From an uncultured Pseudomonadota bacterium (GTDB lineage Bacteria; Desulfobacterota; Syntrophorhabdia; Syntrophorhabdales; CAYQXL01), in contig CAYQXL010000002.1 in NCBI GenBank assembly GCA_964421445.1, positions 13,602-77,601 of the forward strand: 64,000 bases of DNA. Direction: 5' to 3'. The notes beneath the pieces are model-generated. The model ran no database searches. It saw only the letters and a program-made list of their open reading frames with translations, and had not been told where the DNA came from. A program made the position numbers and the translations under genes. The number at the start of each line of letters is the position of its first letter. Position 1 is the stretch's first letter. Of this stretch, positions 1 to 64,000 are shown one piece after another.

Positions 1-4
1 GTGA

Positions 5-1321
5 CTAATCCTTTACCGCTCCGGCTTCCGGCCCCTTGCGGACCGCTTCCGCCATGAGCCAGTAGGCGAGAAATCCGATGACGCCGTATACGATGACAAA
101 TGCCGCCAGAGATATTCCCACCTGTGACGCTGCAACGGGAGAAGCAGCGTGCTCCGTTCTCATCAACCCGTACACGATCCATGGCTGTCTGCCGACCTCC
201 GTAACAGTCCATCCGAGAGCACAGGCGATGAAGGGCAGGGGGATCGACCAGAACATGACGGTAAGATAGAGTCTGCTGTCCGTAAGCCGTCTTATCCTTA
301 ACCAGCCGATGACGACGAGGAGAATAAAGAGCATCCCCAAGCCTACCATGAACCGGAAAGAGTGAAATACGACAGGAACAGGCGGTCTGTCCTCCCGGGG
401 AATATCTTTTAATCCCTTTACTGTGGCGTCAGGGGAATGGTATGCGAGAAGGCTGAGTACTCCCGGTATGGCACCGATCTCCACGCTGTTTCTGTCATTG
501 TCCGGATCGGGCCAGGCAAAGAGAAAGATGGGGGCCTGTTTCTGTGTTGTCCAGTGTGATTCGAGGGCGGCGAGTTTTGCCGGCTGTTTGTCTGCGAGAT
601 CAGCGCCGTGCATGTGACCTTCGATAACGACAAAGAATGCAAAGATCGTGGCGAAGGCAAGACCGAGACGGAAGGATCGGGTGAATATCTCTGAGTGCCG
701 TTTTCTCAAGAGATGGTAGGCGCTTACACCCATCACAAAGAACCCGGCGACGACATACGATGCGGCGAGGGTATGGAGAATTGTGAGGATTGCATAGCGC
801 TGGGTGATTATGGCGAAAAAATCTGACAGAACAGGCCTGCCGTTTGCCATGACGAAGCCGACAGGATTTTGCATCCAACTGTTCGCGATGAGGATCCATA
901 CGGCCGAGAAGCTCGATGCGACAGCAACAATCCAGATTGTAGTGAGATGGGCCCTGGGGGACAGTTTCTTCCAGCCGAAGGCCCAGGCGGCGATGAATGT
1001 TGATTCAAGGAAGAAGGCGACCGTTGCTTCTACTGCGAGGAGCGATCCGAAGATGTCGCCAACGTACTTCGAATACCTGGACCAGTTGGTCCCGAACTGG
1101 AATTCGAGTGTTATGCCTGTCACAACGCCAATGGCGAAGTTTATGAGGAAAAGTTTTCCCCAGAATTTGGTCATCCTCAGGTAATCATCGTTTCCGGTCC
1201 TGACATAGACCGTCTCCATGATGGCGATGAGGATCGAAAGGCCGAGCGTGAGGGGGACGAAAAGAAAATGAAAATATGTTGCAACGGCAAACTGGAGTCG
1301 TGACAGAAGAACCGTATCCAT
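5..1321 (-). CDS. cydA: cytochrome bd-type quinol oxidase subunit I
   Basis: 438-aa polytopic ORF. N-terminus MDTVLLSRLQFAVATYFHFLFVPLTLGL and the LEFQFGTNW motif are typical of CydA. SD GAGGTGA lies upstream of the ATG at 1321. The partner cydB would lie beyond the left edge. Confidence 0.95.
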   Translation of the reverse strand: MDTVLLSRLQFAVATYFHFLFVPLTLGLSILIAIMETVYVRTGNDDYLRMTKFWGKLFLINFAIGVVTGITLEFQFGTNWSRYSKYVGDIFGSLLAVEATVAFFLESTFIAAWAFGWKKLSPRAHLTTIWIVAVASSFSAVWILIANSWMQNPVGFVMANGRPVLSDFFAIITQRYAILTILHTLAASYVVAGFFVMGVSAYHLLRKRHSEIFTRSFRLGLAFATIFAFFVVIEGHMHGADLADKQPAKLAALESHWTTQKQAPIFLFAWPDPDNDRNSVEIGAIPGVLSLLAYHSPDATVKGLKDIPREDRPPVPVVFHSFRFMVGLGMLFILLVVIGWLRIRRLTDSRLYLTVMFWSIPLPFIACALGWTVTEVGRQPWIVYGLMRTEHAASPVAASQVGISLAAFVIVYGVIGFLAYWLMAEAVRKGPEAGAVKD

Positions 1322-1349
1322 CGTGTCTCACCTCATCAACGGCAATCGT

Positions 1350-1502
1350 TCATTTTGTCTCTGATTCCCGGAATGCTCGTTTTGGAGCACCGCAGACGGG
1401 ACATTTCCAGTCATCGGGAAGTTCAGCGAAGAGGAGCTTTCCGGGAAACTTTTTGAACTGTTTTTCGTAATTGAAACCGCAGAGACTACACCAGTGTTCC
1501 AT
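1350..1502 (-). CDS. rubredoxin (50 aa)
   Basis: Internal ATG (1502) of the 90-aa track ORF, preceded by GGAGG. The product MEHWCSLCGF...WKCPVCGAPK has the two CxxCG knuckles of rubredoxin. It lies 13 nt after the Fur-family stop and 28 nt before the cydA start. Confidence 0.85.
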   Translation of the reverse strand: MEHWCSLCGFNYEKQFKKFPGKLLFAELPDDWKCPVCGAPKRAFRESETK

Positions 1503-1515
1503 CGATACCTCCTTC

Positions 1516-1923
1516 CTATTCTCCTGTCCCCGACCTGCATGCCGGACAGAGTCCGTAAAAATCAACATTGCTCCCTGTGACCTCATAACCGTAAGCGTCC
1601 TCCTCCGGGAGTGTAACGTCAAAGGTCCGGTGGATGTCGACGATAGCTTTGCACTGAAGACAGATCAGGTGGGGGTGGAGTTCTGTTGTCGGATCGAACC
1701 GCATCTTTTCCCGGTCTATGCCCAGTTCCTGGACAACGCCCTTCTCCTGCAAAATATCAAGGGTCGAATAAACTGTGGCAAGGGACATGGTGGGGAAGCG
1801 TTCCCGGAGGGCCTGGTGAATATCCGTTGCCGACGGATGAGAGGTGTTATTGTCCAGATATTCGAGAATTGCCAGTCTCTGAGGTGTGAGGGTGATGTTG
1901 AGATCTTTGTATTCTTTTCGCAT
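1516..1923 (-). CDS. Fur-family metalloregulator (PerR-like by context)
   Basis: 135 aa. Winged-helix N-domain (LTPQRLAILEYL...ATVYSTLDIL), HPHLICLQC plus CPAC structural Zn motifs, and the size are all typical of Fur/PerR/Zur. Subtype is not decidable by eye. Confidence 0.9.
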   Translation of the reverse strand: MRKEYKDLNITLTPQRLAILEYLDNNTSHPSATDIHQALRERFPTMSLATVYSTLDILQEKGVVQELGIDREKMRFDPTTELHPHLICLQCKAIVDIHRTFDVTLPEEDAYGYEVTGSNVDFYGLCPACRSGTGE

Positions 1924-1936
1924 AAAATTTCCTTAT

Positions 1937-1951
1937 TAAGAATCATTATCA
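1937..1951. promoter_or_regulatory. Fur-type 7-1-7 box upstream of the Fur-family gene
   Basis: TAAGAATcATTATCA matches the TGATAATnATTATCA consensus at 12 of 14 positions. It sits 14-28 nt upstream of the ATG at 1923, in the AT-rich divergent region shared with ybaK. Confidence 0.5.
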
Positions 1952-2025
1952 TACAGGAATAATACCTGTCAAACGATTTTTCTCCTTTTTTCCTCTGGAC
2001 CAAAAGAGGTATACTTTTCAGGGTC

Positions 2026-2511
2026 ATGGGAAAAGACAAAAGCCATACAACAGCGGCCATACGGGTGCTGAGAGAGATGTCCGTCTCTTTCACCGACCAT
2101 CCCTACACCTACGTGGAAAAGGGTGGCACGAAGACCTTTGCCAGGGAATACGGGGTAGATGAACATCGTGTTATCAAGACCCTGATCATGGAGGACGACG
2201 AAAAGAGACCTCTCATAGTGCTCATGCACGGTGACTGTGAAGTCTCAACGAAAGAACTTGCAAGGCTCGTGGGGGTAAAGCGTATTCAGCCCTGCGATCC
2301 GGCTGTGGCCCAGAAACATTCGGGATACATGGTCGGCGGCACATCACCATTTGGAACGAGAAAGTCCATGAAGGTCTACATGGAGCGAACGATTCTCGAC
2401 CTTCCGGTCATATTCGTTAACGGAGGGAGACGGGGACTCCTTGTCTGTCTCGATCCCCGTGAGGCGGAGAGGGTATTGAAACCCATCCTTGTTACCGTGG
2501 CTCTCCGGTAA
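2026..2511 (+). CDS. ybaK: Cys-tRNA(Pro)/Cys-tRNA(Cys) deacylase, YbaK family
   Basis: 161 aa. Collinear with the YbaK pattern (HPYTY..., KTLI..., AQKHSGYMVGGTSPFG, VNGGRRGL). Confidence 0.88.
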   Translation: MGKDKSHTTAAIRVLREMSVSFTDHPYTYVEKGGTKTFAREYGVDEHRVIKTLIMEDDEKRPLIVLMHGDCEVSTKELARLVGVKRIQPCDPAVAQKHSGYMVGGTSPFGTRKSMKVYMERTILDLPVIFVNGGRRGLLVCLDPREAERVLKPILVTVALR

Positions 2512-2620
2512 CGGGGCTGCCTGTTTATTTTTTTGGTCGAGTCCTGGCCTCAGAACGGTCTGTCGACCGACCATAAGGGCCGTGGCTCACCTTATCTGTT
2601 CTTGGGGGCGGGAAGAGACT

Positions 2621-4315
2621 TCACCGCGATGACCCGACCCTCCCGCCACCGAGCCTTTTGATCAGGACCCATGCCGAGACCTCCCCTCCGTCGATGAGAA
2701 CCTTTCCTTCGTTGTTTCTTGTCCAGAAAAATTGTCCCCTGTCGGTACGGGAACCGGTCTCGCTTCGGTCTGACCGGATCTCTCCAAGGATGTCGGTGAA
2801 ATACCGGGACCACCGGGCCATATTCTGGGGCCTCAGATCGATCCACTCACGTTCTGTAAACGAATTGATCGTTTCCTCCGTAACCGTCCATGAGGTCTGT
2901 TCCCAGGCCTTGTCCGGGCTCGATCGGCGGACGAAGAGAAGGGATTGTCCGTCGCCGAGGAGAATCGGGATACCGATGGCCGTGCACTCGGCCCTGAAGG
3001 ACGGTGAATGCCGGACAACCTCTTCCGTTGTCCGGGAGATCACATCGGCAGATGCGGCACAGACAGCGTCCATGGTTCCGAAGGCCTGTTTGAGGAGGAA
3101 TGACTCGAAGATCAGTTTCGAGGCGACAGGGCCGAGATACCCGTATGAGAGGCCTGCCGGCTCCCATGAACTGAGAGCGTCGAGGGCCTGCCTGCGGAGG
3201 AACCCTGCGCGGTATGTCGGACCCATGACGGCTCCGTCGATGGCGCCGACAACGTCCTTTGAAGTATGTGTCCCTGTGATGTTTGCAACAACGTGATCGG
3301 CAATCTCTTCTGGTGTGACAAACTCCATCATTCCCGGTGATGTGAGCAACGTGAATTCATCGGCCGAGAAGACACCGTTTTCCCCGGTATCAACGTATAC
3401 CCCTTCAAGAAAAGTCTCTCCTGGAGTGGCCGGAGGCTCAAGGGCTCCATAGTCGAAGAGATCTCCGTCTGTGAGGATGTGCCTGTCCTCCATGGTGCAT
3501 TGGTAAAGGGGGATCTTTTTGCCTCTTCGGGCTATCGCCCCTTTTCCCATGTCCTTCCAGCCGATCATGGCAGCAGGTTTGATCTCCCTGATGACCGGTG
3601 CACCAGGCGTTCTGTTCAGAACGAAGAGGAGCATCGAGTGGGCACCGGCGACAGCGGTCTTTGTCATGAGAAGACGGGACGGGTTCTCTTCTCCATGGGT
3701 GAAGGGAATGTTGAATCCCATGCCTCCTGTTCCTGTCGTGCCAATTTTGAGATAGAGCCCCGTTTCTGACCGTTTCATTGCTTCGGCGAGGATCTGAATG
3801 TGCCGGATCAGCGGGGGCAGACTTACCGTTGCGAAGATCTGTGCGCAAAGATCATCCTCCATCTGCCCTTTCTGCTGTGTGCCGGCAATCTTCCCGTATG
3901 TCTGATAGATATCGAGATAGGAGATGGCCGTTGCCGTGGTCACACAGTCGACGACAATATGCGGCCGGTATCGGGTGATGAGCTGAAAGAGAAGATTTTC
4001 GTTCAGGATTGTTTCGTTCAGGTCACCGAATGTGTCGGAGACGTAGTGGGAGAGAAGGAGAGGGTCGTGAAAGATCTCGGCGACCGTTCTGTCCTTCCAT
4101 GATCCGCGGAGGAAAAGGTTGCCGTAGACAGGAATGATCTCACAGTCCCCCTGGGAGATAGATCCAAGGGTCCGGCCCGCATGGTCCGCCTCTGATTCGG
4201 TCAGGGAGGAAACGACCAGCCGGGCCGGTTCGTGGGCCAGCAGTCTCCTGCACACCGCTGCGCCCACCTCGCCGTAAGCGCCGAGTACGAGAATCGACGA
4301 GCCCCCTATCTTCAT
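2621..4315 (-). CDS. hypothetical 564-aa protein with N-terminal NAD(P)-binding Rossmann motif
   Basis: N-terminus ILVLGAYGEVGAAVCRRLL is a glycine-rich dinucleotide-binding loop. The internal GTTGTGGMGFNIPFTHGE motif matches no family I can name. SD GAGG lies upstream, and the start is only 12 nt after the carB stop. Confidence 0.6.
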   Translation of the reverse strand: MKIGGSSILVLGAYGEVGAAVCRRLLAHEPARLVVSSLTESEADHAGRTLGSISQGDCEIIPVYGNLFLRGSWKDRTVAEIFHDPLLLSHYVSDTFGDLNETILNENLLFQLITRYRPHIVVDCVTTATAISYLDIYQTYGKIAGTQQKGQMEDDLCAQIFATVSLPPLIRHIQILAEAMKRSETGLYLKIGTTGTGGMGFNIPFTHGEENPSRLLMTKTAVAGAHSMLLFVLNRTPGAPVIREIKPAAMIGWKDMGKGAIARRGKKIPLYQCTMEDRHILTDGDLFDYGALEPPATPGETFLEGVYVDTGENGVFSADEFTLLTSPGMMEFVTPEEIADHVVANITGTHTSKDVVGAIDGAVMGPTYRAGFLRRQALDALSSWEPAGLSYGYLGPVASKLIFESFLLKQAFGTMDAVCAASADVISRTTEEVVRHSPSFRAECTAIGIPILLGDGQSLLFVRRSSPDKAWEQTSWTVTEETINSFTEREWIDLRPQNMARWSRYFTDILGEIRSDRSETGSRTDRGQFFWTRNNEGKVLIDGGEVSAWVLIKRLGGGRVGSSR

Positions 4316-4327
4316 CTGTCTGCCTCG

Positions 4328-7300
4328 CTATGTAATTTCGAGGTGATATTCCTGGAGCGATTTGACCTCGATAACCCCTTCTGTTTCGAGAAAGCTCCGG
4401 ATCCCTTCCGCCGCCGCCTTTGCCGCCGCCGTTGTTGTTATGTATGGTATTTTATGTTTGATGGCGGCCTTCCGGATGTATGAGTCGTCGAACATGCTGT
4501 TCTTGCCTACGGGCGTATTGATGACGAGTTGGATCTCTTTGTTGTGAATGGCATCGACGATATGAGGCCTGCCTTCATGTACCTTCTTGATGATCGTCGA
4601 AGGAATGGCGTTTTCCGCCAGAAATCTCTGCGTCCCCTCGGTGGCGAGTATGGTGAACCGGCATCCGAGAAGAACCCTGGCTATTTCAAGAATATCGGCC
4701 CGCTCCCGTTCGGTGACGGAGAGGAGGACCGTTCCGCCCGTCGGAAGACCCTGGTTTGCCGCCTGCTGGGATTTGAAGAAGGCCAGACCGAACGAGTCGG
4801 CCATCCCGAGTACCTCTCCCGTTGATCTCATTTCAGGACCGAGTGTAGGGTCAACCTCGGGAAACATGTTGAAAGGAAAGACAGCTTCTTTGACGCCGAC
4901 GTGACTGTATTTCTTCTCGGTAAGGTTCATCTCCTTCAGTCTCTTCCCGAGCATAAGCTGGGTGGCGATGCGGGCCATCTGCACGCCTGTTACCTTCGAT
5001 ACGAGCGGTACGGTCCGTGATGCCCGGGGATTTGCTTCGAGGATGTAGACCGTGTCGTTGGCGATGGCGTACTGAATGTTCATCAGGCCCACAACCTTCA
5101 GTTCACGGGCTATCTTCTCCGTATAGGCGTTGATCGTTTCCAGGTGCTCCGGCGCGATCGTTCTCGGAGGTAGGGCGCACGCGCTGTCCCCTGAGTGAAT
5201 GCCGGCAAGCTCTATATGTTCCATGATTGACGGAATGAAGACATCTTCGCCGTCGGAAATGGCATCGGTCTCTACCTCGATTGCTTTTTCAAGGAACTTG
5301 TCGATGAGAATGGGGCGGCCGGGAGAGATGTCCACCGCCGCCTTCACATAAGCTGTGAGCATGGCGTCATCGTAGACGATTTCCATGCCCCTGCCACCGA
5401 GAACATACGACGGGCGGACCATGAGCGGATAGCCGATCCTTGTGGCAATAGCAAGCGCTTCGTCGAGAGTGATCGCCGTGCCGCTTTCGGGCTGTGGTAT
5501 GCCGAGTGTCTGGATGATATGGCTGAACCGTTTCCGGTCTTCCGCGAGATCAATACTCTCCGGAGATGTTCCGAGTATCTTAACCCCGGCCTGAGCCAGT
5601 TCGTTTGCGATATTGAGCGGTGTCTGGCCGCCGAACTGGACGATGACGCCGACAGGCTTTTCCTTTTCGTAGATACTCAGGACGTCCTCTACTGTCAGAG
5701 GTTCGAAGTAGAGCTTGTCCGACGTATCGTAGTCGGTAGAGACGGTCTCAGGATTGCAGTTCACCATGATCGATTCATATCCTTCGTCTCTCAGTGTGAA
5801 TGCGGCATGAACGCAGGTATAGTCGAATTCGATGCCCTGGCCGATACGGTTCGGTCCGCCGCCGAGGATCATGATTTTCTGCTTGTTGTCGACCGGGACC
5901 TCATCAGGGGCGTTGTATGTTGAATAGTAGTAGGCTGCATCCGCTCCGCTGACAGGAACAGGACACCATGCCTCGCGGGTGTCAAGGGTATTACGGCGGT
6001 TTCGGATCTCAGCCTCTGTAAGATCGAGGATTTTGGCGAGATATTTATCGGAAAAACCATCTTTCTTTGCTGTGATCAGGAGCTGATCGGGAAGTTGTTT
6101 GCCTTTGTATGTCAGAATCTCTTCCTCCAGTTCGACAAGCTGCTCCATCTGCTCGATAAACCACCGCTTGATCTTTGTTTTTTCAAAGAGTTGTTCAACG
6201 GTGGCACCCTTTCTCAGTGCTTCGTACATGATAAATTGTCTCTCCGATGACGGTTCGTTCAGCATTTTCAGAAGATCATCGAGGGGGAGGGCGTTGAAAT
6301 CCTTGGCAAATCCGAGGCCGTACCGCTTGGTCTCAAGAGAACGGATCGCTTTCTGGAGCGCTTCCTTGTAGGTCTTGCCGATGCTCATTGCTTCGCCGAC
6401 AGCTTTCATCTGCGTACCGAGGCTGTCTTCCGCTTCCCGGAATTTTTCAAAGGCCCACCGGGCGAACTTGACAACCACGTAGTCCCCTGACGGAACGTAC
6501 CGGTCGAGACCCCCTCCCTTATAGTACGGGATATCCTTAAGCGTGTACCCACCGGCCAGTTTTGCCGATATGAAGGCGATGGGAAACCCCGTTGCTTTTG
6601 ACGCAAGGGCCGACGACCTCGATGTTCTGGGGTTGATCTCGATAACGACTACCCGCCCTGTCTGGGGGTTGTGAGCGAACTGGACATTTGTGCCGCCGAT
6701 GACCTGAATCGCCTCGACTATGCGATACGAGTAATCCTGAAGCCGTTTCTGGAGTTCAGGGGATATGGTCAGCATGGGAGCGACGCAGAACGAGTCGCCT
6801 GTGTGAACACCCATAGGGTCGATGTTCTCGATAAAGCAGACGGTGATCATCGTATTGTCTGCATCGCGGACCACTTCCAGTTCCAGTTCTTCCCATCCGA
6901 TCACCGCCTCTTCGATGAGAATCTGACCGATGAGGCTTGCCGCAATCCCCCGGGAGGCAATGACCTTCAGTTCTTCCTGGTTATAGCAGATGCCGCCGCC
7001 TGTTCCACCCATCGTATATGCAGGCCTGACCACGACGGGGTAGGTCAGCTCGTCGGCTATCCGGAGCGCCTCGTCGACAGAGTATGCCGGGGCGCTCTGA
7101 GGCATGGGGATCCCGAGCTGTTCCATCGTTTTCTTGAATTCGATCCGGTCCTCTCCCCGCTCGATGGCATCGGCCTGAACGCCGATAATCTGAACACCGT
7201 ATTTGGAAAGAATCCCTTTCCGCGACAGTTCGGCGGCGAGGTTCAGTCCTGTCTGTCCTCCCAGGTTCGGCAAAAGTCCCTGAGGTCTCTCTTTTTCGAT

Positions 7301-7537
7301 GATCTTTTCGATTATTTCCACTGTTAGGGGCTCAATATAGGTTGCATCCGCCATTCCCGGATCTGTCATGATTGTGGCGGGATTGGAGTTGACGAGAACA
7401 ATCTTATACCCTGCAGCGCGGAGCGCCTTGCATGCCTGTGTGCCCGAGTAGTCAAACTCACAGGCCTGGCCTATGATGATGGGTCCTGAGCCGATAATAA
7501 GAACTTTGTCGATTCCTTCAATTTTTTTCCGGGTCAT
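4328..7537 (-). CDS. carB: carbamoyl-phosphate synthase large subunit
   Basis: 1069 aa. Duplicated ATP-grasp halves (IIGSGPIIIGQACEFDYSG... and ILGGGPNRIGQGIEFDY...) plus a C-terminal MGS-like domain. Unmistakable CarB. Confidence 0.98.
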   Translation of the reverse strand: MTRKKIEGIDKVLIIGSGPIIIGQACEFDYSGTQACKALRAAGYKIVLVNSNPATIMTDPGMADATYIEPLTVEIIEKIIEKERPQGLLPNLGGQTGLNLAAELSRKGILSKYGVQIIGVQADAIERGEDRIEFKKTMEQLGIPMPQSAPAYSVDEALRIADELTYPVVVRPAYTMGGTGGGICYNQEELKVIASRGIAASLIGQILIEEAVIGWEELELEVVRDADNTMITVCFIENIDPMGVHTGDSFCVAPMLTISPELQKRLQDYSYRIVEAIQVIGGTNVQFAHNPQTGRVVVIEINPRTSRSSALASKATGFPIAFISAKLAGGYTLKDIPYYKGGGLDRYVPSGDYVVVKFARWAFEKFREAEDSLGTQMKAVGEAMSIGKTYKEALQKAIRSLETKRYGLGFAKDFNALPLDDLLKMLNEPSSERQFIMYEALRKGATVEQLFEKTKIKRWFIEQMEQLVELEEEILTYKGKQLPDQLLITAKKDGFSDKYLAKILDLTEAEIRNRRNTLDTREAWCPVPVSGADAAYYYSTYNAPDEVPVDNKQKIMILGGGPNRIGQGIEFDYTCVHAAFTLRDEGYESIMVNCNPETVSTDYDTSDKLYFEPLTVEDVLSIYEKEKPVGVIVQFGGQTPLNIANELAQAGVKILGTSPESIDLAEDRKRFSHIIQTLGIPQPESGTAITLDEALAIATRIGYPLMVRPSYVLGGRGMEIVYDDAMLTAYVKAAVDISPGRPILIDKFLEKAIEVETDAISDGEDVFIPSIMEHIELAGIHSGDSACALPPRTIAPEHLETINAYTEKIARELKVVGLMNIQYAIANDTVYILEANPRASRTVPLVSKVTGVQMARIATQLMLGKRLKEMNLTEKKYSHVGVKEAVFPFNMFPEVDPTLGPEMRSTGEVLGMADSFGLAFFKSQQAANQGLPTGGTVLLSVTERERADILEIARVLLGCRFTILATEGTQRFLAENAIPSTIIKKVHEGRPHIVDAIHNKEIQLVINTPVGKNSMFDDSYIRKAAIKHKIPYITTTAAAKAAAEGIRSFLETEGVIEVKSLQEYHLEIT

Positions 7538-7690
7538 AGTGGTCTGGTCTCCTTGGTATAATTGAACAATCCTATCAAAACGGCTTTTTACGTGTCAAGA
7601 TAAGTGAGGGGCAAATTACCTTTGCAAAGCCCACCTCCAACATACTATATTCTTGGACAATTATGAATACGTTTATTACCGGGAGGAACG

Positions 7691-9361
7691 ATGAGATCTG
7701 ACAGGATGAAGAAAGGTCTTGAAAAGGCACCTCACAGGAGTCTTTTCAGCGCAATGGGATATTTGGGCGAGGAGATCGGCCGTCCCATCATAGGTATAGC
7801 CAATTCGGCGAACGAACTTATTCCCGGCCACATTCATCTCGACAGATTGTGTCAGGCGGTCAAGGACGGGATCAGAATGGCCGGAGGGACCCCCATGGAG
7901 TTTCACACAATCGGTATCTGTGACGGGATCGCCATGAACCACGAAGGCATGAAATACTCCCTCGGGTCAAGGGAACTGATCTGCGATTCTGTCGAAGTCA
8001 TGGCAAAGGCCTATCCTTTTGACGGCCTCGTTCTCATTCCGAACTGTGACAAGATCATTCCGGGAATGATGATGGCCGCCATGCGGCTCAATATACCCGC
8101 TATTCTTCTCAGCGGCGGACCGATGCTCTCCGGCAGGTTTCAGGGGAAGGCCGTTGACCTGATTTCCGTCTTTGAGGGGGTGGGCAAGGTGGCAGCAGGG
8201 ACAATGACGGAACAGGAACTGGGTGAGCTGGAGGCGTGCGCCTGTCCCGGCGCCGGATCCTGTGCGGGGATGTTTACGGCCAACTCGATGAACTGTCTCT
8301 CTGAGGCCCTCGGTATCGGTCTTCCGGGTAACGGGACCATTCCTGCTGTCCACGCTGCACGGGTGAGGCTCGCGAAAGCGGCAGGTCTGCACATTATAGA
8401 GTTGGTCAGGCAGGACATTAAACCGCGGGATGTGATGACCATGGCTGCTTTCAGAAACGCCATTGCCGTGGACATGGCCTTTGGCGGATCATCGAACACG
8501 GCACTTCACCTCCCGGCCATTGCGAATGAGGGGAAGATGAAGCTGCCCCTGGCGGTTTTTGATGAGATATCGGAGAAGGTTCCCCATATCTGCAACATGA
8601 GCCCTGCCGGGCCCCACCACCTCGAAGACCTCTACATGGCAGGTGGTGTGTACGCCATTATGAAGACCTTATCCGGTGCGGGGCTCATCGATACATCTTG
8701 TCTCACCGTCACCGGCACGGCAGTCTCCGACGTGCTGTCGGGGGCTCAGGTCTGCGATCAGGATGTCATAAGGCCGCTGGCGAACCCCTATCATGCCAAG
8801 GGCGGCCTTGCTGTCCTGTCGGGGAGTCTGGCGCCGAGCGGTTCTATTGTCAAGCGGATAGGGGCTTCGGAGAGTGTCTGGCATTTCCGGGGAACGGCCC
8901 GGGTCTTCGAGAGCGAGGAGGAGGCAGGGGCGGCGATCATGGCCGGCGACATTAAAGCAGGCGATGCGGTCATCATCAGATACGAAGGACCGAAGGGCGG
9001 ACCGGGCATGAGGGAGATGCTTACGCCTACGAGCGTTCTCGCAGGAAGGGGCCTTGACGTTTCCTGTGCGCTGATCACTGATGGACGGTTTTCAGGAGGA
9101 ACACGGGGGCTCTGTATCGGTCATGTATCGCCTGAGGCTGCCGAAGGGGGTCCCATCGCTCTCGTGAGAGACGGTGACATTGTTGAGATCGATCTGGATG
9201 AGAAGACGATCGATCTCAGGGTTGACGATGAAGAGATAACCCGGAGACGGAAAGTCTGGACAAAACGTCCGCCGAATATTACCGAAGGGTATATGGCCCG
9301 GTATGCACGGCTGGTTACGGGAGCGGCAGGAGGGGCTGTCTTTGCATCGGAAGACGAGTGA
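7691..9361 (+). CDS. ilvD: dihydroxy-acid dehydratase
   Basis: 556 aa. [18 protein letters not shown]..., CDKIIPGM and TDGRFSGGT motifs of the IlvD/Edd family. SD GGGAGGA upstream. Confidence 0.97.
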
Positions 9362-9438
9362 CAGACGGTGATATGGTCATCTGGCAGATATGGCGGCACG
9401 CTCTCGGAGACTCCCCATCACGGGGGCCGGTCCGGCAA

Positions 9439-9810
9439 ATGAAGGTGCGAACTGCGGCAGGTCTTGTGCTGGTCCTTCTTTTTGTCACCGCAGGTCTCGG
9501 GGCCCGTGCCGCTGATGAGAGCGAAAAGGACAAGATCGAGTACCTCATAAGGTCTGTGGAAGAAATGGATGGTGCTGTATTTATCCGGAACGGAAGCGAG
9601 TACGACAGAAAGGCAGCGGCAGGTCATCTCAGGGTAAAGCTCAAATATGCGGGCAATAAGGTTCAGACGGCCGGCGATTTCATCCGGCTCTGTGCATCAC
9701 GGTCTTATCTCTCAGGTCAGCCATACACGATTCGTTTGGCCGACGGCAGGGTTCTTCCCGCTGAAGAGTACTTTCTTGCCCGTCTGAAGGGGTACCAGAC
9801 GGAGAGGTAA
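9439..9810 (+). CDS. secreted DUF5329-family protein
   Basis: I chose the internal ATG that gives a signal peptide (MKVRTAAGLVLVLLFVTAGLGARA). The pattern EYLIRSVEE...FIRNGSEYDRKAAAGHLRVK...ASRSYLSGQPYTIRL matches my recollection of DUF5329. The start is uncertain. Confidence 0.65.
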   Translation: MKVRTAAGLVLVLLFVTAGLGARAADESEKDKIEYLIRSVEEMDGAVFIRNGSEYDRKAAAGHLRVKLKYAGNKVQTAGDFIRLCASRSYLSGQPYTIRLADGRVLPAEEYFLARLKGYQTER

Positions 9811-9944
9811 TCCTGGCGATTCGCTGATCCGGTTCCACGGAGGATGGGTATTCCATCGTTGTCATAAGGCTGCAGGGCGCAATTCAGAGTAACAGGAAAG
9901 AAGGGAAATGTGGTATCTTTACCGGGACGGGAGAAAAGGTTTTC

Positions 9945-11315
9945 ATGGATAAAGGGACGATAGAGAAGATCATTGGCATAGTAGGAAAGGAGAATGTTTC
10001 CTCTGTTCCGGAAGACCGCAAGTGCTATTCGTACGATGCACGAACAGACGGGGTGGTTCCCGATCTTATCGTCTTTCCCTCATCGGCCCGTGATGTATCG
10101 GAAATACTCAAGCTTGCCAACAAAGACCGTTTTCCCGTGATCCCCAGGGGTCAGGGGACGGGCCTCACCGGAGGATCAATTCCGTTGAGTGGAGGCGTGG
10201 TGCTTGTCTTCTCCCGGATGAACCGTATTCTCGAGATTGATACAGAGAATCTGATTGCCATCGTTGAGCCCGGCGTCATCACCTTCGATCTCCAGCAGGA
10301 GGCGGCTAAACAGGGTCTCTTCTATCCCCCCGACCCTGCATCGTACAAATATTCCAGTATCGGCGGCAACGTGGCTGAGTGTGCCGGTGGACCCAATTCA
10401 CTCAAATATGGTGTGACACGGGACTATGTGCTCGGTCTCGAGGTAGTCAGGCCGACAGGCGAGATTCTCAACGTCGGTGTCAGGACCATGAAAGGGGTCG
10501 TCGGGTATGATCTTACCAGGCTTTTTGTAGGGAGCGAGGGAACCCTCGGGGTAGTGACGAAGATCATCATGAAACTGATTCCCCTTCCCGAGGCAAAAGC
10601 GACAATACTTGCCCTTTTCAGCGAGGTTGAAGAAGCCGCCGGGAGTGTTTCTGCCATTATAGCGGCGAAGGTTGTGCCGTCGACCATTGAATTTATGGAC
10701 CGGGCTTCCATTATGTGCAGCGAGAAAGCATCGCCGATGGGTCTGCCCGAGGGTATCGGCGGATTGCTTCTGATCGAGGTCGATGGAGACAGGGAGTCGA
10801 TCCGTTCCCAGGTGGCCAAGGTAACGGCAATTCTCGAGGAGAACAAGGTTGTCCGGTGTGATGTGACCCAGGATCCTGCTGAAGCGGATAAGTTGTGGCA
10901 GGCCCGAAGGGTTCTCTCACAGGCGACATACAACCTCAATCCGGTAAAGATCGCCGAGGACGTTGTTGTTCCCCGGTCAAATATCCCGAGACTTATCCGG
11001 GCACTCGAAGCGATGGAGAAGAGATTCGGTGTTCCAATCCTCAGTTTCGGACATGCCGGTGACGGAAATTTTCATGTGAGCATTATGATCAAGGATACCA
11101 CTGAGGACCGGGAGCGCGCCGAAGAGGCTGTAAAGGAGCTTTTCAGTGAGACGATCCGTTTAGGTGGCACACTCTCCGGTGAGCATGGAATAGGGACGTC
11201 CAAAGCGCCCTATCTCGCCATGGAACTCGATCCTGATACGATGGAGACCATGAAGCAGATAAAACGGCTTCTTGATCCGAACAATATCCTCAATCCGGGA
11301 AAGATCTTTCCTTAA
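9945..11315 (+). CDS. FAD-linked oxidase, GlcD/D-lactate dehydrogenase family
   Basis: 456 aa. FAD_binding_4 pattern (VVFPSSARDVSEILKLA..., PRGQGTGLTGG) and C-terminal GEHGIG. No glcE/glcF partner is adjacent. Confidence 0.85.
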   Translation: MDKGTIEKIIGIVGKENVSSVPEDRKCYSYDARTDGVVPDLIVFPSSARDVSEILKLANKDRFPVIPRGQGTGLTGGSIPLSGGVVLVFSRMNRILEIDTENLIAIVEPGVITFDLQQEAAKQGLFYPPDPASYKYSSIGGNVAECAGGPNSLKYGVTRDYVLGLEVVRPTGEILNVGVRTMKGVVGYDLTRLFVGSEGTLGVVTKIIMKLIPLPEAKATILALFSEVEEAAGSVSAIIAAKVVPSTIEFMDRASIMCSEKASPMGLPEGIGGLLLIEVDGDRESIRSQVAKVTAILEENKVVRCDVTQDPAEADKLWQARRVLSQATYNLNPVKIAEDVVVPRSNIPRLIRALEAMEKRFGVPILSFGHAGDGNFHVSIMIKDTTEDRERAEEAVKELFSETIRLGGTLSGEHGIGTSKAPYLAMELDPDTMETMKQIKRLLDPNNILNPGKIFP

Positions 11316-12070
11316 TACTCGATCCGTATTCCGCAATTGATGCAGAAACGGGCTTCAGGGCTGTTCCTGGTTCCGCACCGCGTACAAAAGGGCCCGGTCT
11401 GGGGAATCGAAGAGGATGATGACACATTGGGTGGGGTCGAAGGATCTTTTTTTCTTCTTTTCCACAGCACCGTGGCGAGAATGAAGAGTACGGCGAGACA
11501 GGCCGCAATCAGTGAGGCAATGCGGATGACGGGGGAAGAAAAGACCGATTCAGAGGACCGGACGGAAAGAACCGTTCCCTGGTTGAATCCCTGAAGATTC
11601 CACCGTACCTCCCGCGAGGAAATCTTTGTGCCGTTGGTTGAGGTGATGACGCCGGGCATTCGGACATTCAGTTCATAGGGGAAGGGCATCTGGGAGTTTG
11701 CTATCTGACGGATATCGAGACTGAATGACCCGGTGAGGACGGTTCCTCTGTCGGAGACAAAGATATATTCCATGTTTTTGTCGTTTATTTCCGTGATCGC
11801 CCGAAACGGCCGCCCGAAAATGATCATATGTTTGCCGTCGGTGTCTTTCTCCCCAATGAGGCTCCATCCTGCCGGTATGTCCGATTTCACCTTTGGAGTG
11901 AGTTGCTGAACCCACTGACTCTGAATGGCGAGTTCAAGCTCTGTGTCGCCGGAACCATCGGGGTTCAGCCGTATGGTCTGCCGTATCTCGATACATGATG
12001 AGAGAAGGAGCACCGGCGAGACAACAAGAAGAAGGAACAGAAGCGATGATACAGGGAAAGGCCTCTTCAT
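11312..12070 (-). CDS. lipoprotein-like membrane protein with C-terminal cytoplasmic zinc ribbon
   Basis: The ATG at 12070 overlaps the upstream stop as ATGA. It has a signal peptide with lipobox LLSSC, a domain of about 190 aa, one TM segment (VIRIASLIAACLAVLFILATVLW), then FCTRCGTRNSPEARFCINCG. Confidence 0.7.
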   Translation of the reverse strand: MKRPFPVSSLLFLLLVVSPVLLLSSCIEIRQTIRLNPDGSGDTELELAIQSQWVQQLTPKVKSDIPAGWSLIGEKDTDGKHMIIFGRPFRAITEINDKNMEYIFVSDRGTVLTGSFSLDIRQIANSQMPFPYELNVRMPGVITSTNGTKISSREVRWNLQGFNQGTVLSVRSSESVFSSPVIRIASLIAACLAVLFILATVLWKRRKKDPSTPPNVSSSSSIPQTGPFCTRCGTRNSPEARFCINCGIRIEY

Positions 12071-12585
12071 TCCTGTTCTTTTCCGCACCGGGGGCAAAAG
12101 CGGCCGCTCGGGGTCAGTTCGGCTGAACAGGCCGGACAGGTTCTGGTCTCTGTCCGCACCGGCCGGGCCTTGTCCTGCTCAGCGGTGAGGTCGATCCCTT
12201 TGCCGCATTTTCCACAGAATTTGGCGCTGTCGGGGAGTTCTGCGCCGCACTCGCAACGATGGGCTGTCCTGACAGTCCCCTCGGTCTGTTCGTCTGCTTC
12301 CCTGTTGATATTGGCGATTTCCTTTTCCCGTTCAATGATCTGGTCGTCAAGGCCTTTGACCGCCCGACACTTCGTCTCAACAAGGCTTTGATCCAGACTC
12401 CCTCCGGCTGTATATGCATCATAGACCGATTTACCGAGTTCTTCAAAGGCTGTCTTTCGCTGTCGATCGAGAGCATCGATTTGGTTGCGGATTTTCTGCG
12501 TCTCGATAAGCTGTCTCGATTTGACGCTCACTGTGGTAATACCCTTATCGATGCTGTCCCTGATCTTGTCGAAGAAATCGGTCAT
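12067..12585 (-). CDS. soluble coiled-coil protein with two zinc ribbons
   Basis: The ATG at 12585 is preceded by GGGAGG. The N-terminal half is predicted helical/coiled-coil (MTDFFDKIRDSIDKGITTVSVKSRQLIETQKIRNQIDALDRQ...). It is followed by CECGAELPDSAKFCGKCG and CPACSAELTPSGRFCPRCG. Confidence 0.7.
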   Translation of the reverse strand: MTDFFDKIRDSIDKGITTVSVKSRQLIETQKIRNQIDALDRQRKTAFEELGKSVYDAYTAGGSLDQSLVETKCRAVKGLDDQIIEREKEIANINREADEQTEGTVRTAHRCECGAELPDSAKFCGKCGKGIDLTAEQDKARPVRTETRTCPACSAELTPSGRFCPRCGKEQE

Positions 12586-12602
12586 CGTGGCCTCCCTGGG
12601 TC

Positions 12603-13190
12603 TCAGAACCGGGCACCGCATATGTTGCAGAACGCGTTGTCTCGAGGATTTGAAGCACCGCATTGGGTGCAGAACTTCGCCGAAGATGGCGCGGGGGATG
12701 GACCAGCCGTGAAAAGGGGAGATCCCTTCAGAAGGAGAAGATTATAGCCCAAGGCGGCAATAAAGAACAGAAATGCGAGATAATAGCCGATTCCATAGTC
12801 GATCTGAATGATAACGGCTATTTTCGAGGCTTCGTTACTAATCCTGTAGCGAAGAATGACAAGCAGGATTGCTCCGAGGCCTCCTGCGGCTGCGGAAACC
12901 ACATGGGCCGTTCTTCCCTTCAGGCTGCCGGCAATCATACCGAGTACTGTGATGATGAGCGTAATGATTGCCACCGGCTCACCCCTGATTTTTCGCGACT
13001 CCCTCCCCTGAATCTGGGGCATGGTCTGGCCGAAAATTCTGGGCTGTTGGAACGTTGTCCCTGTAGAAAGCTGAAAACCGGACATGGAGACAATCTTCTG
13101 GCCCTGACAGGAGAGGTTGATCCAGGGGAGGAAGAAACAGAGGAGGGTAAGGATAAAGATTGCCGGCGAAATATAGCTCCATTTCATCAT
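12603..13190 (-). CDS. four-TM membrane protein with C-terminal zinc ribbon
   Basis: The ATG at 13190 is preceded by GGTGGGGG. It has hydrophobic segments and then KFCTQCGASNPRDNAFCNICG at the C-terminus. First gene of the trio. Confidence 0.7.
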   Translation of the reverse strand: MMKWSYISPAIFILTLLCFFLPWINLSCQGQKIVSMSGFQLSTGTTFQQPRIFGQTMPQIQGRESRKIRGEPVAIITLIITVLGMIAGSLKGRTAHVVSAAAGGLGAILLVILRYRISNEASKIAVIIQIDYGIGYYLAFLFFIAALGYNLLLLKGSPLFTAGPSPAPSSAKFCTQCGASNPRDNAFCNICGARF

Positions 13191-13368
13191 AACCCCCACC
13201 GTTTATGCTCGCCGGTGTATCTACGACCGTTGCCAGACGAGGAGAGCAGTCTCTGTCATATCCGGCGCTGGTAAAAAGTATCCGACATTGGGCGGAAGGA
13301 TGTCAACCCAATTCATTGTTCGCCGTCTCTGTGAGGCGACCGTTTCCGGGCTTGTCTGTGCTCTGGTT

Positions 13369-14556
13369 TTACCGGTACAGGTGTTCCCGTGTCAGTGGGA
13401 GTTCATTGTGAATGCCATTGGAGAAGAGAATCTGGTAGAGTCTCAGCTTGCCCCACCGGAAGGCTCCGGCGCTCCCCTGAAGAAAAAGCCGCCACATTCT
13501 CAGAAGAGCCGCATCGAAGATGGCTTCGACCTTACGACCGTTTGTCTCAAGTCGTCTGGCCCATTCATCGAGTGTTGCGGCATAGTGGAGGCGAAGGTTT
13601 TCGATGTCCAGGGGAACGAGTCCGTTCTGTCCCATAAGACGGACGACGTGATCGAGGACCGGGATATATGCCCCGGGGAAAATATATTTCATTGTCCACG
13701 GATCACCGGCTGTATCAGTTTCCTTGCCGACTGTGTGCAAGAGACCCAATCCCTGAGGCTTGATCAGCCCTACTATTTTTGACATGAACTGGGGAATAAA
13801 CCTTTTACCCACATGTTCAAACATTCCGATGGAAACCAGTTTATCAAACTGGCCGCTGAGGTTTCTATAGTCACCCTGAATGATTGTGACCTGGTCGCCC
13901 AGGCCATCCTTTTCGATCATTTCCCGGGCATAGGCTGCCTGATTCGGCGAGAGGGTACATCCTGTGCCCCTGATACCCCTTGTTCTGGCGGCATAGCGGA
14001 GCATCCCGCCCCAGCCGCATCCGATATCGATGAGCCTTTCACCTTCGGCAAGGGAGAGCTTTCTGCAGATGTGTTCGTATTTTTGCTGCTGAGCTCTCTC
14101 GAGCGTGTCATCGGGGCACTGGAAATAGGCGCATGAATACGTCATGCTCTCGTCAAGGTAGAGTTTGTAGAAATCGTTTCCCAGGTCGTAAGCCCGGGCG
14201 ATGTTTTTTGGTGATCGTCCCACCGTGTTCAGTGACGTGATATGGTGAGCTGCGAGAGAAATCTTTGTACCCAGCGAGACGTTCAGATCCTGAAAGCGCG
14301 GATCAAGTCCGAACCGGATAAGCTCACCAAAGTCACCTTCCACCTCGATGGTGCCGGCAACATATTCTTCACCAAACCCGAGAGAACCGCGGGAGAGGAC
14401 ATTCTTTATAGCGTTGTCGGTCAGGAAATTGAGAACAAAAGAGGGCTCTCCTGTTCCAAATCTCAGGATCTGCCCGTCAGGAAACCTGATATGGAAAGAG
14501 ATATCAGGAAATCTGGCGCTAAGTTCGTTCAGCAGTTTTTGAAGGGTTTTCTTCAT
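13369..14556 (-). CDS. cfa: cyclopropane-fatty-acyl-phospholipid synthase family SAM methyltransferase
   Basis: 395 aa. CMAS-family pattern (YDLGNDFYKLYLDESMTYSCAYF, LIDIGCGWGG, SIGMFEHVG). Confidence 0.9.
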   Translation of the reverse strand: MKKTLQKLLNELSARFPDISFHIRFPDGQILRFGTGEPSFVLNFLTDNAIKNVLSRGSLGFGEEYVAGTIEVEGDFGELIRFGLDPRFQDLNVSLGTKISLAAHHITSLNTVGRSPKNIARAYDLGNDFYKLYLDESMTYSCAYFQCPDDTLERAQQQKYEHICRKLSLAEGERLIDIGCGWGGMLRYAARTRGIRGTGCTLSPNQAAYAREMIEKDGLGDQVTIIQGDYRNLSGQFDKLVSIGMFEHVGKRFIPQFMSKIVGLIKPQGLGLLHTVGKETDTAGDPWTMKYIFPGAYIPVLDHVVRLMGQNGLVPLDIENLRLHYAATLDEWARRLETNGRKVEAIFDAALLRMWRLFLQGSAGAFRWGKLRLYQILFSNGIHNELPLTREHLYR

Positions 14557-14697
14557 CCCTGCCCCAAAAAAAACCTACACAAAGCAGAGTAATTTGTCAA
14601 TCGTTTTAGCGATGAATATGTGACAAATTAAGGGTGGCCCTGAAGCACTGTGACTATGATATACTGAAGCCAGACCGAAACGGGAGGAGATGACCGG

Positions 14698-15726
14698 ATG
14701 AAAGCTATGCTGCTCACTAAGGTGGCTGATCTCAACGAGACTCCTGAGCCTCTTGTGTTGGCTGATGTACCCATTCCCCAACCGAAAGACCGGGAGGTAC
14801 AGGTCCGGGTTTTTGCCTGCGGTGTGTGCCATACCGAACTCGACGAGATTGAAGGACGGACGCCTCCCGCTTTCTTTCCAATGATCCTCGGCCATCAGGT
14901 GGTAGGAGAGATCACGGCCCTCGGCCAAGGGGCGACGAGGTTTAAAAAAGGTTCCCGGATTGGTGTTGCATGGATCAATGCTGCCTGCGGTTCCTGTCTC
15001 CACTGCAGAAATGGTCTCGAGAATCTCTGTACCGCGTTTGTTGCGACGGGAAGAGATGTGCCCGGAGGGTATGCAGAGTATATGACGGTGTGCGAGGATT
15101 TTGTCTATCCCATTCCTCAGTCCTTCTCTCACGTGGAAGCCGCTCCTCTTTTATGTGCCGGAGCTATCGGATATCGTTCCCTTCGTCTCACGGGAATGAC
15201 TGATGGAGAAACGATAGGATTGGTCGGTTTCGGTGCCTCGGCCCACCTTGTTATTCAAATGATCCATTTTCAGTTTCCCTCTTCAAAGATCTTTGTCTTT
15301 GCCCGGAGCGAAGCAGAGCGTGTTTTTGCCCGCAGTATCGGAGCTGCATGGACGGGAGACATGACCGAGACTCCTCCTGAGAGCCTCCGGTATGCAATTG
15401 ACACAACCCCTGTCTGGCGGCCCGTTGTTGAGGCGCTTAAGAACCTTGACAGGGGAGGGAGGCTGGTGATCAATGCCATAAGGAAAGAGGACAGTGATAA
15501 AAGCTCACTTATGGATATAAACTACCAGGATCACATATGGCTCGAGAAAGAGATTACCAGTGTTGCCAACATCACCCGTCGTGACGTGACCGAGTTCCTC
15601 GGCCTTGCAGCGGCCATACCGGTGAAACCGGAGGTGCAGATCTATGCCCTTGAAGATGCCAACCGGGCCCTCATGGAGATCAGAGAGAGAAAAATTCGGG
15701 GTGCCAAGGTGCTCGTGACCTGCTGA
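14698..15726 (+). CDS. zinc-dependent alcohol dehydrogenase
   Basis: 342 aa. GVCHTELDEIEG catalytic Zn motif, CGSCLHCRNGLENLC structural Zn motif, GFGASAHL NAD loop. SD GGGAGGAG. Confidence 0.9.
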   Translation: MKAMLLTKVADLNETPEPLVLADVPIPQPKDREVQVRVFACGVCHTELDEIEGRTPPAFFPMILGHQVVGEITALGQGATRFKKGSRIGVAWINAACGSCLHCRNGLENLCTAFVATGRDVPGGYAEYMTVCEDFVYPIPQSFSHVEAAPLLCAGAIGYRSLRLTGMTDGETIGLVGFGASAHLVIQMIHFQFPSSKIFVFARSEAERVFARSIGAAWTGDMTETPPESLRYAIDTTPVWRPVVEALKNLDRGGRLVINAIRKEDSDKSSLMDINYQDHIWLEKEITSVANITRRDVTEFLGLAAAIPVKPEVQIYALEDANRALMEIRERKIRGAKVLVTC

Positions 15727-15742
15727 GCACGATTTGGAGGTA

Positions 15743-15771
15743 TTGACAGTGGTGGTTGCCTGGGTTACGAT
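15743..15771 (+). promoter_or_regulatory. candidate sigma70 promoter of the DUF948-to-pmbA operon
   Basis: TTGACA, 17-nt spacer, TACGAT, about 27 nt upstream of the ATG at 15798. Confidence 0.4.
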
Positions 15772-15797
15772 GTATTCAAGCTCAAAAGGGGGTTCAC

Positions 15798-16187
15798 ATG
15801 AGTTCAGTCTTTCTGGGGCTTATTACGGCATCAGTGATTGTGGTGGCGGTCTATGTGGTGTTTCTCGTCATAGAGGTAAAGGGTTTTGTCAGGAACACGC
15901 AGGAAACCCTGGGGAGACTGGAAAACAGTATTGAGCCAACCCTTGCGGAGCTGAGAATTACGCTTAACAGCGTCCACGGTCTCGCGGACAATATTAACGA
16001 TATAACCGATGACGTCCGGTCCGTATCCAGTTCTGTCCGGGAGGTAGGAGAGAATGTCCGGAACGTGAGCCGCTTGATAGGGTCGTTTTCGTCGGTCCCG
16101 GCAGTAGAAGGTGCTGCGATACGGGCAGGAGTCAAGGCTGGTGTGGGCTTTGCGCTGAAAAGCCTGCTATCGAGAAAGCTACGATAA
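15798..16187 (+). CDS. DUF948 domain membrane-anchored protein
   Basis: Internal ATG preceded by AAGGGGG. One N-terminal TM segment, then a helical repeat region (TLGRLENSIEPTLAELRITLNSVHGLADNINDITDDV) typical of DUF948. Confidence 0.7.
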   Translation: MSSVFLGLITASVIVVAVYVVFLVIEVKGFVRNTQETLGRLENSIEPTLAELRITLNSVHGLADNINDITDDVRSVSSSVREVGENVRNVSRLIGSFSSVPAVEGAAIRAGVKAGVGFALKSLLSRKLR

Positions 16188-16211
16188 TAGATCAGAGACG
16201 AGGAGGTTATC

Positions 16212-16526
16212 ATGGGAGAGGAGAACAGGGGATTCGGACCAGGAGCAACGTTGCTTGCATTTTTTCTGGGAGGCGTCGTAGGCGCCGGCGTGGCATTGTT
16301 GGTTGCACCGGCATCGGGCCGTGAAACGCGGAGAATGATCAAGGATCTTTCGGAAGATGCGAAGGAAAGGACCGAGCACTATCTTGACGAAGTAAAAACG
16401 AAGGCAGCAACGGTTGTAGAGAAGGGCAAAGGATTTATCGAGGAAAAGAAATCGGTCTTCTCCAAGGCTTTTGAGGCAGGGAAGGACGCATACGATCAGG
16501 AGAAGGATAAGCTCAGCGAATCGTAA
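16212..16526 (+). CDS. YtxH domain protein
   Basis: 104 aa. GATLLAFFLGGVVGAGVALLVAPASGRETR is the YtxH signature. SD GAGGAGG. Confidence 0.75.
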   Translation: MGEENRGFGPGATLLAFFLGGVVGAGVALLVAPASGRETRRMIKDLSEDAKERTEHYLDEVKTKAATVVEKGKGFIEEKKSVFSKAFEAGKDAYDQEKDKLSES

Positions 16527-17622
16527 CAGGGAGAAGGCGGAAAGCCAGGTCGTATTTTTGCATAGAAGATATTCGGACAGCCGATTCTATTTCATCGTTC
16601 TTGTTGCCATTGCCATTCTCCTCGGCTATCTGAGTTACCAGATACTGAAGCCTTTTTTTTCTGCCATAGCATGGGGCATCGTTTTTACGATGCTCTTTTA
16701 CCCTCTCTACCGCCTTCTGCTCGGGCGGGTCAAAAAGGCTTTTGTAGCATCGCTTCTTACACTCTGTGTGATTCTTATACTGATTCTCGGTCCTTTTTCG
16801 TACATGACCTATGTCATAGCCCAGGAAGCGGAGGCGGCCCTTAAAACCGCCCAGGCCGGTCAGTTCGATCCCTTCAGGACATTTATGGAGAATCCCTACA
16901 CAGGGAAGATTATCACCCGCGTTTTAACAACCTTCTCCATAAATGTCGCCGATCTTCAGCAGACTGTCGTGGCGGGGATCTCGAAATTCAACAGCGAAAT
17001 TCTCACAAAGGTTACAGCCGGGGTGGGGAACATCATCTCCTTCGGATTTGACTTTGTGCTCATGGTTCTCGTTGTCTTTTTTCTTCTCGAGGATGGGCCG
17101 GCGTTCCTTACGAAGTTTGGCGATTTTCTCCCTTTTTCCGGTGAAGAAAAGAGGAGATTGATCGAGCAGATACGGGGGATCGTCGTATCCACCATATACG
17201 GCGGTGTTACGGTTGCCCTTGTTCAGGCTTTGATCGGAGGCTTTGCTTTTCTCTTTCTCGGTATTCCCTCGCCGGCCCTCTGGGGGATGGCCATATTTCT
17301 CACGTCCTTCATTCCTGTTGTGGGAACGCTTGTAATCTGGGGGCCTGCAACGATTTATCTTCTCCTTCACGGTGCTTTCGGAAAAGCCCTGATTCTTGTC
17401 CTTGTCGGTATATTCGGTATCAGTATGATCGATAATATCCTGAGACCTCTTATTGTAAAGGGGCGAACAAGACTTCCCACACTTCTCATTTTTCTGAGTA
17501 TCCTGGGGGGGATAAAGTTTTTCGGTTTTATCGGGTTGATCCTCGGGCCTCTGGTTATTGCCGTATTTATCTCGGTTCTCGAAATGTTTCGATATGCCGA
17601 AGATGAGCGTATCATCCCGTAA
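16471..17622 (+). CDS. AI-2E family transporter (PerM/YhhT-like permease)
   Basis: Polytopic. ILKPFFSAIAWGIVFTMLFYPLY and the C-terminal GGIKFFGFIGLILGP pattern fit this family. The ATG at 16471 overlaps ytxH by 56 nt, so a downstream TTG (16558) is an alternative start. Confidence 0.82.
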   Translation: MRQGRTHTIRRRISSANRNREKAESQVVFLHRRYSDSRFYFIVLVAIAILLGYLSYQILKPFFSAIAWGIVFTMLFYPLYRLLLGRVKKAFVASLLTLCVILILILGPFSYMTYVIAQEAEAALKTAQAGQFDPFRTFMENPYTGKIITRVLTTFSINVADLQQTVVAGISKFNSEILTKVTAGVGNIISFGFDFVLMVLVVFFLLEDGPAFLTKFGDFLPFSGEEKRRLIEQIRGIVVSTIYGGVTVALVQALIGGFAFLFLGIPSPALWGMAIFLTSFIPVVGTLVIWGPATIYLLLHGAFGKALILVLVGIFGISMIDNILRPLIVKGRTRLPTLLIFLSILGGIKFFGFIGLILGPLVIAVFISVLEMFRYAEDERIIP

Positions 17623-18659
17623 TGCCCCCCGACGACCGTCTCTATTTCACCGGCGATCTCCGGACAACCGCCATGGGAATACTCCCACACCGTGATGTGG
17701 ACGAAGCTCTTGCCACGGCATTGTCGGTGGACATCCCTTTCTGGCCCCAACTGCCCATGGTCTCGTTTAACGAAGACATGTATGTCCAGGCCATGGAACA
17801 TTTTCCCGGCGTTGTTATCGACCGGGACCAACGGCGGATCTTTGTCGAGACGGGCCGGTTCATCGATGAACTTGCCCCTGCTCTCGACAGGTGGGATGAC
17901 CCGGGTTTTTTTTCTCCATCCTTGTCCCCCCATTCGTCCTACCGCCGGTTTATGGAAGCCGATCTTTCCTCTTATGCGGCCATCAGGGGACAGATGATGA
18001 GTCCTGTCAGCCTGGGCCTCAAAATTATGGATGAGAAGGGGAAGCCCATAGTATATAATGATGAGATCCGGGGTTTCCTGTTCACATTCATCCAGATGAA
18101 GGTAAACAGGCAGTACCATGAGTTGAAGGAAAAGAACCGGGCCGCTTTTGTGTGGCTTGATGATCCGGGCCTTGAGTTTATATTCAGTGCTCTGTGCGGA
18201 TACGATCCGGTTTTGGCGAAGAGGGAAATGTCCGAGTTTCTTGACGGTCTCGAAGGTCCGCGAGGCATCCATCTCTGCGGACGTCCGGACTGGGATTTTC
18301 TTTTGTCTCTGGATATCGAACTCCTCTCATTCAACGCCTATGCCCACGGTGATGTATTTGCAACCTATGACAGGGTTGCACGTTTTTTTGATGACGGCCG
18401 GATGATCTCGTGGGGGATTGTCCCTACGGTCCCGGAGGAGATTTCAGGTGAAAATGTCGCCCGTATTGCCGGCCGGCTCGAAGGGATGTGGCTCGAAGTG
18501 GAAAAGAGAGGTGTCTCCCGGGAGAGAATTGTCCGAAACAGCCTCCTCGCCCCTGCCACCTGTAACCTTGCCAATCCTGACAAGACGGCGACCGTCGAAC
18601 GATCGTTCCGTCTTCTTAACGATGTTTCACAGTACCTTCGGGGGAAATTGAGATTATGA
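17622..18659 (+). CDS. MetE-like (cobalamin-independent methionine synthase / URO-D fold) Zn protein, function unknown
   Basis: 345 aa. TTAMGILPHRDVDEAL resembles the TT.IGS.PR start of the MetE catalytic domain. IHLCG (HxC) plus a later APATCN could be Zn ligands. The start overlaps the upstream stop (TAATG). Confidence 0.45.
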   Translation: MPPDDRLYFTGDLRTTAMGILPHRDVDEALATALSVDIPFWPQLPMVSFNEDMYVQAMEHFPGVVIDRDQRRIFVETGRFIDELAPALDRWDDPGFFSPSLSPHSSYRRFMEADLSSYAAIRGQMMSPVSLGLKIMDEKGKPIVYNDEIRGFLFTFIQMKVNRQYHELKEKNRAAFVWLDDPGLEFIFSALCGYDPVLAKREMSEFLDGLEGPRGIHLCGRPDWDFLLSLDIELLSFNAYAHGDVFATYDRVARFFDDGRMISWGIVPTVPEEISGENVARIAGRLEGMWLEVEKRGVSRERIVRNSLLAPATCNLANPDKTATVERSFRLLNDVSQYLRGKLRL

Positions 18660-19507
18660 AGCGAATTCACGTTGTGTGCAAGAGAAAGACAGAAGATGCC
18701 CTCAAGGAAGCGCGGCAGATTGTCGATGAATTTCAGGATGTGGCGGAGGTCTTTCTTGAAGAGGAGGCCGGCCGGTCTGTAGGATACGACAGGGTTTTTG
18801 AGATGGAACATGTCGGTGATGGTGCCCACCTCATCATCGTTCTCGGCGGCGATGGAACGCTCCTCCGCGTTTCGCGCCACGTGCGGCGGGAGAACGTGCC
18901 CATTCTCGGGGTGAATCTCGGAAGTCTGGGTTTTCTCACGGAAATTTCCGTGGAAGAGCTGAGGTCGATGATTTATGGCGTTTTGAAGGATGAATATTCC
19001 ATATCGAAAAGAAGCATGCTCGATGTGACCGTATCGAGGCTTGGCCTGGAAGTGTTCCGGTTCACTATACTCAATGATGCCGTCATCACAAAAGAGGCCC
19101 TCGCCAGGATCATCGACATCGAGACCTATGTCAACGACGAATATCTTACGACCTATAAGTCTGATGGCCTTATTCTGTCTTCGCCGACGGGATCGACGGG
19201 TTACTCCCTCTCTGCCGGCGGGCCTATTCTCTATCCGTCGATGAAGAACATCGTGATTACGCCCATCTGTCCCCATATGCTGACCAACAGACCGTTGATT
19301 CTTCCTGAAGATGCCGTTATTAAGGCGATACTGCGGTCGAGGGAGGAGAGGGTTGTGCTGACCCTGGACGGTCAAATAGGATTTCCCATGGAGTATGGCG
19401 ACGAACTGATCGTTCAGCAATCGGAGCATGTGGTCAATCTCATAAAGCCCTCAACGCGGGGATACTTTCAGGTTCTGAGAACGAAATTGAAGTGGGGTGA
19501 ACGGTAA
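18656..19507 (+). CDS. nadK: NAD kinase
   Basis: 283 aa. GGDGTLL motif, NDAVI, and the SSPTGSTGYSLSAGGPI signature. ATGA overlap with the upstream gene. Confidence 0.93.
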   Translation: MKRIHVVCKRKTEDALKEARQIVDEFQDVAEVFLEEEAGRSVGYDRVFEMEHVGDGAHLIIVLGGDGTLLRVSRHVRRENVPILGVNLGSLGFLTEISVEELRSMIYGVLKDEYSISKRSMLDVTVSRLGLEVFRFTILNDAVITKEALARIIDIETYVNDEYLTTYKSDGLILSSPTGSTGYSLSAGGPILYPSMKNIVITPICPHMLTNRPLILPEDAVIKAILRSREERVVLTLDGQIGFPMEYGDELIVQQSEHVVNLIKPSTRGYFQVLRTKLKWGER

Positions 19508-19509
19508 CG

Positions 19510-21129
19510 GTGATCACGTTTCTGAGGGTCAGGGACTTTGCCATAATTGATGATCTCCACGTAGAGTTCGGTGAGGGGTTCAATGTGGTGACCGGTGAAA
19601 CGGGTGCGGGAAAATCGATCATTATCAACGCCCTCTCTGCTCTGGTAGGTCAGAAGAGCGCCGGAGACATGGTACGGACAAATGTTCAGCAGGCCGAGAT
19701 CACCGGCCATTTTGTCTCTGAGGCAGATGATTTCATACTCAAACGGATCATCAGTGCCGCTGGCAGATCAAGGGCATTTCTTGACGACGACCCGGTCAAT
19801 CTGACCCGACTGGAAGAATTGGGCGCCAAGGTCCTGACGATTTATGGACAGCATGATCTCCATCATCTCCTTGATCGGGAAGGTTATGCAGGGATCATTG
19901 ACGATCTCCTCGGTCTTTCCGATGAAAGAAAGGTCCTTGCAGGAAAGGTGGAGCAACTGAGAAAGGTGAAGGCAGAACTCGAATCGGTGCGGAAAGAGAA
20001 GGATGTCCGGGAAAACGAGATAGCCCTTCTCGCCTTCCAGATGGAGGAGATTTCAAGGGACGGACCGAGGGAAGGCGAAGAGGACGAGGTGAGGGAACGG
20101 CTCAAGGTCCTGAAGGATGCCGAACGGATAGAAGCGTCTCTCAATGTCATCCGTCAGGGACTTGATGAAGATGAGCATTCGGCTCACGCTGCCGTCGCCA
20201 GGATACTGGGTATGGTGAAACCTCTCTCCCATCTCAGGAGTATTGCTGTTCTGCGAGAGAAACTGGAGTCGATAGGCTACGATATTGAGGAAACGGTCCG
20301 GATGACCCACGACATCGAGAAGGATCTGGCATTCGATGCCGAAGAGGTGGCGGTCCTCGATGACAGGCTCAACCGGATCAATCAGCTCAAGAGCAAATAC
20401 AGTGGCACGGTTGAAGGGATCTGGCTTTACCTGGAAGAGGCGAAGAAGCGTTTCGACTACCTCTCCGCTGTTTCAGGTGACATGAGATCCCTTGAAACGG
20501 AGGAAAGGACCCTCGGAGGAGAGGTCATTGGTCTCGCCGAACAGTTAACTGAGAGACGAAAACAGGGGATTCCCGGCATTGAGGAGAGGATCAGGGAGGA
20601 GCTGAAGTTTCTCTCCATGAGGAATGTCCGTTTTGCTGTCACCATCGGCGACAAGGGTCGAATCGACGAGGAAGGAAAGGATGCCATAGAATTCGTCATA
20701 GCTACGAACCCCGGCGAACCGGCGAAGCCACTCAGAAAGATTGCGTCAGGAGGGGAGCTTTCCCGGATCATGCTCGCCATTAAAAGCATCGGCGGGGACA
20801 ACGAGGGACAGACGATGATCTTTGATGAGATTGATGCAGGAATCGGTGGAAGGGTTGCCGATATGGTGGGAAGGCGACTGAAAATGCTTGCGAAGAAGAA
20901 CCAGATCATTTGTATTACCCATCTGCCTCAGATAGCCGCTTTCGGCGATTGCCATTTTCTTGTTGAAAAGACGCAGACGCCGACAGCCGCTAAAACATAT
21001 ATCCGGAGATTATCTCCGGAAGAGAGAATCGGTGAAATAGCCCGGATGATCGGTGGTGAAACACTGACGGAAAAGGGCCGTCAAAGAGCGGAGGAGATGC
21101 TGGAGCATGCTCAGGAAAGCACGCATTGA
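19510..21129 (+). CDS. recN: DNA repair protein RecN
   Basis: 539 aa with a GTG start. Walker A GETGAGKS, long coiled coil, SGGELSRIMLA signature and FDEIDAGIGG Walker B. The nadK-recN adjacency is widely conserved. Confidence 0.93.
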   Translation: MITFLRVRDFAIIDDLHVEFGEGFNVVTGETGAGKSIIINALSALVGQKSAGDMVRTNVQQAEITGHFVSEADDFILKRIISAAGRSRAFLDDDPVNLTRLEELGAKVLTIYGQHDLHHLLDREGYAGIIDDLLGLSDERKVLAGKVEQLRKVKAELESVRKEKDVRENEIALLAFQMEEISRDGPREGEEDEVRERLKVLKDAERIEASLNVIRQGLDEDEHSAHAAVARILGMVKPLSHLRSIAVLREKLESIGYDIEETVRMTHDIEKDLAFDAEEVAVLDDRLNRINQLKSKYSGTVEGIWLYLEEAKKRFDYLSAVSGDMRSLETEERTLGGEVIGLAEQLTERRKQGIPGIEERIREELKFLSMRNVRFAVTIGDKGRIDEEGKDAIEFVIATNPGEPAKPLRKIASGGELSRIMLAIKSIGGDNEGQTMIFDEIDAGIGGRVADMVGRRLKMLAKKNQIICITHLPQIAAFGDCHFLVEKTQTPTAAKTYIRRLSPEERIGEIARMIGGETLTEKGRQRAEEMLEHAQESTH

Positions 21130-21568
21130 AGATGTTCGGTTAATCCATGCCATGGTCAATTTGTCTGCCACCCGTGGGGAGATGCTGACCCGATCGCTTG
21201 GTGAACTGTACGACAACTTAAGGGATTATGTTGTTTGCGAAGACAACGGGACGATTGTCGGTACCTGTGCTCTTCACATATGCTGGGAGGATCTCTGTGA
21301 GATCCGGTCCCTCTGTGTATCCGAGCCCTTCAGGAAGCTGGGGATTGGACGGCGTCTCGTTGATGCCTGTCTGGAAGAGGCGCGGAGCTTTGATGTAAGC
21401 CGGGTATTCGTCCTTACCTATCAGGTCCGTTTCTTTGAACACTGCGGTTTTCACGCGATCGACAAGAAGGAACTGCCTCAGAAAATATGGTCTGACTGTA
21501 TCAAGTGCCACAAATTTCCTGCATGTGATGAAAATGCAATGGTGCTGAGGCTTCCGAAGGAGGGCTGA
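21107..21568 (+). CDS. GNAT N-acetyltransferase (short ArgA-like type)
   Basis: 153 aa. Acetyl-CoA motif FRKLGIGRRLV and a C-terminal Cys-rich tail (CIKCHKFPACDE). Confidence 0.82.
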   Translation: MLRKARIEDVRLIHAMVNLSATRGEMLTRSLGELYDNLRDYVVCEDNGTIVGTCALHICWEDLCEIRSLCVSEPFRKLGIGRRLVDACLEEARSFDVSRVFVLTYQVRFFEHCGFHAIDKKELPQKIWSDCIKCHKFPACDENAMVLRLPKEG

Positions 21569-21571
21569 CAA

Positions 21572-22882
21572 GTGGACGAGTATAACGCAAAAGATCTGAT
21601 TCACCGGTTATCCGGCGCATTTGACGAATACGAGCTTTGTTGTATTTCGGAAAAGGATACTATCTATGAATGCCGTGAGAGGGAGCTTTACGGTTTTGAG
21701 ATAAAGGAAGAATGGGGGATGGCTCTGCGGGCGGTAAAAGGGGGGCGGCTGATCTTTACCCACACATGCGCGGCCGGAGAAGAAGGTATCGATGACCTGA
21801 TAGACAAAGGCAAGGCACTCCTCCCTTTTGTTGACGAAGACAGGGATCTGGGATTTCCCGGCCCTTTTTCCTCCTACCCTGAAGCGGATTTTTTTGACGC
21901 GGTGGGACTCGATAGACCGGAGAGAGAGAAAATCGATTCCCTTGCCGCCATGGAGGAGGTGATCCTGTCCCATGATCCAAGGATCGTGGCGACGAGGAAC
22001 TGTGAACTCAGAGAGAGCCGGCTGACCATGACAATCGCCAACTCCGCAGGGATGACAGCGGAAGGAAGAAAGACCCTGTACTCCCTTTTTGCTCTCGCCG
22101 TGGCGAAAGAAGAAGAGGATGTTTCGTCATGGAACTGGACATGGGCCCATCGGCTTTCAGAGATTGACTTCGAGGACTTTGGGAGGAAGCTTGCCGGCAA
22201 GGCCGTCTCGCAATTGTCGGCGAGACAGCTTCAGACCGGCATCTATGAAGGAATATTAACACCCCGGGCTGTCTGCGATATCCTCGAAATCCTCTCGGGA
22301 TCGTTTCTTGGTGAGAATCTGTTCAAAAAAAAGACCAAACTCGACGGCAAAGTGGGACAGCGGTCTTTTTCCAAGACGATCAGTATTGTCGATTCAGGAC
22401 TGAGAGGGACCGGCGGGTTTCCTTTTGACGGAGAGGGGGTGCCGGCCAGGGAGAACCTGCTTGTGCAGGATGGTGTTCTCCGCGGTTTTCTCTTTGATTC
22501 CTATTACGGGAAGAAACTGGGCTTCGACTCGACAGGAAACGGGATCAGGCCGGGAATTAAGGATCCTCCCAAATGCTCGGCAGGAGGATTTTTTATCGAA
22601 CCTGGCCCTGATGACATCTGGGCGACGTATGCGGATGGTATCATCATCGATGAACTGATGGGCACTCACACGGCAAATCCGATCACCGGAGATTTTTCGG
22701 TCGGTGCCATGGGGTACGAAAGACGGGGAGGGGAAGACCTCCCCTTCAGTGGTGTCATCTTTTCGGGGAATGTCTTCGATCTGCTTCAGAATGTAGAACG
22801 GCCGGGGAACGACCTGATCTTTTTGGGGACAACAGGGGCCCCATCGCTTTATGCCCGGGGGCTGAAGATCAGCGGGACGTAG
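21572..22882 (+). CDS. pmbA: TldD/PmbA family metallopeptidase
   Basis: 436 aa with a GTG start behind AAGGAGGG. C-terminal GDFSVGAMGY pattern of the TldD/PmbA family. No partner subunit gene is adjacent. Confidence 0.82.
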   Translation: MDEYNAKDLIHRLSGAFDEYELCCISEKDTIYECRERELYGFEIKEEWGMALRAVKGGRLIFTHTCAAGEEGIDDLIDKGKALLPFVDEDRDLGFPGPFSSYPEADFFDAVGLDRPEREKIDSLAAMEEVILSHDPRIVATRNCELRESRLTMTIANSAGMTAEGRKTLYSLFALAVAKEEEDVSSWNWTWAHRLSEIDFEDFGRKLAGKAVSQLSARQLQTGIYEGILTPRAVCDILEILSGSFLGENLFKKKTKLDGKVGQRSFSKTISIVDSGLRGTGGFPFDGEGVPARENLLVQDGVLRGFLFDSYYGKKLGFDSTGNGIRPGIKDPPKCSAGGFFIEPGPDDIWATYADGIIIDELMGTHTANPITGDFSVGAMGYERRGGEDLPFSGVIFSGNVFDLLQNVERPGNDLIFLGTTGAPSLYARGLKISGT

Positions 22883-23948
22883 GTTTTCTTATCGTTTCAG
22901 CAACAAGTTCCGTGACCAGGGCGACGCCATCCCTGTTCCAGTGGGTGTCGTCGGAATGGTAAAGCGGACGACCGCGGTCCTCATAGATTGATTTGAATGC
23001 GGGCTGGGTATCAATAACTTCAATATTCAGGTCTCTCAGCCGGGCGGTGAGTGTTTCAAGAAAGTGGGGTTCTTCCGTACCCAATGGTTTATGGTAGATG
23101 GTCTCCTTGTTCGGGATGGGAAGAAAGATGAATCGGATTCCCTTTCCCGAAAAGGTGTCGTGATATCTCCGGATAACGTCAACGGTTCTGCTGATCTGAT
23201 CCTCCGAATAGGGCCTGTTGGCCTTTGCCCCCTCGAGAAAGAAAAACGGCTGGCCATCAATCGAGATATAAGGGAGTGAAGGTCCCCCCACTCGTCTGAT
23301 CGACGCCCTGATGAAGTTCAGCATGTTGCCTTTGAAGATTCTGTCCAGTCCCTCGGCCATAACCTGAAGAATCCGGTTTGATTCTATCCCATAACGGATT
23401 CTGCGCCATGTTTTGTTCGGAGAAAAGTACCGTGACTTTGGCATGCTCAGGTGGGTGATGTTCCGTTCCACCCGCTCGAGGATGACAATCTTTGGCGGTG
23501 ACGGAAGAAAGAGTGGGTGTTCGCCGTAGCTTCGGGCCCCTCCGCCCGGCGCAAGGGGATAGACTGAAAGCCCTGTTTCGCGTTCGAGCATCTCTGCAAG
23601 AGTGTCCTCCTGTGTGAGCCCGCTTCCTGCAATCATCGAATCACCGATAAGAACGACATCGTAGCGACCGGTGCTCCGGTCTGTGGTGCGGTAGCCGTAC
23701 CGGTCTGTATCCCACGTGACGTTCTTCAGGATAGTGTGGGGTGTGTGGTGGGCCAGATCGCCCTGCTCGTGCTTCGTGATCCTTTCGACGGGATAGAAGG
23801 GGCCGTTCAGTATGCCGTACGAATGGCGGACGATGAGAGCTTCCCACACCTTGAACGTAAAACAGTCGAGAGGCAACGCCAGCTCAATCACCACTGCTAT
23901 GATGAAGGGCGCAAGAAAGCAGAGATATTTCCCTCTGTATGTTTTCAT
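22869..23948 (-). CDS. AlgX/AlgJ-like SGNH-type O-acetyltransferase
   Basis: 359 aa with an N-terminal anchor. VVLIGDSMIAG (GDS block) and SDDTHWNRDG (DTHW block) are as in AlgJ/AlgX-type proteins. It starts 3 nt after the MBOAT stop. Confidence 0.65.
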   Translation of the reverse strand: MKTYRGKYLCFLAPFIIAVVIELALPLDCFTFKVWEALIVRHSYGILNGPFYPVERITKHEQGDLAHHTPHTILKNVTWDTDRYGYRTTDRSTGRYDVVLIGDSMIAGSGLTQEDTLAEMLERETGLSVYPLAPGGGARSYGEHPLFLPSPPKIVILERVERNITHLSMPKSRYFSPNKTWRRIRYGIESNRILQVMAEGLDRIFKGNMLNFIRASIRRVGGPSLPYISIDGQPFFFLEGAKANRPYSEDQISRTVDVIRRYHDTFSGKGIRFIFLPIPNKETIYHKPLGTEEPHFLETLTARLRDLNIEVIDTQPAFKSIYEDRGRPLYHSDDTHWNRDGVALVTELVAETIRKPTSR

Positions 23949-23951
23949 CCG

Positions 23952-25415
23952 TTAAAACTGAAAGTAGATGAATTTATCCGATCCGTAGACCCCGATGAGA
24001 AGAATGGACAGGACAAGAATGTAATAGAAACTCCACCGCAGCCACGGAGGACGGCCTGCAAACATGGTGCGAATCGTTGCATGGTCATTGATCCGGTGAA
24101 AGAGGTAGAAAAACCCTATAGCTCCCAGAGCGAGAAAGAGGTCGATCGTAGGCCTGCCGAGAAAGAGAGAACTGGAGAGGGCCTGAATGTCGGTCAGGGC
24201 GGGCCAGTCGCGGTGGAGGTGGGAAACGACGTACCAGGCATCGCTTACCGAGGCCGCTCTGAAAAAAATCCAGGCGAAGGCCACGAGGAGATAGGTGATC
24301 AGAACTTTGAGCCGTCGATGGAGGGCAGGGAATCGTGTAAGACCGAAACGCTCCGCCGCCGACCCCCGTGTTTTTTCCGAGAGTCGGGAGATACAGAGGT
24401 AGATCCCATGGAGAAGGCCCCATATGACAAATGTCCAGTTTGCCCCGTGCCAGAGGCCGCACACGAAGAATACAATAAGGATGTTGAAATAGTACCGGGC
24501 CTTCGATGTCCTGTTGCCGCCGAGAGGGATATAGAGATAGTCCCTTAGCCAGAACGAGAATGACATGTGCCACCGCCGCCAGAAGTCACCGACCGATGTT
24601 GCTCCGTAAGGTCGGTTGAAATTATCGGCGATGGTGAATCCGAGAATATGGGAACAACCGATGGCTATGTCTGTATAGCCGGAAAAATCAGCATAGAGCT
24701 GACAGGTATAGAAAAGTGAAGCCATAGTAAGTGAAAGACCGTCATAACCGGAGGGGTTTGCAAAGACAGGATCGACGAAGAGGGCCAGCCGGTCGGCAAT
24801 GACGATTTTTTTGAAGAATCCCCAGACGACAAGTTTAAGCCCGAATGTGATCCGGGCCCAGTCAAAGCTCTGTGTCGCCGATAACTGGGGCAGGAACTGA
24901 CGTGCCCGTTCGATCGGTCCTGCCAGGACCCGGGGAAAGAAGGCGACGAAGAGGGCGTATTTGCCCAGATGGCGTTCGGGCTCAGTCTGGTGCCTGTAGA
25001 TATCGATGCTGGAACTGATGATGCTGAATGTGTAGAAAGAGATGCCGAGGGGGAGGAAGAGATTGAGATGAGGGACCGTTACTGTCCATCCGAAGAAGTG
25101 GGCCACATCGTTGAGTGTGGTGCCAAAGAAATTGGCATACTTGAAAAAGAGAAGAATGGCACAGTTTGCAAGGATATTGAGGAGAAGGTATCTCTTTCGT
25201 CGCTGCTGACTCTCTTCTGTGCCGATCTTGATGCATGAGAAATAGCCGATGACCGTTGACACGAGGATGAACGGAAGGAACTGAAAGCCAAAGGAGCCGT
25301 AGAAATAGAAGCTTGCCGCAAGAAGAACGATCCACTGGTATTTTCCGGGAAGACGGAAGAACAATCCTGCCGTAATGAGAAAAAAGAGAAAGAATTCGTT
25401 CGAATAAAAGTTCAT
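23952..25415 (-). CDS. MBOAT family O-acyltransferase (AlgI/PatA/DltB-like)
   Basis: 487 aa, polytopic. FWRRWHMSFSFWLRDYLYIPLGGNR contains the conserved MBOAT His. Confidence 0.9.
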   Translation of the reverse strand: MNFYSNEFFLFFLITAGLFFRLPGKYQWIVLLAASFYFYGSFGFQFLPFILVSTVIGYFSCIKIGTEESQQRRKRYLLLNILANCAILLFFKYANFFGTTLNDVAHFFGWTVTVPHLNLFLPLGISFYTFSIISSSIDIYRHQTEPERHLGKYALFVAFFPRVLAGPIERARQFLPQLSATQSFDWARITFGLKLVVWGFFKKIVIADRLALFVDPVFANPSGYDGLSLTMASLFYTCQLYADFSGYTDIAIGCSHILGFTIADNFNRPYGATSVGDFWRRWHMSFSFWLRDYLYIPLGGNRTSKARYYFNILIVFFVCGLWHGANWTFVIWGLLHGIYLCISRLSEKTRGSAAERFGLTRFPALHRRLKVLITYLLVAFAWIFFRAASVSDAWYVVSHLHRDWPALTDIQALSSSLFLGRPTIDLFLALGAIGFFYLFHRINDHATIRTMFAGRPPWLRWSFYYILVLSILLIGVYGSDKFIYFQF

Positions 25416-25516
25416 GGAAAAACGTGTATAAGCCGACGCTCATGCTGCGAAGAATGGCCTTCGGGAGCAATCTTAGCAGAAAGACAGAACTTATACAAGA
25501 CGTCTACGCCATTTTC

Positions 25517-25963
25517 CTATGACCCCTTCACTTCGGAGGTACAGGCGGGACAGCGGGAGGCCTTAAGGGGAATTGTGGTCAAACAGTAAGGACATTCCCT
25601 TGTTCCCGGATCGGGAGGCGGTACCTCCTTCTTGAACCGTGAGACCTGTTTGACAAGGAGATAGACGGAAAAAGCCACTATGAGGAAGCTGATGATTGTG
25701 TTGATGAATGTACCAATGTTGAGGGTAACGGCTCCTGCCTGTTTTGCCAATGCCATAGTTGCATAGGGACCGGGTACCTTGCCTTCTTTCAGGATGACGA
25801 AAATGTTTGAAAAGTCTACGTTTCCGAGAAGAAGTCCGACCGGCGGCATGATGATGTCATCAACAAGGGATTTTACTATCGTTACAAACGCTGCACCGAT
25901 TATAATACCAACGGCCATATCAACAACGTTTCCCCGCATTATGAACTCTTTGAATCCTTTCAT
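25517..25963 (-). CDS. mscL: large-conductance mechanosensitive channel with C-terminal CxxC...CxxC tail
   Basis: The second ATG (25963) is preceded by GGAGGGG. MKGFKEFIMRGNVVDMAVGIIIGAAF is the canonical MscL N-terminus. The tail is ECPYCLTTIPLKASRCPACTS. Confidence 0.93.
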   Translation of the reverse strand: MKGFKEFIMRGNVVDMAVGIIIGAAFVTIVKSLVDDIIMPPVGLLLGNVDFSNIFVILKEGKVPGPYATMALAKQAGAVTLNIGTFINTIISFLIVAFSVYLLVKQVSRFKKEVPPPDPGTRECPYCLTTIPLKASRCPACTSEVKGS

Positions 25964-26048
25964 CGTCCCCTCCATTTTTCCAGTACTTAAATGTTGTATA
26001 GCCCAGTTCAGTAAAAAATTCCAGCAAAGCCGTTACTTTTTTAAAAGA

Positions 26049-27152
26049 TCATACTTTTACGAGAGTGTAAGCCCGTTCCCCCAATCCCATCTTCTCCGCA
26101 TGAACGAGTTGAGTCGTCCAGTCGATTGAAGGATAGATAGCCCTCCATTTATCTTCACCGGGACCGAGATGTTTCTTGATTGCTGTTCCCGGAAGGGAGG
26201 GTTCGTTGTTTACCAGATCGGCAGAGGCGGCGTCAAGTGAAACAGGGTCCCCGGAAGCGAGGATGCCGATGTCCCGGACAATGGCTGTATCGTTATGGGC
26301 ATAGCAATCGCATGCCGGGCTCACCTGGAGGACGAAGTTCAGGTAGACCGTGCTTCTCTCTTTCCCTTGTATCGCCCCCAGGGCATATTCGGCCATTTTT
26401 TTCTGGAAAATATCGGGAGACTCGTTCCATTGGATCTCGATCGCTTTGTGGGGACAAACGATAATACACTCACCGCATCCGATGCATGCCTCACCGCTGA
26501 TAAAAGCCTTTTTGTTGTTCAGGGCGATCGCCCCTGCAGGACAGTAGGACAGGCAGAGTTTGCACCCTTTGCATGCCGACTGGTTTATTACAGGGGCCAC
26601 AGTGCTGTGCTGGATCAGTTTTCCTTCCCGTGCGGCACAGCCCATGCCGAGATTTTTTATCGTTCCCCCGAACCCCGACAATTCGTGTGCCTTGAAGTGT
26701 GTGATAACTACCATGCTGTCCGCATCGGCGATCTCTTTTGCAATGTAAGCCTCGGTGAGAACCTCCCCATTGATGAGGATCTTTCTTCCTGTTGATCCTC
26801 GCAGCCCATCGGCGATGATGAGCGGGCAACCGGCGACTGCGTAGTCGAACCCATTGAGGATTGCAGTGGAGAGATGGCTGACAGCATCACTCCTGGAACC
26901 TGTATAGAGTGTGTTTGTATCGGTGAGGAAAGGTTTTCCCCCGATCTCTTTGATTCTGTCGACGATGGTCCGGACAAAAACGGGTCGGACATAGGCTGTA
27001 TTCCCCCGTTCTCCGAAGTGGAGTTTCACGGCGACGAGATCGTTCTTTCTGATTCTCGTATGTATCTTGAGACGGTTAAGGAGTGTCGCCACTTTATCGA
27101 GGAGGTTTCTTTTCGGCGTTGTTCTTAAATCTGTAACGTAGACGGTAGACAT
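26049..27152 (-). CDS. DUF362 domain protein with inserted 2x[4Fe-4S] ferredoxin domain
   Basis: 367 aa. VAVKLHFGERGNTAYVRP...FLTDTNTLY is the DUF362 pattern. CKGCKLCLSYCP and CIGCGECIIVCP are cluster motifs. Confidence 0.8.
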   Translation of the reverse strand: MSTVYVTDLRTTPKRNLLDKVATLLNRLKIHTRIRKNDLVAVKLHFGERGNTAYVRPVFVRTIVDRIKEIGGKPFLTDTNTLYTGSRSDAVSHLSTAILNGFDYAVAGCPLIIADGLRGSTGRKILINGEVLTEAYIAKEIADADSMVVITHFKAHELSGFGGTIKNLGMGCAAREGKLIQHSTVAPVINQSACKGCKLCLSYCPAGAIALNNKKAFISGEACIGCGECIIVCPHKAIEIQWNESPDIFQKKMAEYALGAIQGKERSTVYLNFVLQVSPACDCYAHNDTAIVRDIGILASGDPVSLDAASADLVNNEPSLPGTAIKKHLGPGEDKWRAIYPSIDWTTQLVHAEKMGLGERAYTLVKV

Positions 27153-27231
27153 AAGAGGCTCCTTTTATGTTGGCTTTGCAGGAAAATTATGTTAAGAATA
27201 GGGGAATTTTGTCAACAAATAAGGAGGTTTG

Positions 27232-28407
27232 ATGTTAAATCTTTCAGAGAAGCATACCTTGATTCAGATGATTGCCGAAAAGCTTGCAAAAGAAAAAGTT
27301 GCCCCCCGGGCAAAAGAAATAGATGCAACCGGTGCATTTCCATGGGACCTCGTCGACATCTATAAGAAGCAGGGTTTTCTCTATCTCATGCTCCCTGAAG
27401 CTTACGGTGGTCTTGACGGTGACATTACGTCTCTCTGTCTTGTGATCGAGGAACTGGCAAAGGTCTCCGGCTCCGCTTCCCTTGTTCCCCTTGCTCATAA
27501 CGTGGGCCTCATGCCTGTCATGGTGGCCGCCAACGATGATCAGAAGAAGTATATCTACGATAAGTTGACCGAGCCTGACAAAGCCTATCTCTTCGCTTTT
27601 GCCCTGACCGAGCCTGATGCCGGATCGGATGCGTCGCATATGCGGACGAACGTGACGAAGGATGGTGACTACTACTATCTCAACGGAAAGAAATCGATGA
27701 TCACCAACGGTGCCAATGCACAGTTTTTCTCCGTCTTTGCCACCACGGATCCAAAACACCGGACGGAAGGTATATCGGCGTTCTATCTGGAAAAAGATTA
27801 TCCCGGTGTGGTGATCGGCAAGAGCGAAGACAAGATGGGCATGCGGGGGTCGGATATTACGGAGATCGTGTTCGACAATGTCCGGCTGACGAAAGACAAC
27901 CTTCTGGGAAAAGAGGGTCAGGGTTGGGATATTGCCATGACTACCTTGAATCTTTCCCGTCCTGCCGTGGGTGCTCAGGCTGTTGGTATTGCCCAGGGAG
28001 CCCTTGATTTTGCTGTTGAATATGCCTGGAAGAGGGTTCAGTTCGGCCAGAAACTTGCCGATTTTCAGGGGGTCCAGTTTATGGTTGCCGATATGGCCAC
28101 AGGGGTCGAGGCAGCCCGGGCTCTTGTGTATGACGCAGCCCACCTCCTCGATATGAAGGCATATAACAGGGACAAAATGAGTGCCATTGGCGTGGACAAG
28201 CTGTCGGCCATGGCGAAGGTCTATTCTGCCGACGTGGCAATGAAGGTTACAACCGATGCTGTACAGATTATCGGCGGGTATGGTTATACAAAGGAATATC
28301 CTGTAGAGCGGATGATGCGGGATGCCAAGGCGACCCAGATATATGAAGGGACCAATCAGGTCCAGCGGATCGTCATTGCCAGGGATATATTCCGGAAATA
28401 TATGTAA
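27232..28407 (+). CDS. acyl-CoA dehydrogenase
   Basis: The ATG lies 5 nt after AAGGAGG. FALTEPDAGSD, the QIIGGYGYTKEYPVER and IYEGTNQVQR motifs include the catalytic Glu. Confidence 0.93.
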   Translation: MLNLSEKHTLIQMIAEKLAKEKVAPRAKEIDATGAFPWDLVDIYKKQGFLYLMLPEAYGGLDGDITSLCLVIEELAKVSGSASLVPLAHNVGLMPVMVAANDDQKKYIYDKLTEPDKAYLFAFALTEPDAGSDASHMRTNVTKDGDYYYLNGKKSMITNGANAQFFSVFATTDPKHRTEGISAFYLEKDYPGVVIGKSEDKMGMRGSDITEIVFDNVRLTKDNLLGKEGQGWDIAMTTLNLSRPAVGAQAVGIAQGALDFAVEYAWKRVQFGQKLADFQGVQFMVADMATGVEAARALVYDAAHLLDMKAYNRDKMSAIGVDKLSAMAKVYSADVAMKVTTDAVQIIGGYGYTKEYPVERMMRDAKATQIYEGTNQVQRIVIARDIFRKYM

Positions 28408-28413
28408 TTATGA

Positions 28414-28455
28414 AGGCGCGGCTCAGTTCCGCGCCTCTTTTCTTCTTCTTTTTTT
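28414..28455 (+). terminator. rho-independent terminator after the acyl-CoA dehydrogenase gene
   Basis: 8-bp GC-rich stem AGGCGCGG/CCGCGCCT (28414-21 / 28429-36) with a 7-nt loop, followed by a T-rich run (CTTTTCTTCTTCTTTTTTT). The tail overlaps the convergent GYD gene stop. Confidence 0.72.
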
Positions 28456-28738
28456 ATCCCATTTTTTTGATGAATTCGACGACCGGAATGGCGGGGAGTG
28501 TAATGAACTGAACAGTTCCCCGTGCTCCGAGATCGATCGATATTCTGGCTATGGCATCGTTGTCAGGGGCCTCGAGAATGTTTACAAAGTCGTATTGTCC
28601 CAGTGTGGCATACTGGGCAATGACCTTTGCCCCCATCCGTTCGATCTCTTCGTTGACTTCCTTGATACGGTCGGGATTCTTCCTTACCGTTCGTCTCCCC
28701 TCGTTTGTGAGTGTGCTCAGCATTATATATGTAGGCAT
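28454..28738 (-). CDS. GYD domain protein
   Basis: Internal ATG preceded by AAGGAG. The 94-aa product MPTYIMLSTLTNEGRRTV...GQYDFVNILEAPD matches the GYD family pattern. Confidence 0.75.
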   Translation of the reverse strand: MPTYIMLSTLTNEGRRTVRKNPDRIKEVNEEIERMGAKVIAQYATLGQYDFVNILEAPDNDAIARISIDLGARGTVQFITLPAIPVVEFIKKMG

Positions 28739-28982
28739 CGGTGCTCTCCTTTGATGTAGAGTATACCACCGGACGGTGACGGGCGAAAGAAGAAGCAACA
28801 ACGAAGGAAACTGGTCAGGGGAAGCCTTCGGTTGCAGAGGTGATGACGGGGGCCGGGGTCACAAAAGGCCGGTCTGAGGGACAATGGTCTGTGGTGGGGC
28901 GCAGCCGGTGTTGTGCGATTCGGGAATCACATTGAAAGTTATAAAGTATTGGTGTAATCTGTTCCGGTCAGGAGGACATGGG

Positions 28983-30287
28983 ATGAACAAGAAGATTAAG
29001 ATTTCATTAAGTATCTCTCTGGTACTGATCTTCCTCCTCGGGTTTTACATGGGGGCCCAGGGGAAGAAACCGCTTGTCACCGACGAAAGCAAGGAGATAT
29101 ACGAACATCTGAAGGTCTTTTCCGATGTTATCGATATTGTGAAGAAAAACTATGTCGATAAGGTCAAAGATAAAGAGATTGTCTATTCGGCAATAAAGGG
29201 AATTCTCGAATCCCTTGATCCTCACTCTACGTTTATGGCTCCTGATTCCTATAAGGAGATGCAGACAGAAACAAAAGGTGAATTTGGAGGGATAGGGATT
29301 GAGATCACAATCAAGGATGGCTTTCCAACGGTAATAACACCTATCGAGGACACCCCCGCTTACAAGGCTGGTCTCAAGTCCGGTGATCACATCGTAAAGA
29401 TTGACGGGAAGCCCACAAAGAACATGAGCCTTGTCGATGTGGTCAAGCTCATCAGGGGTCTCAAGGGAAAACCGGTCATTCTGACGATAATGAGAGAAGG
29501 ACTGACGACGCCCCAGGATTACAAGGTGGTCCGGGACATCATTAAAGTGAAGAGCGTGAAATATAAGATGCTCGAAGACGGGTACGGATATGTCCGGGTC
29601 ACCCAGTTTCAGGAAAAGACGTCGAAGGATCTGGAACTTGCCATGGCCGATCTGGAGAAGCAGAACAAAAAGCCTCTCAAGGGGCTCATCCTCGATCTCA
29701 GGAACGATCCGGGCGGGCTCCTGGATCAGGCCGTAGGCGTGGCCGACAAGTTTATACCGGAAGGTCTCATCGTTTATATCGAAGGCAGGAAAAAGGCTGA
29801 CGACAAGATGAGGTTCTATGCCAAGAAGAGAGATGACTATACAGGACCACTCGTTGTCCTTGTCAATGAGGGGAGCGCCAGCGCGTCAGAGATTGTTGCC
29901 GGGGCCCTTCAGGATCACAAACGGGCCATCCTTGTTGGAACGAAGACGTTCGGCAAGGGGTCGGTCCAGACCATATTTCCTCTGAACGACGGTTCAGCGG
30001 TCAAGCTGACAACGGCGAAATACTATACGCCGAAGGGACGATCTATTCAGGCCGAAGGGATTACGCCTGACATTGTGGTTGAGAGTAACGTTGTCAGAAA
30101 AAAGGACATGGGAACGAGGGCAATCCGGGAAGCGGATCTTGAAAAACATCTCGAATCTCCGGCGAAAACGGACAAGACCGACAAGGTGCCAGGCCCTTCA
30201 AATGACCGGATCGTTTCAGAGGACGATTTTCAGCTCGGCATGGCGCTCCAGGTTCTGAAAGGCTGGGATAACCTCAGGGGCAAGTAG
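28983..30287 (+). CDS. carboxy-terminal processing protease (S41)
   Basis: The ATG behind AGGAGGA gives a membrane anchor (MNKKIKISLSISLVLIFLLG). It has a PDZ region (GIGIEI...GDHIVKIDG), DLRNDPGG, and SASASE with the catalytic Ser. Confidence 0.92.
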   Translation: MNKKIKISLSISLVLIFLLGFYMGAQGKKPLVTDESKEIYEHLKVFSDVIDIVKKNYVDKVKDKEIVYSAIKGILESLDPHSTFMAPDSYKEMQTETKGEFGGIGIEITIKDGFPTVITPIEDTPAYKAGLKSGDHIVKIDGKPTKNMSLVDVVKLIRGLKGKPVILTIMREGLTTPQDYKVVRDIIKVKSVKYKMLEDGYGYVRVTQFQEKTSKDLELAMADLEKQNKKPLKGLILDLRNDPGGLLDQAVGVADKFIPEGLIVYIEGRKKADDKMRFYAKKRDDYTGPLVVLVNEGSASASEIVAGALQDHKRAILVGTKTFGKGSVQTIFPLNDGSAVKLTTAKYYTPKGRSIQAEGITPDIVVESNVVRKKDMGTRAIREADLEKHLESPAKTDKTDKVPGPSNDRIVSEDDFQLGMALQVLKGWDNLRGK

Positions 30288-30321
30288 GAGATTTTCCCGC
30301 GGTAGAGTGATGGCCGTCGGG

Positions 30322-30714
30322 TTATGGCGCGAGAGACAGGGAGAGACCCTTCCTGAGATCGTCAGGCATTTTGACAGGTCTCCCTGTAAGGTTCACGCAG
30401 AGCATCGTTGTTTCTCCCCTGGTTGTTACAACACCCTCTTTTGATACGATATGGGTGAGAAGGAAAGAGGCGTGCTTCAGTTCCTTCAGGGACGTTTCAA
30501 CGGTGATCGTATCTCCGTAGCGAAGTTTTCCGACCAGGTCAAGACTGACGTTCTTCACCATGACAAAAATACCCCGCTTTTCGAGCTCTGTCAGGGGAAT
30601 GCCCATGGTGCGAAAGAATTCGAACCATGACCGTTCGAAAAACTTCAGGTAATTCGCAAAGTAGACAACGCCTCCGGCATCCGTGTCCTGATAGTAGATA
30701 TCTGTTTTGTACAC
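30322..30714 (-). CDS. 4HBT/YbgC-type acyl-CoA thioesterase
   Basis: 130 aa. YYQDTDAGGVVYFANYLKFFE hot-dog fold signature with the catalytic Asp. Confidence 0.85.
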   Translation of the reverse strand: MYKTDIYYQDTDAGGVVYFANYLKFFERSWFEFFRTMGIPLTELEKRGIFVMVKNVSLDLVGKLRYGDTITVETSLKELKHASFLLTHIVSKEGVVTTRGETTMLCVNLTGRPVKMPDDLRKGLSLSLAP

Positions 30715-30907
30715 TGTCTGGTCTTACCACGGATGGGTCATCCAGTCAATCAATTCAGTTTTTAAGGAATCGGAACAATAGGGACCTTGATATTTTACCG
30801 TGGCTGTCATATTTTAAAGAACCGGTTTTTATTGTTTTCTGGACAGCAACGGCAGGGAGGCTCAGGCCTGCTCGGCGGAACTATTCTACTATTAAGGAGG
30901 CATTACG

Positions 30908-32125
30908 ATGAGACCTGTTGAGATCAAGCCGAATATCTACTGGGTTGGAGCCATTGACTGGGCTGTCCGTGATTTTCACGGATATATAACACAAAACGGG
31001 ACGACGTATAACAATTATCTGCTCCTCGATGATCAGATCACCCTCTTTGATACGGTCAAGCATGAGTTTGACGAAGTGACCGTGGACAACATCAGGAAGA
31101 TCGTTGATCCGGGAAAGATTTCAAATGTTGTTATCAATCATATTGAGCCTGATCATGTGAGCAGTATCGAGTCAGTCATGCGCCAGGCGCCCCATGCTGT
31201 CATCTATATTACTGAACGGGGCAAGAAGGGCCTCGACAGGCACTATGATACGTCAAAATGGACGTTCAAGATTGTCAAGAGTGGTGACACGCTCAATACC
31301 GGCAGTCACACCCTCCTCTTTCTTGAAACACCGATGCTCCACTGGCCCGACTCTATGGTTACCTACATCAAGGAAGCAAAGCTGCTCATCTCTCAGGATG
31401 CCTTTGGACAGCATATTGCCACGACATCACGGTTTGACGATGAATTTGTCGCGTGCCATTCACTTTTTGAACTGGACGACGCCATAGCAGATTACTACGC
31501 CAATATCCTGATGCCTTTTGGACAGCTCATTAAGGCAAAGATCAATGAAATTGTCAAAGCCGGTCTTGAGATCGACATGATCGCTCCCGATCACGGAGTG
31601 ATATGGAGAAAGGACCCAGGGAAGATTATACAGATGTACATGGATCTGGCCAGCGGCAAGGCAGACCTCAGTGTATCGATCATTTACGATACAATGTGGC
31701 ACAGCACGGAACGGATGACGACCCCCCTCATGCAGGGTATCAAGGATGAAGGTGTTGATTGCAAGGTCATCAAGCTCAGGGCAACGCCCATGAGTGTGGC
31801 CATCAAGGAGTTCTGGAAGGGAAGGGGATGCCTTGTTGGTACTCCGACCATCAACAATGTCATGTTCCCGTCGGTTGCAGAATTTCTCCATCATCTGGGC
31901 GGACTGAGACCTAAAGACAGAATGGTGGGAGCTTTCGGCAGTTTCGGATGGGGCGGTGGTGCGGTAAAGCAGGCGTATGAGAGTTTCAAGAAGATGGGCC
32001 TTGAAAGTGTCGAACCGGGCGTTCAGATTCTCTACAGGCCGTCGGCAGAGGACGAGGAAAAATGTTACCGGTACGGCAGGGACTTTGCAGCCAAAGTGAA
32101 GGAATATCACAAGAACTACCAATAA
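30908..32125 (+). CDS. fprA: flavodiiron protein (FprA / rubredoxin:oxygen oxidoreductase type)
   Basis: 405 aa. Metallo-beta-lactamase-like diiron motif NHIEPDHVSS plus a C-terminal flavodoxin-like domain. SD AAGGAGG. Confidence 0.9.
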   Translation: MRPVEIKPNIYWVGAIDWAVRDFHGYITQNGTTYNNYLLLDDQITLFDTVKHEFDEVTVDNIRKIVDPGKISNVVINHIEPDHVSSIESVMRQAPHAVIYITERGKKGLDRHYDTSKWTFKIVKSGDTLNTGSHTLLFLETPMLHWPDSMVTYIKEAKLLISQDAFGQHIATTSRFDDEFVACHSLFELDDAIADYYANILMPFGQLIKAKINEIVKAGLEIDMIAPDHGVIWRKDPGKIIQMYMDLASGKADLSVSIIYDTMWHSTERMTTPLMQGIKDEGVDCKVIKLRATPMSVAIKEFWKGRGCLVGTPTINNVMFPSVAEFLHHLGGLRPKDRMVGAFGSFGWGGGAVKQAYESFKKMGLESVEPGVQILYRPSAEDEEKCYRYGRDFAAKVKEYHKNYQ

Positions 32126-32141
32126 TTAAAGGAGGGTGACT

Positions 32142-32273
32142 ATGTGGACGTGTTCGGTGTGTGGATATCAGTATGACGAAAAGGCCGAAGGGACGGCTTT
32201 CGCCGATCTTCCTGACGGATGGCAGTGTCCCGTCTGTAATGCTCCGAAAGAGGCATTCGAGAAAGTCGATTAG
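32142..32273 (+). CDS. rubredoxin (43 aa; below the ORF-track cutoff)
   Basis: Read directly from the sequence: [43 protein letters not shown], with both CxxC knuckles. SD GGAGGG lies 6 nt upstream, 16 nt after the fprA stop. Confidence 0.85.
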
Positions 32274-32319
32274 ACGGCTGGTCCAGAGTTTTGTAAATTA
32301 AACAAGGGAGGAGCAGGAG

Positions 32320-32814
32320 ATGTCAAAAACTGAACAGAATCTGAAAGAAGCGTTTGCCGGGGAATCCCAGGCGAACAGAAAGTATCTTGCTTTTGCGAAG
32401 AAAGCCGAGGACGAGGGTTTCAAGGCCGTTGCGCGACTCTTCCGGGCTGCTGCAGAGGCTGAAACGGTTCATGCCCACAACCATTTGAGGGAACTGAAGG
32501 GTATCAGGAGCACGAAAGAGAATCTTCTGGAAGCGATAGATGGCGAATCACACGAGTTTCAGAGCATGTATCCTCAGATGATTGAGGATGCCAAAGCCGA
32601 AGGAAATACCGGGGCCCTGAGGAGCTTTCACATTGCCAACGAAGTCGAGAAGGTTCATGCAGCCCTCTACAAGAAGGCACTGGAGAGTCTCGGAACGAAT
32701 GAAGAGACCGAATACTATATCTGTAAGGTGTGCGGGTATACGGCTGAAGGTGGAGCGCCCGATACCTGTCCTGTGTGCGGTGCGAAGAAGGTTGCATTTT
32801 ATAAGGTAGACTAA
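32320..32814 (+). CDS. rbr: rubrerythrin
   Basis: 164 aa. TEQNLKEAFAGESQANRKY ferritin-like diiron domain plus the C-terminal rubredoxin-like CKVCGY...CPVCG. Confidence 0.93.
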   Translation: MSKTEQNLKEAFAGESQANRKYLAFAKKAEDEGFKAVARLFRAAAEAETVHAHNHLRELKGIRSTKENLLEAIDGESHEFQSMYPQMIEDAKAEGNTGALRSFHIANEVEKVHAALYKKALESLGTNEETEYYICKVCGYTAEGGAPDTCPVCGAKKVAFYKVD

Positions 32815-32818
32815 GAAC

Positions 32819-32851
32819 GGCCAGGGGACCGGGTCCGATCCGGACCTGGCC
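32819..32851 (+). other. GC-rich stem-loop between rbr and isf
   Basis: GGCCAGG (32819-25) pairs with CCTGGCC (32845-51), with an inner CCGG/CCGG helix. No adjacent T-run, so it is more likely an intercistronic RNA structure than a full terminator. Confidence 0.35.
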
Positions 32852-32872
32852 CCCTTCCGACGGTAGTTTTCT

Positions 32873-33445
32873 ATGAATATAATAGCCTTTCACGGAAGCC
32901 CGAGAAAAGAGGGGAATACGGATATCCTCCTGCAGGAGGCAATCCGCGGAGTCTCAACGGCCGGTCACGATGTCCGACTCTTCAGTCTGAATGACTGTGC
33001 TCTCCGTCCGTGCCAGAACTGCGGAGGGTGCAGTGAGACGGGAGCGTGTGTGATGACTGATGATATGCAGGAGATACACGGCGCTATCCGTAACGCTGAC
33101 AGGATTATCCTCGCCTCTCCCATATTCTTCTTTGGTCTGTCAGCTCAGACTAAGATTATGATCGATCGGTGCCAGCCTTTCTGGTATGAGAAATATATTC
33201 TCCACCGTCCTCTCCAGGGTGGTCTCCATGGCCGTAAGGGACTCCTTATTCTTGTCGGCGGCATGACGCGGGAGATCGGCGTACAGTGTGGTGGTGCCAC
33301 GGGGACGGCTTTTTTCAGGACGATCAGTGTTCCGGAACACGAAACGATCTCGTTTCTCGGCGTCGATGAGAAAGGGGCCATTCGTGCCAGGCCTGATGCT
33401 CTCGCGAAAGTTTTTGAAGCGGGAGTTCGTCTATCTTCCCCGTAA
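32873..33445 (+). CDS. iron-sulfur flavoprotein (Isf) / NADPH-dependent FMN reductase family
   Basis: 190 aa. Flavodoxin-like HGSPRKEGNT and the compact Cys motif CQNCGGCSETGAC (Cx2Cx2Cx5C) characteristic of Isf. Confidence 0.8.
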   Translation: MNIIAFHGSPRKEGNTDILLQEAIRGVSTAGHDVRLFSLNDCALRPCQNCGGCSETGACVMTDDMQEIHGAIRNADRIILASPIFFFGLSAQTKIMIDRCQPFWYEKYILHRPLQGGLHGRKGLLILVGGMTREIGVQCGGATGTAFFRTISVPEHETISFLGVDEKGAIRARPDALAKVFEAGVRLSSP

Positions 33446-33485
33446 AGAGCCCCGATACATCGAGCGACACCGCATTCTCTTCGCG

Positions 33486-33514
33486 TTGACAATGGTGGCG
33501 GAGCATAGTATAAA
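33486..33514 (+). promoter_or_regulatory. candidate sigma70 promoter of feoAB
   Basis: TTGACA (33486-91), 17-nt spacer, TATAAA (33509-14), 22 nt upstream of the ATG at 33536. Confidence 0.5.
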
Positions 33515-33535
33515 CAAGCTCATCAACACAATCCT

Positions 33536-35803
33536 ATGACATCATCACGACAGAACGACACAGAACCACCGGTGACCGTTGCCTCCCTGGAGGAGGGTCA
33601 CGAAGCGATCGTCTATTCTCTGGCAGGGGGAAAGAACTTTTCGTCCAGGCTTGCAGGGATGGGTGTTGTGCCTGGAGTGCGGATCAAGGTTCTCAGAAAG
33701 AGCGGTGGATCGGTGATCATTTTTGCATCCGGTACGCGGGTTGCTTTAGGCACGGGGGAAGCGAACAAGATACTGGTCATACGAGTCCCCGATCCGGCTA
33801 TAATTCTTCCGGTGGACAGAGAACGGAAAACCTTTCTCGTTGCTCTCGCCGGACAGCCGAATGTAGGGAAATCGACTGTTTTCAATGTTATCACTGGTCT
33901 TTCTCAGCATGTCGGCAATTGGCCGGGAAAGACGGTTGAAAAAAAAGAAGGCTTTCATTCGGCTGATGATTTTGACCTCAAGATAGTCGATCTGCCCGGA
34001 ACCTACAGTCTCAGTGCTCTGTCCGAGGAAGAAAGGGTGGCCCGGGAGTTCATCATCCACGAACAACCTGACGTTGTCGTTGTTGTTGTCGACGCCTCGG
34101 CACTCGAGCGAAGCCTCTATCTTTTGACCGAGATTCTTCTTCTGGAAGCGCCTGTTGTCCTTGCGGTCAATATGATCGATGTCGCTGAGCAGCACGGTAC
34201 GACCATTGACATCGACGCCCTGCGAAATGTCCTCGGCCTTCCCGTTGTTCCCATGGTGGCTGCGAAGAACAAGGGGATCAAAGATCTTCTTGCCGTTGTC
34301 ATCGATGTCATCGGAGGGAAGGTCGCTGCAGCACCAAGAATGCCCCGGGTTACGGAGGATCATGCCGAGATCTTTGCCAGGCTTGTTGAATTGATCGGGG
34401 GATATGTTCCTCCCCTTTTCACTGACCGTTGGGTGGCGACAAAGCTGATGGAAGGGGACCCCGAGGTGACAACAACAATGGAAGGTCACGTCCCTTCCCA
34501 GGTGTGGGCTGATGTTCAGTTGCTCCTGAGAAAGCACGAAGACGCCCTTCGGGCAGTTGTCGGAGGCCGGTACGACTGGATCGAAGAGATAACGAGGGCA
34601 TCGGTCTCTCACTTCAAGATGGGACAGATGGTTATCACCGACAGGATTGACCACCTCCTGACGCGGCCCGTTATCGGGATACCGGTTCTTTTTGCCATAT
34701 TGGCCATCGTTTTTCTCCTCACCTATGAAGTTGGTTTTCCTCTCCAGGAGTGGCTTGAATCATTGGTGGCGGCAGCGGGCAGAGGAATTGGGGCCGGGCT
34801 TGCTGATGCACCCCTATGGCTGAAGGGGCTTGTGATCGACGGCATTCTCGGTGGTGTAGGATCGGTCTTGACCTTTGTCCCTCTTCTCATGATATTTTTT
34901 GCCGTCATGGCCTTTCTCGAAAATGTAGGCTACATGGCCCGGGCGGCATTTGTCATGGACAAGTTTATGCACATTATCGGACTTCACGGAAAGAGTTTTC
35001 TCCCCATGTGTCTCGGGTTCGGCTGCAATGTTCCCTCTGTCCTGGGGGCCCGGATAGTGGAATCGAAAAAGGCACGCCTTCTGACGATATTTCTCGCCCC
35101 CTTCATCCCCTGTACAGGCCGGCTGGCAGTTCTGACGTTCGTAACGGCAGCGGTTTTCGGTGAGAAAGCCCTTGTTGTTACCTGGTCCCTTGTTGTTCTC
35201 AATATTCTTGCTCTCGGGTTTGCCGGCATTCTCATAAGCAGGCTTTTTCTCAAGGATGAGCCTATTCCTTTTATCATGGAACTGCCCCTCTATCACCGTC
35301 CCGATGCGAGGACAATCATTATGGCCATCTGGGCCCGAACTGTTGCCTTCATCAAAAAAGCGGGGACAATCATACTCGTCTTCTCGGTGGTATTGTGGGT
35401 GTTGGCCAATGTCCCCGGGGGAACGATCGATTCGAGTATTCTGGCCCGGATAGGCAGGCTTGTCGAACCGATTGGCGCTCCGCTCGGTCTTGACTGGAAA
35501 ATGATTGCCGCCCTTCTGTCGAGTATTATCGCCAAAGAAAATGCTGTTGCTACCCTCGGTGTTCTCTACGATGTCGGCGACCAGGGCCTGAGAAACGTTC
35601 TTCCGGGAGTAGTCAGCCATGCATCGGCCCTTTCTTTTCTCGTTGTCCTCATGGTTTTCGTTCCCTGTCTTCCCACCATTACGGTGATGAAACAGGAGAT
35701 GGCAGACTGGAGGTGGTTTGCCTTCTCTATCCTGTTCATGCTGGCTCTCTCCTTTTCTGCAGGTATGCTGGCTTATCACGGTGCTCTTCGTTTCGGATTG
35801 TAA
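33536..35803 (+). CDS. feoB: fused FeoA-FeoB ferrous iron transporter
   Basis: 755 aa. The N-terminal ~90 aa form an FeoA SH3-like domain (VYSLAGGKNFSSRLAGMGVVPGVRIKVL). Then comes the FeoB G-domain (GQPNVGKSTVFN, DLPGTYS) and the polytopic gate domains. Confidence 0.92.
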   Translation: MTSSRQNDTEPPVTVASLEEGHEAIVYSLAGGKNFSSRLAGMGVVPGVRIKVLRKSGGSVIIFASGTRVALGTGEANKILVIRVPDPAIILPVDRERKTFLVALAGQPNVGKSTVFNVITGLSQHVGNWPGKTVEKKEGFHSADDFDLKIVDLPGTYSLSALSEEERVAREFIIHEQPDVVVVVVDASALERSLYLLTEILLLEAPVVLAVNMIDVAEQHGTTIDIDALRNVLGLPVVPMVAAKNKGIKDLLAVVIDVIGGKVAAAPRMPRVTEDHAEIFARLVELIGGYVPPLFTDRWVATKLMEGDPEVTTTMEGHVPSQVWADVQLLLRKHEDALRAVVGGRYDWIEEITRASVSHFKMGQMVITDRIDHLLTRPVIGIPVLFAILAIVFLLTYEVGFPLQEWLESLVAAAGRGIGAGLADAPLWLKGLVIDGILGGVGSVLTFVPLLMIFFAVMAFLENVGYMARAAFVMDKFMHIIGLHGKSFLPMCLGFGCNVPSVLGARIVESKKARLLTIFLAPFIPCTGRLAVLTFVTAAVFGEKALVVTWSLVVLNILALGFAGILISRLFLKDEPIPFIMELPLYHRPDARTIIMAIWARTVAFIKKAGTIILVFSVVLWVLANVPGGTIDSSILARIGRLVEPIGAPLGLDWKMIAALLSSIIAKENAVATLGVLYDVGDQGLRNVLPGVVSHASALSFLVVLMVFVPCLPTITVMKQEMADWRWFAFSILFMLALSFSAGMLAYHGALRFGL

Positions 35804-36005
35804 AGAGATGACGTGCGTGCTTCGCGGGTATGTCCCTCCGGGAAAACTGCCGTCGATAGGGCAACCGTTGAGGAGGGATGGATCTGAAGAACAGAGTGTC
35901 CCTGTCCTGCGAATCCCTCTTCTCTGAAAAATATAAACGTTCAAGACGTTCTACAGGCACGGGATAGACAGGATCGCCGGGGCGACTTACACTATGTGAC
36001 AGGAT

Positions 36006-37160
36006 ATGTCGGTCTTCTTTCTTACATTTTTTACCCTCTACAGCGGTCTCCATCTCTTCGCTCTTTTGAGGATCCGCAATGCTTTCGGCCTGAGGGCCCT
36101 TCCTGTAGTCTGTCTTTCCATTTTTATGGCTTGCATGATTCTGGCGCCTCTTTTTGTCCGTTTGTTCGAAAGGGCTGACCAGATGGGGGCAGCTCAGGTA
36201 ACAGCCTACGCCGGATATCTCTGGATGGCATGGATTTTTCTTTTTTTTGTGAGCCTTCTTGCCGTCGATTCTCTGCGGTTTCTTGTGCTGGGAGCAAGAA
36301 AGATTGGCGGGTTTCCTTTTGTCGAAACCCCTCATGTTCAGCGATGGTTGGTTGTGACTGCCATCGGTCTTGCGACGGTCTCGTCGGTCTATGGTTTTGT
36401 GGAAGCCCGGACAGTCCGGGTGAACAGGGTTGTTGTCGAATCATCACGGCTTGCTCCCTCTCGTGGTGAGGTCAGGATAGCCCAGATATCAGATTTGCAC
36501 CTTGGTCTTATCGTCGGAAAAAAGAGACTGAACAACATCGTCTCTCTCATCGAGGCGGAAGATCCGCATATCATCGTTTCGACCGGCGATTTGGTGGATA
36601 TTGATGCCCGTAAGCTCGATGGTCTGTCAGGTATTCTTAACCGCCTCGCTCCCCGACAGGGCAAGTACGCAGTAATGGGAAATCACGAGTTCTATGCCGG
36701 GATAGGGGAAGCGGTAGCGTTCACGGAAAGGGCCGGTTTTCGTATTTTGCGGGGCGAGGCCGTGGAGCCCTTGCCCGGTGTGCGTATGGTCGGTGTTGAC
36801 GATGATGTTGGAATGGCCTTTCATGGCATGAAATCGGCAGTGGACGAATCGGCTCTTCTTGGAAGAGTGAGGGACGATGAGTTCATAATCGTACTGAAGC
36901 ACCGCCCTCTTGTGTCCCGTGATGCTCTCGACCGCTTCGATCTCCAGCTTTCCGGTCACACCCACGGAGGTCAGATCTTTCCCTTCTCTTTTGTCACCAG
37001 GCGTGTATTTCCCTACAGCTCGGGGATGCACCAGGTGGGAAGAGAATCCCTCGTCTTCGTAAGCAGGGGAAGCGGCACCTGGGGCCCGCCTGTCCGACTG
37101 TTTGCACCGCCCGAGATAACGGTTATTCACATCCGCCCCAATCCTCTTGTCCCTCGTTGA
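36006..37160 (+). CDS. membrane-anchored metallophosphoesterase
   Basis: 384 aa. Four N-terminal TM segments, then the calcineurin-like motifs ISDLHLG, TGDLVD, MGNHEFY, SGHTHGGQ. Confidence 0.85.
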   Translation: MSVFFLTFFTLYSGLHLFALLRIRNAFGLRALPVVCLSIFMACMILAPLFVRLFERADQMGAAQVTAYAGYLWMAWIFLFFVSLLAVDSLRFLVLGARKIGGFPFVETPHVQRWLVVTAIGLATVSSVYGFVEARTVRVNRVVVESSRLAPSRGEVRIAQISDLHLGLIVGKKRLNNIVSLIEAEDPHIIVSTGDLVDIDARKLDGLSGILNRLAPRQGKYAVMGNHEFYAGIGEAVAFTERAGFRILRGEAVEPLPGVRMVGVDDDVGMAFHGMKSAVDESALLGRVRDDEFIIVLKHRPLVSRDALDRFDLQLSGHTHGGQIFPFSFVTRRVFPYSSGMHQVGRESLVFVSRGSGTWGPPVRLFAPPEITVIHIRPNPLVPR

Positions 37161-37188
37161 CACTCGTGGAAAAGACGTTAGAATTCCC

Positions 37189-37217
37189 TTGACACTAAGT
37201 AAATAATATTTAATACT
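37189..37217 (+). promoter_or_regulatory. candidate sigma70 promoter of the 12-gene catabolic operon
   Basis: TTGACA (37189-94), then a 16/17-nt spacer and TAATAC/AATACT, in a locally AT-rich stretch. It overlaps a 10-bp direct repeat (see findings). Confidence 0.45.
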
Positions 37218-37247
37218 TTAACAAATATTTAATTGATAGGTGGCTTG

Positions 37248-37790
37248 ATGGATATCGGCGGAAAAATGCGGGAGTTGAGGGAAAAAAGAGGTTTTACGAT
37301 CAAACGACTCGCGGAGATCGTTGAATGTACTCCGTCTCTCATATCCCAGCTCGAGCGGGGAAAAGCCGATCCGTCAATATCGATGCTGAAGAGAATCGCA
37401 AAAGGATTGAACGTCAATATCATCGATTTTTTCATGACATGTTCCGATGATGATGACGTTGTTACGCGGCTCGATGAACGGATCGATATCCAGTTAAAAA
37501 AATGGGACGCTCGGATTCAGTCTCTCGTCAAAACAGTAACGAATAAAAAGATGCAGCCCTTTTTTACGGTCATTGGGCCTGGCGGTGGTTCGCACGGGAT
37601 CTATTCCCATGAAGGCGAAGAATTCGGATATCTCCTGAAGGGAGAACTGGAACTCGTCCTTAACGACACTGTTCATATCGTAAAGGCAAATGAAAGTTTC
37701 TATTTTTCGTCGCAGACGCCCCATGACTGGAACAACAAAGGTACAGAAGACGCGGTGGTCATCTGGGTTATTACGCCGCCGACGTTTTAA
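37248..37790 (+). CDS. XRE-family HTH regulator with C-terminal cupin sensor domain
   Basis: I chose the ATG at 37248. It has an HTH_3 pattern (LRELREKRGFTIKRLAEIVECTPSLISQLERG) and a cupin pattern (HEGEEFGYLLKGELEL...ESFYFSSQTPH). Confidence 0.85.
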   Translation: MDIGGKMRELREKRGFTIKRLAEIVECTPSLISQLERGKADPSISMLKRIAKGLNVNIIDFFMTCSDDDDVVTRLDERIDIQLKKWDARIQSLVKTVTNKKMQPFFTVIGPGGGSHGIYSHEGEEFGYLLKGELELVLNDTVHIVKANESFYFSSQTPHDWNNKGTEDAVVIWVITPPTF

Positions 37791-37825
37791 AGGAAATCCG
37801 GTTAAAGACTATCAAGGAGGGAATT

Positions 37826-39316
37826 ATGGCAATACTGGCGGAAGTAAGCAAAAATTACGGAAAGCTGGGGCTCTATATAAACGGCGAATGGGTCGCGCCG
37901 GCAGCCGAACAATATTTTGAAACGACCAACCCTGCTACCGGCGAGGTGATTGCCGAAGCTCCAATGGCCTCCAAAGAACAGGTGGATCAGGCCATAGGGG
38001 CTGCCCATGAAGCGTTCAAGAAATGGAGGAACGTGCCTTTTCGGGACAGGGCAAAAATGATCTTTACGCTCAGGGAAAAGTTCGTTGAACATCACGAGAA
38101 GCTCGCCCGTATCCTTGTTCAGGATCACGGATGTACGATTGACGAGGGAAGGGGTACCATTTCGAGATGTATCGAGAATATAGAGGCCGCGGGGAGCGCC
38201 ATGTACAGCTACTACAGGGGCCAGCATGTCGAACAACTGGCGACAGGGATCGACTGTTATCAGGTCTATGAGCCTGTCGGTGTTTTCATGATCATTACGC
38301 CGGGCAACATACCGATGCATGCCTGGTCCTCTTTTGTGCCTTATGCGCTTGCCTGTGGTTGTTCGGTTCTTGTGAAACCGAGTCGTCAATGCCCTGTCTC
38401 TGCCGATGCCATGTTTAAGGTTCTTGACGAGGCGGGTTTTCCGGCCGGTGTGGCGAATCTTCTCCATACAGGCCCCGACAGAAGCCTCAACACCCAGATT
38501 CTCTCCGATCCGAGGGTAAAAGGGGTCGGTCTCATCGGCTCGACCCGGGTCAGCAAGGAGCTTTTTGAACTCTGCGGAAAGTATGGGAAACGATCGTCGC
38601 TTAACGGGAACGGAAAAAATTATATCGTTGTCATGCCTGACTGTGAGCTCGATAATGCAGTGAACTATATACTCCGCGGATGTTTCGGCATGACGGGACA
38701 ACGGTGCCTCGGTTCGGACAATGTGGCTGTGATTGGTGATGACAAAAGGTTTGCCGCATTGAAGGAAAAACTGATCGCCGCTTCTCAGGCGATGAAGATG
38801 GGGTACGGTCTTGATGAAGCAGTGGAACTCGGACCTCTTACAACAGAGAATGGCCGGAATCAGGTTCTCGATTTCATCGATTCAGGGATCAAATCAGGAG
38901 CCAAACTCATCCTTGACGGCCGCACGGTTAGAGTTTCCGGGTATGAGAAGGGGTATTTTCTCGCCCCTACGATCTTCGAAGGGGTTACCCCTGATATGCA
39001 CGTGGCAAAGGAAGAGGCCTTTGGACCAATGTGCAATCTCCTCCGGGCGAATGATCTCGACGAGGCAATCGGGTGGATCAACGGTACCAACTACGGCCAT
39101 TCGGCCTGTATTGTCACGGAGAGCGGAAAGGTTGCCCGGAAGTTCATCAGAGAATGTGACGTTGGAAATGTCGGGGTGAACGCCGGTATTCCCCAGCCTT
39201 TTGCCTTTTTTGGTCTTGGTTCCAAAAAAGATTCCTTTTTCGGCATGTCCAAGTCACGGATGGACTCAATCAAACTCTTCCTCGATGAGAAGACAGTGAC
39301 TCTTCGGTGGGTATGA
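37826..39316 (+). CDS. aldehyde dehydrogenase, methylmalonate-semialdehyde dehydrogenase (CoA-acylating) type
   Basis: 496 aa. ALDH fold with catalytic Cys in FGMTGQRCLG (Arg-Cys as in MMSDH GQRCMA). Asn replaces the general-base Glu 34 residues upstream (LNGNGKNYIVVMPD, compare ANMGAKNH.VVMPDA). SD AAGGAGGG. Confidence 0.8.
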   Translation: MAILAEVSKNYGKLGLYINGEWVAPAAEQYFETTNPATGEVIAEAPMASKEQVDQAIGAAHEAFKKWRNVPFRDRAKMIFTLREKFVEHHEKLARILVQDHGCTIDEGRGTISRCIENIEAAGSAMYSYYRGQHVEQLATGIDCYQVYEPVGVFMIITPGNIPMHAWSSFVPYALACGCSVLVKPSRQCPVSADAMFKVLDEAGFPAGVANLLHTGPDRSLNTQILSDPRVKGVGLIGSTRVSKELFELCGKYGKRSSLNGNGKNYIVVMPDCELDNAVNYILRGCFGMTGQRCLGSDNVAVIGDDKRFAALKEKLIAASQAMKMGYGLDEAVELGPLTTENGRNQVLDFIDSGIKSGAKLILDGRTVRVSGYEKGYFLAPTIFEGVTPDMHVAKEEAFGPMCNLLRANDLDEAIGWINGTNYGHSACIVTESGKVARKFIRECDVGNVGVNAGIPQPFAFFGLGSKKDSFFGMSKSRMDSIKLFLDEKTVTLRWV

Positions 39317-39403
39317 ACGGAAAAAAATAGCCTCCCGTCGGTCTACCGCTCGATTGGAAAACATAGTATGCTTATGCATGGATTCCAATCAAGGAGGACG
39401 GTT

Positions 39404-40486
39404 ATGTGCGAAGAATGCAGGGAGATTTCTCGAAGGGGTTTTCTGAAGGGTGCGTTGATCGGGGGGGCTGCGGCAGGGCTCGGCATCCTCGACAGCAACC
39501 TCCTTCTTGCCCAAAGCTCGACCATCAAATTCAGCACGTGGCATCCACCCGTCAGCCGTGAGGTAAAGACGGTCTGGACCCCGATGATGGAGGAACTGAA
39601 GAAAAAGAGTGGCGGCAAACTCGGTTACACCATGTATGCCGGGGCAGCTCTCGGCAAGGGTCCTGAACATTTCGATATCGTTGCCAAAGGACTCTCGGAT
39701 ATGGGGTATTTTACTGCCACCTGGACGCCGGGACGGTTTCCCCTTACCGATGTCCTCTCGCTTGCTGTCTGGGTTGACGGTAAGGATGTGGCCGCGGATA
39801 TCGGGAACGCAGTCTACACAAGGGCCCTGAAGAATGAGTTCAAGAACGTTAAGGTCCTTGAACTGAACGGGTGTATTCAGTCCTTCATCTGGACGAAGAA
39901 GCCTGTGAGTAAAATGGCCGATCTGAAAGGCATGAAACTCAGGTCTCCCGGAGGTCATCAGACAAACTACATCAAATCCCTCGGAGCGGAACCGGTATTT
40001 ATGCCCCTTGGTGATGTCTATATGGCAATGGAAACAGGGACGGTGGATGGTATTGTAACCTGTCCACCCCTTATCCTGGCATACAAGCTGTACGAAGTGG
40101 CGAAGAACGCGACGGTCCTCACCTTCGGCTGTGTCTCCGAAGGGGCGGTGATGAACATGAATAGCTGGAACAGGCTATCGGGCGATCACAAAAAACTCGT
40201 GGAAGAGGTCTGTACCAACCCTTTCAAATCGACAGGGGGCCTTACACGGGATGACTACAAGGTGATCATGACGGAAATCCAGAAAGCGGGAGTGAAGTTG
40301 ATCGATCTGCCGAAGCCGGAAGCGGACCAGTGGTATAAGAGGTTCCAGGACGTTACACGGAAGTGGGTTACCGACATGGAAGCAAAAGGCCTTCCGGCAA
40401 GGAAGACGGTTGCCATAATGAATGAGGAATGCGAGAAGAGAAAGGTACAGCTCGTTGCCTGTCCTCCCGAGTTTAAGAAGATCTGA
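39404..40486 (+). CDS. dctP: TRAP transporter substrate-binding protein (DctP family) with twin-arginine signal
   Basis: The ATG lies behind AAGGAGGA. SRRGFLKGALIGGAAAGL is a Tat-type signal. DLKGMKLRSPGG contains the conserved carboxylate-binding Arg of DctP proteins. Confidence 0.87.
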   Translation: MCEECREISRRGFLKGALIGGAAAGLGILDSNLLLAQSSTIKFSTWHPPVSREVKTVWTPMMEELKKKSGGKLGYTMYAGAALGKGPEHFDIVAKGLSDMGYFTATWTPGRFPLTDVLSLAVWVDGKDVAADIGNAVYTRALKNEFKNVKVLELNGCIQSFIWTKKPVSKMADLKGMKLRSPGGHQTNYIKSLGAEPVFMPLGDVYMAMETGTVDGIVTCPPLILAYKLYEVAKNATVLTFGCVSEGAVMNMNSWNRLSGDHKKLVEEVCTNPFKSTGGLTRDDYKVIMTEIQKAGVKLIDLPKPEADQWYKRFQDVTRKWVTDMEAKGLPARKTVAIMNEECEKRKVQLVACPPEFKKI

Positions 40487-40501
40487 CAAGAAGAGGTCTG
40501 G

Positions 40502-40996
40502 GTGGGTACCGTGCAGGCTGTGAGGATGTTTGTCGACCGGGTTACGCGGATCATGGGCACCGTGGGAATGATCTTTGTTATCCCCCTCATGCTCCTGACG
40601 ACGGGCGATGTCCTGGGAAGAGGTCTTTTCAATAAACCTATCGCCGGAACGTTTGAGACATCAGAATATATGCTCGCCGTGATAATACTCCTCGGTGCCG
40701 CCTACACCCAGCAGGTCAAGGGTCACGTGGCTGTAGACTTTCTTACGGTCCATTTCAGCGAAAGAGCCCGGTTGATCTGTAAGGTTTTCACCATGGCCCT
40801 GAGCCTCTTCATTGTAACGGTCATCGTATGGCAGGGCTTTGTTCTCGGACTGGAAGAGACGGGCGTTACGGATCAGTTGAGGATACCCAGGGCACCCTTT
40901 AAGATGCTTGTGGGCATTGGGGGATTTTTTTTGTGGCTCCAGGTTCTTTTTGATCTGATCGATGCGGTCCTCGGGCTGAAAAAGAAGGGTATGTGA
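40502..40996 (+). CDS. dctQ: TRAP transporter small permease
   Basis: 164 aa, four TM segments, position between dctP and dctM. A GTG start is assumed; the ATG at 40526 is an alternative. Confidence 0.78.
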   Translation: MGTVQAVRMFVDRVTRIMGTVGMIFVIPLMLLTTGDVLGRGLFNKPIAGTFETSEYMLAVIILLGAAYTQQVKGHVAVDFLTVHFSERARLICKVFTMALSLFIVTVIVWQGFVLGLEETGVTDQLRIPRAPFKMLVGIGGFFLWLQVLFDLIDAVLGLKKKGM

Positions 40997-42300
40997 ATCC
41001 CATAACGATAGGTATACTCGGTTGTTTCGTCATGGTTGTCCTCCTGTTTTTGGGGATGCCTATCACCTTTGTCATGATGTTCGTCGGGTTTTGCGGTATC
41101 TGGTACCTGTCGGGACTGGAGGCCGCCCTTCCGGTAGTCGCGAGCACGCTCTATGAAACGGCTGCCCACTATCCTTTTACCATTATACCTCTTTTTGTCC
41201 TGATGGGCGGTTTTGCCGATGGATCAGGGATAACGACACGCCTCTACGATACATTCGACAAGTGGTTCAGGAGGCTCCCCGGAGGATTGGGTATCGCCAC
41301 CATTGTTGCCATTGCCGGTTTTTCGGCCATCAGCGGTTCATCGGTGGCCACGTCTGCGGCCTTTGCCAAAACGGTCATCCCTGAGATGAGACGATACAAA
41401 TATAAGCCCGGTTTTGCCGGTGGAATCGTTGCAGCAGGGGCGACCATCGACTTCCTGATACCCCCTTCCATCGGGTTCGTGGTTTACGGGATGCTTACGG
41501 AGCAATCGATCGGCAAGCTCCTCATAGCCGGTATGCTCCCCGGTCTTCTCCTCGCCGCCCTTTTTGTGGCAATCATTGTGGCATGGGTCACGATCAACCC
41601 GTCCATTGCCCCTGTTCCTCCCGGGAGGCCGACATGGAAAGAGCGGCTTTTTTCCCTCTGGGGCATGTGGGAAACACTCGTCGTCTTTCTCGTCACCATC
41701 GGAGGGATGTACCTCGGGTACGTCAATCCGACGGAGGCGGGAGGGATCGGATGCATATCCCTGCTTGCCATTACCCTTATCAAGAAAGAACTTACCTGGA
41801 AGCAGTTTGTCGACAGCCTCTATGAGACAACGCGGGTGACCTGCATGGTCATGTTTCTTGTTGCCGGAGCCAGCCTGTTCAGCTATTTTCTTGCTCTCTC
41901 CACGATCCCTACGGCAGCTTCATCGTGGATTTCAGGCCTTGGGGTTTCACGGTATATGGTTCTCATCATTGTTGTCGGGGTCTATCTCGTCCTCGGGTGT
42001 TTTCTCGATGCTGTTTCCATGATGGTTCTTACCATGCCCGTTGTCTTTCCGGTTATGGTAGGCCTCGGATTTGACCCCATATGGTTCGGCGTGATCTGCG
42101 TTCTTATGATGAATGCCGGCCTTATCACCCCGCCTGTCGGTCTCAATGTGTATACCATCGCAGGTATCGTTCGCGATGTGCCCATGAAAGACGTTTTTAA
42201 GGCCGCAACCCCCTTTCTCATAGCGATCCTGGTGACGGCGGTCATTCTGACCGTCTTTCCCGTGATCGCGACCATATTGCCGGCCCAAATGGTCAGGTAG
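40993..42300 (+). CDS. dctM: TRAP transporter large permease
   Basis: 435 aa, polytopic. The GTG start overlaps the dctQ stop (GTGA). Typical DctM pattern (LLFLGMPI..., PPSIGFVVYG). Confidence 0.92.
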   Translation: MNPITIGILGCFVMVVLLFLGMPITFVMMFVGFCGIWYLSGLEAALPVVASTLYETAAHYPFTIIPLFVLMGGFADGSGITTRLYDTFDKWFRRLPGGLGIATIVAIAGFSAISGSSVATSAAFAKTVIPEMRRYKYKPGFAGGIVAAGATIDFLIPPSIGFVVYGMLTEQSIGKLLIAGMLPGLLLAALFVAIIVAWVTINPSIAPVPPGRPTWKERLFSLWGMWETLVVFLVTIGGMYLGYVNPTEAGGIGCISLLAITLIKKELTWKQFVDSLYETTRVTCMVMFLVAGASLFSYFLALSTIPTAASSWISGLGVSRYMVLIIVVGVYLVLGCFLDAVSMMVLTMPVVFPVMVGLGFDPIWFGVICVLMMNAGLITPPVGLNVYTIAGIVRDVPMKDVFKAATPFLIAILVTAVILTVFPVIATILPAQMVR

Positions 42301-42346
42301 GAGAGGATATGGTTCGATCGGCATGCCAGGGCTGGAGGTGCGGGGG

Positions 42347-42823
42347 ATGAAGAAGATATATTTTGTGCTCAATGGAAAGCCAGTGGAAGCGAATGTAGAA
42401 GATAATGAGACGGTTATCGAGATGCTCCGGGAGAGGTTTGGCCTGAAAAGTGTGAAAGAGGGCTGCTCTATCGGCGAATGCGGTGTCTGTACTGTTCTCG
42501 TCGACGATGAACCACGGTACGGGTGTTTGACCCTTTCGTTCAAAGTGGACGGAAGGGACGTGAAAACCGTCGAGTTTCTTGGAGATGGGGAGAACATTCA
42601 TCCTCTCCAGCAATCATTCATGGAGAGTGGGGCTGTCCAGTGTGGCTACTGTACGCCGGCCATGCTTCTGACGGCTTACAGCCTCCTCCTGAAGAAGGGG
42701 AAGGGGTTGACCAGGGACGATATCCGTGGGGCTCTCAGCGGTAACCTGTGCCGCTGTACGGGCTATATTCAGATTATTGAGGCTGTGGAAAATGCTGCCG
42801 GAATTCTCGACAGAAATCGCTGA
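42347..42823 (+). CDS. molybdenum hydroxylase [2Fe-2S] small subunit (CoxS/XdhC-iron-sulfur type)
   Basis: Plant-type cluster motif CSIGECGVCTV plus the second-cluster motifs QCGYCTPAM and CRCTGY. Confidence 0.92.
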   Translation: MKKIYFVLNGKPVEANVEDNETVIEMLRERFGLKSVKEGCSIGECGVCTVLVDDEPRYGCLTLSFKVDGRDVKTVEFLGDGENIHPLQQSFMESGAVQCGYCTPAMLLTAYSLLLKKGKGLTRDDIRGALSGNLCRCTGYIQIIEAVENAAGILDRNR

Positions 42824-43628
42824 GTCCAAAGACGATGCCCTGAAGAGGCTTGCCCGCGATCCTTCGGCAAAGATCATGGCCGGAGGAACGGATCTTCTCA
42901 TCACGATGAGAAAAGGGAAACGATGGCCCGTGGTCCTGGACATTTCATCGATTCCGTCGCTATCGTACATTTCTTCCCACGAAGAGACCCTCTCTCTCGG
43001 ATCGCTGGCGACTCACGGGATGATCGCCGCCGATGAAACCGTGCGGGATTATGCCCCGGGCCTCGCCTATGCCTGCAGCCAGATAGGATCTCCCCAGATC
43101 AGAAACGCCGGAACTCTTGGCGGCAACCTCGTCAATGCATCGCCCGCTGCTGATTCCCTTCCTCCTCTTCTCGTTCATGACGGGTCAGTGATCCTTGAAT
43201 CCCTTCAGGGCACGAGAGAGGTGCCGATAGAGGAGTTTATCGCCGGTCCCTATAAAACAACGATCGAGCCCTACGAACTCGTCTCAGCGGTGCGCCTGAA
43301 AGTGTTGAAGGATTGCCGTCAGGGGTACCGCAGAGTTGCCAAGAGAGCAACCTGGGCCATTTCGCGACTTTCCCTGGCCTGGGCCCTGACTGAGGGGGAT
43401 GGACGATTCGGGGAGGTGCGGCTCGCTGTAGGGTCATGTACCCCTGCGCCTTTCAGGGCCAGAAAGGTGGAGGATTTTTTGAGGGGAATGGAAAAGACTG
43501 AAAGGACGATCGCCCGGGCAGTCAAGATAATGACTGATGAAATCGTGGCAGTCAGCGGGGTGCGGCCTTCCTATCTCTACAAAATCCCCGTCCTGGAAGG
43601 GCTTATGAGAATGGTTCTGGAGAAATAG
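42792..43628 (+). CDS. molybdenum hydroxylase FAD-binding medium subunit (CoxM type)
   Basis: I chose the internal ATG (MLPEFSTEIAESKDDALKRL...IMAGGTDLL); it overlaps the small-subunit gene by 32 nt. AGTLGGNL FAD motif. Confidence 0.87.
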   Translation: MLPEFSTEIAESKDDALKRLARDPSAKIMAGGTDLLITMRKGKRWPVVLDISSIPSLSYISSHEETLSLGSLATHGMIAADETVRDYAPGLAYACSQIGSPQIRNAGTLGGNLVNASPAADSLPPLLVHDGSVILESLQGTREVPIEEFIAGPYKTTIEPYELVSAVRLKVLKDCRQGYRRVAKRATWAISRLSLAWALTEGDGRFGEVRLAVGSCTPAPFRARKVEDFLRGMEKTERTIARAVKIMTDEIVAVSGVRPSYLYKIPVLEGLMRMVLEK

Positions 43629-43632
43629 GCGA

Positions 43633-45780
43633 ATGAACATCGGCATTCCGATTCCCCGTACGGACAGTATGGATAAGGTCCTTGGCAGGCCGCTCTTTGC
43701 CGGCGATATCTATCCCAGAGACGCTCTCCATGCTGCGGTGGTCAGGAGCACCCGTCCTCACGCCAGGGTCAGGTCCGTCGATATCCGCCGGTCACTTGAG
43801 ACTCCGGGGGTCGTAAAGATCCTCTCGGCCCGTGATATTCCCGGTGAAAACCTCTTCGGAGCCATACGGAAGGACCAGCCCTTTCTTGCAGGAGAAATTG
43901 TCAGGTATGCCGGTGAGCCCCTCCTTGTCGTTGTGGCCGAAACGGATCGCCAGGCCCGGGAAGGTGCCGATCGTGTGAGAATCGGCTACGATGACCTGGA
44001 TGTTCTCATCGATCCGGTTACCACAAGCCGTTCACCTGCCTCCATTCACGATGAGGGCAATCTTCTGAGCATGCGGCGGGTTGTGAAAGGTGACGCATTA
44101 CGGGCCCTTAAAGACTGCGACGTGGTCGTAGAGAACACTTACAGGACAGGATGGCTCGATCATGCTTTTCTTGAGACGGAGGCGGGGTTCGGGTATCAGG
44201 ATGAACGGGGGCGCATTGTTGTTGTTTCGTCCACCCAGAACATTCATTACAAGATGAAAGAGATCTCCCGCCTTCTCGCAATGCCCGAGGATCGTATCCG
44301 TGTCATACAGGCCACGACAGGCGGTGGGTTCGGAGGGAAGCTCGATGTGACCGTTGAGGGCTTTATCGCACTTGCCGTCTATCATACGGGCCGTCCGGTG
44401 GTGATGCGGTTCAGCCGGGAAGAAAGCTTCCTTTCCAATACCAAACGGCACCCCCTCTACGTGGAATACAGGACAGGAGCGAAAAAGGATGGCTCCATTC
44501 TGGCTGTGGACGTGTCGATCGTCGGTGATACCGGTCCCTATGCATCCTACGGCGAGACAGTCTGCCTGAGGGCCGCCATTCATGCCACGGGACCGTACGA
44601 GGTTCCTCACGTTTCAGTGGAGAGCCGCATGTACTACACGAACAATCCCGTATCCGGGGCTATGAGGGGTTTTGGTATCCCCCAGCTTGCCTTTGCCCAC
44701 GAATCTCAAATGGACGAAGTGGCGAAAGCGCTGAACATGGATCCCTTCGACATCAGGATGAAGAACGGGTTGAGGAAGGGATCATTGACGGCGACATCCC
44801 AGGTTCTTGAGGCCAGCGCCGGATTTATCGACACATTGAAGGCTGTTGAGCCCTTTTGGCGAGGACGGAAGAAAGACCATGGTGAACAGGGATTCGGTCT
44901 GGGATGCATGTTTTACGGCTGTGGAAATACGGGGATATCGAATCCTTCATCGGCCTACATCACGGTACGGGGCGATGGGAGAATTGCTCTCCATACAGGT
45001 GTCTGTGAAATAGGACAGGGCTCTGACACCATACTCGTTCAGATTGTCCAGGAGACAGTTGGATGCGGTAAAGATGACATTGTTCTCGTCCGGGGGGACA
45101 CGGACACATCCCGCGATGCAGGTTCATCGTCGGCGAGCCGGCAGACCTATATCTCGGGGAAGGCCGTACAGAGGGCCGCCGAGAACCTCCGAATCTACCT
45201 TGATAAAAAAGGTTTTCCAGGCGGTGATAAACTCACGGACGTCTGTCGTCGCGACAAGGACCTCCCTTCGCTGGTCTTCGACGGATATTTCGATCCTCCT
45301 GCAGGGACCGTTGATCCTGTGACGTCCCAGGGAAGTCCCTATGGAACGTATGCATTTGCGACCCACCTGTCTGAAGTGAATGTGGAGGAAATCACAGGTA
45401 TCTGTTCGGTAAAAAGAGTCTATGCCGCCCATGACGTAGGACGGGCCATCAACGTCCATAACATTAAAGGTCAGATCTGTGGCGGCGTGGCCATGGGCAT
45501 AGGATTCGCCCTGATGGAGGAATTTGTTCCCGGCCGGACCGAATCGCTCGATACATATTACCTTCCCACGTCAGCCGATATGCCTGAAATTGAAGCTCTG
45601 ATCATCGAAAACCACGAGCCCACCGGGCCCTTCGGGGCAAAGGGGGTAGGCGAGCCGGCTCTCATTCCCCAGGCAGCGAGTATCGTGAACGCCATCTGTG
45701 ATGCGACCGGTGTGCGACCCTTCAGATTGCCCGTTGATATGGAAAGGCTGAAGGAGCTTTTGGGAAAGAAGCGGGAATAA
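43633..45780 (+). CDS. molybdenum hydroxylase molybdopterin-binding large subunit (xanthine dehydrogenase family)
   Basis: 715 aa. GGGFGGK, AMRGFGIPQ and GVGEPAL (catalytic Glu) motifs. The substrate cannot be read from the sequence. Confidence 0.92.
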   Translation: MNIGIPIPRTDSMDKVLGRPLFAGDIYPRDALHAAVVRSTRPHARVRSVDIRRSLETPGVVKILSARDIPGENLFGAIRKDQPFLAGEIVRYAGEPLLVVVAETDRQAREGADRVRIGYDDLDVLIDPVTTSRSPASIHDEGNLLSMRRVVKGDALRALKDCDVVVENTYRTGWLDHAFLETEAGFGYQDERGRIVVVSSTQNIHYKMKEISRLLAMPEDRIRVIQATTGGGFGGKLDVTVEGFIALAVYHTGRPVVMRFSREESFLSNTKRHPLYVEYRTGAKKDGSILAVDVSIVGDTGPYASYGETVCLRAAIHATGPYEVPHVSVESRMYYTNNPVSGAMRGFGIPQLAFAHESQMDEVAKALNMDPFDIRMKNGLRKGSLTATSQVLEASAGFIDTLKAVEPFWRGRKKDHGEQGFGLGCMFYGCGNTGISNPSSAYITVRGDGRIALHTGVCEIGQGSDTILVQIVQETVGCGKDDIVLVRGDTDTSRDAGSSSASRQTYISGKAVQRAAENLRIYLDKKGFPGGDKLTDVCRRDKDLPSLVFDGYFDPPAGTVDPVTSQGSPYGTYAFATHLSEVNVEEITGICSVKRVYAAHDVGRAINVHNIKGQICGGVAMGIGFALMEEFVPGRTESLDTYYLPTSADMPEIEALIIENHEPTGPFGAKGVGEPALIPQAASIVNAICDATGVRPFRLPVDMERLKELLGKKRE

Positions 45781-45875
45781 GATGAGATAACGGATCAGGC
45801 CGGACGACCCTCAACGATGATGAAGGCGTCCCATGGAGAATCAAGTCGAAAAATACGTAAGCAGGAGGTTGATCA

Positions 45876-47030
45876 ATGAGTACGTTAACCATACAGAATA
45901 TTGGCGTTGTCTTCACCGGTGATTTGAGTGCTCCTGTCATCGAAGGACCTTGTGCGGTCTATGTGGAAGACGGAAAGATTGCAGCAGTCGGGACGACCGG
46001 TGATTTTACCGCCGATAAGGTCATCGATGCCAATGGAATGACAGTCTGTCCCGGTCTTATCGATTCCCATACGCACCCTGTCTTCGGTGATTTTACACCA
46101 CGGCAGAATCAGCTTGGGTTTATCGAAAGCAGTCTTCACGGTGGTGTGACTGCCATGATATCAGCCGGCGAGGTTCATCTCCCAGGCCGGCCTACCGATC
46201 CAAAGGGGACGAAGGCCCTCGCTTTGCTTGCGCAGCGGTCGTTTGCGAAGCTGAGGCCTGCCGGTGTAAAGGTGTACGGTGGCGCGTTAATCCTCGAAAA
46301 AGGTCTTACTGAGGACGATTTCCGGGAACTGTCGGACGATGGTGTCCGCCTCGTCGGTGAAATAGGACTGGGGAGCATCAAATCGGCGAGTGAAGCGAAG
46401 ACAATGGTTGAGTGGGCCAAGAAATACGGCATGAAAGTGATGATGCATGTCGGTGGTACGTCGGTGCCGGGAAGTTCGACCGTCACCTGCGATGATGTTC
46501 TCACGGCAGATCCCACCGTTGCCTGTCATCTCAATGGTGGTCCGACAAGTGTCCCTGTTGATGAAGCGAAACGGATCATCAACGAATCTCAGGTGACAGT
46601 CGAGATCGTCCATTGTGGCAATATGCTGTCGGCTTTCGAGATCGGCAGGTACATGAAGAACAGGAACCTCCTCAGCCGGCTGATTATCGGGAATGATGCG
46701 CCGTCGGGAACGGGTGTCATTCCTCTCGGAATATGGAGGATGGTTGCGTACCTCTCCGCTCTCTGCGGCGTCTCCGCTGAGATGGCCGTCTGCTGCGCCA
46801 CCGGCACCACGAAGACCGTCTATGATCTGTCGCACGGGATGATCCGGGTCGGCGACGATGCAGACCTTCAGATTATTGATGCACCGATGGGGTCGGCCGG
46901 GTCGGATGCGAAATCGGCGATAGAGGCAGGTGATATTCCCGGCGTTGCGATGGTTGTTATTGATGGTCTCGTGAAAACAGGAGTGAGCAGGAATACGCCG
47001 CCTCCTGTGAGAAAGGCTGTGATCCTCTGA
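45876..47030 (+). CDS. amidohydrolase-superfamily enzyme, enamidase-like
   Basis: 384 aa. Composite beta-sandwich N-terminus and the DSHTHP metal motif. Size and context (next to the Hnr-like gene and a Mo hydroxylase) match enamidase of nicotinate fermentation. SD AGGAGG. Confidence 0.6.
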   Translation: MSTLTIQNIGVVFTGDLSAPVIEGPCAVYVEDGKIAAVGTTGDFTADKVIDANGMTVCPGLIDSHTHPVFGDFTPRQNQLGFIESSLHGGVTAMISAGEVHLPGRPTDPKGTKALALLAQRSFAKLRPAGVKVYGGALILEKGLTEDDFRELSDDGVRLVGEIGLGSIKSASEAKTMVEWAKKYGMKVMMHVGGTSVPGSSTVTCDDVLTADPTVACHLNGGPTSVPVDEAKRIINESQVTVEIVHCGNMLSAFEIGRYMKNRNLLSRLIIGNDAPSGTGVIPLGIWRMVAYLSALCGVSAEMAVCCATGTTKTVYDLSHGMIRVGDDADLQIIDAPMGSAGSDAKSAIEAGDIPGVAMVVIDGLVKTGVSRNTPPPVRKAVIL

Positions 47031-47089
47031 CCGATGCTTCGAAATGGTCCGGGTTATTCCACGGGAGAGAATGAAGAGGACAAGATTCC

Positions 47090-48601
47090 ATGAAGATCGA
47101 TCTGGATAAATGTATCGGATGCGGGTTCTGTGAAGAGGTCTGTCCTCTCGGTGTACTTGCCGTTGAGGAGAAAAAGGTCCGGATGCGACCGGGATGTGTT
47201 GACTGCAAAACCTGCATGAAGGTCTGTCCCAAGTCGGTCTTTTCCCTTGCCGAAGAAGTTGGTTTCCCTGTCTGTGACGCCTGTCCTGTCATGTGCCGCA
47301 TACCTGAAGAAGGCTACGGCGCCTGTCTGCGTTACCGGAATGTCAAGGGCGAGATCGTCAGGGAGGGACGTGTCCATACGTACGAAGAGGTAAAGGATAT
47401 CGTCCGGCAGGGTGCGGATAGCCGTGCGATCGAAGAGCCTCTCATCACAGGTATAGGATCGGGAACGACCTATCCCGATTTCAGGCCTTCACCTTTTATC
47501 GTGAGCGGCGTAAGGGACGGTGTCGATATTATCACCGTTGTGACAGAAGCCCCCCTCAGTTACAGCGGAATAAAGCTGAAAGTCGATACGGATCTCGGCC
47601 TTGGGCAGGAAGGGCAGGGTGTCTACATCGTGAAGAAGGGCAGACGCCGTATCGGCCATCTCTGTACGGAAGAATATGGGTCGAAGATCCTCTCCTTGGG
47701 CGGGGTCAACATCTTTACCTCGAAAGATGGCCTTTTCGCAGCCCGTGCAATGGCTGAATTGCTCGGGGGCCGGGCAATCACTGTAGAAGTCGAGAATGGT
47801 CCGAGGATCGAACTCTGTCTCGGAAAGGGGCCACGGGTGGATGGAAGGACGGAGGAACGGATGAGGGTGGGGTGCGGGAGCGCAACCACCGGTCTGTTTG
47901 CCCCGTATATGTTGACTGCAGCCGATGAAGTCGTGGTCCTCGATGGCCACATTACCGGTCTTTTCAGTGAGCATCCTTCCGGGCGCTATCTGGGAAAGAA
48001 GCGCTCTCCAGTGGAGATTGTCGGCCAAAAAAACACGGAAGGACGGTACTTTCTCACCAAGGGGAACGGGTGGGGAGGAACAGATGTCGTCAATCCCCTC
48101 GATGCTGTTGGCGTGAAAGACTTCCGGACCGTTCCGGAAGGTATGACTCTTCTCGTAACAGAGACAACGGGGCGAATGTTCGCTTTCTTTCGATTTACCG
48201 ACGGAGCGTTCAGGGAAGACGAACCCACTCAGGATGCCCTGAAATTTCTTCAGGTCCTCAGGGAATCCTGCGAGCCATCGATGGTGACCGCTGTCTTTGC
48301 TGCCGGAATAGGGGGCTCGGCCCGGGCGGGGGTCACGAAGAACCCTATCAGACTGACGAAGGCTGTTCATGAAGGCCGGGTGTCGGTCACGATAGGCGGT
48401 GCGAAACCCTTCATTTTTCCTGGCGGAGGCATCAATTTTCTCGTCGATGTTCAAAAAATAAGGCATGGCAGTATCTATCTTACGCCAACGCCGTCCTTTG
48501 TGCTCCCTGTGGAGTACACGATGACGAAAGAGACCTTCGAGGCTATCGGCGGGCATGTTGAGGCAATAAGACCGGTCGACGAAGTTGTGAAAAAGGGATG
48601 A
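47090..48601 (+). CDS. 6-hydroxynicotinate-reductase-like iron-sulfur protein
   Basis: 503 aa. N-terminal 2x[4Fe-4S] ferredoxin motifs CIGCGFCEEVCP and CVDCKTCMKVCP, a further Cys cluster CDACPVMC...C, and a large uncharacterised C-terminal domain. The assignment rests on architecture and context only. Confidence 0.5.
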   Translation: MKIDLDKCIGCGFCEEVCPLGVLAVEEKKVRMRPGCVDCKTCMKVCPKSVFSLAEEVGFPVCDACPVMCRIPEEGYGACLRYRNVKGEIVREGRVHTYEEVKDIVRQGADSRAIEEPLITGIGSGTTYPDFRPSPFIVSGVRDGVDIITVVTEAPLSYSGIKLKVDTDLGLGQEGQGVYIVKKGRRRIGHLCTEEYGSKILSLGGVNIFTSKDGLFAARAMAELLGGRAITVEVENGPRIELCLGKGPRVDGRTEERMRVGCGSATTGLFAPYMLTAADEVVVLDGHITGLFSEHPSGRYLGKKRSPVEIVGQKNTEGRYFLTKGNGWGGTDVVNPLDAVGVKDFRTVPEGMTLLVTETTGRMFAFFRFTDGAFREDEPTQDALKFLQVLRESCEPSMVTAVFAAGIGGSARAGVTKNPIRLTKAVHEGRVSVTIGGAKPFIFPGGGINFLVDVQKIRHGSIYLTPTPSFVLPVEYTMTKETFEAIGGHVEAIRPVDEVVKKG

Positions 48602-48613
48602 TGGCTGACCGGT

Positions 48614-49465
48614 TTGCGGGAAGGAAACTGGACCGTGTTTATTGATATTGGACCGGTATCGATGTATGTGGTGACAGAGAAAGACGGATCTCGCCATGAT
48701 CCCTGCCGATCAGAGACGGAAGCATTCATAGGACGAAATCTCGGAATGATAGGTGACTGTCTTCCGGTGCTTCGTCAAAGGGCCGGGAGAATTGTCAGGT
48801 ATTCCCACCTTCCCCCTGTTGCGGCGATGATGATTCGGGCTGCCCAAACTGTCGACGGAGCTTCACTGACACCGATGGCAGCGGTAGCCGGCGCCGTATC
48901 GGAAGTGGTGAAAGATTATCTGAAAGATCAGGGCTTCGATTTTATTTCCGTCAATAACGGAGGGGATGTGGCCATATTCAACGCCGGCGGAAGGAGTCTC
49001 TCCGTAGCGATCGGCGATATCCGGACCGGTCATGCCAGTCCTTATACGCTCGTCATCAGCCGTTCGGGGGACTATGGTGTGGCCACAAGCGGTCTGGAGG
49101 GAAGAAGCTTTACCCTCGGCGTTGCCGATTCTGTCACTGTTATCGCAGACTCGGCACCCGTGGCTGATGCAGCGGCCACATTCGTAGCAAACAACGTCAC
49201 TGTCGATTCACCTGTGGTGGTGAGAATGAGGGCAGGGGATGTTGATCCCACAAGTGATATTGCCGGGGAAGAGATCGTTGTAGCAGTCGGTGAATTGGAA
49301 GAATCGGAGATATCCGCCGCCCTGGAGCGGGGATTGGTTGTTGCCCGGACCCTTAAAGCCGAGGGAGTAATCTGTGATGCTGTGCTGCAGGTCAAAAAAC
49401 GGATGGCAACGACAATTGAGAAGACCACTACTATCATGCTCGAGGTGAACTATGGAAATACGTAA
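48614..49465 (+). CDS. UPF0280 / ApbE-fold family protein
   Basis: 283 aa. The LTPMAAVAGAVSEVV and SVNNGGDVA motifs are what I associate with UPF0280. The start is uncertain (TTG 48614, ATG 48662). Confidence 0.55.
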   Translation: MREGNWTVFIDIGPVSMYVVTEKDGSRHDPCRSETEAFIGRNLGMIGDCLPVLRQRAGRIVRYSHLPPVAAMMIRAAQTVDGASLTPMAAVAGAVSEVVKDYLKDQGFDFISVNNGGDVAIFNAGGRSLSVAIGDIRTGHASPYTLVISRSGDYGVATSGLEGRSFTLGVADSVTVIADSAPVADAAATFVANNVTVDSPVVVRMRAGDVDPTSDIAGEEIVVAVGELEESEISAALERGLVVARTLKAEGVICDAVLQVKKRMATTIEKTTTIMLEVNYGNT

Positions 49466-50027
49466 AATTGTAACGGTTGTTGAAGATGTTCTCATGGAAG
49501 GAGGAAAAGCGATGGCGCGGCCCTTGCGAAAAGTGGCCTGTATCGCTGTTATCAGGAATCCCTATGCAGGAAAATATGAGGAAGATCTGTCAGCTCTTGT
49601 TGATTTCAGCGAAGAAGTAGGTGCGATAATTTCTGCCCGGGCGGTGGCCATGCTTGAACCGGACAGGAAGCCTGAGAGCTATGGGAAGGCAGCCATTGTT
49701 GGCGAAAAAGGCGAACTGGAACATGCAGCGGCTCTCCTCCATCCCAAACTGGGGACACCTCTCCGGACCGCTGTCGGCGGCGGCAAGGCTATTATCCCAT
49801 CCGCGAAAAAGATGGGTCGCATGGGAGATTCGATCGACATCCCCCTTCACTACAAAGACGCTGCTTTTGTCCGCTCCCACTTTGACGGAATGACTGTCTC
49901 TGTAGGAGATGCGCCGAGATCGGACGAAATCGTCCTTGCTGTAGCCGTGACTGACGGTGGAAGACCCCTTGCGCGGGTCGGGGGCCTGAAGAAGGACGAA
50001 GCGAAAGGTGAAGACGGATTAAGATAG
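49452..50027 (+). CDS. DUF1185 ('amino acid synthesis') family protein
   Basis: 191 aa. MEIRKIV..EGGK...AVIRNPYAG...YGKAAIVGEKGELEHAAALLHP...IDIPLHYKD...DAPRSDEIVLAVAVTDGGRP follows the family pattern. SD GAGGTGA. It overlaps the upstream gene by 14 nt. Confidence 0.68.
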   Translation: MEIRKIVTVVEDVLMEGGKAMARPLRKVACIAVIRNPYAGKYEEDLSALVDFSEEVGAIISARAVAMLEPDRKPESYGKAAIVGEKGELEHAAALLHPKLGTPLRTAVGGGKAIIPSAKKMGRMGDSIDIPLHYKDAAFVRSHFDGMTVSVGDAPRSDEIVLAVAVTDGGRPLARVGGLKKDEAKGEDGLR

Positions 50028-50377
50028 GATTACCTGTGATGGAGAGGCTAATGCCTGGTGGTAGGTGGTCTCATTGCAGATCATCCCGCCAGGCAGCCAA
50101 ACCCCTTCATCGACTCTCTGCCCCCCCTTAAACATAGACACGTTCCATTCCCGCATTTTCCTGTTCCCTGCATTCTCCTGCCCGTAACCGTTTTTATGCC
50201 ACCGGAAACAACGAGATGTGAATCGCACCCTGGCGAAACGGTGTCTGCCATGTGGTGGTCCGGCCTCTTCTCTTTGAACGGTATGTTCCAGGAAATCAGT
50301 AAGGAGAACAGTTAAAAGGAGAGTCTCAAATCATGTTTTAAATTTCATGAAATATGAAAAATAATACATGAAATTCC

Positions 50378-50406
50378 TTGACAATAAAACTTCGGGGGTA
50401 TATAAA
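50378..50406 (+). promoter_or_regulatory. candidate sigma70 promoter of the GntR-ABC operon
   Basis: TTGACA (50378-83), 17-nt spacer, TATAAA (50401-06). It lies inside the 5' end of the track ORF, which argues for the downstream ATG at 50413. Confidence 0.45.
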
Positions 50407-50412
50407 CGTATT

Positions 50413-51087
50413 ATGGCAGACGTAATGAAGGTCCACAAACAGCGTCTCAGCAATCAGGTCTATGACATTGTCAAAGAGATGATTGCCAACCATCGGTTTG
50501 AACCAGGTACACGATTGAACGTCGAGCAGATTGCCAAAGAAGTCGGGGCAAGCAGGACCCCTGTATGGGAGGCTGTTCATCGGCTCATACAGGAAGGTCT
50601 TCTTGAAAACATACCGAACAGGGGTGTGTTCATGGTGAGCCTGACGCCTGTTACGGCACGCGAACTCTATACGGTCAGAGAGGTTCTGGAAGGTCTTGCG
50701 GCCCGTTTGGCAATTGAGAATACCGACGAACGGCTGATAAGAAAGATGACGAAAATCCTCAAAGAGCAGGACAAGGTCATTCGGAGGGGGGATCTTGTCG
50801 GATATTCGAAGTCGGACTTTGATTTCCATGCTCTCGTTTATGAAGCGAGTGGCAACAGGACCCTTCAGGAGATGCTCGAAGAGATCAAAAACAAAATGAG
50901 ACCGATTTCTATGCACATACAACCAATATTGAGTGAGCTCTATGCCGATCATCTGAAGATACTCGAAGCGTTCAAGGATCGGGATCGGGAGAAAGCGGAA
51001 AAGGCATTTCTCGATCATAACAGGCAGATGATCCGGAAGATTGAGGAGAGTGCGACAGAAAAGGAGTGGTCAGCGGCGAAAGGATGA
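50413..51087 (+). CDS. GntR-family regulator with FCD ligand domain
   Basis: HTH pattern LSNQVYDIVKEMI...LNVEQIAKEVGASRTPVWEAVHRLIQEGLL and a C-terminal FCD-like helical domain. Start is 50413 (or 50425/50368). Confidence 0.87.
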   Translation: MADVMKVHKQRLSNQVYDIVKEMIANHRFEPGTRLNVEQIAKEVGASRTPVWEAVHRLIQEGLLENIPNRGVFMVSLTPVTARELYTVREVLEGLAARLAIENTDERLIRKMTKILKEQDKVIRRGDLVGYSKSDFDFHALVYEASGNRTLQEMLEEIKNKMRPISMHIQPILSELYADHLKILEAFKDRDREKAEKAFLDHNRQMIRKIEESATEKEWSAAKG

Positions 51088-51143
51088 AGGAAGAAAATGG
51101 GCAAGGGTTTTGAACGGGAGAAATAACCATAAGGAGGAGTCCA

Positions 51144-52406
51144 ATGAGTAAGCAGTTGAAAGTATGGTTTCTGGTGGTAACGGTCATGGTTTTTGCTGCC
51201 GGGTTGTATGCAGCAGGGCCTGTGTCGGCGGCACCTCCGGACAAGGTGAGGATAGGCCTCATGTTCGGGTTGACAGGGGCGGCATCTCCTATCGGGCCGG
51301 TTCAGCTCGATGGGGCAAAGCTTGCTATTAAGGAGGTCAACGCTGCCGGTGGGGTCAATTTCGGCGGAAAGAAGGTTCCCATTGAGTTTTTCGTGAAGGA
51401 TGACGAATCAAAACCGGACGTGGCCATAAGGAGATTCAGGGAATTTGTTGATGAAAATAAGGTTCATGCCCTGGTAGGTCAGACCTTTGCTCCTATTTCA
51501 GCGGCACTGAACAAGGAAGTCAAGAAGACGCCCATGGCGTACTTCCCTGTGAACGTTGTGGCTATTAATATGTTCGAGAAAGCTGAGATGGCGGAGACGA
51601 CATTTGCTGTTCATGGAGGGGCATATTCGATCGGCTATGCCGGAGCCTCCTATATCGTCAACGAACTCGGGCTCAAGAAGATCGTCTTTTTTGGTCCTGC
51701 ATACGCATTCGGACGTGACCAGTGGGCCGGAGCAAAGGCAGCCTTCGACAAATACGGGATCAAGGTCGAATACGTCGAATCACCGGTAGGAACGAGTGAC
51801 TATACATCATATTTGCTGAAGATCGGAGAGAAGAAACCCGATATCGTCATGCTGGCCCACTGGGGTGTTGATGCAATCAATGTTCTCAAGCAGGCGTACG
51901 AAACGGGTCTCAAAAAGAAGACAAAGATATGGTTCGACTGGATGACGAATTCCTTCGGCAGCGGTGTGCCGCCGGAGGCTCTTGAAGGTGTCTATTCGCT
52001 CATGTCCTGGTACTATGACATGAAAGGGTTTAAAGATGCCGCAATTGTCAAGTCAGCCGATGCTTTTTCAAAGAAATTCCAGGCAGAATACAAATACCCC
52101 CCCGATCCCTATTCGGCTATGGCTTATGAGGGAGTGAAGGAAGCTGTCAGGGCCATGGAACTTGCTCAGTCGACCGATCCGAAAGCGATGGCCAAGGCCC
52201 TCATGGCCAATCCAAAGTTCGACTCGATGAAGGGACAGGGTACCTGGCGGGCCGATCACCAGCCTCTCTTCAAGTATGGTGCCTTTGTTGTCATGGGTAA
52301 GGGCGCGAAGGAACGGAAAGACAAGAAGTGGGATCTGGTGAAGATCATCGGGGCCTATACAGGCGAAGACTATCTCCCTTCGCTCTCTTCGCTGGGTTAC
52401 AAGTGA
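51144..52406 (+). CDS. ABC transporter substrate-binding protein, LIV/Peripla_BP_6 type
   Basis: 420 aa. Sec signal peptide (VTVMVFAAGLYAAGPVSA), then IGLMFGLTGAASPIG typical of the family. SD AAGGAGGAG. Confidence 0.88.
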   Translation: MSKQLKVWFLVVTVMVFAAGLYAAGPVSAAPPDKVRIGLMFGLTGAASPIGPVQLDGAKLAIKEVNAAGGVNFGGKKVPIEFFVKDDESKPDVAIRRFREFVDENKVHALVGQTFAPISAALNKEVKKTPMAYFPVNVVAINMFEKAEMAETTFAVHGGAYSIGYAGASYIVNELGLKKIVFFGPAYAFGRDQWAGAKAAFDKYGIKVEYVESPVGTSDYTSYLLKIGEKKPDIVMLAHWGVDAINVLKQAYETGLKKKTKIWFDWMTNSFGSGVPPEALEGVYSLMSWYYDMKGFKDAAIVKSADAFSKKFQAEYKYPPDPYSAMAYEGVKEAVRAMELAQSTDPKAMAKALMANPKFDSMKGQGTWRADHQPLFKYGAFVVMGKGAKERKDKKWDLVKIIGAYTGEDYLPSLSSLGYK

Positions 52407-52420
52407 TCATATGAACGACA

Positions 52421-52451
52421 GAGGCGGGGTCTTCAAGGCCCCGTCTCCTTT
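52421..52451 (+). terminator. stem-loop / partial terminator after the binding-protein gene
   Basis: GAGGCGGGGTC (52421-31) pairs with GGCCCCGTCTC (52437-47), including two G:U pairs, around a 5-nt TTCAA loop. It is followed by CTTT. The position after the SBP gene is typical for differential expression. Confidence 0.45.
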
Positions 52452-52468
52452 ACCCTGGAGAGACTATT

Positions 52469-53248
52469 ATGGCAGACCAACCGATCATGGAGACACGAGG
52501 GGCGACGAAAGAGTTCAATGGCCTTAGGGCGGTCGATGGAGTTGATTTCCGGATAGCCGACGGTGAAGCGGTCGGCATTATCGGCCCCAATGGTGCGGGA
52601 AAGACAACGTTCTTCAACCTTCTTACCGGTCTCTTTCCGCCGTCTCAGGGCAGCGTCTTTTTTGCCGGCAGAGAGATAACAAAGGAGCCGCCCTATAACA
52701 GGGTTATGATGGGGATAGTGAGGACGTTTCAACTCGTTTCGGTATTCGATTCCCTCAAGGTTAGCGAAAACCTGGTCCTGTCCAACGTACGCTTCGGCTC
52801 AGACTATGCTTCAAAACGGCGGTTCTTCTTCTCCGATGCCCACCGCCCCGAGATGACGGCCCGGTGTTCGCAAGCTCTTCATGTCATGGGGATCGAGAGG
52901 AAAGCCGATCTCATGACGTCGGAACTCTCATACGGTGACAAGAGAAAACTGGAAATAGCCGTGGCTCTCTCGATGAAACCAAAAATATTGCTCCTCGACG
53001 AGCCCTTTGCAGGTTTGAGCGATCAGGAAATAGGCGAGGTTGCGGCGATCATTGCCACGGTGAAGCAAGGCATTTCTCTTGTCATTATTGAGCACAAAAT
53101 ATCACGGATCGTGGACCTCGTAGGCAGGCTCAGCGTTATGCATGAAGGGCGCCTTATAGCGGAAGGCCCACCGGGCCAGGTTCTTTCCGACCCCCTGGTG
53201 AGGGAAGTTTACTGGGGCAAAGAGGAGGGACTGACATGCTCAGTGTAA
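52469..53248 (+). CDS. livG: ABC transporter ATP-binding protein (LivG type)
   Basis: Walker A GPNGAGKTT, signature LSYGDKRKLE, Walker B ILLLDEP. Confidence 0.92.
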   Translation: MADQPIMETRGATKEFNGLRAVDGVDFRIADGEAVGIIGPNGAGKTTFFNLLTGLFPPSQGSVFFAGREITKEPPYNRVMMGIVRTFQLVSVFDSLKVSENLVLSNVRFGSDYASKRRFFFSDAHRPEMTARCSQALHVMGIERKADLMTSELSYGDKRKLEIAVALSMKPKILLLDEPFAGLSDQEIGEVAAIIATVKQGISLVIIEHKISRIVDLVGRLSVMHEGRLIAEGPPGQVLSDPLVREVYWGKEEGLTCSV

Positions 53249-53925
53249 AAGACGTTAATGTTGCCTACGGACGGGCAAAGGTCCTTCATGCCATTTCGGC
53301 AGAGGTCGACTCGGGACAGATGGTCTTCATTGCGGGACGAAACGGGGCCGGTAAGACAACGCTCTTAAAGTCGATTGCAGGATTTATCCGGCCTGTCGAT
53401 GGATCCATCACTTTTGATGGCCGCACTATCATTGGTCTTCCACCGGAGAAGGTAGCTCTTCTGGGGATACGGTATGTCTTTCAGGACAAGAGGGTCTTTT
53501 CTCAGTTGACGGTGAAGGAGAATCTTGAGCTGGCGGCCTACCCGGTGAAAGAGAAGATTGGCGACGCCATTGCCAGGGTCGTGAGCATCTATCCGAAGAT
53601 TGAAAAATTTCTTAGCCTGAGAGCGGGGAGCCTCAGCGGCGGTCAGAGGCAGATTCTCCTTATCGGGAGGGCTTTGATCGGCGACCCGAAACTTCTCCTG
53701 GTCGATGAACCGACCGAAGGACTTGCGGCCGGAACGATCAACGATATTCTTAATGTCCTTGCTACGATGAAGGGAAAGATGTCCATGGTCATCGTCGAGC
53801 AGAATCTTTCCGTTGTCGGCATGCTTGCTGACAAGGTCTACATGATGCGGGAAGGGATGATTATCCGTGAGATCTCGGACAAATCGGAGATCACGAACAA
53901 GAGTCTTCTTGAAGAGTGTCTTTAG
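53236..53925 (+). CDS. livF: ABC transporter ATP-binding protein (LivF type)
   Basis: Walker A GRNGAGKTT, signature LSGGQRQIL, Walker B LLLVDEP. 13-nt overlap with livG. Confidence 0.92.
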   Translation: MLSVKDVNVAYGRAKVLHAISAEVDSGQMVFIAGRNGAGKTTLLKSIAGFIRPVDGSITFDGRTIIGLPPEKVALLGIRYVFQDKRVFSQLTVKENLELAAYPVKEKIGDAIARVVSIYPKIEKFLSLRAGSLSGGQRQILLIGRALIGDPKLLLVDEPTEGLAAGTINDILNVLATMKGKMSMVIVEQNLSVVGMLADKVYMMREGMIIREISDKSEITNKSLLEECL

Positions 53926-53984
53926 GGCAGACACTGTGAAGAGAGGCGAGAGAACGAACAGAACAGAGAAAAGGAGAGAGACAG

Positions 53985-54647
53985 ATGACAACATCAAAGA
54001 TTGAAGCAGCCAAAACAGCGATTGTCCTCATAGAGCCTCAGTATGATTTTTTGAAACCCGGGGGCTCGATGTATCAGTTTATTGCAGATCAGCTTGTAAA
54101 GCGTAATGTTATCGGGAATCTTGTTCAACTCGTTGACAATGCCCGGGGAAAGGTCAAAAAAATCATCTATGTGCCTTTCGAAGCCTTTGAACCAGGATTC
54201 CCGGAGATTGACCCCAAGGGTCCAGGCATGGGTGGTCTCAGAGGTCTGGAAATTGATATGCCGACGGCCTGGGAACTCGATGGAAAGAAGGTGTATGGAG
54301 CGTGGGTTGCAGGAACACCGGGACCGGAGATTATTCCCGAACTGACGCCGAAGAAGGGTGATATCGTGGTCCGGGGCAAGAAGACCCTCGATGCTTTCTG
54401 GTCAACTGCCCTTGATTACACACTCCGTGTCAATATGATCGAGTGGGTTGTGGTGGTGGGATTCCATACGAACTGGTGTGTTGAATCTACAGCCCGGTCA
54501 GCTTACGACAAGGGGTACAGGGTCATTGTCATAGGCGACTGTACAGGGACTGATACAGACGAAGAGCAGAACTACGTGGAAAAATACATTTTTCCCAAGA
54601 TTGGTGAGGTTATGGGCTATAAAGATTTTCTTGCACGTCTCGTGTAG
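53985..54647 (+). CDS. isochorismatase-like cysteine hydrolase (amidohydrolase), substrate unknown
   Basis: 220 aa. Catalytic triad candidates are D in LIEPQYDF, K in VRGKKTLDAF, and C in GFHTNWCVESTAR. SD AAGGAGAG. Confidence 0.85.
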   Translation: MTTSKIEAAKTAIVLIEPQYDFLKPGGSMYQFIADQLVKRNVIGNLVQLVDNARGKVKKIIYVPFEAFEPGFPEIDPKGPGMGGLRGLEIDMPTAWELDGKKVYGAWVAGTPGPEIIPELTPKKGDIVVRGKKTLDAFWSTALDYTLRVNMIEWVVVVGFHTNWCVESTARSAYDKGYRVIVIGDCTGTDTDEEQNYVEKYIFPKIGEVMGYKDFLARLV

Positions 54648-54663
54648 TTACGGATGGAATACG

Positions 54664-54707
54664 GTTTTAGCGGCCGGGGGGATGTCTGTACCCCTGACCG
54701 CTAAAAC
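54664..54707 (+). other. strong intercistronic stem-loop between the hydrolase and permease genes
   Basis: Perfect 10-bp stem GTTTTAGCGG (54664-73) / CCGCTAAAAC (54698-707) with an inner GGGG/CCCC helix. No T-tract follows. Confidence 0.5.
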
Positions 54708-54752
54708 GGGCAGGAAAAAGGGTTCCTGAAAGGGCCACAACAGGAGGAGATA

Positions 54753-55736
54753 GTGAAAGAAGACAGGGTGATCACGACGGAGAAGAAGAAGCCCGGCGTT
54801 CGAAACTTTCTGGATATTGCGATTATCGTGGCGGGTTTTTTTGCTGTTCTTCCTGTTCTCGGGCTTAACAGAACAACGGATTTTATCATTTTTTCGATTT
54901 ACGTCCTCGGTTTCAACCTTCTTTATGGTTTCATGGGGAGACTCTCCTTCGGCCATATGCTCTACCTGGGCACAGGAGCATATGCCGTCACCCTCTTCAG
55001 TGAGCATATCTCACATAACCCTTTTCTCGCTGTTCTTGCGGGGATCGGTGCAGGTGCGCTCATCGGGGTGATTTTAGGGCCCATTATCGTCAGAACATCA
55101 GGAGCATGTTTCGCGCTCATCAATCTTGCTTTCAATCAGATAGGTTCCTTCCTCGTGATCGTTGCCTTCTCCAAACTGACAGGAGGAGAGGACGGGATGT
55201 CGGCACATTTCTCAAAACTCGCTTTTTTTGATTTTGGAAAAAAACCGGTCATATTCGGCTTTGTTCTTCTCTGTCTTTTGTTGACGTACTACCTGTTGAA
55301 GCGTTTCATAGCCTCACCCTATGGTGTTCTGATCAAGTCAATCAAGGAGAATGAAACGCGCGTTCAGTTCCTTGGCTACAACACATTCTATTTCAAATGG
55401 GTGACGTTCATTATCTCGACAGCCATTGCGGCTTTTGCAGGGGCTCTCTCGATTCTCAACTACGGATACGTCACGCCGAGCTTCATCGACCCCGGCAGGG
55501 CGGTCGAAGTAATCTTTGCCACTCTGATCGGAGGGGCCGGAAGCCTTTATGGATCGATCATAGGCGGTGTCCTCTATATGGTGGTCAGCAACTATCTTGC
55601 ATCGTACATATCGAGGTGGGAGATGTTTCTCGGATTTGCCCTGCTTATCGTCGTGTTTCGTTTCAGGTCCGGGGTCTGGGGCTACCTTTCCGGAAGATTA
55701 GGCAAAAATCTCGCTCCAGAGAAAGCGGAGGGATAA
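54753..55736 (+). CDS. livM: branched-chain-amino-acid-type ABC permease (LivM type)
   Basis: 327 aa with a GTG start behind AGGAGGAG. Polytopic, with GRLSFGHMLYLGTGAY typical of LivM. Confidence 0.9.
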   Translation: MKEDRVITTEKKKPGVRNFLDIAIIVAGFFAVLPVLGLNRTTDFIIFSIYVLGFNLLYGFMGRLSFGHMLYLGTGAYAVTLFSEHISHNPFLAVLAGIGAGALIGVILGPIIVRTSGACFALINLAFNQIGSFLVIVAFSKLTGGEDGMSAHFSKLAFFDFGKKPVIFGFVLLCLLLTYYLLKRFIASPYGVLIKSIKENETRVQFLGYNTFYFKWVTFIISTAIAAFAGALSILNYGYVTPSFIDPGRAVEVIFATLIGGAGSLYGSIIGGVLYMVVSNYLASYISRWEMFLGFALLIVVFRFRSGVWGYLSGRLGKNLAPEKAEG

Positions 55737-55738
55737 CC

Positions 55739-56572
55739 ATGTTAAGTACTATCGCATACGGCTTGACCATAGGCGCCATCCTCTACATCATTAGTATCGG
55801 TCTTTCCCTCACGTTCGGCACGATGCGAATTGTGAATTTCGCTCACGGCCTCATTTACACTATCGGGGCATATCTCCTCGCAACGACATTGCCGTTGGCG
55901 AGGGATAACTTTCTCGTCAGTGCCCTTATCGCCGTCGCTGTTGTTGTTCCGCTCAGTTACGTGATCGAACGGTTCATTGTCCGAAAACTCTATGGAGTGT
56001 CGATAGACTATGCAATTATTGCCACCTATGCCGTTGTTCTGATCGGCGTGGATCTCATCAAGTGGATTTGGGGTGCTTCACCAATACCTCTTTCCGACCC
56101 GGTGGGTGTCGATATTTCCATAGGTACTCTTACAATGCCCCTCTACCGGCTCATCATTATAGGCCTGGCCCTGGTTATCTTTGTCGCTCTCTCCCTTTTC
56201 TTTAAGAAGACGATGGTAGGAAAGATCGTTGTGGCGGCCCTTGAAGACAAAGACGGTGTGCGAAGCCTGGGAATCAACGTGGACAAGTATTTCTCGTACA
56301 TATTTGTGATAGGAAGCTGTCTCGCCGCTTTAGGCGGTGTTCTCTACGCACCCATTACGTCGGTGCACCCTTATATGGGCATGATGGTCCTCCTCATAAG
56401 TTTTGCTGTCGTTCTTGTGGGAGGACTGGGAAATATCAAGGGTACGTTTGTTTCTGCCTTTGTTCTCGGACTTGTTATGGCGATAACTGGCCGTTACTGG
56501 GGCCCTGCTGCTGAGACCATGGTTTTTGTCGTAATGGGAATCGTTCTTATCTTCAAGCCCATCGAGGCTTAG
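55739..56572 (+). CDS. livH: branched-chain-amino-acid-type ABC permease (LivH type)
   Basis: Internal ATG of track ORF 55397-56572, preceded by GCGGAGGG. MLSTIAYGLTIGAILYIISIGLSLTFG is the canonical LivH N-terminus. Confidence 0.9.
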   Translation: MLSTIAYGLTIGAILYIISIGLSLTFGTMRIVNFAHGLIYTIGAYLLATTLPLARDNFLVSALIAVAVVVPLSYVIERFIVRKLYGVSIDYAIIATYAVVLIGVDLIKWIWGASPIPLSDPVGVDISIGTLTMPLYRLIIIGLALVIFVALSLFFKKTMVGKIVVAALEDKDGVRSLGINVDKYFSYIFVIGSCLAALGGVLYAPITSVHPYMGMMVLLISFAVVLVGGLGNIKGTFVSAFVLGLVMAITGRYWGPAAETMVFVVMGIVLIFKPIEA

Positions 56573-56589
56573 CAACGAAAGGAGGGTGG

Positions 56590-57918
56590 ATGGCTGAATT
56601 CACCGGAGCTGCGGCAGCGAAAGAGATCTATTATGCAGGATTGAAAGCTGTTGATCCCTATCGATGTGTTGCCGCATGGACCGATACGATTAAAGGATAT
56701 CTCCGGGCGAAAAGGACACCACCATGTGAACGCGTGGTCTCCGTGGCTTTCGGAAAGGCCGCGTATTCCATGACTGCTGCTGTAGCAGATTCTCTGAAGA
56801 ACATTGCCCTGTCAGGCATTGTCCTGACGAAGTACGGCTATTCCGGTCACCATGGCCTGCCTGATAGTATAGACGTTTATGAGGGAGGCCACCCCGTTCC
56901 TGACAAAAACGGGATGGAAGCGACAAAGCGCATTCTGGAAATTCTCGCAGATGCCGACGATAGAACCCTCGTTGTCTGCCTTATCTCCGGCGGTGCTTCG
57001 GCGCTCCTCGTAGCGCCGTTGAATGATATTTCCCTTTCCGACAAGCAGGGCGTTACGGAACTCCTCTTGAAGTCCGGTGCATCGATACAGGAAATCAATA
57101 CAGTGAGGAAGCACATATCTGCTGCAAAAGGGGGGCGTCTTGCTGAGATAGCCCATCCTGCGAGACTTATCTCCTTTGTGCTCTCCGACGTGATCGGCGA
57201 CAGGCTCGATGTGATCGGTTCAGGGCCGACTGTTCCTGATGAGAGCCTTTACAGTGATGCCGTCGAGGTGCTCGATAAATATGATCTCCTGAAAAAGATT
57301 CCTCCCTCTGTTGCCAAAGTCCTGAAGGAAGGGCTGGCAGGCAGACTCCCTGAAACGCCGAAACCAGAGAGTTCTCTCTTTCAAAGATCGGAGACGATCA
57401 TTGTGGGGAACAATGGGAAAGCTACGTCAGCAGCGAGGATGAGGGCCGCTGAACTGGGCTATGAAGCGACGGTCACGTCATCGGCGGTTGAAGGGGAGGC
57501 GGTAGCAGTGGGATTGGATCTTGCCCGAAGGGCGCTGAGTTTGAAAAGGGTCGCTCAGTTTGGCCGAAAGCGGCTCTGTTTCATCTCGGGGGGGGAGACA
57601 ACCGTTACCGTCAGAGGGGATGGCAAGGGGGGAAGGAATACGGAACTGGCCCTTGCATTTGCCATAGAAGTTGCCGGTGTTGAGGGTATTACGCTTCTGT
57701 CGGCAGGAACGGATGGCACTGACGGACCTACTGATGCCGCAGGTGCCGTGGTGGACGGAAAAACCCTTACGGGCCCGACAAATTGGGGTGTCGATCCGGT
57801 GAAATACCTGAAGAACAATGATTCATATACATTTTTCAAGGCTGTTGGAGGGCTTTTCATGACCGGACCGACGGGAACGAATGTCATGGATCTCCAGGTT
57901 CTCCTTATAGAGCCGTAA
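56590..57918 (+). CDS. MOFRL/DUF4147 family glycerate 2-kinase / hydroxypyruvate reductase-like protein
   Basis: 442 aa. VVSVAFGKAA, LISGGASALL and FISGGETTVTVRGDGKGGRN motifs of the TtuD/GckA family. SD AAAGGAGGG. Confidence 0.83.
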   Translation: MAEFTGAAAAKEIYYAGLKAVDPYRCVAAWTDTIKGYLRAKRTPPCERVVSVAFGKAAYSMTAAVADSLKNIALSGIVLTKYGYSGHHGLPDSIDVYEGGHPVPDKNGMEATKRILEILADADDRTLVVCLISGGASALLVAPLNDISLSDKQGVTELLLKSGASIQEINTVRKHISAAKGGRLAEIAHPARLISFVLSDVIGDRLDVIGSGPTVPDESLYSDAVEVLDKYDLLKKIPPSVAKVLKEGLAGRLPETPKPESSLFQRSETIIVGNNGKATSAARMRAAELGYEATVTSSAVEGEAVAVGLDLARRALSLKRVAQFGRKRLCFISGGETTVTVRGDGKGGRNTELALAFAIEVAGVEGITLLSAGTDGTDGPTDAAGAVVDGKTLTGPTNWGVDPVKYLKNNDSYTFFKAVGGLFMTGPTGTNVMDLQVLLIEP

Positions 57919-58311
57919 AGGCAAGATTCGTTTTCCCGGAAAAGATAAGACCGACTCTCTTCTCAACATCCTTGCTGGTCACATCGCCCCGACCGGGAAA
58001 CCGGACGAAACCAGTTCCTCTTTCCCGCCTGATGAGACGGGCCATTCTCGGTGTGATCAGCCCTTCAGAGTAGATTGTTGTAAGCATCCTTATTTTATAA
58101 ACGTGATCATATCTGCAATAGATTTCGGTGATGGCTCCGAATCGGGCGAACCACCGCGATACGTGGTAAACAGAGATGATTTCTGTTTATACCGTGCATA
58201 GAAGGAGCCGGTGGACGTCAAGTCCCCCGGGAAGGCAGAGACAGGATGATCCATGACCCGATCCGAAGAGGAAGGGGTAAAACGAATGAAACGATCCAGG
58301 TATGCCGTCTG

Positions 58312-59865
58312 TCAGGATTTCCAGGAGCAGCGGTAGAGATTGTGGAATATGCCAAGGGGGGATGGGCCGGGCGTGTTGAGGTTGGACGGTGCGAGAAATA
58401 TGCCGTCGGCATTGTAAAGAAAAATGACAGGGCGATCAGAGGAGATACGCCTGTGGACCTCTCTGTAGATGTGCCGTCTCTCCTGCTCGTTGATTGTCCT
58501 CCTTCCTTTTTCGAGAAGCAGATCGACATGGCGGTTGCGATAGGAGGTGATGTTCCAGTCTCCTTCACCAACCTTGCTCGAATGCCAGAGTTCATAGATG
58601 TCAGGATCCCAGAGATAAGCCCGTGATATAAGGACCGCTTCAAAATCACGGGACGTAATGATGCTGTGACGGAACGTCTGCCATTCGACCTGTCTGATCG
58701 TTACCGTGATGCCCACGTTTTTCAGACTGGCCTGAATAATCTGAGCTGCCTGAAGATTTTCTGTCTGTTCGGCGTTTATCGTGACCGTGAAAGAAAAAGG
58801 CCGGCCATTTTTCTGAAGGATGGCAGAGGGGCCTTTAGTCCAGCCTGCTTCGGCGAGAAGGTCCGTTGCCTCCCTGATGTCGTACCGGTCGCTTCTTATC
58901 CGATCGTCTGCATAGGGGGAAACGGGTGGATAGGGTCCTGTTGACGGATGTCCGTAGGTCGCGAAAACAGCCTCAATCAGGGCTGCCCTGTCTATGGCGT
59001 GACTGATGGCTTTCCGGACCCGTGAATCGCGAAACCTCTCGTCGGCAAGATTGAAAGCAAGGGAACCATAGCGCATCGACGGAGCAATCAGTATCTGTAT
59101 GTCCTGTCCCTCGGATAACCGGGTTGGAAGGGAGCCGAGCTGAGCCGGGGCTGTCTCGGTCAGGTCGACGATCCTCTTTCTGAATGCGAAGAGCCGTGCC
59201 GACGGATCAGGTATGACGGTGAGAATGATCGTTTCCATCGGCGGCTGTCCACCGAAATAGGCGGGGTTGGCTTTAAGAATGATCTTTTCACCTCCCTTCC
59301 ATTCTTTTAGTATATAGGGGCCTGTTCCCACGGGTTTGCGGTCGAAGGAGGGATCTGTAACGTTTTGGTGCCGGAAATGATGTTCAGGGAGAATGCCCAT
59401 AGTCCACGATGTGAGGAGGGACCCGTAGGGTTCCGAATATTTTATCCGGACCGTATAGGGGTCAGGTGCGTCGATCGACAGGATCTTTTCGAACTGAGAC
59501 TTCAGCGGTGAAGGGATGTCAGGGGAAAGGAGTTTCTCCACCGTAAAGAGAACGTCCTTTGCTGTGAAAGGGGTCCCGTCATGCCATCGGACGTTTTGCC
59601 GGAGATGGAAGGTAACCTGCCTGCCTCCGTGGGCGATCTTCCAGGACGAGGCCAGATCCCCTTTGATCGTCAGATCGTCGTCGAGACGGGTCAAACCGGG
59701 GAAGATCAGTCCGCTGACGATGAATGATGTCAAATCTGAAAGAAAGAGGGGGTTGAGGCGGTTCGGCTCAGAAGGGAGGGCCACGATGAGTGTTTTGGAG
59801 GTTCGTCCAGGCGTCTCCCTGGCACACGACAGGGCCAGTGCGAAAAGCACGAGAACTGCGAACAC
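58312..59865 (-). CDS. family-5 ABC substrate-binding protein (NikA/DppA/OppA type), lipoprotein
   Basis: 517 aa. Signal with LALSC lipobox, and the LVALPSEPNRLNP...SWKI...TFHLRQNVRWHDG pattern of SBP_bac_5. The only in-frame start is GTG 59865, which gives a very short n-region. Confidence 0.87.
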   Translation of the reverse strand: MFAVLVLFALALSCARETPGRTSKTLIVALPSEPNRLNPLFLSDLTSFIVSGLIFPGLTRLDDDLTIKGDLASSWKIAHGGRQVTFHLRQNVRWHDGTPFTAKDVLFTVEKLLSPDIPSPLKSQFEKILSIDAPDPYTVRIKYSEPYGSLLTSWTMGILPEHHFRHQNVTDPSFDRKPVGTGPYILKEWKGGEKIILKANPAYFGGQPPMETIILTVIPDPSARLFAFRKRIVDLTETAPAQLGSLPTRLSEGQDIQILIAPSMRYGSLAFNLADERFRDSRVRKAISHAIDRAALIEAVFATYGHPSTGPYPPVSPYADDRIRSDRYDIREATDLLAEAGWTKGPSAILQKNGRPFSFTVTINAEQTENLQAAQIIQASLKNVGITVTIRQVEWQTFRHSIITSRDFEAVLISRAYLWDPDIYELWHSSKVGEGDWNITSYRNRHVDLLLEKGRRTINEQERRHIYREVHRRISSDRPVIFLYNADGIFLAPSNLNTPGPSPLGIFHNLYRCSWKS

Positions 59866-59909
59866 CCCTGCAAGGAGGGGGTACAGGATTTTCTGCCTGG
59901 CCGGATCTC

Positions 59910-62045
59910 TCAGAAGGCCGCCTTTATGCCGATACCAAAATTGGTTCCTGCAGCCTGGTAGCCGAAACGCTCCTGGTATTGAGCGTTGAGAATGTTGTAC
60001 ACGTAGCCTGTCAGATCGATTTTCTTTGCCACCGGATAGGACGCCTCGATGTCGAAGGTAGCCCAGCCTTTCTGCGTCCTGACGAAGAGGTTGTCGTCGT
60101 AAAGTATATTGTTGTTATATATCACCTTTTGGTCGGAGACTGCGGTCATGTAAAGGGTGATCTTTTCCCGGCGGGGGCCTTTGTACTGAAGCCCGACGTT
60201 CACCTTGTGTTCAGGGAGGCCCGGAATCTCATTGAAATCCCTGTCTGCCGGGTTGACGAACCGGGCGACAAAGGGGTCGCCGTCGGTTTTGCTCTTCTGA
60301 AAAGTGTAATTGGCGAAGAGAGAAAATGAATCGGAGAGTTGCTGGCTGATCCCGAATTCGCATCCGTAGATCCGGGCCCGGTTGATGTTATACGACACGA
60401 AGTTGATCAGGTCGAACTGGATATAATTCTTGATGTCATAATAGTAAGGGGAGACTTCGATCTTTGTCTGTGTCGGGAAGATCTGTTTCCAACCTCCCTG
60501 GATGATGAGACCATCCTCTTTCTTGAAGGGCAGATTGCCTGTGTAGACACCTGCGTCAGGAGAATAATGCCAGTAGTACTCAGGAAGGGTGGGGACCCTC
60601 AGGGCCCGTGCGATGCTGGCATAGACGAGGCTGTTCTCTCTCGGGGCATAGGTTATCTTCAGGGACGGTGCGATACCGCTGAACGAATCGGAGGGAATGC
60701 CCTCGGCCCGGCCTGCTGATCCTGGTTTTCCCTCGAATGACGTGTACCTCAGGCCGGGGGTGAGGGTCACGGTTTTGTTGACAAAAGAGATATCATCAAT
60801 CAGATAGACTCCGGTGTTTGCAGAATGGACGTAGTTGCCGTTTCGGAACGAGGGGCGATAGTCTCCTGACAGATTCCTGTCTCCGTCATCCTTCAGAATA
60901 ATATATTCAATACCCGTCCTCAGCTTATGGCTGCCGAAGTCATATGTGAAATTGGAATCGGCACCATAGGAGCGATCATCGTAAAATTCTTTGTGAAAGA
61001 CCCGGTTGAGACTTGTCCTCGTATTGAATGCCTCCCTGTCCGCATGGTTTTGCCAGAACCGGACATCGAGGGTTCCCTTTTCAAGGGATTGTTCGTATCC
61101 GACGGTAATGTTGAATCTCTCCCGTTTCCACCAGCTTCCTGTTTCAGGATAGGCCCCCATGCCTCCATACATGAATTCACCGTCGGAGGCGGGATATCGC
61201 CGTATTTTCGGTAATTCATAGAAGGGTGAGTCGTAGTTTTTGCTCCACCGGTTGTTTACGATAAATCCTTTTCTCACATCAACGTACTGGATATCACCTC
61301 TGATCCTGCCGTCCCACGGCAGATCCAGGCCAAGGTGCAGATTCATGTTTTTGATAGTGAAATCGCCGTTGAGAAGATACCCGTTGCTCTCGGCATATCC
61401 TCCGCTTATGGAATACTCGAACTGGTTCGGCTTCCACCCATGAAAGAAGTCTGCCATCTTCGAGCCATAGCTCCCCATGGAAGCCTGAACCTGTGTATCG
61501 GGAAGTGTACCAGGTCTTTTGGTACGAAGGTCGATGACACCGCCCAGCGTATTACCGTAGCGAGGATCGGAGACACCTTTGATTATGTCGATCCGTTCGA
61601 CGTTCGACAGAGGGATCATCGTCCAGTCGACGAAGTAGCCTCCCGCTGTTCCTGGCGTGTTGAGGGGTCTTCCGTCGATGGCAACCTGAATCCGTCGGGC
61701 TCCGAACCCCCGGATTTTTATCGATTCATCGTCGAGGGCGCCACCGACCTCCTGCTGTCTCTGGACGTCTATGCCTGGCTGACGTTTTACTGCAGAATCG
61801 AGAGTCGTCCCGATACCCTGAAGGAGGGCAGAGGGAATGACCGAGGTCATATTGGGTGTCTCGGTGCTGTCTTTGAGCGGTGTGCCGGTGATCAGTATAT
61901 CGTCGAGATGGACTGTCTCAACCCCTGAAGGCGTCGCTGCATCCTGGCCCATTGCCGGGGCGGGAATCATGGTGATTAGAGTGAACAGAAAGAAAAAGGC
62001 GAAGCCGATACAGCTGATCTGCCGGGGGTTTGCTTCAGGCGTCAT
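59910..62045 (-). CDS. TonB-dependent outer-membrane receptor
   Basis: 711 aa. Signal peptide, TonB-box-like DDILITGTP, plug motifs (IKIRGFGARRIQVAIDG), and a beta-barrel ending in the terminal aromatic ...GIGIKAAF. SD GGAAGGA. Confidence 0.92.
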   Translation of the reverse strand: MTPEANPRQISCIGFAFFFLFTLITMIPAPAMGQDAATPSGVETVHLDDILITGTPLKDSTETPNMTSVIPSALLQGIGTTLDSAVKRQPGIDVQRQQEVGGALDDESIKIRGFGARRIQVAIDGRPLNTPGTAGGYFVDWTMIPLSNVERIDIIKGVSDPRYGNTLGGVIDLRTKRPGTLPDTQVQASMGSYGSKMADFFHGWKPNQFEYSISGGYAESNGYLLNGDFTIKNMNLHLGLDLPWDGRIRGDIQYVDVRKGFIVNNRWSKNYDSPFYELPKIRRYPASDGEFMYGGMGAYPETGSWWKRERFNITVGYEQSLEKGTLDVRFWQNHADREAFNTRTSLNRVFHKEFYDDRSYGADSNFTYDFGSHKLRTGIEYIILKDDGDRNLSGDYRPSFRNGNYVHSANTGVYLIDDISFVNKTVTLTPGLRYTSFEGKPGSAGRAEGIPSDSFSGIAPSLKITYAPRENSLVYASIARALRVPTLPEYYWHYSPDAGVYTGNLPFKKEDGLIIQGGWKQIFPTQTKIEVSPYYYDIKNYIQFDLINFVSYNINRARIYGCEFGISQQLSDSFSLFANYTFQKSKTDGDPFVARFVNPADRDFNEIPGLPEHKVNVGLQYKGPRREKITLYMTAVSDQKVIYNNNILYDDNLFVRTQKGWATFDIEASYPVAKKIDLTGYVYNILNAQYQERFGYQAAGTNFGIGIKAAF

Positions 62046-62766
62046 TATCCTTCCTCTTCATAATATACATGTGGACGGTTGCCCTGTCGTGAAGCCAGAG
62101 ATGGCCGTCAGTCTCTGTGAGGCGGTCGAGAAAGCATTGCCGGTCCTCCGGGACTCCCGAACGGAGGCGAAAATGGTGATGGTCAGAGGCTTCGTCAAGG
62201 CTGTGGTATGCCCATGAACTTCGTGTTGTGTAGGAAAGATGTGACGTCAGGTAATATCCGAAAGAACGGGAAAAGGGTGCAAGATTTTCCTCTGGCCACT
62301 CAGTGACAAGAACAGTGGTCTTCGGCCGGAATGCGAAAATTCTGCCCAGGGAGGGATAGAATCCGTCAGGGAGAAGGTGAAGGACATTGGACGCTATGAT
62401 CCGGTCAAAATGACCGAGCATTCTGTTGGTGAGTTCCTGGAAGGATCTGTGGTCGACGGTGATGTCTGTTGCCGGCAGATGGCATGATCGGTTCTTGAAG
62501 AGCGTTCTCATGGCGCTGCAGGGCTCGAGAAGTGTTACCGAGGCGCCCCGTTGGGCGAGAGGGAGGGCAAGAACGCCGGCACCGCCGCCGATGTCGATTA
62601 TCCGCTCGCCAGGTTCGACGACAGACGAAAGAAGACTCAGGATAGGAGAGTGATACTGGTTGTGGTCAAGCCAAAGTTCATACCATCGTGCGTTTTCTTC
62701 CCAGTACGGGACCGATGATGCCCATGATGCGCTTCTGTTCATCGTGGCTGACGGAGGATGGTTCAT
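62035..62766 (-). CDS. class I SAM-dependent methyltransferase
   Basis: The ATG at 62766 is preceded by GGAG. SAM motif I is IIDIGGGAGVLALPLAQRG. Its stop overlaps the receptor start region by 11 nt. Confidence 0.78.
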   Translation of the reverse strand: MNHPPSATMNRSASWASSVPYWEENARWYELWLDHNQYHSPILSLLSSVVEPGERIIDIGGGAGVLALPLAQRGASVTLLEPCSAMRTLFKNRSCHLPATDITVDHRSFQELTNRMLGHFDRIIASNVLHLLPDGFYPSLGRIFAFRPKTTVLVTEWPEENLAPFSRSFGYYLTSHLSYTTRSSWAYHSLDEASDHHHFRLRSGVPEDRQCFLDRLTETDGHLWLHDRATVHMYIMKRKDNDA

Positions 62767-62836
62767 CGCTGATCTCCATGCGCTGGTAACACGAAAGATA
62801 GATAAGTAGCACGGCAACGGAAAAAAATATACTTTC

Positions 62837-63253
62837 TCATGTCAGATCCCTGCCTGTGCTCGACATGCTCAATGAACCGTGCTTAACGCCCTTCAGGGCC
62901 TTCAGGGTGTCGGCAAGCGTTCTCACATCGTTCGAACTTCCCTTGACCGCAATGATTTCGAGGCAATTGTGATGATCGAGATGAATATGCTGGGTTGACA
63001 CGATGATACGCTGAAAATCATGCTGTGTATCCATGATCTTTGTGAGGAGTTCCCTCTTGTGGTGGTCATACATGAGCATGATGGCACCGGCGATCTCTTT
63101 GTTTTCCTTCCATTCTTCCGTCACGAGCTGTTGGCGAATGAGGTCACGTATGGCCTCGGACCGGTTTGTATACCGTCTGTTCCTGATAAGAACGTCGAAT
63201 TTATCAAGAAGGTCCCGATCAAGTGAAACGCCAAATCGAACGATGTCATTCAT
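62837..63253 (-). CDS. nikR: nickel-responsive regulator NikR
   Basis: 138 aa. Ribbon-helix-helix N-terminus (VRFGVSLDRDLLDKFD...YTNRSEAIRDLIR) and a C-terminal ACT-like domain with the Ni-site pattern HIHLDHHNC (HxH-x5-C). Confidence 0.92.
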   Translation of the reverse strand: MNDIVRFGVSLDRDLLDKFDVLIRNRRYTNRSEAIRDLIRQQLVTEEWKENKEIAGAIMLMYDHHKRELLTKIMDTQHDFQRIIVSTQHIHLDHHNCLEIIAVKGSSNDVRTLADTLKALKGVKHGSLSMSSTGRDLT

Positions 63254-63282
63254 AGGTTGTCTGTGATGTTACGATATGGTGA

Positions 63283-63311
63283 ATTGTAGCACTGTCTTCA
63301 GGGTCTGTCAA
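63283..63311 (-). promoter_or_regulatory. candidate sigma70 promoter of the nikR operon
   Basis: On the minus strand: TTGACA (63311-06), 17-nt spacer, TACAAT (63288-83), about 30 nt upstream of the nikR ATG. Confidence 0.55.
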
Positions 63312-63493
63312 AATGTTTTTGCCGTCTGCCTTTGCTTTTTGTCTGGCCCGGCCTCAAGCGTTGTCCCTGCAGAAAAAGGGTGGTATCCGTGGTGATCTTT
63401 TTTCGTCTATCTGATAGAATCAGAAGATCTTATGGTGGGGCCAATAAATGGGGTGTCCGTTACATGAGAATCTGAGGATGGTGAAAAAAAGGT

Positions 63494-64000
63494 ATGATCT
63501 GCCGGGAATGCGGAGCGCACATTGGTGACGGAGACCGATTCTGTCTGCGATGCGGAAAGAAATGCGATGTAGAGGTTGTCGCTGTCTGTCGCCGGTGTGG
63601 GCTTTCCTATCCGCCGGGCTCAATATTTTGTGCGAGGGATGGGGAACTCTTGGTTACTGACCTCCGCGAACCGGCCTGTTCCGCCGAAACAGACGTTGGG
63701 GCTCAGAAGGGAGAGGGAGACCGGTCGGCCCGAATGAGGCCGGTGGAGGATCAATCCGGGGGAGCAAAAAGAAAGAGGGGGAACGTGTGGGCACTGATCC
63801 TTGCGGCAACGATTGTGGTCTCAGGTTGCACCGTTCTCTTCCTTTTTCAGCTGGATTTTTTTGCAAGGCCTGAAAACGTGATGCAGACCGTGAACGCTGG
63901 CCTTCGTGTGAAGGGACTGGCTGTGACTGTACAGGTCGATGGAAGCTGGACTGCAACAGCGACGGGGACGGTGCGGGACGAAAATGAAAAGAATCTTGCT
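63494..64000 (+). CDS. double-zinc-ribbon membrane protein (3'-truncated by the window edge)
   Basis: Not in the ORF track because it is open-ended; I read it by hand. MICRECGAHIGDGDRFCLRCGKKCDVEVVAVCRRCGLSYPPGSIFCARDG, a charged linker, one TM segment (VWALILAATIVVSGCTVLFLF), then an extracytoplasmic region. The frame is open to position 64000. Confidence 0.6.
   Translation, partial: MICRECGAHIGDGDRFCLRCGKKCDVEVVAVCRRCGLSYPPGSIFCARDGELLVTDLREPACSAETDVGAQKGEGDRSARMRPVEDQSGGAKRKRGNVWALILAATIVVSGCTVLFLFQLDFFARPENVMQTVNAGLRVKGLAVTVQVDGSWTATATGTVRDENEKNLA

Follow-up and report, generated by a model that had tools for sequence, protein, structure and literature searches.

A predicted anaerobic nicotinate catabolism operon with an MMSDH-like aldehyde dehydrogenase in an uncultured Syntrophorhabdales bacterium

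Introduction

In the nicotinate fermentation of Eubacterium barkeri, 2-formylglutarate is reduced by Hgd and then rearranged by a B12 mutase. The gene cluster for this fermentation is reportedly that of Alhapel et al. 2006 (PNAS 103:12341). Here, the E. barkeri-type cluster is represented by the Neomoorella carbonis locus L044, which carries a complete lower pathway of this type, with Hgd-like, serine-dehydratase-like, B12-binding mutase and PrpF-type isomerase genes and further MutL, PEP-mutase/ICL-type lyase and aconitase-type genes.

Another nicotinate cluster, for the pathway via 1,4,5,6-tetrahydro-6-oxonicotinate (THON), is known in Azorhizobium caulinodans, Bradyrhizobium and Rhodopseudomonas (Pearce et al. 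2012, PMC3511419, Fig. 4). That paper, citing Alhapel 2006, describes the core cluster in Proteobacteria, including its two unknown genes. A glutarate route has been demonstrated physiologically for the alphaproteobacterial clusters alone.

Here, we analysed a 12-gene operon in a 64-kb window, the whole 64,000-nucleotide stretch of DNA from an uncultured anaerobe. We consider it probable that the operon is a self-contained anaerobic nicotinate catabolism module, running from nicotinate through 6-hydroxynicotinate, THON and 2-formylglutarate to glutaryl-CoA and CO2. If this reading is true, one aldehyde dehydrogenase (ALDH) replaces the textbook B12-dependent lower pathway.

The initial annotation knew of no defined gene set for such a route in an anaerobe with this composition. 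The core cluster, together with UPF0280 and DUF1185, had already been reported from Proteobacteria (2006 and 2012), which leaves less that is new than the annotation implied. For the ALDH, we found no paper linking this gene to the glutaryl-CoA-forming step of nicotinate breakdown.

Results

The twelve plus-strand ORFs are co-directional from 37248 to 50027, and the same genes were called independently on an identical ENA contig (Table 1), in agreement with the operon as first annotated. The intergenic gaps are at most 95 nt, the widest separating the Mo subunit and enamidase genes (45781-45875). The three overlaps are DctQ/DctM of 4 nt, provided that DctM starts at the GTG at 40993, FeS/FAD of 32 nt with the FAD ATG at 42792, and UPF0280/DUF1185 of 14 nt. 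The longest FAD subunit ORF runs from 42726, while the gene call starts it at 42792; the longest UPF0280 ORF starts at 48614, and DctP has an alternative start at 39404.

Table 1. Features of the operon and its upstream region
Feature	Position	Strand	Evidence
Sigma-70-like promoter candidate	37189..37217	+	TTGACA-N17-AATACT, 10/12 consensus match
Direct repeat AATATTTAAT, copies 37205-37214 and 37224-37233	37205..37233	+	Read from sequence
XRE-family HTH and cupin regulator, PuuR-like architecture, 180 aa	37248..37790	+	HTH_3 1.6e-14; Cupin_2 1.2e-18
MMSDH-like CoA-acylating ALDH, 496 aa	37826..39316	+	Aldedh, best model MMSDH; TIGR01722; PDB; co-occurrence with Hnr
TRAP solute-binding DctP, twin-arginine signal	39368..40486	+	DctP 5e-38; TAT_signal 2e-5
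TRAP small membrane subunit DctQ	40502..40996	+	DctQ 3e-24
TRAP large permease DctM	40993..42300	+	DctM 8e-96; TIGR00786 317 bits, over cutoff
2x[2Fe-2S] subunit, NdhS-like	42323..42823	+	Fer2_2 8e-28; Fer2
FAD subunit, NdhF-like	42792..43628	+	FAD_binding_5 1.5e-43; CO_deh_flav_C
Molybdopterin subunit, nicotinate dehydrogenase, 715 aa	43633..45780	+	Ald_Xan_dh_C; MoCoBD_1/2; PDB matches
Enamidase, THON to 2-formylglutarate and NH3, 384 aa	45876..47030	+	Amidohydro; 2vun_A E 9.7e-125
6-Hydroxynicotinate reductase (Hnr), 503 aa	47090..48601	+	Fer4; Cys pattern; homologue names; L044 match
UPF0280/ApbE-like protein (PF27030)	48662..49465	+	Weak ApbE; PF27030 precomputed; 2o34, 6nxi profile matches
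DUF1185 (PF06684) protein, 191 aa	49452..50027	+	AA_synth 3e-73; 2qtp 7e-67; 3byq 8e-39

The arrangement is far beyond chance. The 12 genes keep an identical order, between unrelated neighbouring genes, in several Syntrophorhabdus-like genomes (loci L083, L084, L085, L086 and L087). Domain profile matches bear out the domain content first described for the 12 genes. The motifs quoted with it are also present, the Mo subunit having GGGFGGK, RGFG and GVGEP at aa 230, 345 and 671 and the amidohydrolase having DSHTHP at aa 63.

The single promoter candidate proposed ahead of the operon was recovered by a consensus scan and is kept in related operons, its -35 box and TTAAT region being invariant upstream of L083, L086, L087 and L089. 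A second promoter-like match (37157-37184, 11/12) lies immediately upstream of it. Because the consensus matches in the region, 11 observed against 9.1 expected, are not above chance, the case for the promoter rests on position and conservation.

The AATATTTAAT repeat pair overlaps the -10 box, and its ATAYTTAA pattern is retained in L083, L086 and L087. These repeats are a candidate operator, through which the XRE-cupin protein would probably repress the conserved promoter. This regulator, scored by the PuuR model at 75 bits, under the model's cutoff, also heads the operons of L083-L087 and L089.

The operon and the E. barkeri-type cluster both carry genes for the FAD, 2Fe-2S and Mo subunits of nicotinate dehydrogenase, for an Hnr that begins with a 2x[4Fe-4S] domain and for enamidase, as well as the adjoining UPF0280 and DUF1185 genes, with identities of 40-67% to L044. 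However, the Mo subunit is one protein in the operon and split into NdhL and NdhM in E. barkeri, the uptake system is TRAP instead of the MFS of L044, and the regulator is XRE-cupin instead of a sigma-54 PrpR-type activator. Moreover, Hgd, Hmd, the B12 mutase, Mii, MutL, Dml and Dmd are all absent from the operon and an MMSDH-like ALDH is there instead, just as first noticed.

On sequence grounds, the upper pathway of nicotinate dehydrogenase, Hnr and enamidase is solidly identified. The Mo subunit matches 3HRD_A (388 bits, 7e-115, aa 9-404) and 3HRD_B (186 bits, 7e-54, aa 550-701), which jointly outscore every other solved Mo hydroxylase, and it matches best as the E. barkeri NdhL and NdhM equivalents fused in one protein. 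Aldehyde oxidoreductase (319 bits) and xanthine dehydrogenase (251 bits) score lower, and the Mo enzyme groups with neither of them. Enamidase residues 1-384 align to all 386 residues of the E. barkeri enzyme 2VUN (E 1e-124), and this end-to-end alignment upholds the earlier assignment.

The sole Pfam match in Hnr is Fer4 at aa 1-50, and its catalytic domain is without a Pfam model. Its invariant cysteines (C8/11/14/18, C36/39/42/46 and C62/65/69/79) make up 2x[4Fe-4S] and a third four-Cys site. Its homologues are named 6-hydroxynicotinate reductase in their source annotations, and it is 46% identical over the full length (E 4e-141) to Hnr of L044, which stood in the comparison for E. barkeri's own. 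Judged by the Cys pattern, the source names and the E. barkeri-type cluster L044, the protein is a member of the 6-hydroxynicotinate reductase family, as initially suggested.

The same core occurs in the surveyed alphaproteobacterial loci (L050-L082, a range that also includes a few Firmicute loci and one Burkholderiaceae locus). Unlike in the operon, the alphaproteobacterial Hnr is devoid of the 2x[4Fe-4S] domain, its matches beginning near aa 51-62, and the clusters have a BCAA-type ABC transporter for uptake and a MarR-like regulator. Many of the L050-L082 loci have a HyuA-like hydrolase and no enamidase nearby. The alphaproteobacterial (Azorhizobium-type) clusters have no MMSDH-like ALDH within 10 kb, so the ALDH does not explain the Azorhizobium route.

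In MSDH, Arg301 and Arg124 bind the beta-carboxylate and Glu268 is the general base needed for hydrolysis. The roles given to residues 124, 268 and 301 reportedly come from Talfournier et al. 2011. The operon's ALDH resembles the MMSDHs (MmsA/IolA, TIGR01722; PDB 5tjr, 4zz7 and 1t90) over its full length, and the ten top-scoring PDB sequences are MMSDHs without exception, with 5tjr in first place (8e-105). It conserves R293-C294 and R114, equivalent to Arg301, Cys302 and Arg124, and Asn260 occupies the position of the hydrolytic Glu268; these four positions are invariant in 17 orthologues.

The ALDH differs from the MMSDHs in scoring 383 bits against the TIGR01722 cutoff of 448.5, in its signature of NGNGKN instead of GGAKNH, and in its context of nicotinate rather than valine or inositol catabolism. 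The proposed chemistry of oxidation, beta-decarboxylation and transfer to CoA would be alike, but the proposed substrate bears a carboxyethyl instead of a methyl group. The ALDH most likely makes glutaryl-CoA from 2-formylglutarate, and we infer this last step.

Across 81 loci surveyed, the ALDH and the Hgd-like reductase never occur together, the former belonging to anaerobic Desulfobacterota-type clusters and the latter to Firmicute E. barkeri-type clusters. The trio of Hnr, enamidase and ALDH, whose co-occurrence had been left to a survey, is found in about 20 anaerobe loci. The ALDH is linked to the nicotinate core in Syntrophorhabdales, Desulfobacterales, Deferrisomatales, Syntrophales and one Desulfocucumis Firmicute, at varied positions inside the cluster. 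Roughly every second anaerobe-type Hnr locus with adequate flanks has no such ALDH within 10 kb.

Sampled from the ALDH side, three of four orthologues lie in Hnr clusters, as do at least 18 contig-length matches; one orthologue, P0167 (77% identical), is located outside the Hnr clusters. At L025 and L038, a bona fide TIGR01722 MMSDH (480 and 495 bits) takes the ALDH's place, which reads as independent recruitment of the same chemistry. Within 12 sibling clusters there is a PncA nicotinamidase (177 bits, cutoff 174), often adjoining the ALDH, which speaks for a substrate that is nicotinate or nicotinamide.

Discussion

In the proposed pathway, the TRAP system DctPQM would import nicotinate or 6-hydroxynicotinate, and the three-subunit Mo/FAD/2Fe-2S dehydrogenase would hydroxylate C6. 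Hnr, an iron-sulfur flavoprotein presumably fed via its N-terminal 2x[4Fe-4S], would reduce 6-hydroxynicotinate to THON, whose ring enamidase would open to 2-formylglutarate and NH3. The ALDH would handle 2-formylglutarate as a 2-substituted malonate semialdehyde, yielding glutaryl-CoA, CO2 and NAD(P)H by oxidation, decarboxylation and CoA acylation.

Glutaryl-CoA may then enter the trunk to crotonyl-CoA, putatively encoded elsewhere in the genome; neither a glutaryl-CoA dehydrogenase nor a glutaconyl-CoA decarboxylase was found within the window, whose acyl-CoA dehydrogenase (27229-28407) is of a different type.

The same enzymes might act on another pyridine or N-heterocyclic carboxylate, for instance a substituted nicotinate or just 6-hydroxynicotinate, derived from the breakdown of 6-chloronicotinate or nicotine, with a ring-opened aldehyde other than 2-formylglutarate. 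The sequence does not reveal the Mo hydroxylase specificity, the E. barkeri-type enzymes are just 40-57% identical, and the ALDH is under the MMSDH cutoff. In addition, the best PDB relatives of DctP, which is 63-84% identical to its sibling-operon counterparts, bind unrelated acids. However, PncA in the sibling clusters, the full-length enamidase match and the collinearity of the whole five-gene core with L044 all speak for nicotinate, and we regard another substrate as unlikely.

Alternatively, 2-formylglutarate might lose CO2 first, spontaneously or via DUF1185 with its conserved Glu/His/Arg pocket, and a hydrolytic, CoA-independent ALDH would oxidise the glutarate semialdehyde to free glutarate as in the Azorhizobium route. 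Kitts et al. 1992 are said to have given this order of decarboxylation and then oxidation to glutarate. The nicotinate route via glutarate has been confirmed (PMC3511419). Against this, the ALDH has the invariant Asn in place of the hydrolytic base, keeps both beta-carboxylate-binding arginines, is replaced by a true MMSDH in two loci and is missing from the alphaproteobacterial clusters. DUF1185 is, moreover, equally conserved in the E. barkeri-type clusters, which involve no decarboxylation. Hence, free glutarate formation is rather improbable here.

That the ALDH is an ordinary malonate/methylmalonate semialdehyde dehydrogenase of the beta-alanine, valine or propionate pathway, merely co-located or co-transcribed, fits the JGI annotation of its clade as such and the lone P0167 but is very improbable, given its consistent linkage to the nicotinate core across several orders and a Firmicute, its mutual exclusivity with Hgd and the finding of no other gene of those pathways among the 12.

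Hnr is said, after Alhapel 2006, to carry a covalent flavin. UPF0280, whose gene clusters with that of Hnr in 75 of 80 loci and is mostly the next one downstream, scores 25.3 bits against the ApbE cutoff of 25.6, and its profile matches are 2o34 (2e-21) and the ApbE 6nxi (0.016). It shares the GGD/GGE, ATSG and ADxxAT segments with ApbE (PDB 6nxi, 3pnd and 4xgv) in the profile alignment, and its gene adjoins that of a flavoprotein. Unlike ApbE, it is cytoplasmic and has no segment bearing the catalytic His (YSHIIDP), the likeness being marginal at E 0.016. No canonical [ST]GA[ST] flavin acceptor motif is invariant in Hnr.

DUF1185, present in 66 of the Hnr loci, is a conserved accessory protein, and both it and UPF0280 go with the shared upper pathway rather than the lower branch. 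Speculatively, UPF0280 is a candidate maturation factor installing the covalent flavin in Hnr.

The operon and its promoter

The operon comprises 12 co-directional genes as the initial annotation had proposed, since the plus strand carries 12 ORFs with gaps all of 95 nt or less, and the three start/stop overlaps it had counted are located at DctQ/DctM, FeS/FAD and UPF0280/DUF1185. Gene calling done independently on an ENA metagenome contig of identical sequence (L001, whose coordinate plus 37089 equals the window coordinate) arrives at the same 12 genes. The gene identities were all upheld by Pfam and NCBIfam, and the quoted sequence motifs are present in the operon proteins. The regulator combines an XRE HTH with a cupin domain. 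The P, Q and M subunits of a TRAP transporter are encoded together, with DctP, DctQ and DctM Pfam matches and TIGR00786 above its cutoff, and DctP carries a TAT signal. The operon GC content of 0.50–0.55 is not distinct from that of the flanks.

The 12-gene order is identical in three related loci (L083, L084 and L085), and two others (L086 and L087) keep it for 11 genes as far as the compared DNA extends, ending inside the UPF0280 gene. The downstream neighbours vary among the related operons, being BamA/OmpH/LpxD, ABC fragments or PPDK, and therefore the unit stops after DUF1185. The GntR, ABC, isochorismatase and MOFRL genes that follow in the window were ruled out as operon members because they are not conserved alongside the operon.

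Two sigma-70-like sites lie within the sole sizeable upstream gap, and consensus matches across the region are no commoner than in shuffled sequence. The second site is kept upstream of orthologous operons whose proteins are merely 60–80% identical. A direct repeat is kept there as well, in the form of ATAYTTAA in L083, L086 and L087. We infer that the second site is probably the operon promoter and that the repeat is a candidate operator for the XRE-cupin protein.

Locations of the features in the window and in the compared loci
Feature	Window	Compared locus	Remark
Operon, 12 genes	37248-50027 (+)		
First sigma-70-like site	37157-37184		
Second sigma-70-like site	37189-37217		TTGACA-N17-AATACT
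Direct repeat AATATTTAAT	37205-37214 and 37224-37233		overlaps -10 box and leader
MMSDH-like ALDH	37826-39316		
Enamidase	45876-47030		
6-Hydroxynicotinate reductase (Hnr)	47090-48601		
Acyl-CoA dehydrogenase	27229-28407		
Upstream syntenic segment	26049-37160	L087:1-8801	
Separate downstream unit	50368-57918		
Isochorismatase-family hydrolase	53985-54647		embedded in the downstream unit
Lone ALDH homologue P0167		L088:10001-11491	
Bona fide MMSDH in Hnr cluster		L025:39-1703	480 bits
Bona fide MMSDH in Hnr cluster		L038:294-1790	495 bits
PncA-type genes in Hnr clusters		L005:1752, L011:5804, L013:7571, L022:5373, L023:4558	and seven other loci
Operon version with ABC transporter		L089:1-9088	

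The upper pathway

The 384-aa amidohydrolase assigned as enamidase (EC 3.5.2.18) aligns with the E. barkeri enzyme from the first to the last residue (residues 1–384 with 1–386 of 2vun_A, E 9.7e-125), in agreement with the initial annotation. Its DSHTHP segment, the HxH metal motif, pairs with DTHVHV of 2vun_A, and the second-best PDB match is at just 2e-8. The FAD, 2x[2Fe-2S] and molybdopterin domains claimed for the subunits of the Mo hydroxylase, an enzyme of the xanthine dehydrogenase family, are all present by Pfam. Its Mo subunit matches NdhL (3hrd_A; 388 bits, 7e-115, aa 9–404) and NdhM (3hrd_B; 186 bits, 7e-54, aa 550–701), and their summed score far exceeds those of aldehyde oxidoreductase (319 bits), 4-hydroxybenzoyl-CoA reductase (276 bits) and xanthine dehydrogenase (251 bits), placing the enzyme closest to nicotinate dehydrogenase as anticipated. 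The E. barkeri type is selenium-dependent and has its Mo protein split into NdhL and NdhM, whereas the window has a single 715-aa ORF, which by alignment is a fused NdhL–NdhM.

The 503-aa protein had been taken for Hnr (EC 1.3.7.1), and its homologues are often so named by JGI and NCBI. It is 46% identical over aa 1–500 to the Hnr of Neomoorella carbonis L044 (E 4e-141), our reference and proxy for the E. barkeri sequence, which bears out the assignment, and 42% identical over aa 2–498 to that of Eubacterium aggregans L062. The Fer4 matches contain two CxxCxxCxxxC motifs (C8/11/14/18 and C36/39/42/46), and further cysteines C62/65/69/79 are invariant in 81 sequences, so that two [4Fe-4S] motifs and an extra Fe-S site are found. 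The E. barkeri Hnr, as Alhapel and colleagues reportedly described in 2006, contains two [4Fe-4S], one [2Fe-2S] and a covalently bound flavin. The cysteine pattern here fits that cofactor content.

Beyond the N-terminal 2x[4Fe-4S] domain, which is the sole Pfam hit, no Pfam model matched Hnr residues 60–503. An AlphaFold model from 68 homologues has a mean pLDDT of 82.6 and a pTM of 0.71, and a Foldseek search with it against PDB returned no neighbour (best E 0.03, TM < 0.1). The loop 122–131 (GSGTTYPDF) is strongly conserved and is one of just two low-confidence stretches in the model. By these comparisons, the catalytic domain is structurally uncharacterised.

An isochorismatase-family gene occurs in 12 of the best 80 Hnr loci, taken from at least 597 stretches, and often directly 3′ of ALDH. 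It is a nicotinamidase/pyrazinamidase (PncA) by the NCBIfam equivalog NF008623 (177 bits against a cutoff of 174). Because PncA is embedded in these sibling clusters, they independently support nicotinate as the substrate and nicotinamide as its feeder. The window operon itself has no PncA gene, and the PDB relatives of its TRAP binding protein give no ligand inference. The isochorismatase-family protein encoded downstream of the operon in the window was considered as PncA and rejected, being BiuH/RutB-like, below the cutoffs and unrelated.

The proposed branch after 2-formylglutarate

The E. barkeri lower-pathway genes (Hgd, Hmd, 2-methyleneglutarate mutase, Mii, Dmd and Dml) had been reported absent from the operon, and a scan of its genes and of other window ORFs accordingly found no HIBADH-like reductase, B12-binding mutase, PrpF-type isomerase, aconitase-type dehydratase or ICL-type lyase. 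2-Formylglutarate is methylmalonate semialdehyde with carboxyethyl replacing methyl, and the operon's ALDH is predicted to convert it to glutaryl-CoA and CO2. Of the two alternative fates of 2-formylglutarate, one would use Hgd, a homologue of HIBADH, and the other the ALDH, a homologue of MMSDH; HIBADH and MMSDH act one after the other in the valine pathway.

The best NCBIfam model for the ALDH is the CoA-acylating MMSDH. Its top 10 PDB matches are all methylmalonate-semialdehyde dehydrogenases, the best being 5tjr at 8e-105, and ordinary hydrolytic ALDHs come next at about 1e-62. It scores 383.4 bits against the TIGR01722 cutoff of 448.5, and therefore it represents a divergent sister lineage rather than a member of the MMSDH family. 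Its orthologues in L012 and L029 score 370 and 392 bits on the same model.

The active site was read from an alignment with human ALDH2. Asn260 stands at the position of the general base Glu268 in the LELGGK motif, and C294 at that of the catalytic Cys302 with R293 just before it. R114 pairs with Arg in the 5tjr segment ELKRGIE. None of these four residues varies among the 17 orthologues, which share the signature S-[IL]-NGNGKN and GQRCLG. The window ALDH has counterparts of Cys302, Arg124 and Arg301 and no Glu268. Talfournier and colleagues are said to have named, in 2011, the absence of Glu268 together with Arg124 and Arg301, which bind the beta-carboxylate, as hallmarks of the CoA-dependent, beta-decarboxylating MSDH mechanism. 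L080 encodes an unrelated ALDH, and that enzyme shows the usual LELGGKSP.

A bona fide TIGR01722 MMSDH, just 35% identical to the window ALDH, occupies the equivalent position in the Hnr clusters L025 and L038, where MMSDH chemistry was recruited independently. That enzymes of the MMSDH type entered the same cluster twice, independently of each other, is the strongest sign that this very chemistry is required by the pathway.

Most of the 120 best ALDH homologues (61–100% identity) are from MAGs of Syntrophorhabdaceae or 'Deltaproteobacteria', and at least 18 of the 120 appear to share their genome with an Hnr homologue. Genomic context was inspected for four. P0195 of Syntrophorhabdus (67% identical, indexed in 259 blocks of the assembly collection) and P0135 (81%) are in the same operon, the compared DNA ending inside UPF0280 in both, and P0135 has the upstream synteny of the window too. 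P0175 (72%) belongs to an operon version with an ABC transporter replacing TRAP, and P0167 (77%) stands alone beside a molybdopterin oxidoreductase, outside any Hnr cluster. The association of the ALDH with Hnr clusters is strong but not exclusive.

Neither a glutaryl-CoA dehydrogenase nor a glutaconyl-CoA decarboxylase was found in the 64-kb window. Its acyl-CoA dehydrogenase was considered for the former and rejected, since this protein is matched best by the AcrC and cyclohexane-carbonyl-CoA dehydrogenase models and falls far below the cutoff of the one for glutaryl-CoA dehydrogenase.

Distribution of the Hnr clusters

A scan with one genome per species placed Hnr relatives in at least 597 stretches, of which the best 80 loci were analysed. 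Among these 80, the core of FeS, FAD, Mo, Ena, Hnr, UPF0280 and DUF1185 is common to Desulfobacterota, Firmicutes and Alphaproteobacteria. An MMSDH-like ALDH (55–100% identity) without adjacent Hgd is found in 17 anaerobe-type loci of the 80, from Syntrophorhabdales, Desulfobacterales, Deferrisomatales, Syntrophales and one Desulfocucumis Firmicute. An Hgd-like reductase without ALDH is found in eight Firmicute loci of the same 80, the Mo subunit being split in seven of these eight, and about 30 alpha- and betaproteobacterial ones have neither. Hence the lineages differ in the gene acting after 2-formylglutarate.

The E. barkeri type is represented by L044, whose cluster has the full set of genes of that type, the lower pathway included. 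Its upper part has an MFS transporter, FAD, FeS, split NdhL/NdhM, Ena, Hnr, UPF0280 and DUF1185, and its lower part an HIBADH-like Hgd, a serine-dehydratase-like protein, a B12-binding mutase, a PrpF-type isomerase, MutL, a PEP-mutase/ICL-type lyase and an aconitase-type dehydratase.

The alphaproteobacterial Hnr lacks the N-terminal ferredoxin domain. Many alphaproteobacterial loci (within L050–L082) have no enamidase within 10 kb, and eight have a 677-aa HyuA-like hydantoinase/oxoprolinase in its place, so ring opening may be different there. In several, DUF1185 is present as a tandem pair of genes, together with a MarR-like regulator.

The accessory genes UPF0280 and DUF1185

UPF0280 is clustered with Hnr in 75 of the best 80 loci (from at least 597 stretches), mostly as the next gene downstream. 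Since UPF0280 and DUF1185 are present in the E. barkeri-type clusters too, their role lies in the common upper pathway and not in the decarboxylating branch. DUF1185 (PF06684) matches the solved protein 2QTP (SPO0826) at 7e-67.

The UPF0280 family profile matches the structural-genomics protein 2O34 at 2e-21 and V. cholerae ApbE marginally at 0.016. In the profile alignment it shares the GGD/GGE, ATSG and ADxxAT segments with ApbE and lacks the YSHIIDP segment bearing the catalytic His. Against Pfam ApbE it scores 25.3 bits, below the gathering threshold of 25.6. A flavin-transferase role is attractive because Hnr reportedly carries covalent flavin. The homologue alignment of Hnr contains no invariant Thr/Ser acceptor in an ApbE-type motif. 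As flavinylation sites, T126/T127 were rejected for being unconserved in the Firmicute clade (GAGTNYPC), and T266 for changing to V, A or C with no correlation to UPF0280 presence.

We tentatively propose, as a reading that may well prove wrong, an undescribed activity of an MMSDH-derived decarboxylating, CoA-acylating 2-formylglutarate dehydrogenase that, in strict anaerobes, would take nicotinate catabolism by a short cut to glutaryl-CoA. In the same proposal, UPF0280 and DUF1185 would be dedicated helpers of the upper pathway, with UPF0280 a cytoplasmic His-less ApbE-type flavin transferase maturing Hnr.

Relation to earlier work

Nicotinate is a ubiquitous vitamin and N-heterocycle. To our knowledge, its anaerobic breakdown is genetically known only from the B12-dependent E. 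barkeri fermentation. Isolation of a nicotinate-oxidising sulfate reducer is reported from 1983, and a physiological description of the route via glutarate in Azorhizobium from 1992. We know of no genes for the steps after 2-formylglutarate, and literature searches yielded none. Alhapel and colleagues reportedly detected the first three pathway enzymes in nine Proteobacteria in 2006.

The upper pathway is not new, and earlier work had already described its conserved cluster. The core cluster is reported for Azorhizobium, Bradyrhizobium and Rhodopseudomonas in a paper (PMC3511419) that builds on Alhapel 2006. Three features appear undescribed so far: the lower branch with the MMSDH-like ALDH, the packaging with TRAP and XRE-cupin genes, and the wide occurrence in Syntrophorhabdus-type anaerobes. 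Literature searches on 2-formylglutarate, enamidase, Desulfococcus niacini and Syntrophorhabdus with nicotinate yielded no paper on such a lower branch. Overall, the observation in the initial annotation stands, and the sequence comparisons lend support to its interpretation.

The operon offers a concrete, testable candidate for the long-open step after 2-formylglutarate, and Syntrophorhabdus-type syntrophs commonly encode the candidate enzyme. The operon would tie vitamin B3 turnover to the glutaryl-CoA trunk of aromatic compound degradation. Moreover, it places three families about which little is understood, namely UPF0280, DUF1185 and the Hnr catalytic domain, in a firm functional setting.

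Surroundings of the operon

The rest of the window encodes ordinary functions, including cytochrome bd, CarB, IlvD, a GlcD-like oxidase, CFA synthase, PmbA and MBOAT/AlgX, and also a DUF362-Fer4 protein, the acyl-CoA dehydrogenase, a flavodiiron protein, FeoB and a TonB receptor. The upstream segment is syntenic with the related organism of L087 on a 5.6-Mb contig, sharing DUF362-Fer4, acyl-CoA dehydrogenase, flavodiiron, FeoB and metallophosphoesterase genes. FeoB and metallophosphoesterase precede the operon in L086 as well. This shared synteny indicates that the operon occupies a stable chromosomal site in the lineage.

The separate downstream unit has a GntR/FCD regulator, a BCAA-type ABC transporter (binding protein, two ATPases and two permeases), the embedded isochorismatase-family hydrolase and a MOFRL/DUF4147 glycerate-2-kinase-like protein. 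Its gene content suggests that it takes up and hydrolyses some amide, and it is not kept beside the nicotinate operon elsewhere. In L089, the ABC-transporter version of the operon adjoins phage-like genes (terminase GpA, integrase and antitoxin), and several of its transporter and Mo-subunit genes look fragmented.

Follow-up and report, generated by a model that had tools for sequence, protein, structure and literature searches.

A recurrent Hnr–UPF0280–DUF1185 gene block in an anaerobic nicotinate operon, and possible roles for its two small proteins

Introduction

In the window examined here (the whole stretch of DNA, 64,000 nucleotides in length), a gene for a 6-hydroxynicotinate reductase-like protein (Hnr) is followed by two smaller genes, one for a protein of the UPF0280 family and one for a DUF1185 protein. 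Do the three belong together, and what might the two small proteins do? The original prediction saw a three-protein reductase module, in which the UPF0280 protein would flavinylate Hnr, while DUF1185 would be a subunit or handle an intermediate.

Hnr is the sole enzyme among the first three steps of nicotinate fermentation for which there is no solved structure; those of the other two are available (2VUN, 3HRD). If UPF0280 were a maturase for Hnr, this could explain any trouble in making active recombinant Hnr, and would assign a function to a family present in hundreds of genomes. It would also mean that ApbE-type flavinylation reaches a cytosolic client, with a recognition site that is new and catalytic machinery that has changed. 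Thousands of annotations carry a misleading name for DUF1185, which its link to pyridine-carboxylate catabolism corrects; the link also suggests a role for TgnF-like proteins.

The operon and its boundaries

The operon comprises the following features.

37233..42300, + strand: operon head, with HTH-cupin regulator, MMSDH-like aldehyde dehydrogenase and TRAP transporter DctPQM (Pfam and NCBIfam)
42323..45780, + strand: nicotinate dehydrogenase-like Mo-hydroxylase, with 2Fe-2S, FAD and 715-aa Mo subunits (Pfam and NCBIfam; PDB 3HRD_A)
45876..47030, + strand: enamidase orthologue, the pathway step after Hnr (PDB 2VUN match)
47090..48601, + strand: Hnr-like 6-hydroxynicotinate reductase, 503 aa (ORF confirmed)
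48614..49465, + strand: UPF0280/ApbE-fold protein; longest ORF from TTG 48614 (283 aa), probable true start GTG 48635 (276 aa)
49452..50027, + strand: DUF1185 (PF06684, 'AA_synth') protein, 191 aa, overlapping the UPF0280 gene by 14 nt

The block is the final part of an anaerobic operon for the breakdown of nicotinate (vitamin B3), which provides for uptake, nicotinate dehydrogenase, enamidase, Hnr and an aldehyde dehydrogenase for the ring-opened product. Judged by sequence, the dehydrogenase and enamidase are clear orthologues of those of Eubacterium barkeri: the enamidase matches 2VUN over its full length (E 1e-124), and the best PDB match of the Mo subunit is 3HRD_A, the L subunit of E. 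barkeri nicotinate dehydrogenase (E 7e-115). The order of the Hnr, nicotinate dehydrogenase and enamidase genes is conserved in related loci, most of which also retain the operon-head genes. The type of transporter that flanks Hnr clusters has been proposed to carry nicotinate (PMC3511419). Compared with the E. barkeri cluster and the proteobacterial clusters derived from it, the first three enzymes are common, whereas the Mo subunit is one chain here and split into L and M subunits in E. barkeri. A TRAP transporter and an MMSDH-like aldehyde dehydrogenase take the place of the B12-dependent lower pathway, and the host is a Syntrophorhabdaceae-like Desulfobacterota organism.

All three ORFs of the block are present on the + strand at the predicted coordinates. 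Downstream of DUF1185 there is a 340-nt gap, and then a separately promoted GntR gene; the block therefore ends the operon, as had been proposed. A scan for promoters and terminators yielded counts no higher than those in shuffled controls, and an Rfam search of the 64-kb window gave zero matches.

The predicted 14-nt overlap between the UPF0280 and DUF1185 genes is real, with a Shine-Dalgarno sequence (GAGGTG) at 49442-49447. The UPF0280 start had been placed 13 nt past the Hnr stop codon. This applies to the longest ORF, but translation probably starts at GTG 48635, which is preceded by GAAGGA (48620-48625); homologues start at the corresponding MFIEVGP. The gap to the Hnr stop is then about 33 nt rather than 12-13. 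An in-frame TGA between Hnr and UPF0280 was considered as a readthrough site, and treated as coincidence since the junction is unconserved in other loci.

The reductase

The identification of 47090..48601 as an Hnr-like 6-hydroxynicotinate reductase (EC 1.3.7.1) holds on sequence similarity. Among its 7747 homologues, several are named 6-hydroxynicotinate reductase in the source, and identity to PGAP-annotated Hnr on plasmids is 38-44%. Three regions stand out.

47090..47239, + strand: N-terminal 2x[4Fe-4S] ferredoxin domain, aa 1-50 (Pfam Fer4 families); Cys 8, 11, 14, 18 and 36, 39, 42, 46 invariant
47273..47326, + strand: third Cys motif, C62-x2-C65-x3-C69-x9-C79, candidate [2Fe-2S] site, invariant in two alignments (A1 and A4)
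47438..47494, + strand: invariant loop P117...G-x-G-x-G-T126-T127-Y-P-D...P135, with aerobic forms included in the comparison

The ferredoxin domain is missing from aerobic proteobacterial versions of Hnr. C69 and C79 of the third motif are invariant in the aerobic forms too; by analogy with the E. barkeri enzyme, to which a [2Fe-2S] cluster is reportedly assigned, this motif is a candidate [2Fe-2S] site. The core of the protein has no match in Pfam, even at E values up to 10, and no recognisable flavin-binding domain. The AlphaFold2 model (pLDDT 82) has no structural neighbour in the PDB. Its only low-confidence segment (pLDDT <50) spans aa 94-133 and includes the invariant loop, which may be a loop for a cofactor, a partner protein or flavinylation. 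A resemblance of the G-I-G-S-G-T-T-Y-P-D stretch to G-I-D-x-G-G-T-F-T-D of hydantoinase A (ASKHA fold) was rejected (hhalign probability 0.4%).

Genomic linkage of the three genes

Linkage was counted in 62 species-level Desulfobacterota genomes with enough DNA downstream of Hnr. DUF1185 follows Hnr in every one of them (62/62). The complete order Hnr-UPF0280-DUF1185 is found in 58, one of which has a UPF0280 fragment only (intact 57/62); the remaining 4/62 have Hnr-DUF1185 without UPF0280. This arrangement is far beyond chance. Co-occurrence of the three genes has already been described (PMC3511419).

The block also recurs in other phyla and in divergent metagenomic lineages. Plasmids of alpha- and betaproteobacteria carry hnr-UPF0280-DUF1185-DUF1185, even when the enamidase and Mo-enzyme genes are elsewhere or replaced. 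Two Clostridia-like loci (L084 and L086) carry the block. In three divergent loci (L103, L104 and L106), UPF0280 comes directly after Hnr and the contig then ends, while in a fourth (L105) the trio is complete but permuted, as UPF0280-DUF1185-Hnr. In four further divergent Hnr-like loci on short contigs (L098, L099, L101 and L102), neither small gene adjoins Hnr. Of 27 plasmids with UPF0280, 26 are the 26 plasmids with Hnr. The block is tied to Hnr, not to the Mo-hydroxylase or the enamidase. Given that the trio is kept intact in distantly related bacteria, it is very probable that the small proteins serve Hnr or its product.

Could the gene order simply have been inherited, or have hitch-hiked, with no functional tie to Hnr? 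Most of the closest 80 loci belong to one phylum and have the whole operon order in common, as this would predict. Yet the trio survives rearrangement of all its surroundings, occurs in other phyla and on plasmids, is found with a different electron-input module, and is permuted in L105. Mere inheritance is therefore a very improbable explanation, and the cross-phylum and permuted-order data come close to refuting it.

UPF0280: a divergent ApbE-fold protein

Family membership was assessed at several levels. The NCBIfam model PRK04334.1-2 matches with an E value of 1e-60, at 204.9 bits against a cut-off of 290; PF27030 (AbpE_bact) is precomputed on all close homologues, and the plasmid orthologues carry the PGAP name 'UPF0280 family protein'. 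A literature search on the name 'UPF0280' found no paper. The Pfam ApbE profile (PF02424) scores 25.3 bits, below its gathering cut-off of 25.6, and covers aa 83-168 only. A profile search against ApbE chains in the PDB was marginal (E 0.1-0.5), and hhalign against E. coli Ftp gave E 2e-5. The predicted ApbE fold is borne out by the AlphaFold2 model (pLDDT 93) and Foldseek together: the top match is 2o34 (E 1e-10), and the next 39 significant PDB matches are all ApbE, Ftp or FmnB. Both motifs singled out in the original prediction, PMAAVAGAVSE and SVNNGGD, occur in the translation.

Relative to ApbE/Ftp proteins (PF02424; PDB 6NXI, 4XGV, 4IFU, 7ESA), the fold is the same (Foldseek probability 1.0, TM ~0.5), and the GGD and TSG core motifs are common to both, as is the Asp...Thr pair that binds Mg2+. 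Unlike these proteins, UPF0280 is some 60 residues shorter, has no lipoprotein signal, and has lost the loop with the catalytic His. Hhalign places this deletion at H-x-x-D-P-x-T-G, whose His is H257 in V. cholerae; the UPF0280 alignment contains no invariant His. The protein is cytosolic, and the sequence has no signal peptide. Two invariant motifs align with segments of E. coli Ftp.

48953..48967, + strand: invariant N-N-G-G-D, aa 114-118 (alignments A2 and A3), aligned to V-S-V-G-G-A of E. coli Ftp
49163..49180, + strand: invariant A-D185-A-A-A-T189, aligned by hhalign to E-A-D-A-W-D-T of E. coli Ftp; counterpart of the Mg2+ ligand pair in ApbE/Ftp

In Treponema pallidum Ftp, D284 and T288 are first-sphere Mg2+ ligands and essential (PMC4436053).

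The closest solved structure, DVU1097 (2O34, a UPF0280/DUF375 structural-genomics protein; profile E 1e-16), has both NGGD and ADAAAT, at only ~20% identity. At the position of G-R-S in the Hnr-linked clade it has G-H-S, and its gene stands alone in Desulfovibrionaceae, with no Hnr nearby. The sister clade of this type occurs without any Hnr, and Hydrogenophaga copies of UPF0280 are orphans at IS1071 borders.

Does UPF0280 flavinylate Hnr?

The E. barkeri reductase was reportedly described by Alhapel in 2006 as carrying covalently bound flavin. The ApbE fold and the Asp/Thr pair favour the proposal that UPF0280 attaches it, but the His loop is deleted, and Hnr, the presumed client, lacks both an FMN_bind domain and an SGAT motif. 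The ApbE target motif D-x-x-[ST]-G-A-[ST] is found in 0/62 Hnr sequences, as is the shorter [ST]GA[ST], and there are no occurrences in DUF1185 or the enamidase. The nearest approach in Hnr is S-G-T-T at aa 124-127.

Synteny also counts in favour of the proposal; against this, the UPF0280 gene is absent or truncated in 5/62 loci with intact Hnr, and the sister clade occurs without any Hnr. In the Hnr proteins from the five loci, all conserved Ser, Thr, His and Cys residues are still present. A residue lost together with UPF0280 was sought as a marker of the flavinylation site; none is lost, and only G245 varies.

Cytosolic ApbE proteins that flavinylate soluble reductases are known (PMC12052999). 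Our best guess, which we hold tentatively and at slightly less than even chances, is that UPF0280 works as a maturase dedicated to Hnr, for flavin or another cofactor. Alternatively, covalent flavin could be attached autocatalytically, on one of the invariant residues H190, H287, H295, H489, C262 or C394.

DUF1185: a misleading name

The DUF1185 protein matches PF06684 with 245.5 bits against a cut-off of 27, over positions 1-175 of 175. Its PDB matches are SPO0826 (2QTP), a close homologue (E 7e-67), and BB2672 (3BYQ; E 8e-39). Both have an oligomeric, Bacillus chorismate-mutase-like fold, and BB2672 is a hexamer (PMC2954203). The protein is 37-38% identical to TgnF-type proteins and groups with the Hnr-linked clade; a set of Lys, Glu, His and Arg residues is conserved across both clades. 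On plasmids, the other DUF1185 genes are mostly found in tgn (trigonelline) or other N-heterocycle clusters. 'Amino acid synthesis' is a misleading name, as had been suspected on the basis of this locus alone.

The original prediction knew of no experimentally defined role for either family. For DUF1185 this is out of date: TgnF is reported to assist succinate-semialdehyde (SSA) dehydrogenase in trigonelline catabolism (PMC7913881, citing Perchat 2018). HcdD, another DUF1185 protein, had no measurable effect in vitro (PMC7913881). TgnF of Acinetobacter baylyi and the protein studied here share the Pfam family and the conserved residues, and both are encoded in pyridine-3-carboxylate catabolic clusters that yield a formyl- or semialdehyde-dicarboxylate. 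In contrast to the present protein, TgnF belongs to another clade, has an extended C-terminus and other neighbours (the alpha/beta hydrolase TgnD, and TgnABC), and has its reported effect on SSA dehydrogenase, not on a reductase. The DUF1185 protein here is not a TgnF orthologue, nor does its gene lie in a tgn-type context.

The TgnF precedent (PMC7913881) raises the prospect that neither small protein touches Hnr. Both would act downstream on small molecules: DUF1185 would assist the aldehyde dehydrogenase of the operon as TgnF does, or speed enamine/imine hydrolysis or the decarboxylation of 2-formylglutarate, and UPF0280 would be a hydrolase or transferase that depends on Mg2+ and has a nucleotide or pathway metabolite as its substrate. 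The MMSDH-like aldehyde dehydrogenase is indeed co-conserved in the operon, the DUF1185 fold is typical of small-molecule enzymes (PMC2954203) and has conserved polar residues, and T. pallidum Ftp doubles as an FAD pyrophosphatase (PMC4436053). However, in Sagittula, Neorhizobium and Comamonadaceae the block follows Hnr in loci that contain neither enamidase nor aldehyde dehydrogenase, and among plasmids UPF0280 is almost exclusive to Hnr loci. A purely downstream role is accordingly quite unlikely.

Proposed mechanism

The reading preferred here assigns a role to each protein. In Hnr, electrons would enter through the N-terminal 2x[4Fe-4S] domain and the third Cys cluster and pass to a flavin in a catalytic domain of unprecedented fold, where the C4=C5 bond of 6-hydroxynicotinate would be reduced. 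UPF0280 would be a divergent, cytosolic ApbE-type protein that still binds a Mg2+-nucleotide such as FAD, and would serve as a dedicated maturation factor that delivers flavin to Hnr or attaches it. Since there is neither a His loop nor an SGAT motif, its chemistry or its target site would have to be unlike those of canonical ApbE; the flexible Hnr loop G-x-G-x-G-T126-T127-Y-P-D is the best candidate for docking or attachment. DUF1185 would be a TgnF-type helper, a small oligomeric enzyme with no part in amino-acid biosynthesis, which would take a labile ring or aldehyde intermediate around the Hnr and enamidase steps and pass it to the next enzyme. The account as a whole is provisional and somewhat more apt to fail in some part than to stand entire; both flavinylation by UPF0280 and a physical complex of the three proteins are inferences.

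A broader version can be envisaged, in which UPF0280 represents a new, His-less cytosolic branch of the ApbE superfamily that places flavin on a non-canonical site of Hnr (e.g. T126/T127), the catalytic domain of Hnr is a flavin fold without a solved relative, and DUF1185 proteins (TgnF, HcdD and the Hnr-linked clade) are general helpers for labile ring-opened intermediates of N- and O-heterocycles. Taken together, these extensions are speculative and rather doubtful.

Alternatively, UPF0280 and DUF1185 might be permanent subunits of a heteromeric Hnr holoenzyme, in which UPF0280 provides an additional redox or substrate site through non-covalently held FAD or FMN, a DUF1185 hexamer is the scaffold, and neither turns over a separate substrate. 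Start and stop codons that overlap, or lie only a very short spacer apart, point to co-translation in stoichiometric amounts, and the constant presence of DUF1185 (62/62 loci) at an identity of 60-81%, compared with 46-72% for Hnr, would suit a subunit. So would the two DUF1185 paralogues of the aerobes, as expected of a hetero-oligomer, the hexameric state of BB2672 (PMC2954203), and the invariant, unmodelled loop of Hnr, which could need a partner. Against this, UPF0280 has been lost in ~8% of loci while Hnr is intact, and it evolves fast (33-51% identity). DUF1185 homologues also work in clusters without Hnr, such as tgn and hcd (PMC7913881). Permanent subunits are, on this evidence, an unlikely arrangement.

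Gene fusions bear on both the maturation-and-helper reading and the subunit alternative. A search among Hnr homologues for Rosetta-stone fusions found no natural Hnr-UPF0280 or Hnr-DUF1185 fusion, which counts against either. Two apparent cases (P0483 and P0461) were frameshifted mistranslations of high-GC sequence, and the long matches P0368 and P0369 are actually fusions of Hnr with a GltD-like NAD(P)H flavoprotein module.

Gene organisation of the Hnr block

Three genes form the block that closes the operon:

47090-48601, + strand: Hnr, a 6-hydroxynicotinate reductase-like protein of 503 aa with an ATG start
48614-49465, + strand: UPF0280, an ApbE-fold gene, 283 aa as the longest ORF
49452-50027, + strand: DUF1185 (PF06684), 191 aa

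All three ORFs lie where the original prediction had placed them, and the peptide motifs it quoted for UPF0280 are present. The overlap of UPF0280 and DUF1185 was also reproduced; DUF1185 begins 14 nt ahead of the UPF0280 stop, with GAGGTG (49442-49447) upstream of its start. The block does end the operon, as had been proposed, because DUF1185 is followed by 340 nt without an ORF and then by a GntR/FCD regulator, which heads a second operon. The spacer between Hnr and UPF0280 needs correction. UPF0280 homologues begin with MFIEVGP, corresponding here to GTG 48635 (with GAAGGA upstream at 48620-48625); the spacer is therefore about 33 nt, rather than the 12-13 nt given earlier.

At this junction (48599-48637), the UPF0280 ORF shares its reading frame with the TGA that ends Hnr (48599-48601), and just four codons separate this TGA from TTG 48614. 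Coincidence is a likelier explanation than readthrough, since the junction varies among other loci, where the two genes overlap or are separated by gaps of various lengths.

The operon and its predicted pathway

The following operon members precede the block:

upstream of the block, + strand: HTH-cupin regulator
37826-39316, + strand: aldehyde dehydrogenase; the closest match is CoA-acylating methylmalonate-semialdehyde dehydrogenase (383 bits, below cut-off)
upstream of the block, + strand: TRAP transporter
upstream of the block, + strand: xanthine-dehydrogenase-family Mo enzyme, three subunits
upstream of the block, + strand: amidohydrolase with an enamidase match

Along its whole length, the amidohydrolase matches Eubacterium barkeri enamidase (PDB 2VUN; E 1e-124). 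Among solved structures, the Mo subunit is most closely related to the E. barkeri nicotinate dehydrogenase large subunit (3HRD_A; E 7e-115). JGI and NCBI use the name 6-hydroxynicotinate reductase for close relatives of the 503-aa protein; the nearest (70-72% identity) come from Syntrophorhabdaceae MAGs. Taken together, these matches and names indicate that the operon encodes the route from nicotinate via 6-hydroxynicotinate and 1,4,5,6-tetrahydro-6-oxonicotinate to 2-formylglutarate. It adds a new member to the family of nicotinate clusters known from E. barkeri and proteobacteria. Neither pathway nor system holds a surprise; the point of interest is the fold of Hnr and the attachment of its cofactor.

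By analogy, the aldehyde dehydrogenase (37826-39316) could convert 2-formylglutarate into glutaryl-CoA and CO2; if so, it would stand in for the lower pathway of E. barkeri, which depends on B12. The Mo-binding part of E. barkeri nicotinate dehydrogenase is split into L and M subunits, whereas the Mo-binding subunit in the window (43633-45780) is a single chain of 715 aa, of which 3HRD_A spans just aa 9-404. The longest ORF of the FAD subunit (42726-43628) overlaps the gene for the 2Fe-2S subunit by about 100 nt; its true start is probably further downstream, because the Pfam match begins at aa 27.

Conservation and genomic context of the block

A survey using one genome per GTDB species yielded 491 genomes with a relative of Hnr, the best 80 of which all belong to Desulfobacterota or Syntrophorhabdia. 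Linkage was counted in 62 loci from these closest 80, each with 2 kb or more of sequence downstream of Hnr. DUF1185 is present in 62/62 of these informative loci, and UPF0280 is intact between Hnr and DUF1185 in 57. In one further locus (L044) UPF0280 is reduced to an N-terminal fragment, and in the other four (L029, L031, L069 and L073) DUF1185 follows Hnr directly, without UPF0280.

The block also recurs elsewhere. Sagittula, Neorhizobium and one Comamonadaceae strain carry plasmid-borne hnr-UPF0280-DUF1185-DUF1185, and two low-GC metagenomic lineages have the order enamidase-Hnr-UPF0280-DUF1185. Among divergent Hnr-like representatives (36-49% identity), UPF0280 lies immediately 3' of Hnr in L103, L104 and L106, where the contigs then end. 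In locus L105 (2-2576) the trio is permuted to UPF0280-DUF1185-Hnr, and a sulfite/nitrite-reductase-like gene comes next; in L098, L099, L101 and L102, all on short contigs, other genes adjoin Hnr. The block thus follows Hnr, rather than the Mo enzyme or the enamidase; the association has survived rearrangement and is not universal. The co-occurrence survey that had been suggested bears out the trio on plasmids, in low-GC metagenomic lineages and in 57/62 Desulfobacterota loci, and functional linkage among Hnr, UPF0280 and DUF1185 is strongly supported. Its quantification is new.

A reverse search covered 72,556 plasmids, of which 26 carry Hnr and 27 carry UPF0280, the latter being the 26 Hnr plasmids plus one from Hydrogenophaga. 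This near-exclusive association of UPF0280 with Hnr among plasmids is likewise new. The Hydrogenophaga plasmid, pBPS33-1, has orphan UPF0280 in four places (e.g. L087 1078-2010 and 11887-12819), abutting IS1071 transposase borders. These copies have Rieske oxygenase cassettes alongside but no Hnr; they are probably remnants of a capture by a composite transposon. UPF0280 also has a sister clade, represented by DVU1097 (crystal structure 2O34), which is stand-alone in Desulfovibrionaceae, with no conserved neighbour.

The plasmid-borne hnr genes of Sagittula, Neorhizobium and Comamonadaceae are without the N-terminal 2x[4Fe-4S] domain and adjoin a ferredoxin-NADP reductase gene. In two of these three loci (Sagittula and Neorhizobium), hydantoinase A/B genes replace the enamidase, which suggests that the lactam is opened there by a different step, possibly one that requires ATP. 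These aerobic alpha-/betaproteobacterial loci, each with two DUF1185 paralogues, are:

L081, 8000-12494
L082, 7875-12704
L083, 822-12545

Other Hnr homologues (P0368, 982 aa; P0369, 969 aa; L099 2412-5321) are fused with a GltD-like NAD(P)H:flavin/Fe-S module, which in one case interrupts Hnr. This module is a third type of electron input for the same catalytic core.

The Hnr protein

The invariant cysteines of Hnr comprise two [4Fe-4S] motifs and a third motif, C-x2-C-x3-C-x9-C. For the remaining 440 residues, Pfam gives no match at E values up to 10, and a PDB search with the AF2 model (pLDDT 82) finds no structural neighbour (best E 0.046). The catalytic part may be a flavoenzyme fold that has no solved representative yet. 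It corresponds to 47267-48601, roughly 440 residues.

The E. barkeri enzyme was reportedly described by Alhapel in 2006 as carrying covalently bound flavin. The canonical ApbE target, D-x-x-[ST]-G-A-[ST], occurs in 0/62 Hnr sequences; that Hnr has neither this motif nor any known flavin-binding fold is new. The nearest approach is S-G-T-T in the invariant loop G-x-G-x-G-T126-T127-Y-P-D, which lies in the sole low-confidence segment of the model (aa 94-133). In the ApbE motif the Asp is dispensable, and an Ala-to-Val change leaves about 50% flavinylation (reviewed in PMC12052999); given such tolerance, a degenerate site in the T126-T127 loop is conceivable.

The UPF0280 protein and possible flavinylation of Hnr

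The AF2 model of UPF0280 (pLDDT 93) is closest to 2O34 in the PDB (E 1e-10), and all further neighbours are ApbE/Ftp/FmnB flavin transferases (E about 1e-5, probability 1.0, TM about 0.5). Sequence similarity to ApbE is marginal: the Pfam ApbE score is 25.3 bits (cut-off 25.6), and ApbE chains in the PDB give E values of 0.1-0.5. Profile alignment with E. coli Ftp (E 2e-5) gives the four correspondences below.

Motifs of UPF0280 and their counterparts in E. coli Ftp
UPF0280 V-N-N-G-G-D: Ftp V-S-V-G-G-A
UPF0280 A-T-S-G: Ftp S-T-S-G
UPF0280 A-D185-A-A-A-T189: Ftp E-A-D-A-W-D-T
UPF0280 deleted: Ftp segment S-H-V-I-D-P-Q-T-G-R-P, with the catalytic His

The corresponding Asp and Thr of Treponema pallidum Ftp are first-sphere Mg2+ ligands whose mutation abolishes activity (PMC4436053). 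The aligned UPF0280 sequences have no invariant His, and UPF0280 has no signal peptide. It is thus a cytosolic ApbE-fold protein, one that probably still binds a Mg2+-pyrophosphate ligand; with the His loop deleted, the canonical general base would not be usable. This combination of fold, ligands and missing loop is new; a literature search found no paper mentioning UPF0280 and none tying ApbE-like proteins to nicotinate catabolism.

The original prediction that UPF0280 may flavinylate Hnr is favoured by the fold, the Mg2+ ligands and the linkage of the trio; the lost His loop and the missing client motif, two departures from canonical ApbE systems, speak against it. Flavinylation is the best single hypothesis, if a tentative one, somewhat short of even odds. 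The prediction as a whole holds in its observation and has partial support in its interpretation. Two further tests lent no support to a physical or maturation link. Hnr from loci lacking UPF0280 has lost none of the conserved Ser, Thr, His or Cys residues. Among the best 150 representatives at 50% identity, no genuine fusion of Hnr with UPF0280 or DUF1185 was found; long Hnr homologues considered as trio fusions proved to be GltD-like NAD(P)H flavoprotein fusions or frameshift artefacts.

The DUF1185 protein

The DUF1185 protein matches PF06684 at full length (245 bits) and its close relative SPO0826 (2QTP) with E 7e-67. Of the two copies in the aerobes, it is the orthologue of the second, with 54-60% identity as against 36-48% to the first. 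With proteins of the type of TgnF, the DUF1185 protein of the trigonelline (tgn) pathway, it shares 37-38% identity and a conserved set of Lys, Glu, His and Arg; this tie to TgnF-type helpers is new.

DUF1185 occurs in 389 of the plasmid records. Those inspected without Hnr hold tgn clusters (Acinetobacter, Sinorhizobium, Leisingera and Klebsiella); in Mariluticola, the context is an amidohydrolase/monooxygenase/SSADH cluster. What the DUF1185 contexts share is the breakdown of pyridine-3-carboxylates and related heterocycles, with a labile lactam, lactone or formyl-dicarboxylate as intermediate. TgnF stimulates TgnE-dependent oxidation of succinate semialdehyde, according to a passage of PMC7913881 citing Perchat 2018; for HcdD, a DUF1185 protein encoded next to a coumarin ene-reductase, no effect could be measured (PMC7913881). 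DUF1185 had been predicted to be either a subunit of the reductase or an intermediate handler. The TgnF-type contexts favour the latter, with DUF1185 a putative helper enzyme for a labile intermediate of heterocycle catabolism and a structural subunit of Hnr the less likely alternative.

The 'amino-acid' label of the family derives from adjoining Liv-type ABC transporter genes (PMC2954203). Such genes also flank Hnr clusters, where the transporter has been proposed to carry nicotinate (PMC3511419). In the window, the second operon (50368-57918) encodes, besides its GntR/FCD regulator, a Liv-type binding protein, two ATPases, two permeases, a DUF4147/MOFRL protein and an isochorismatase-family hydrolase, possibly a nicotinamidase-like amidase; this operon may feed the nicotinate pathway.
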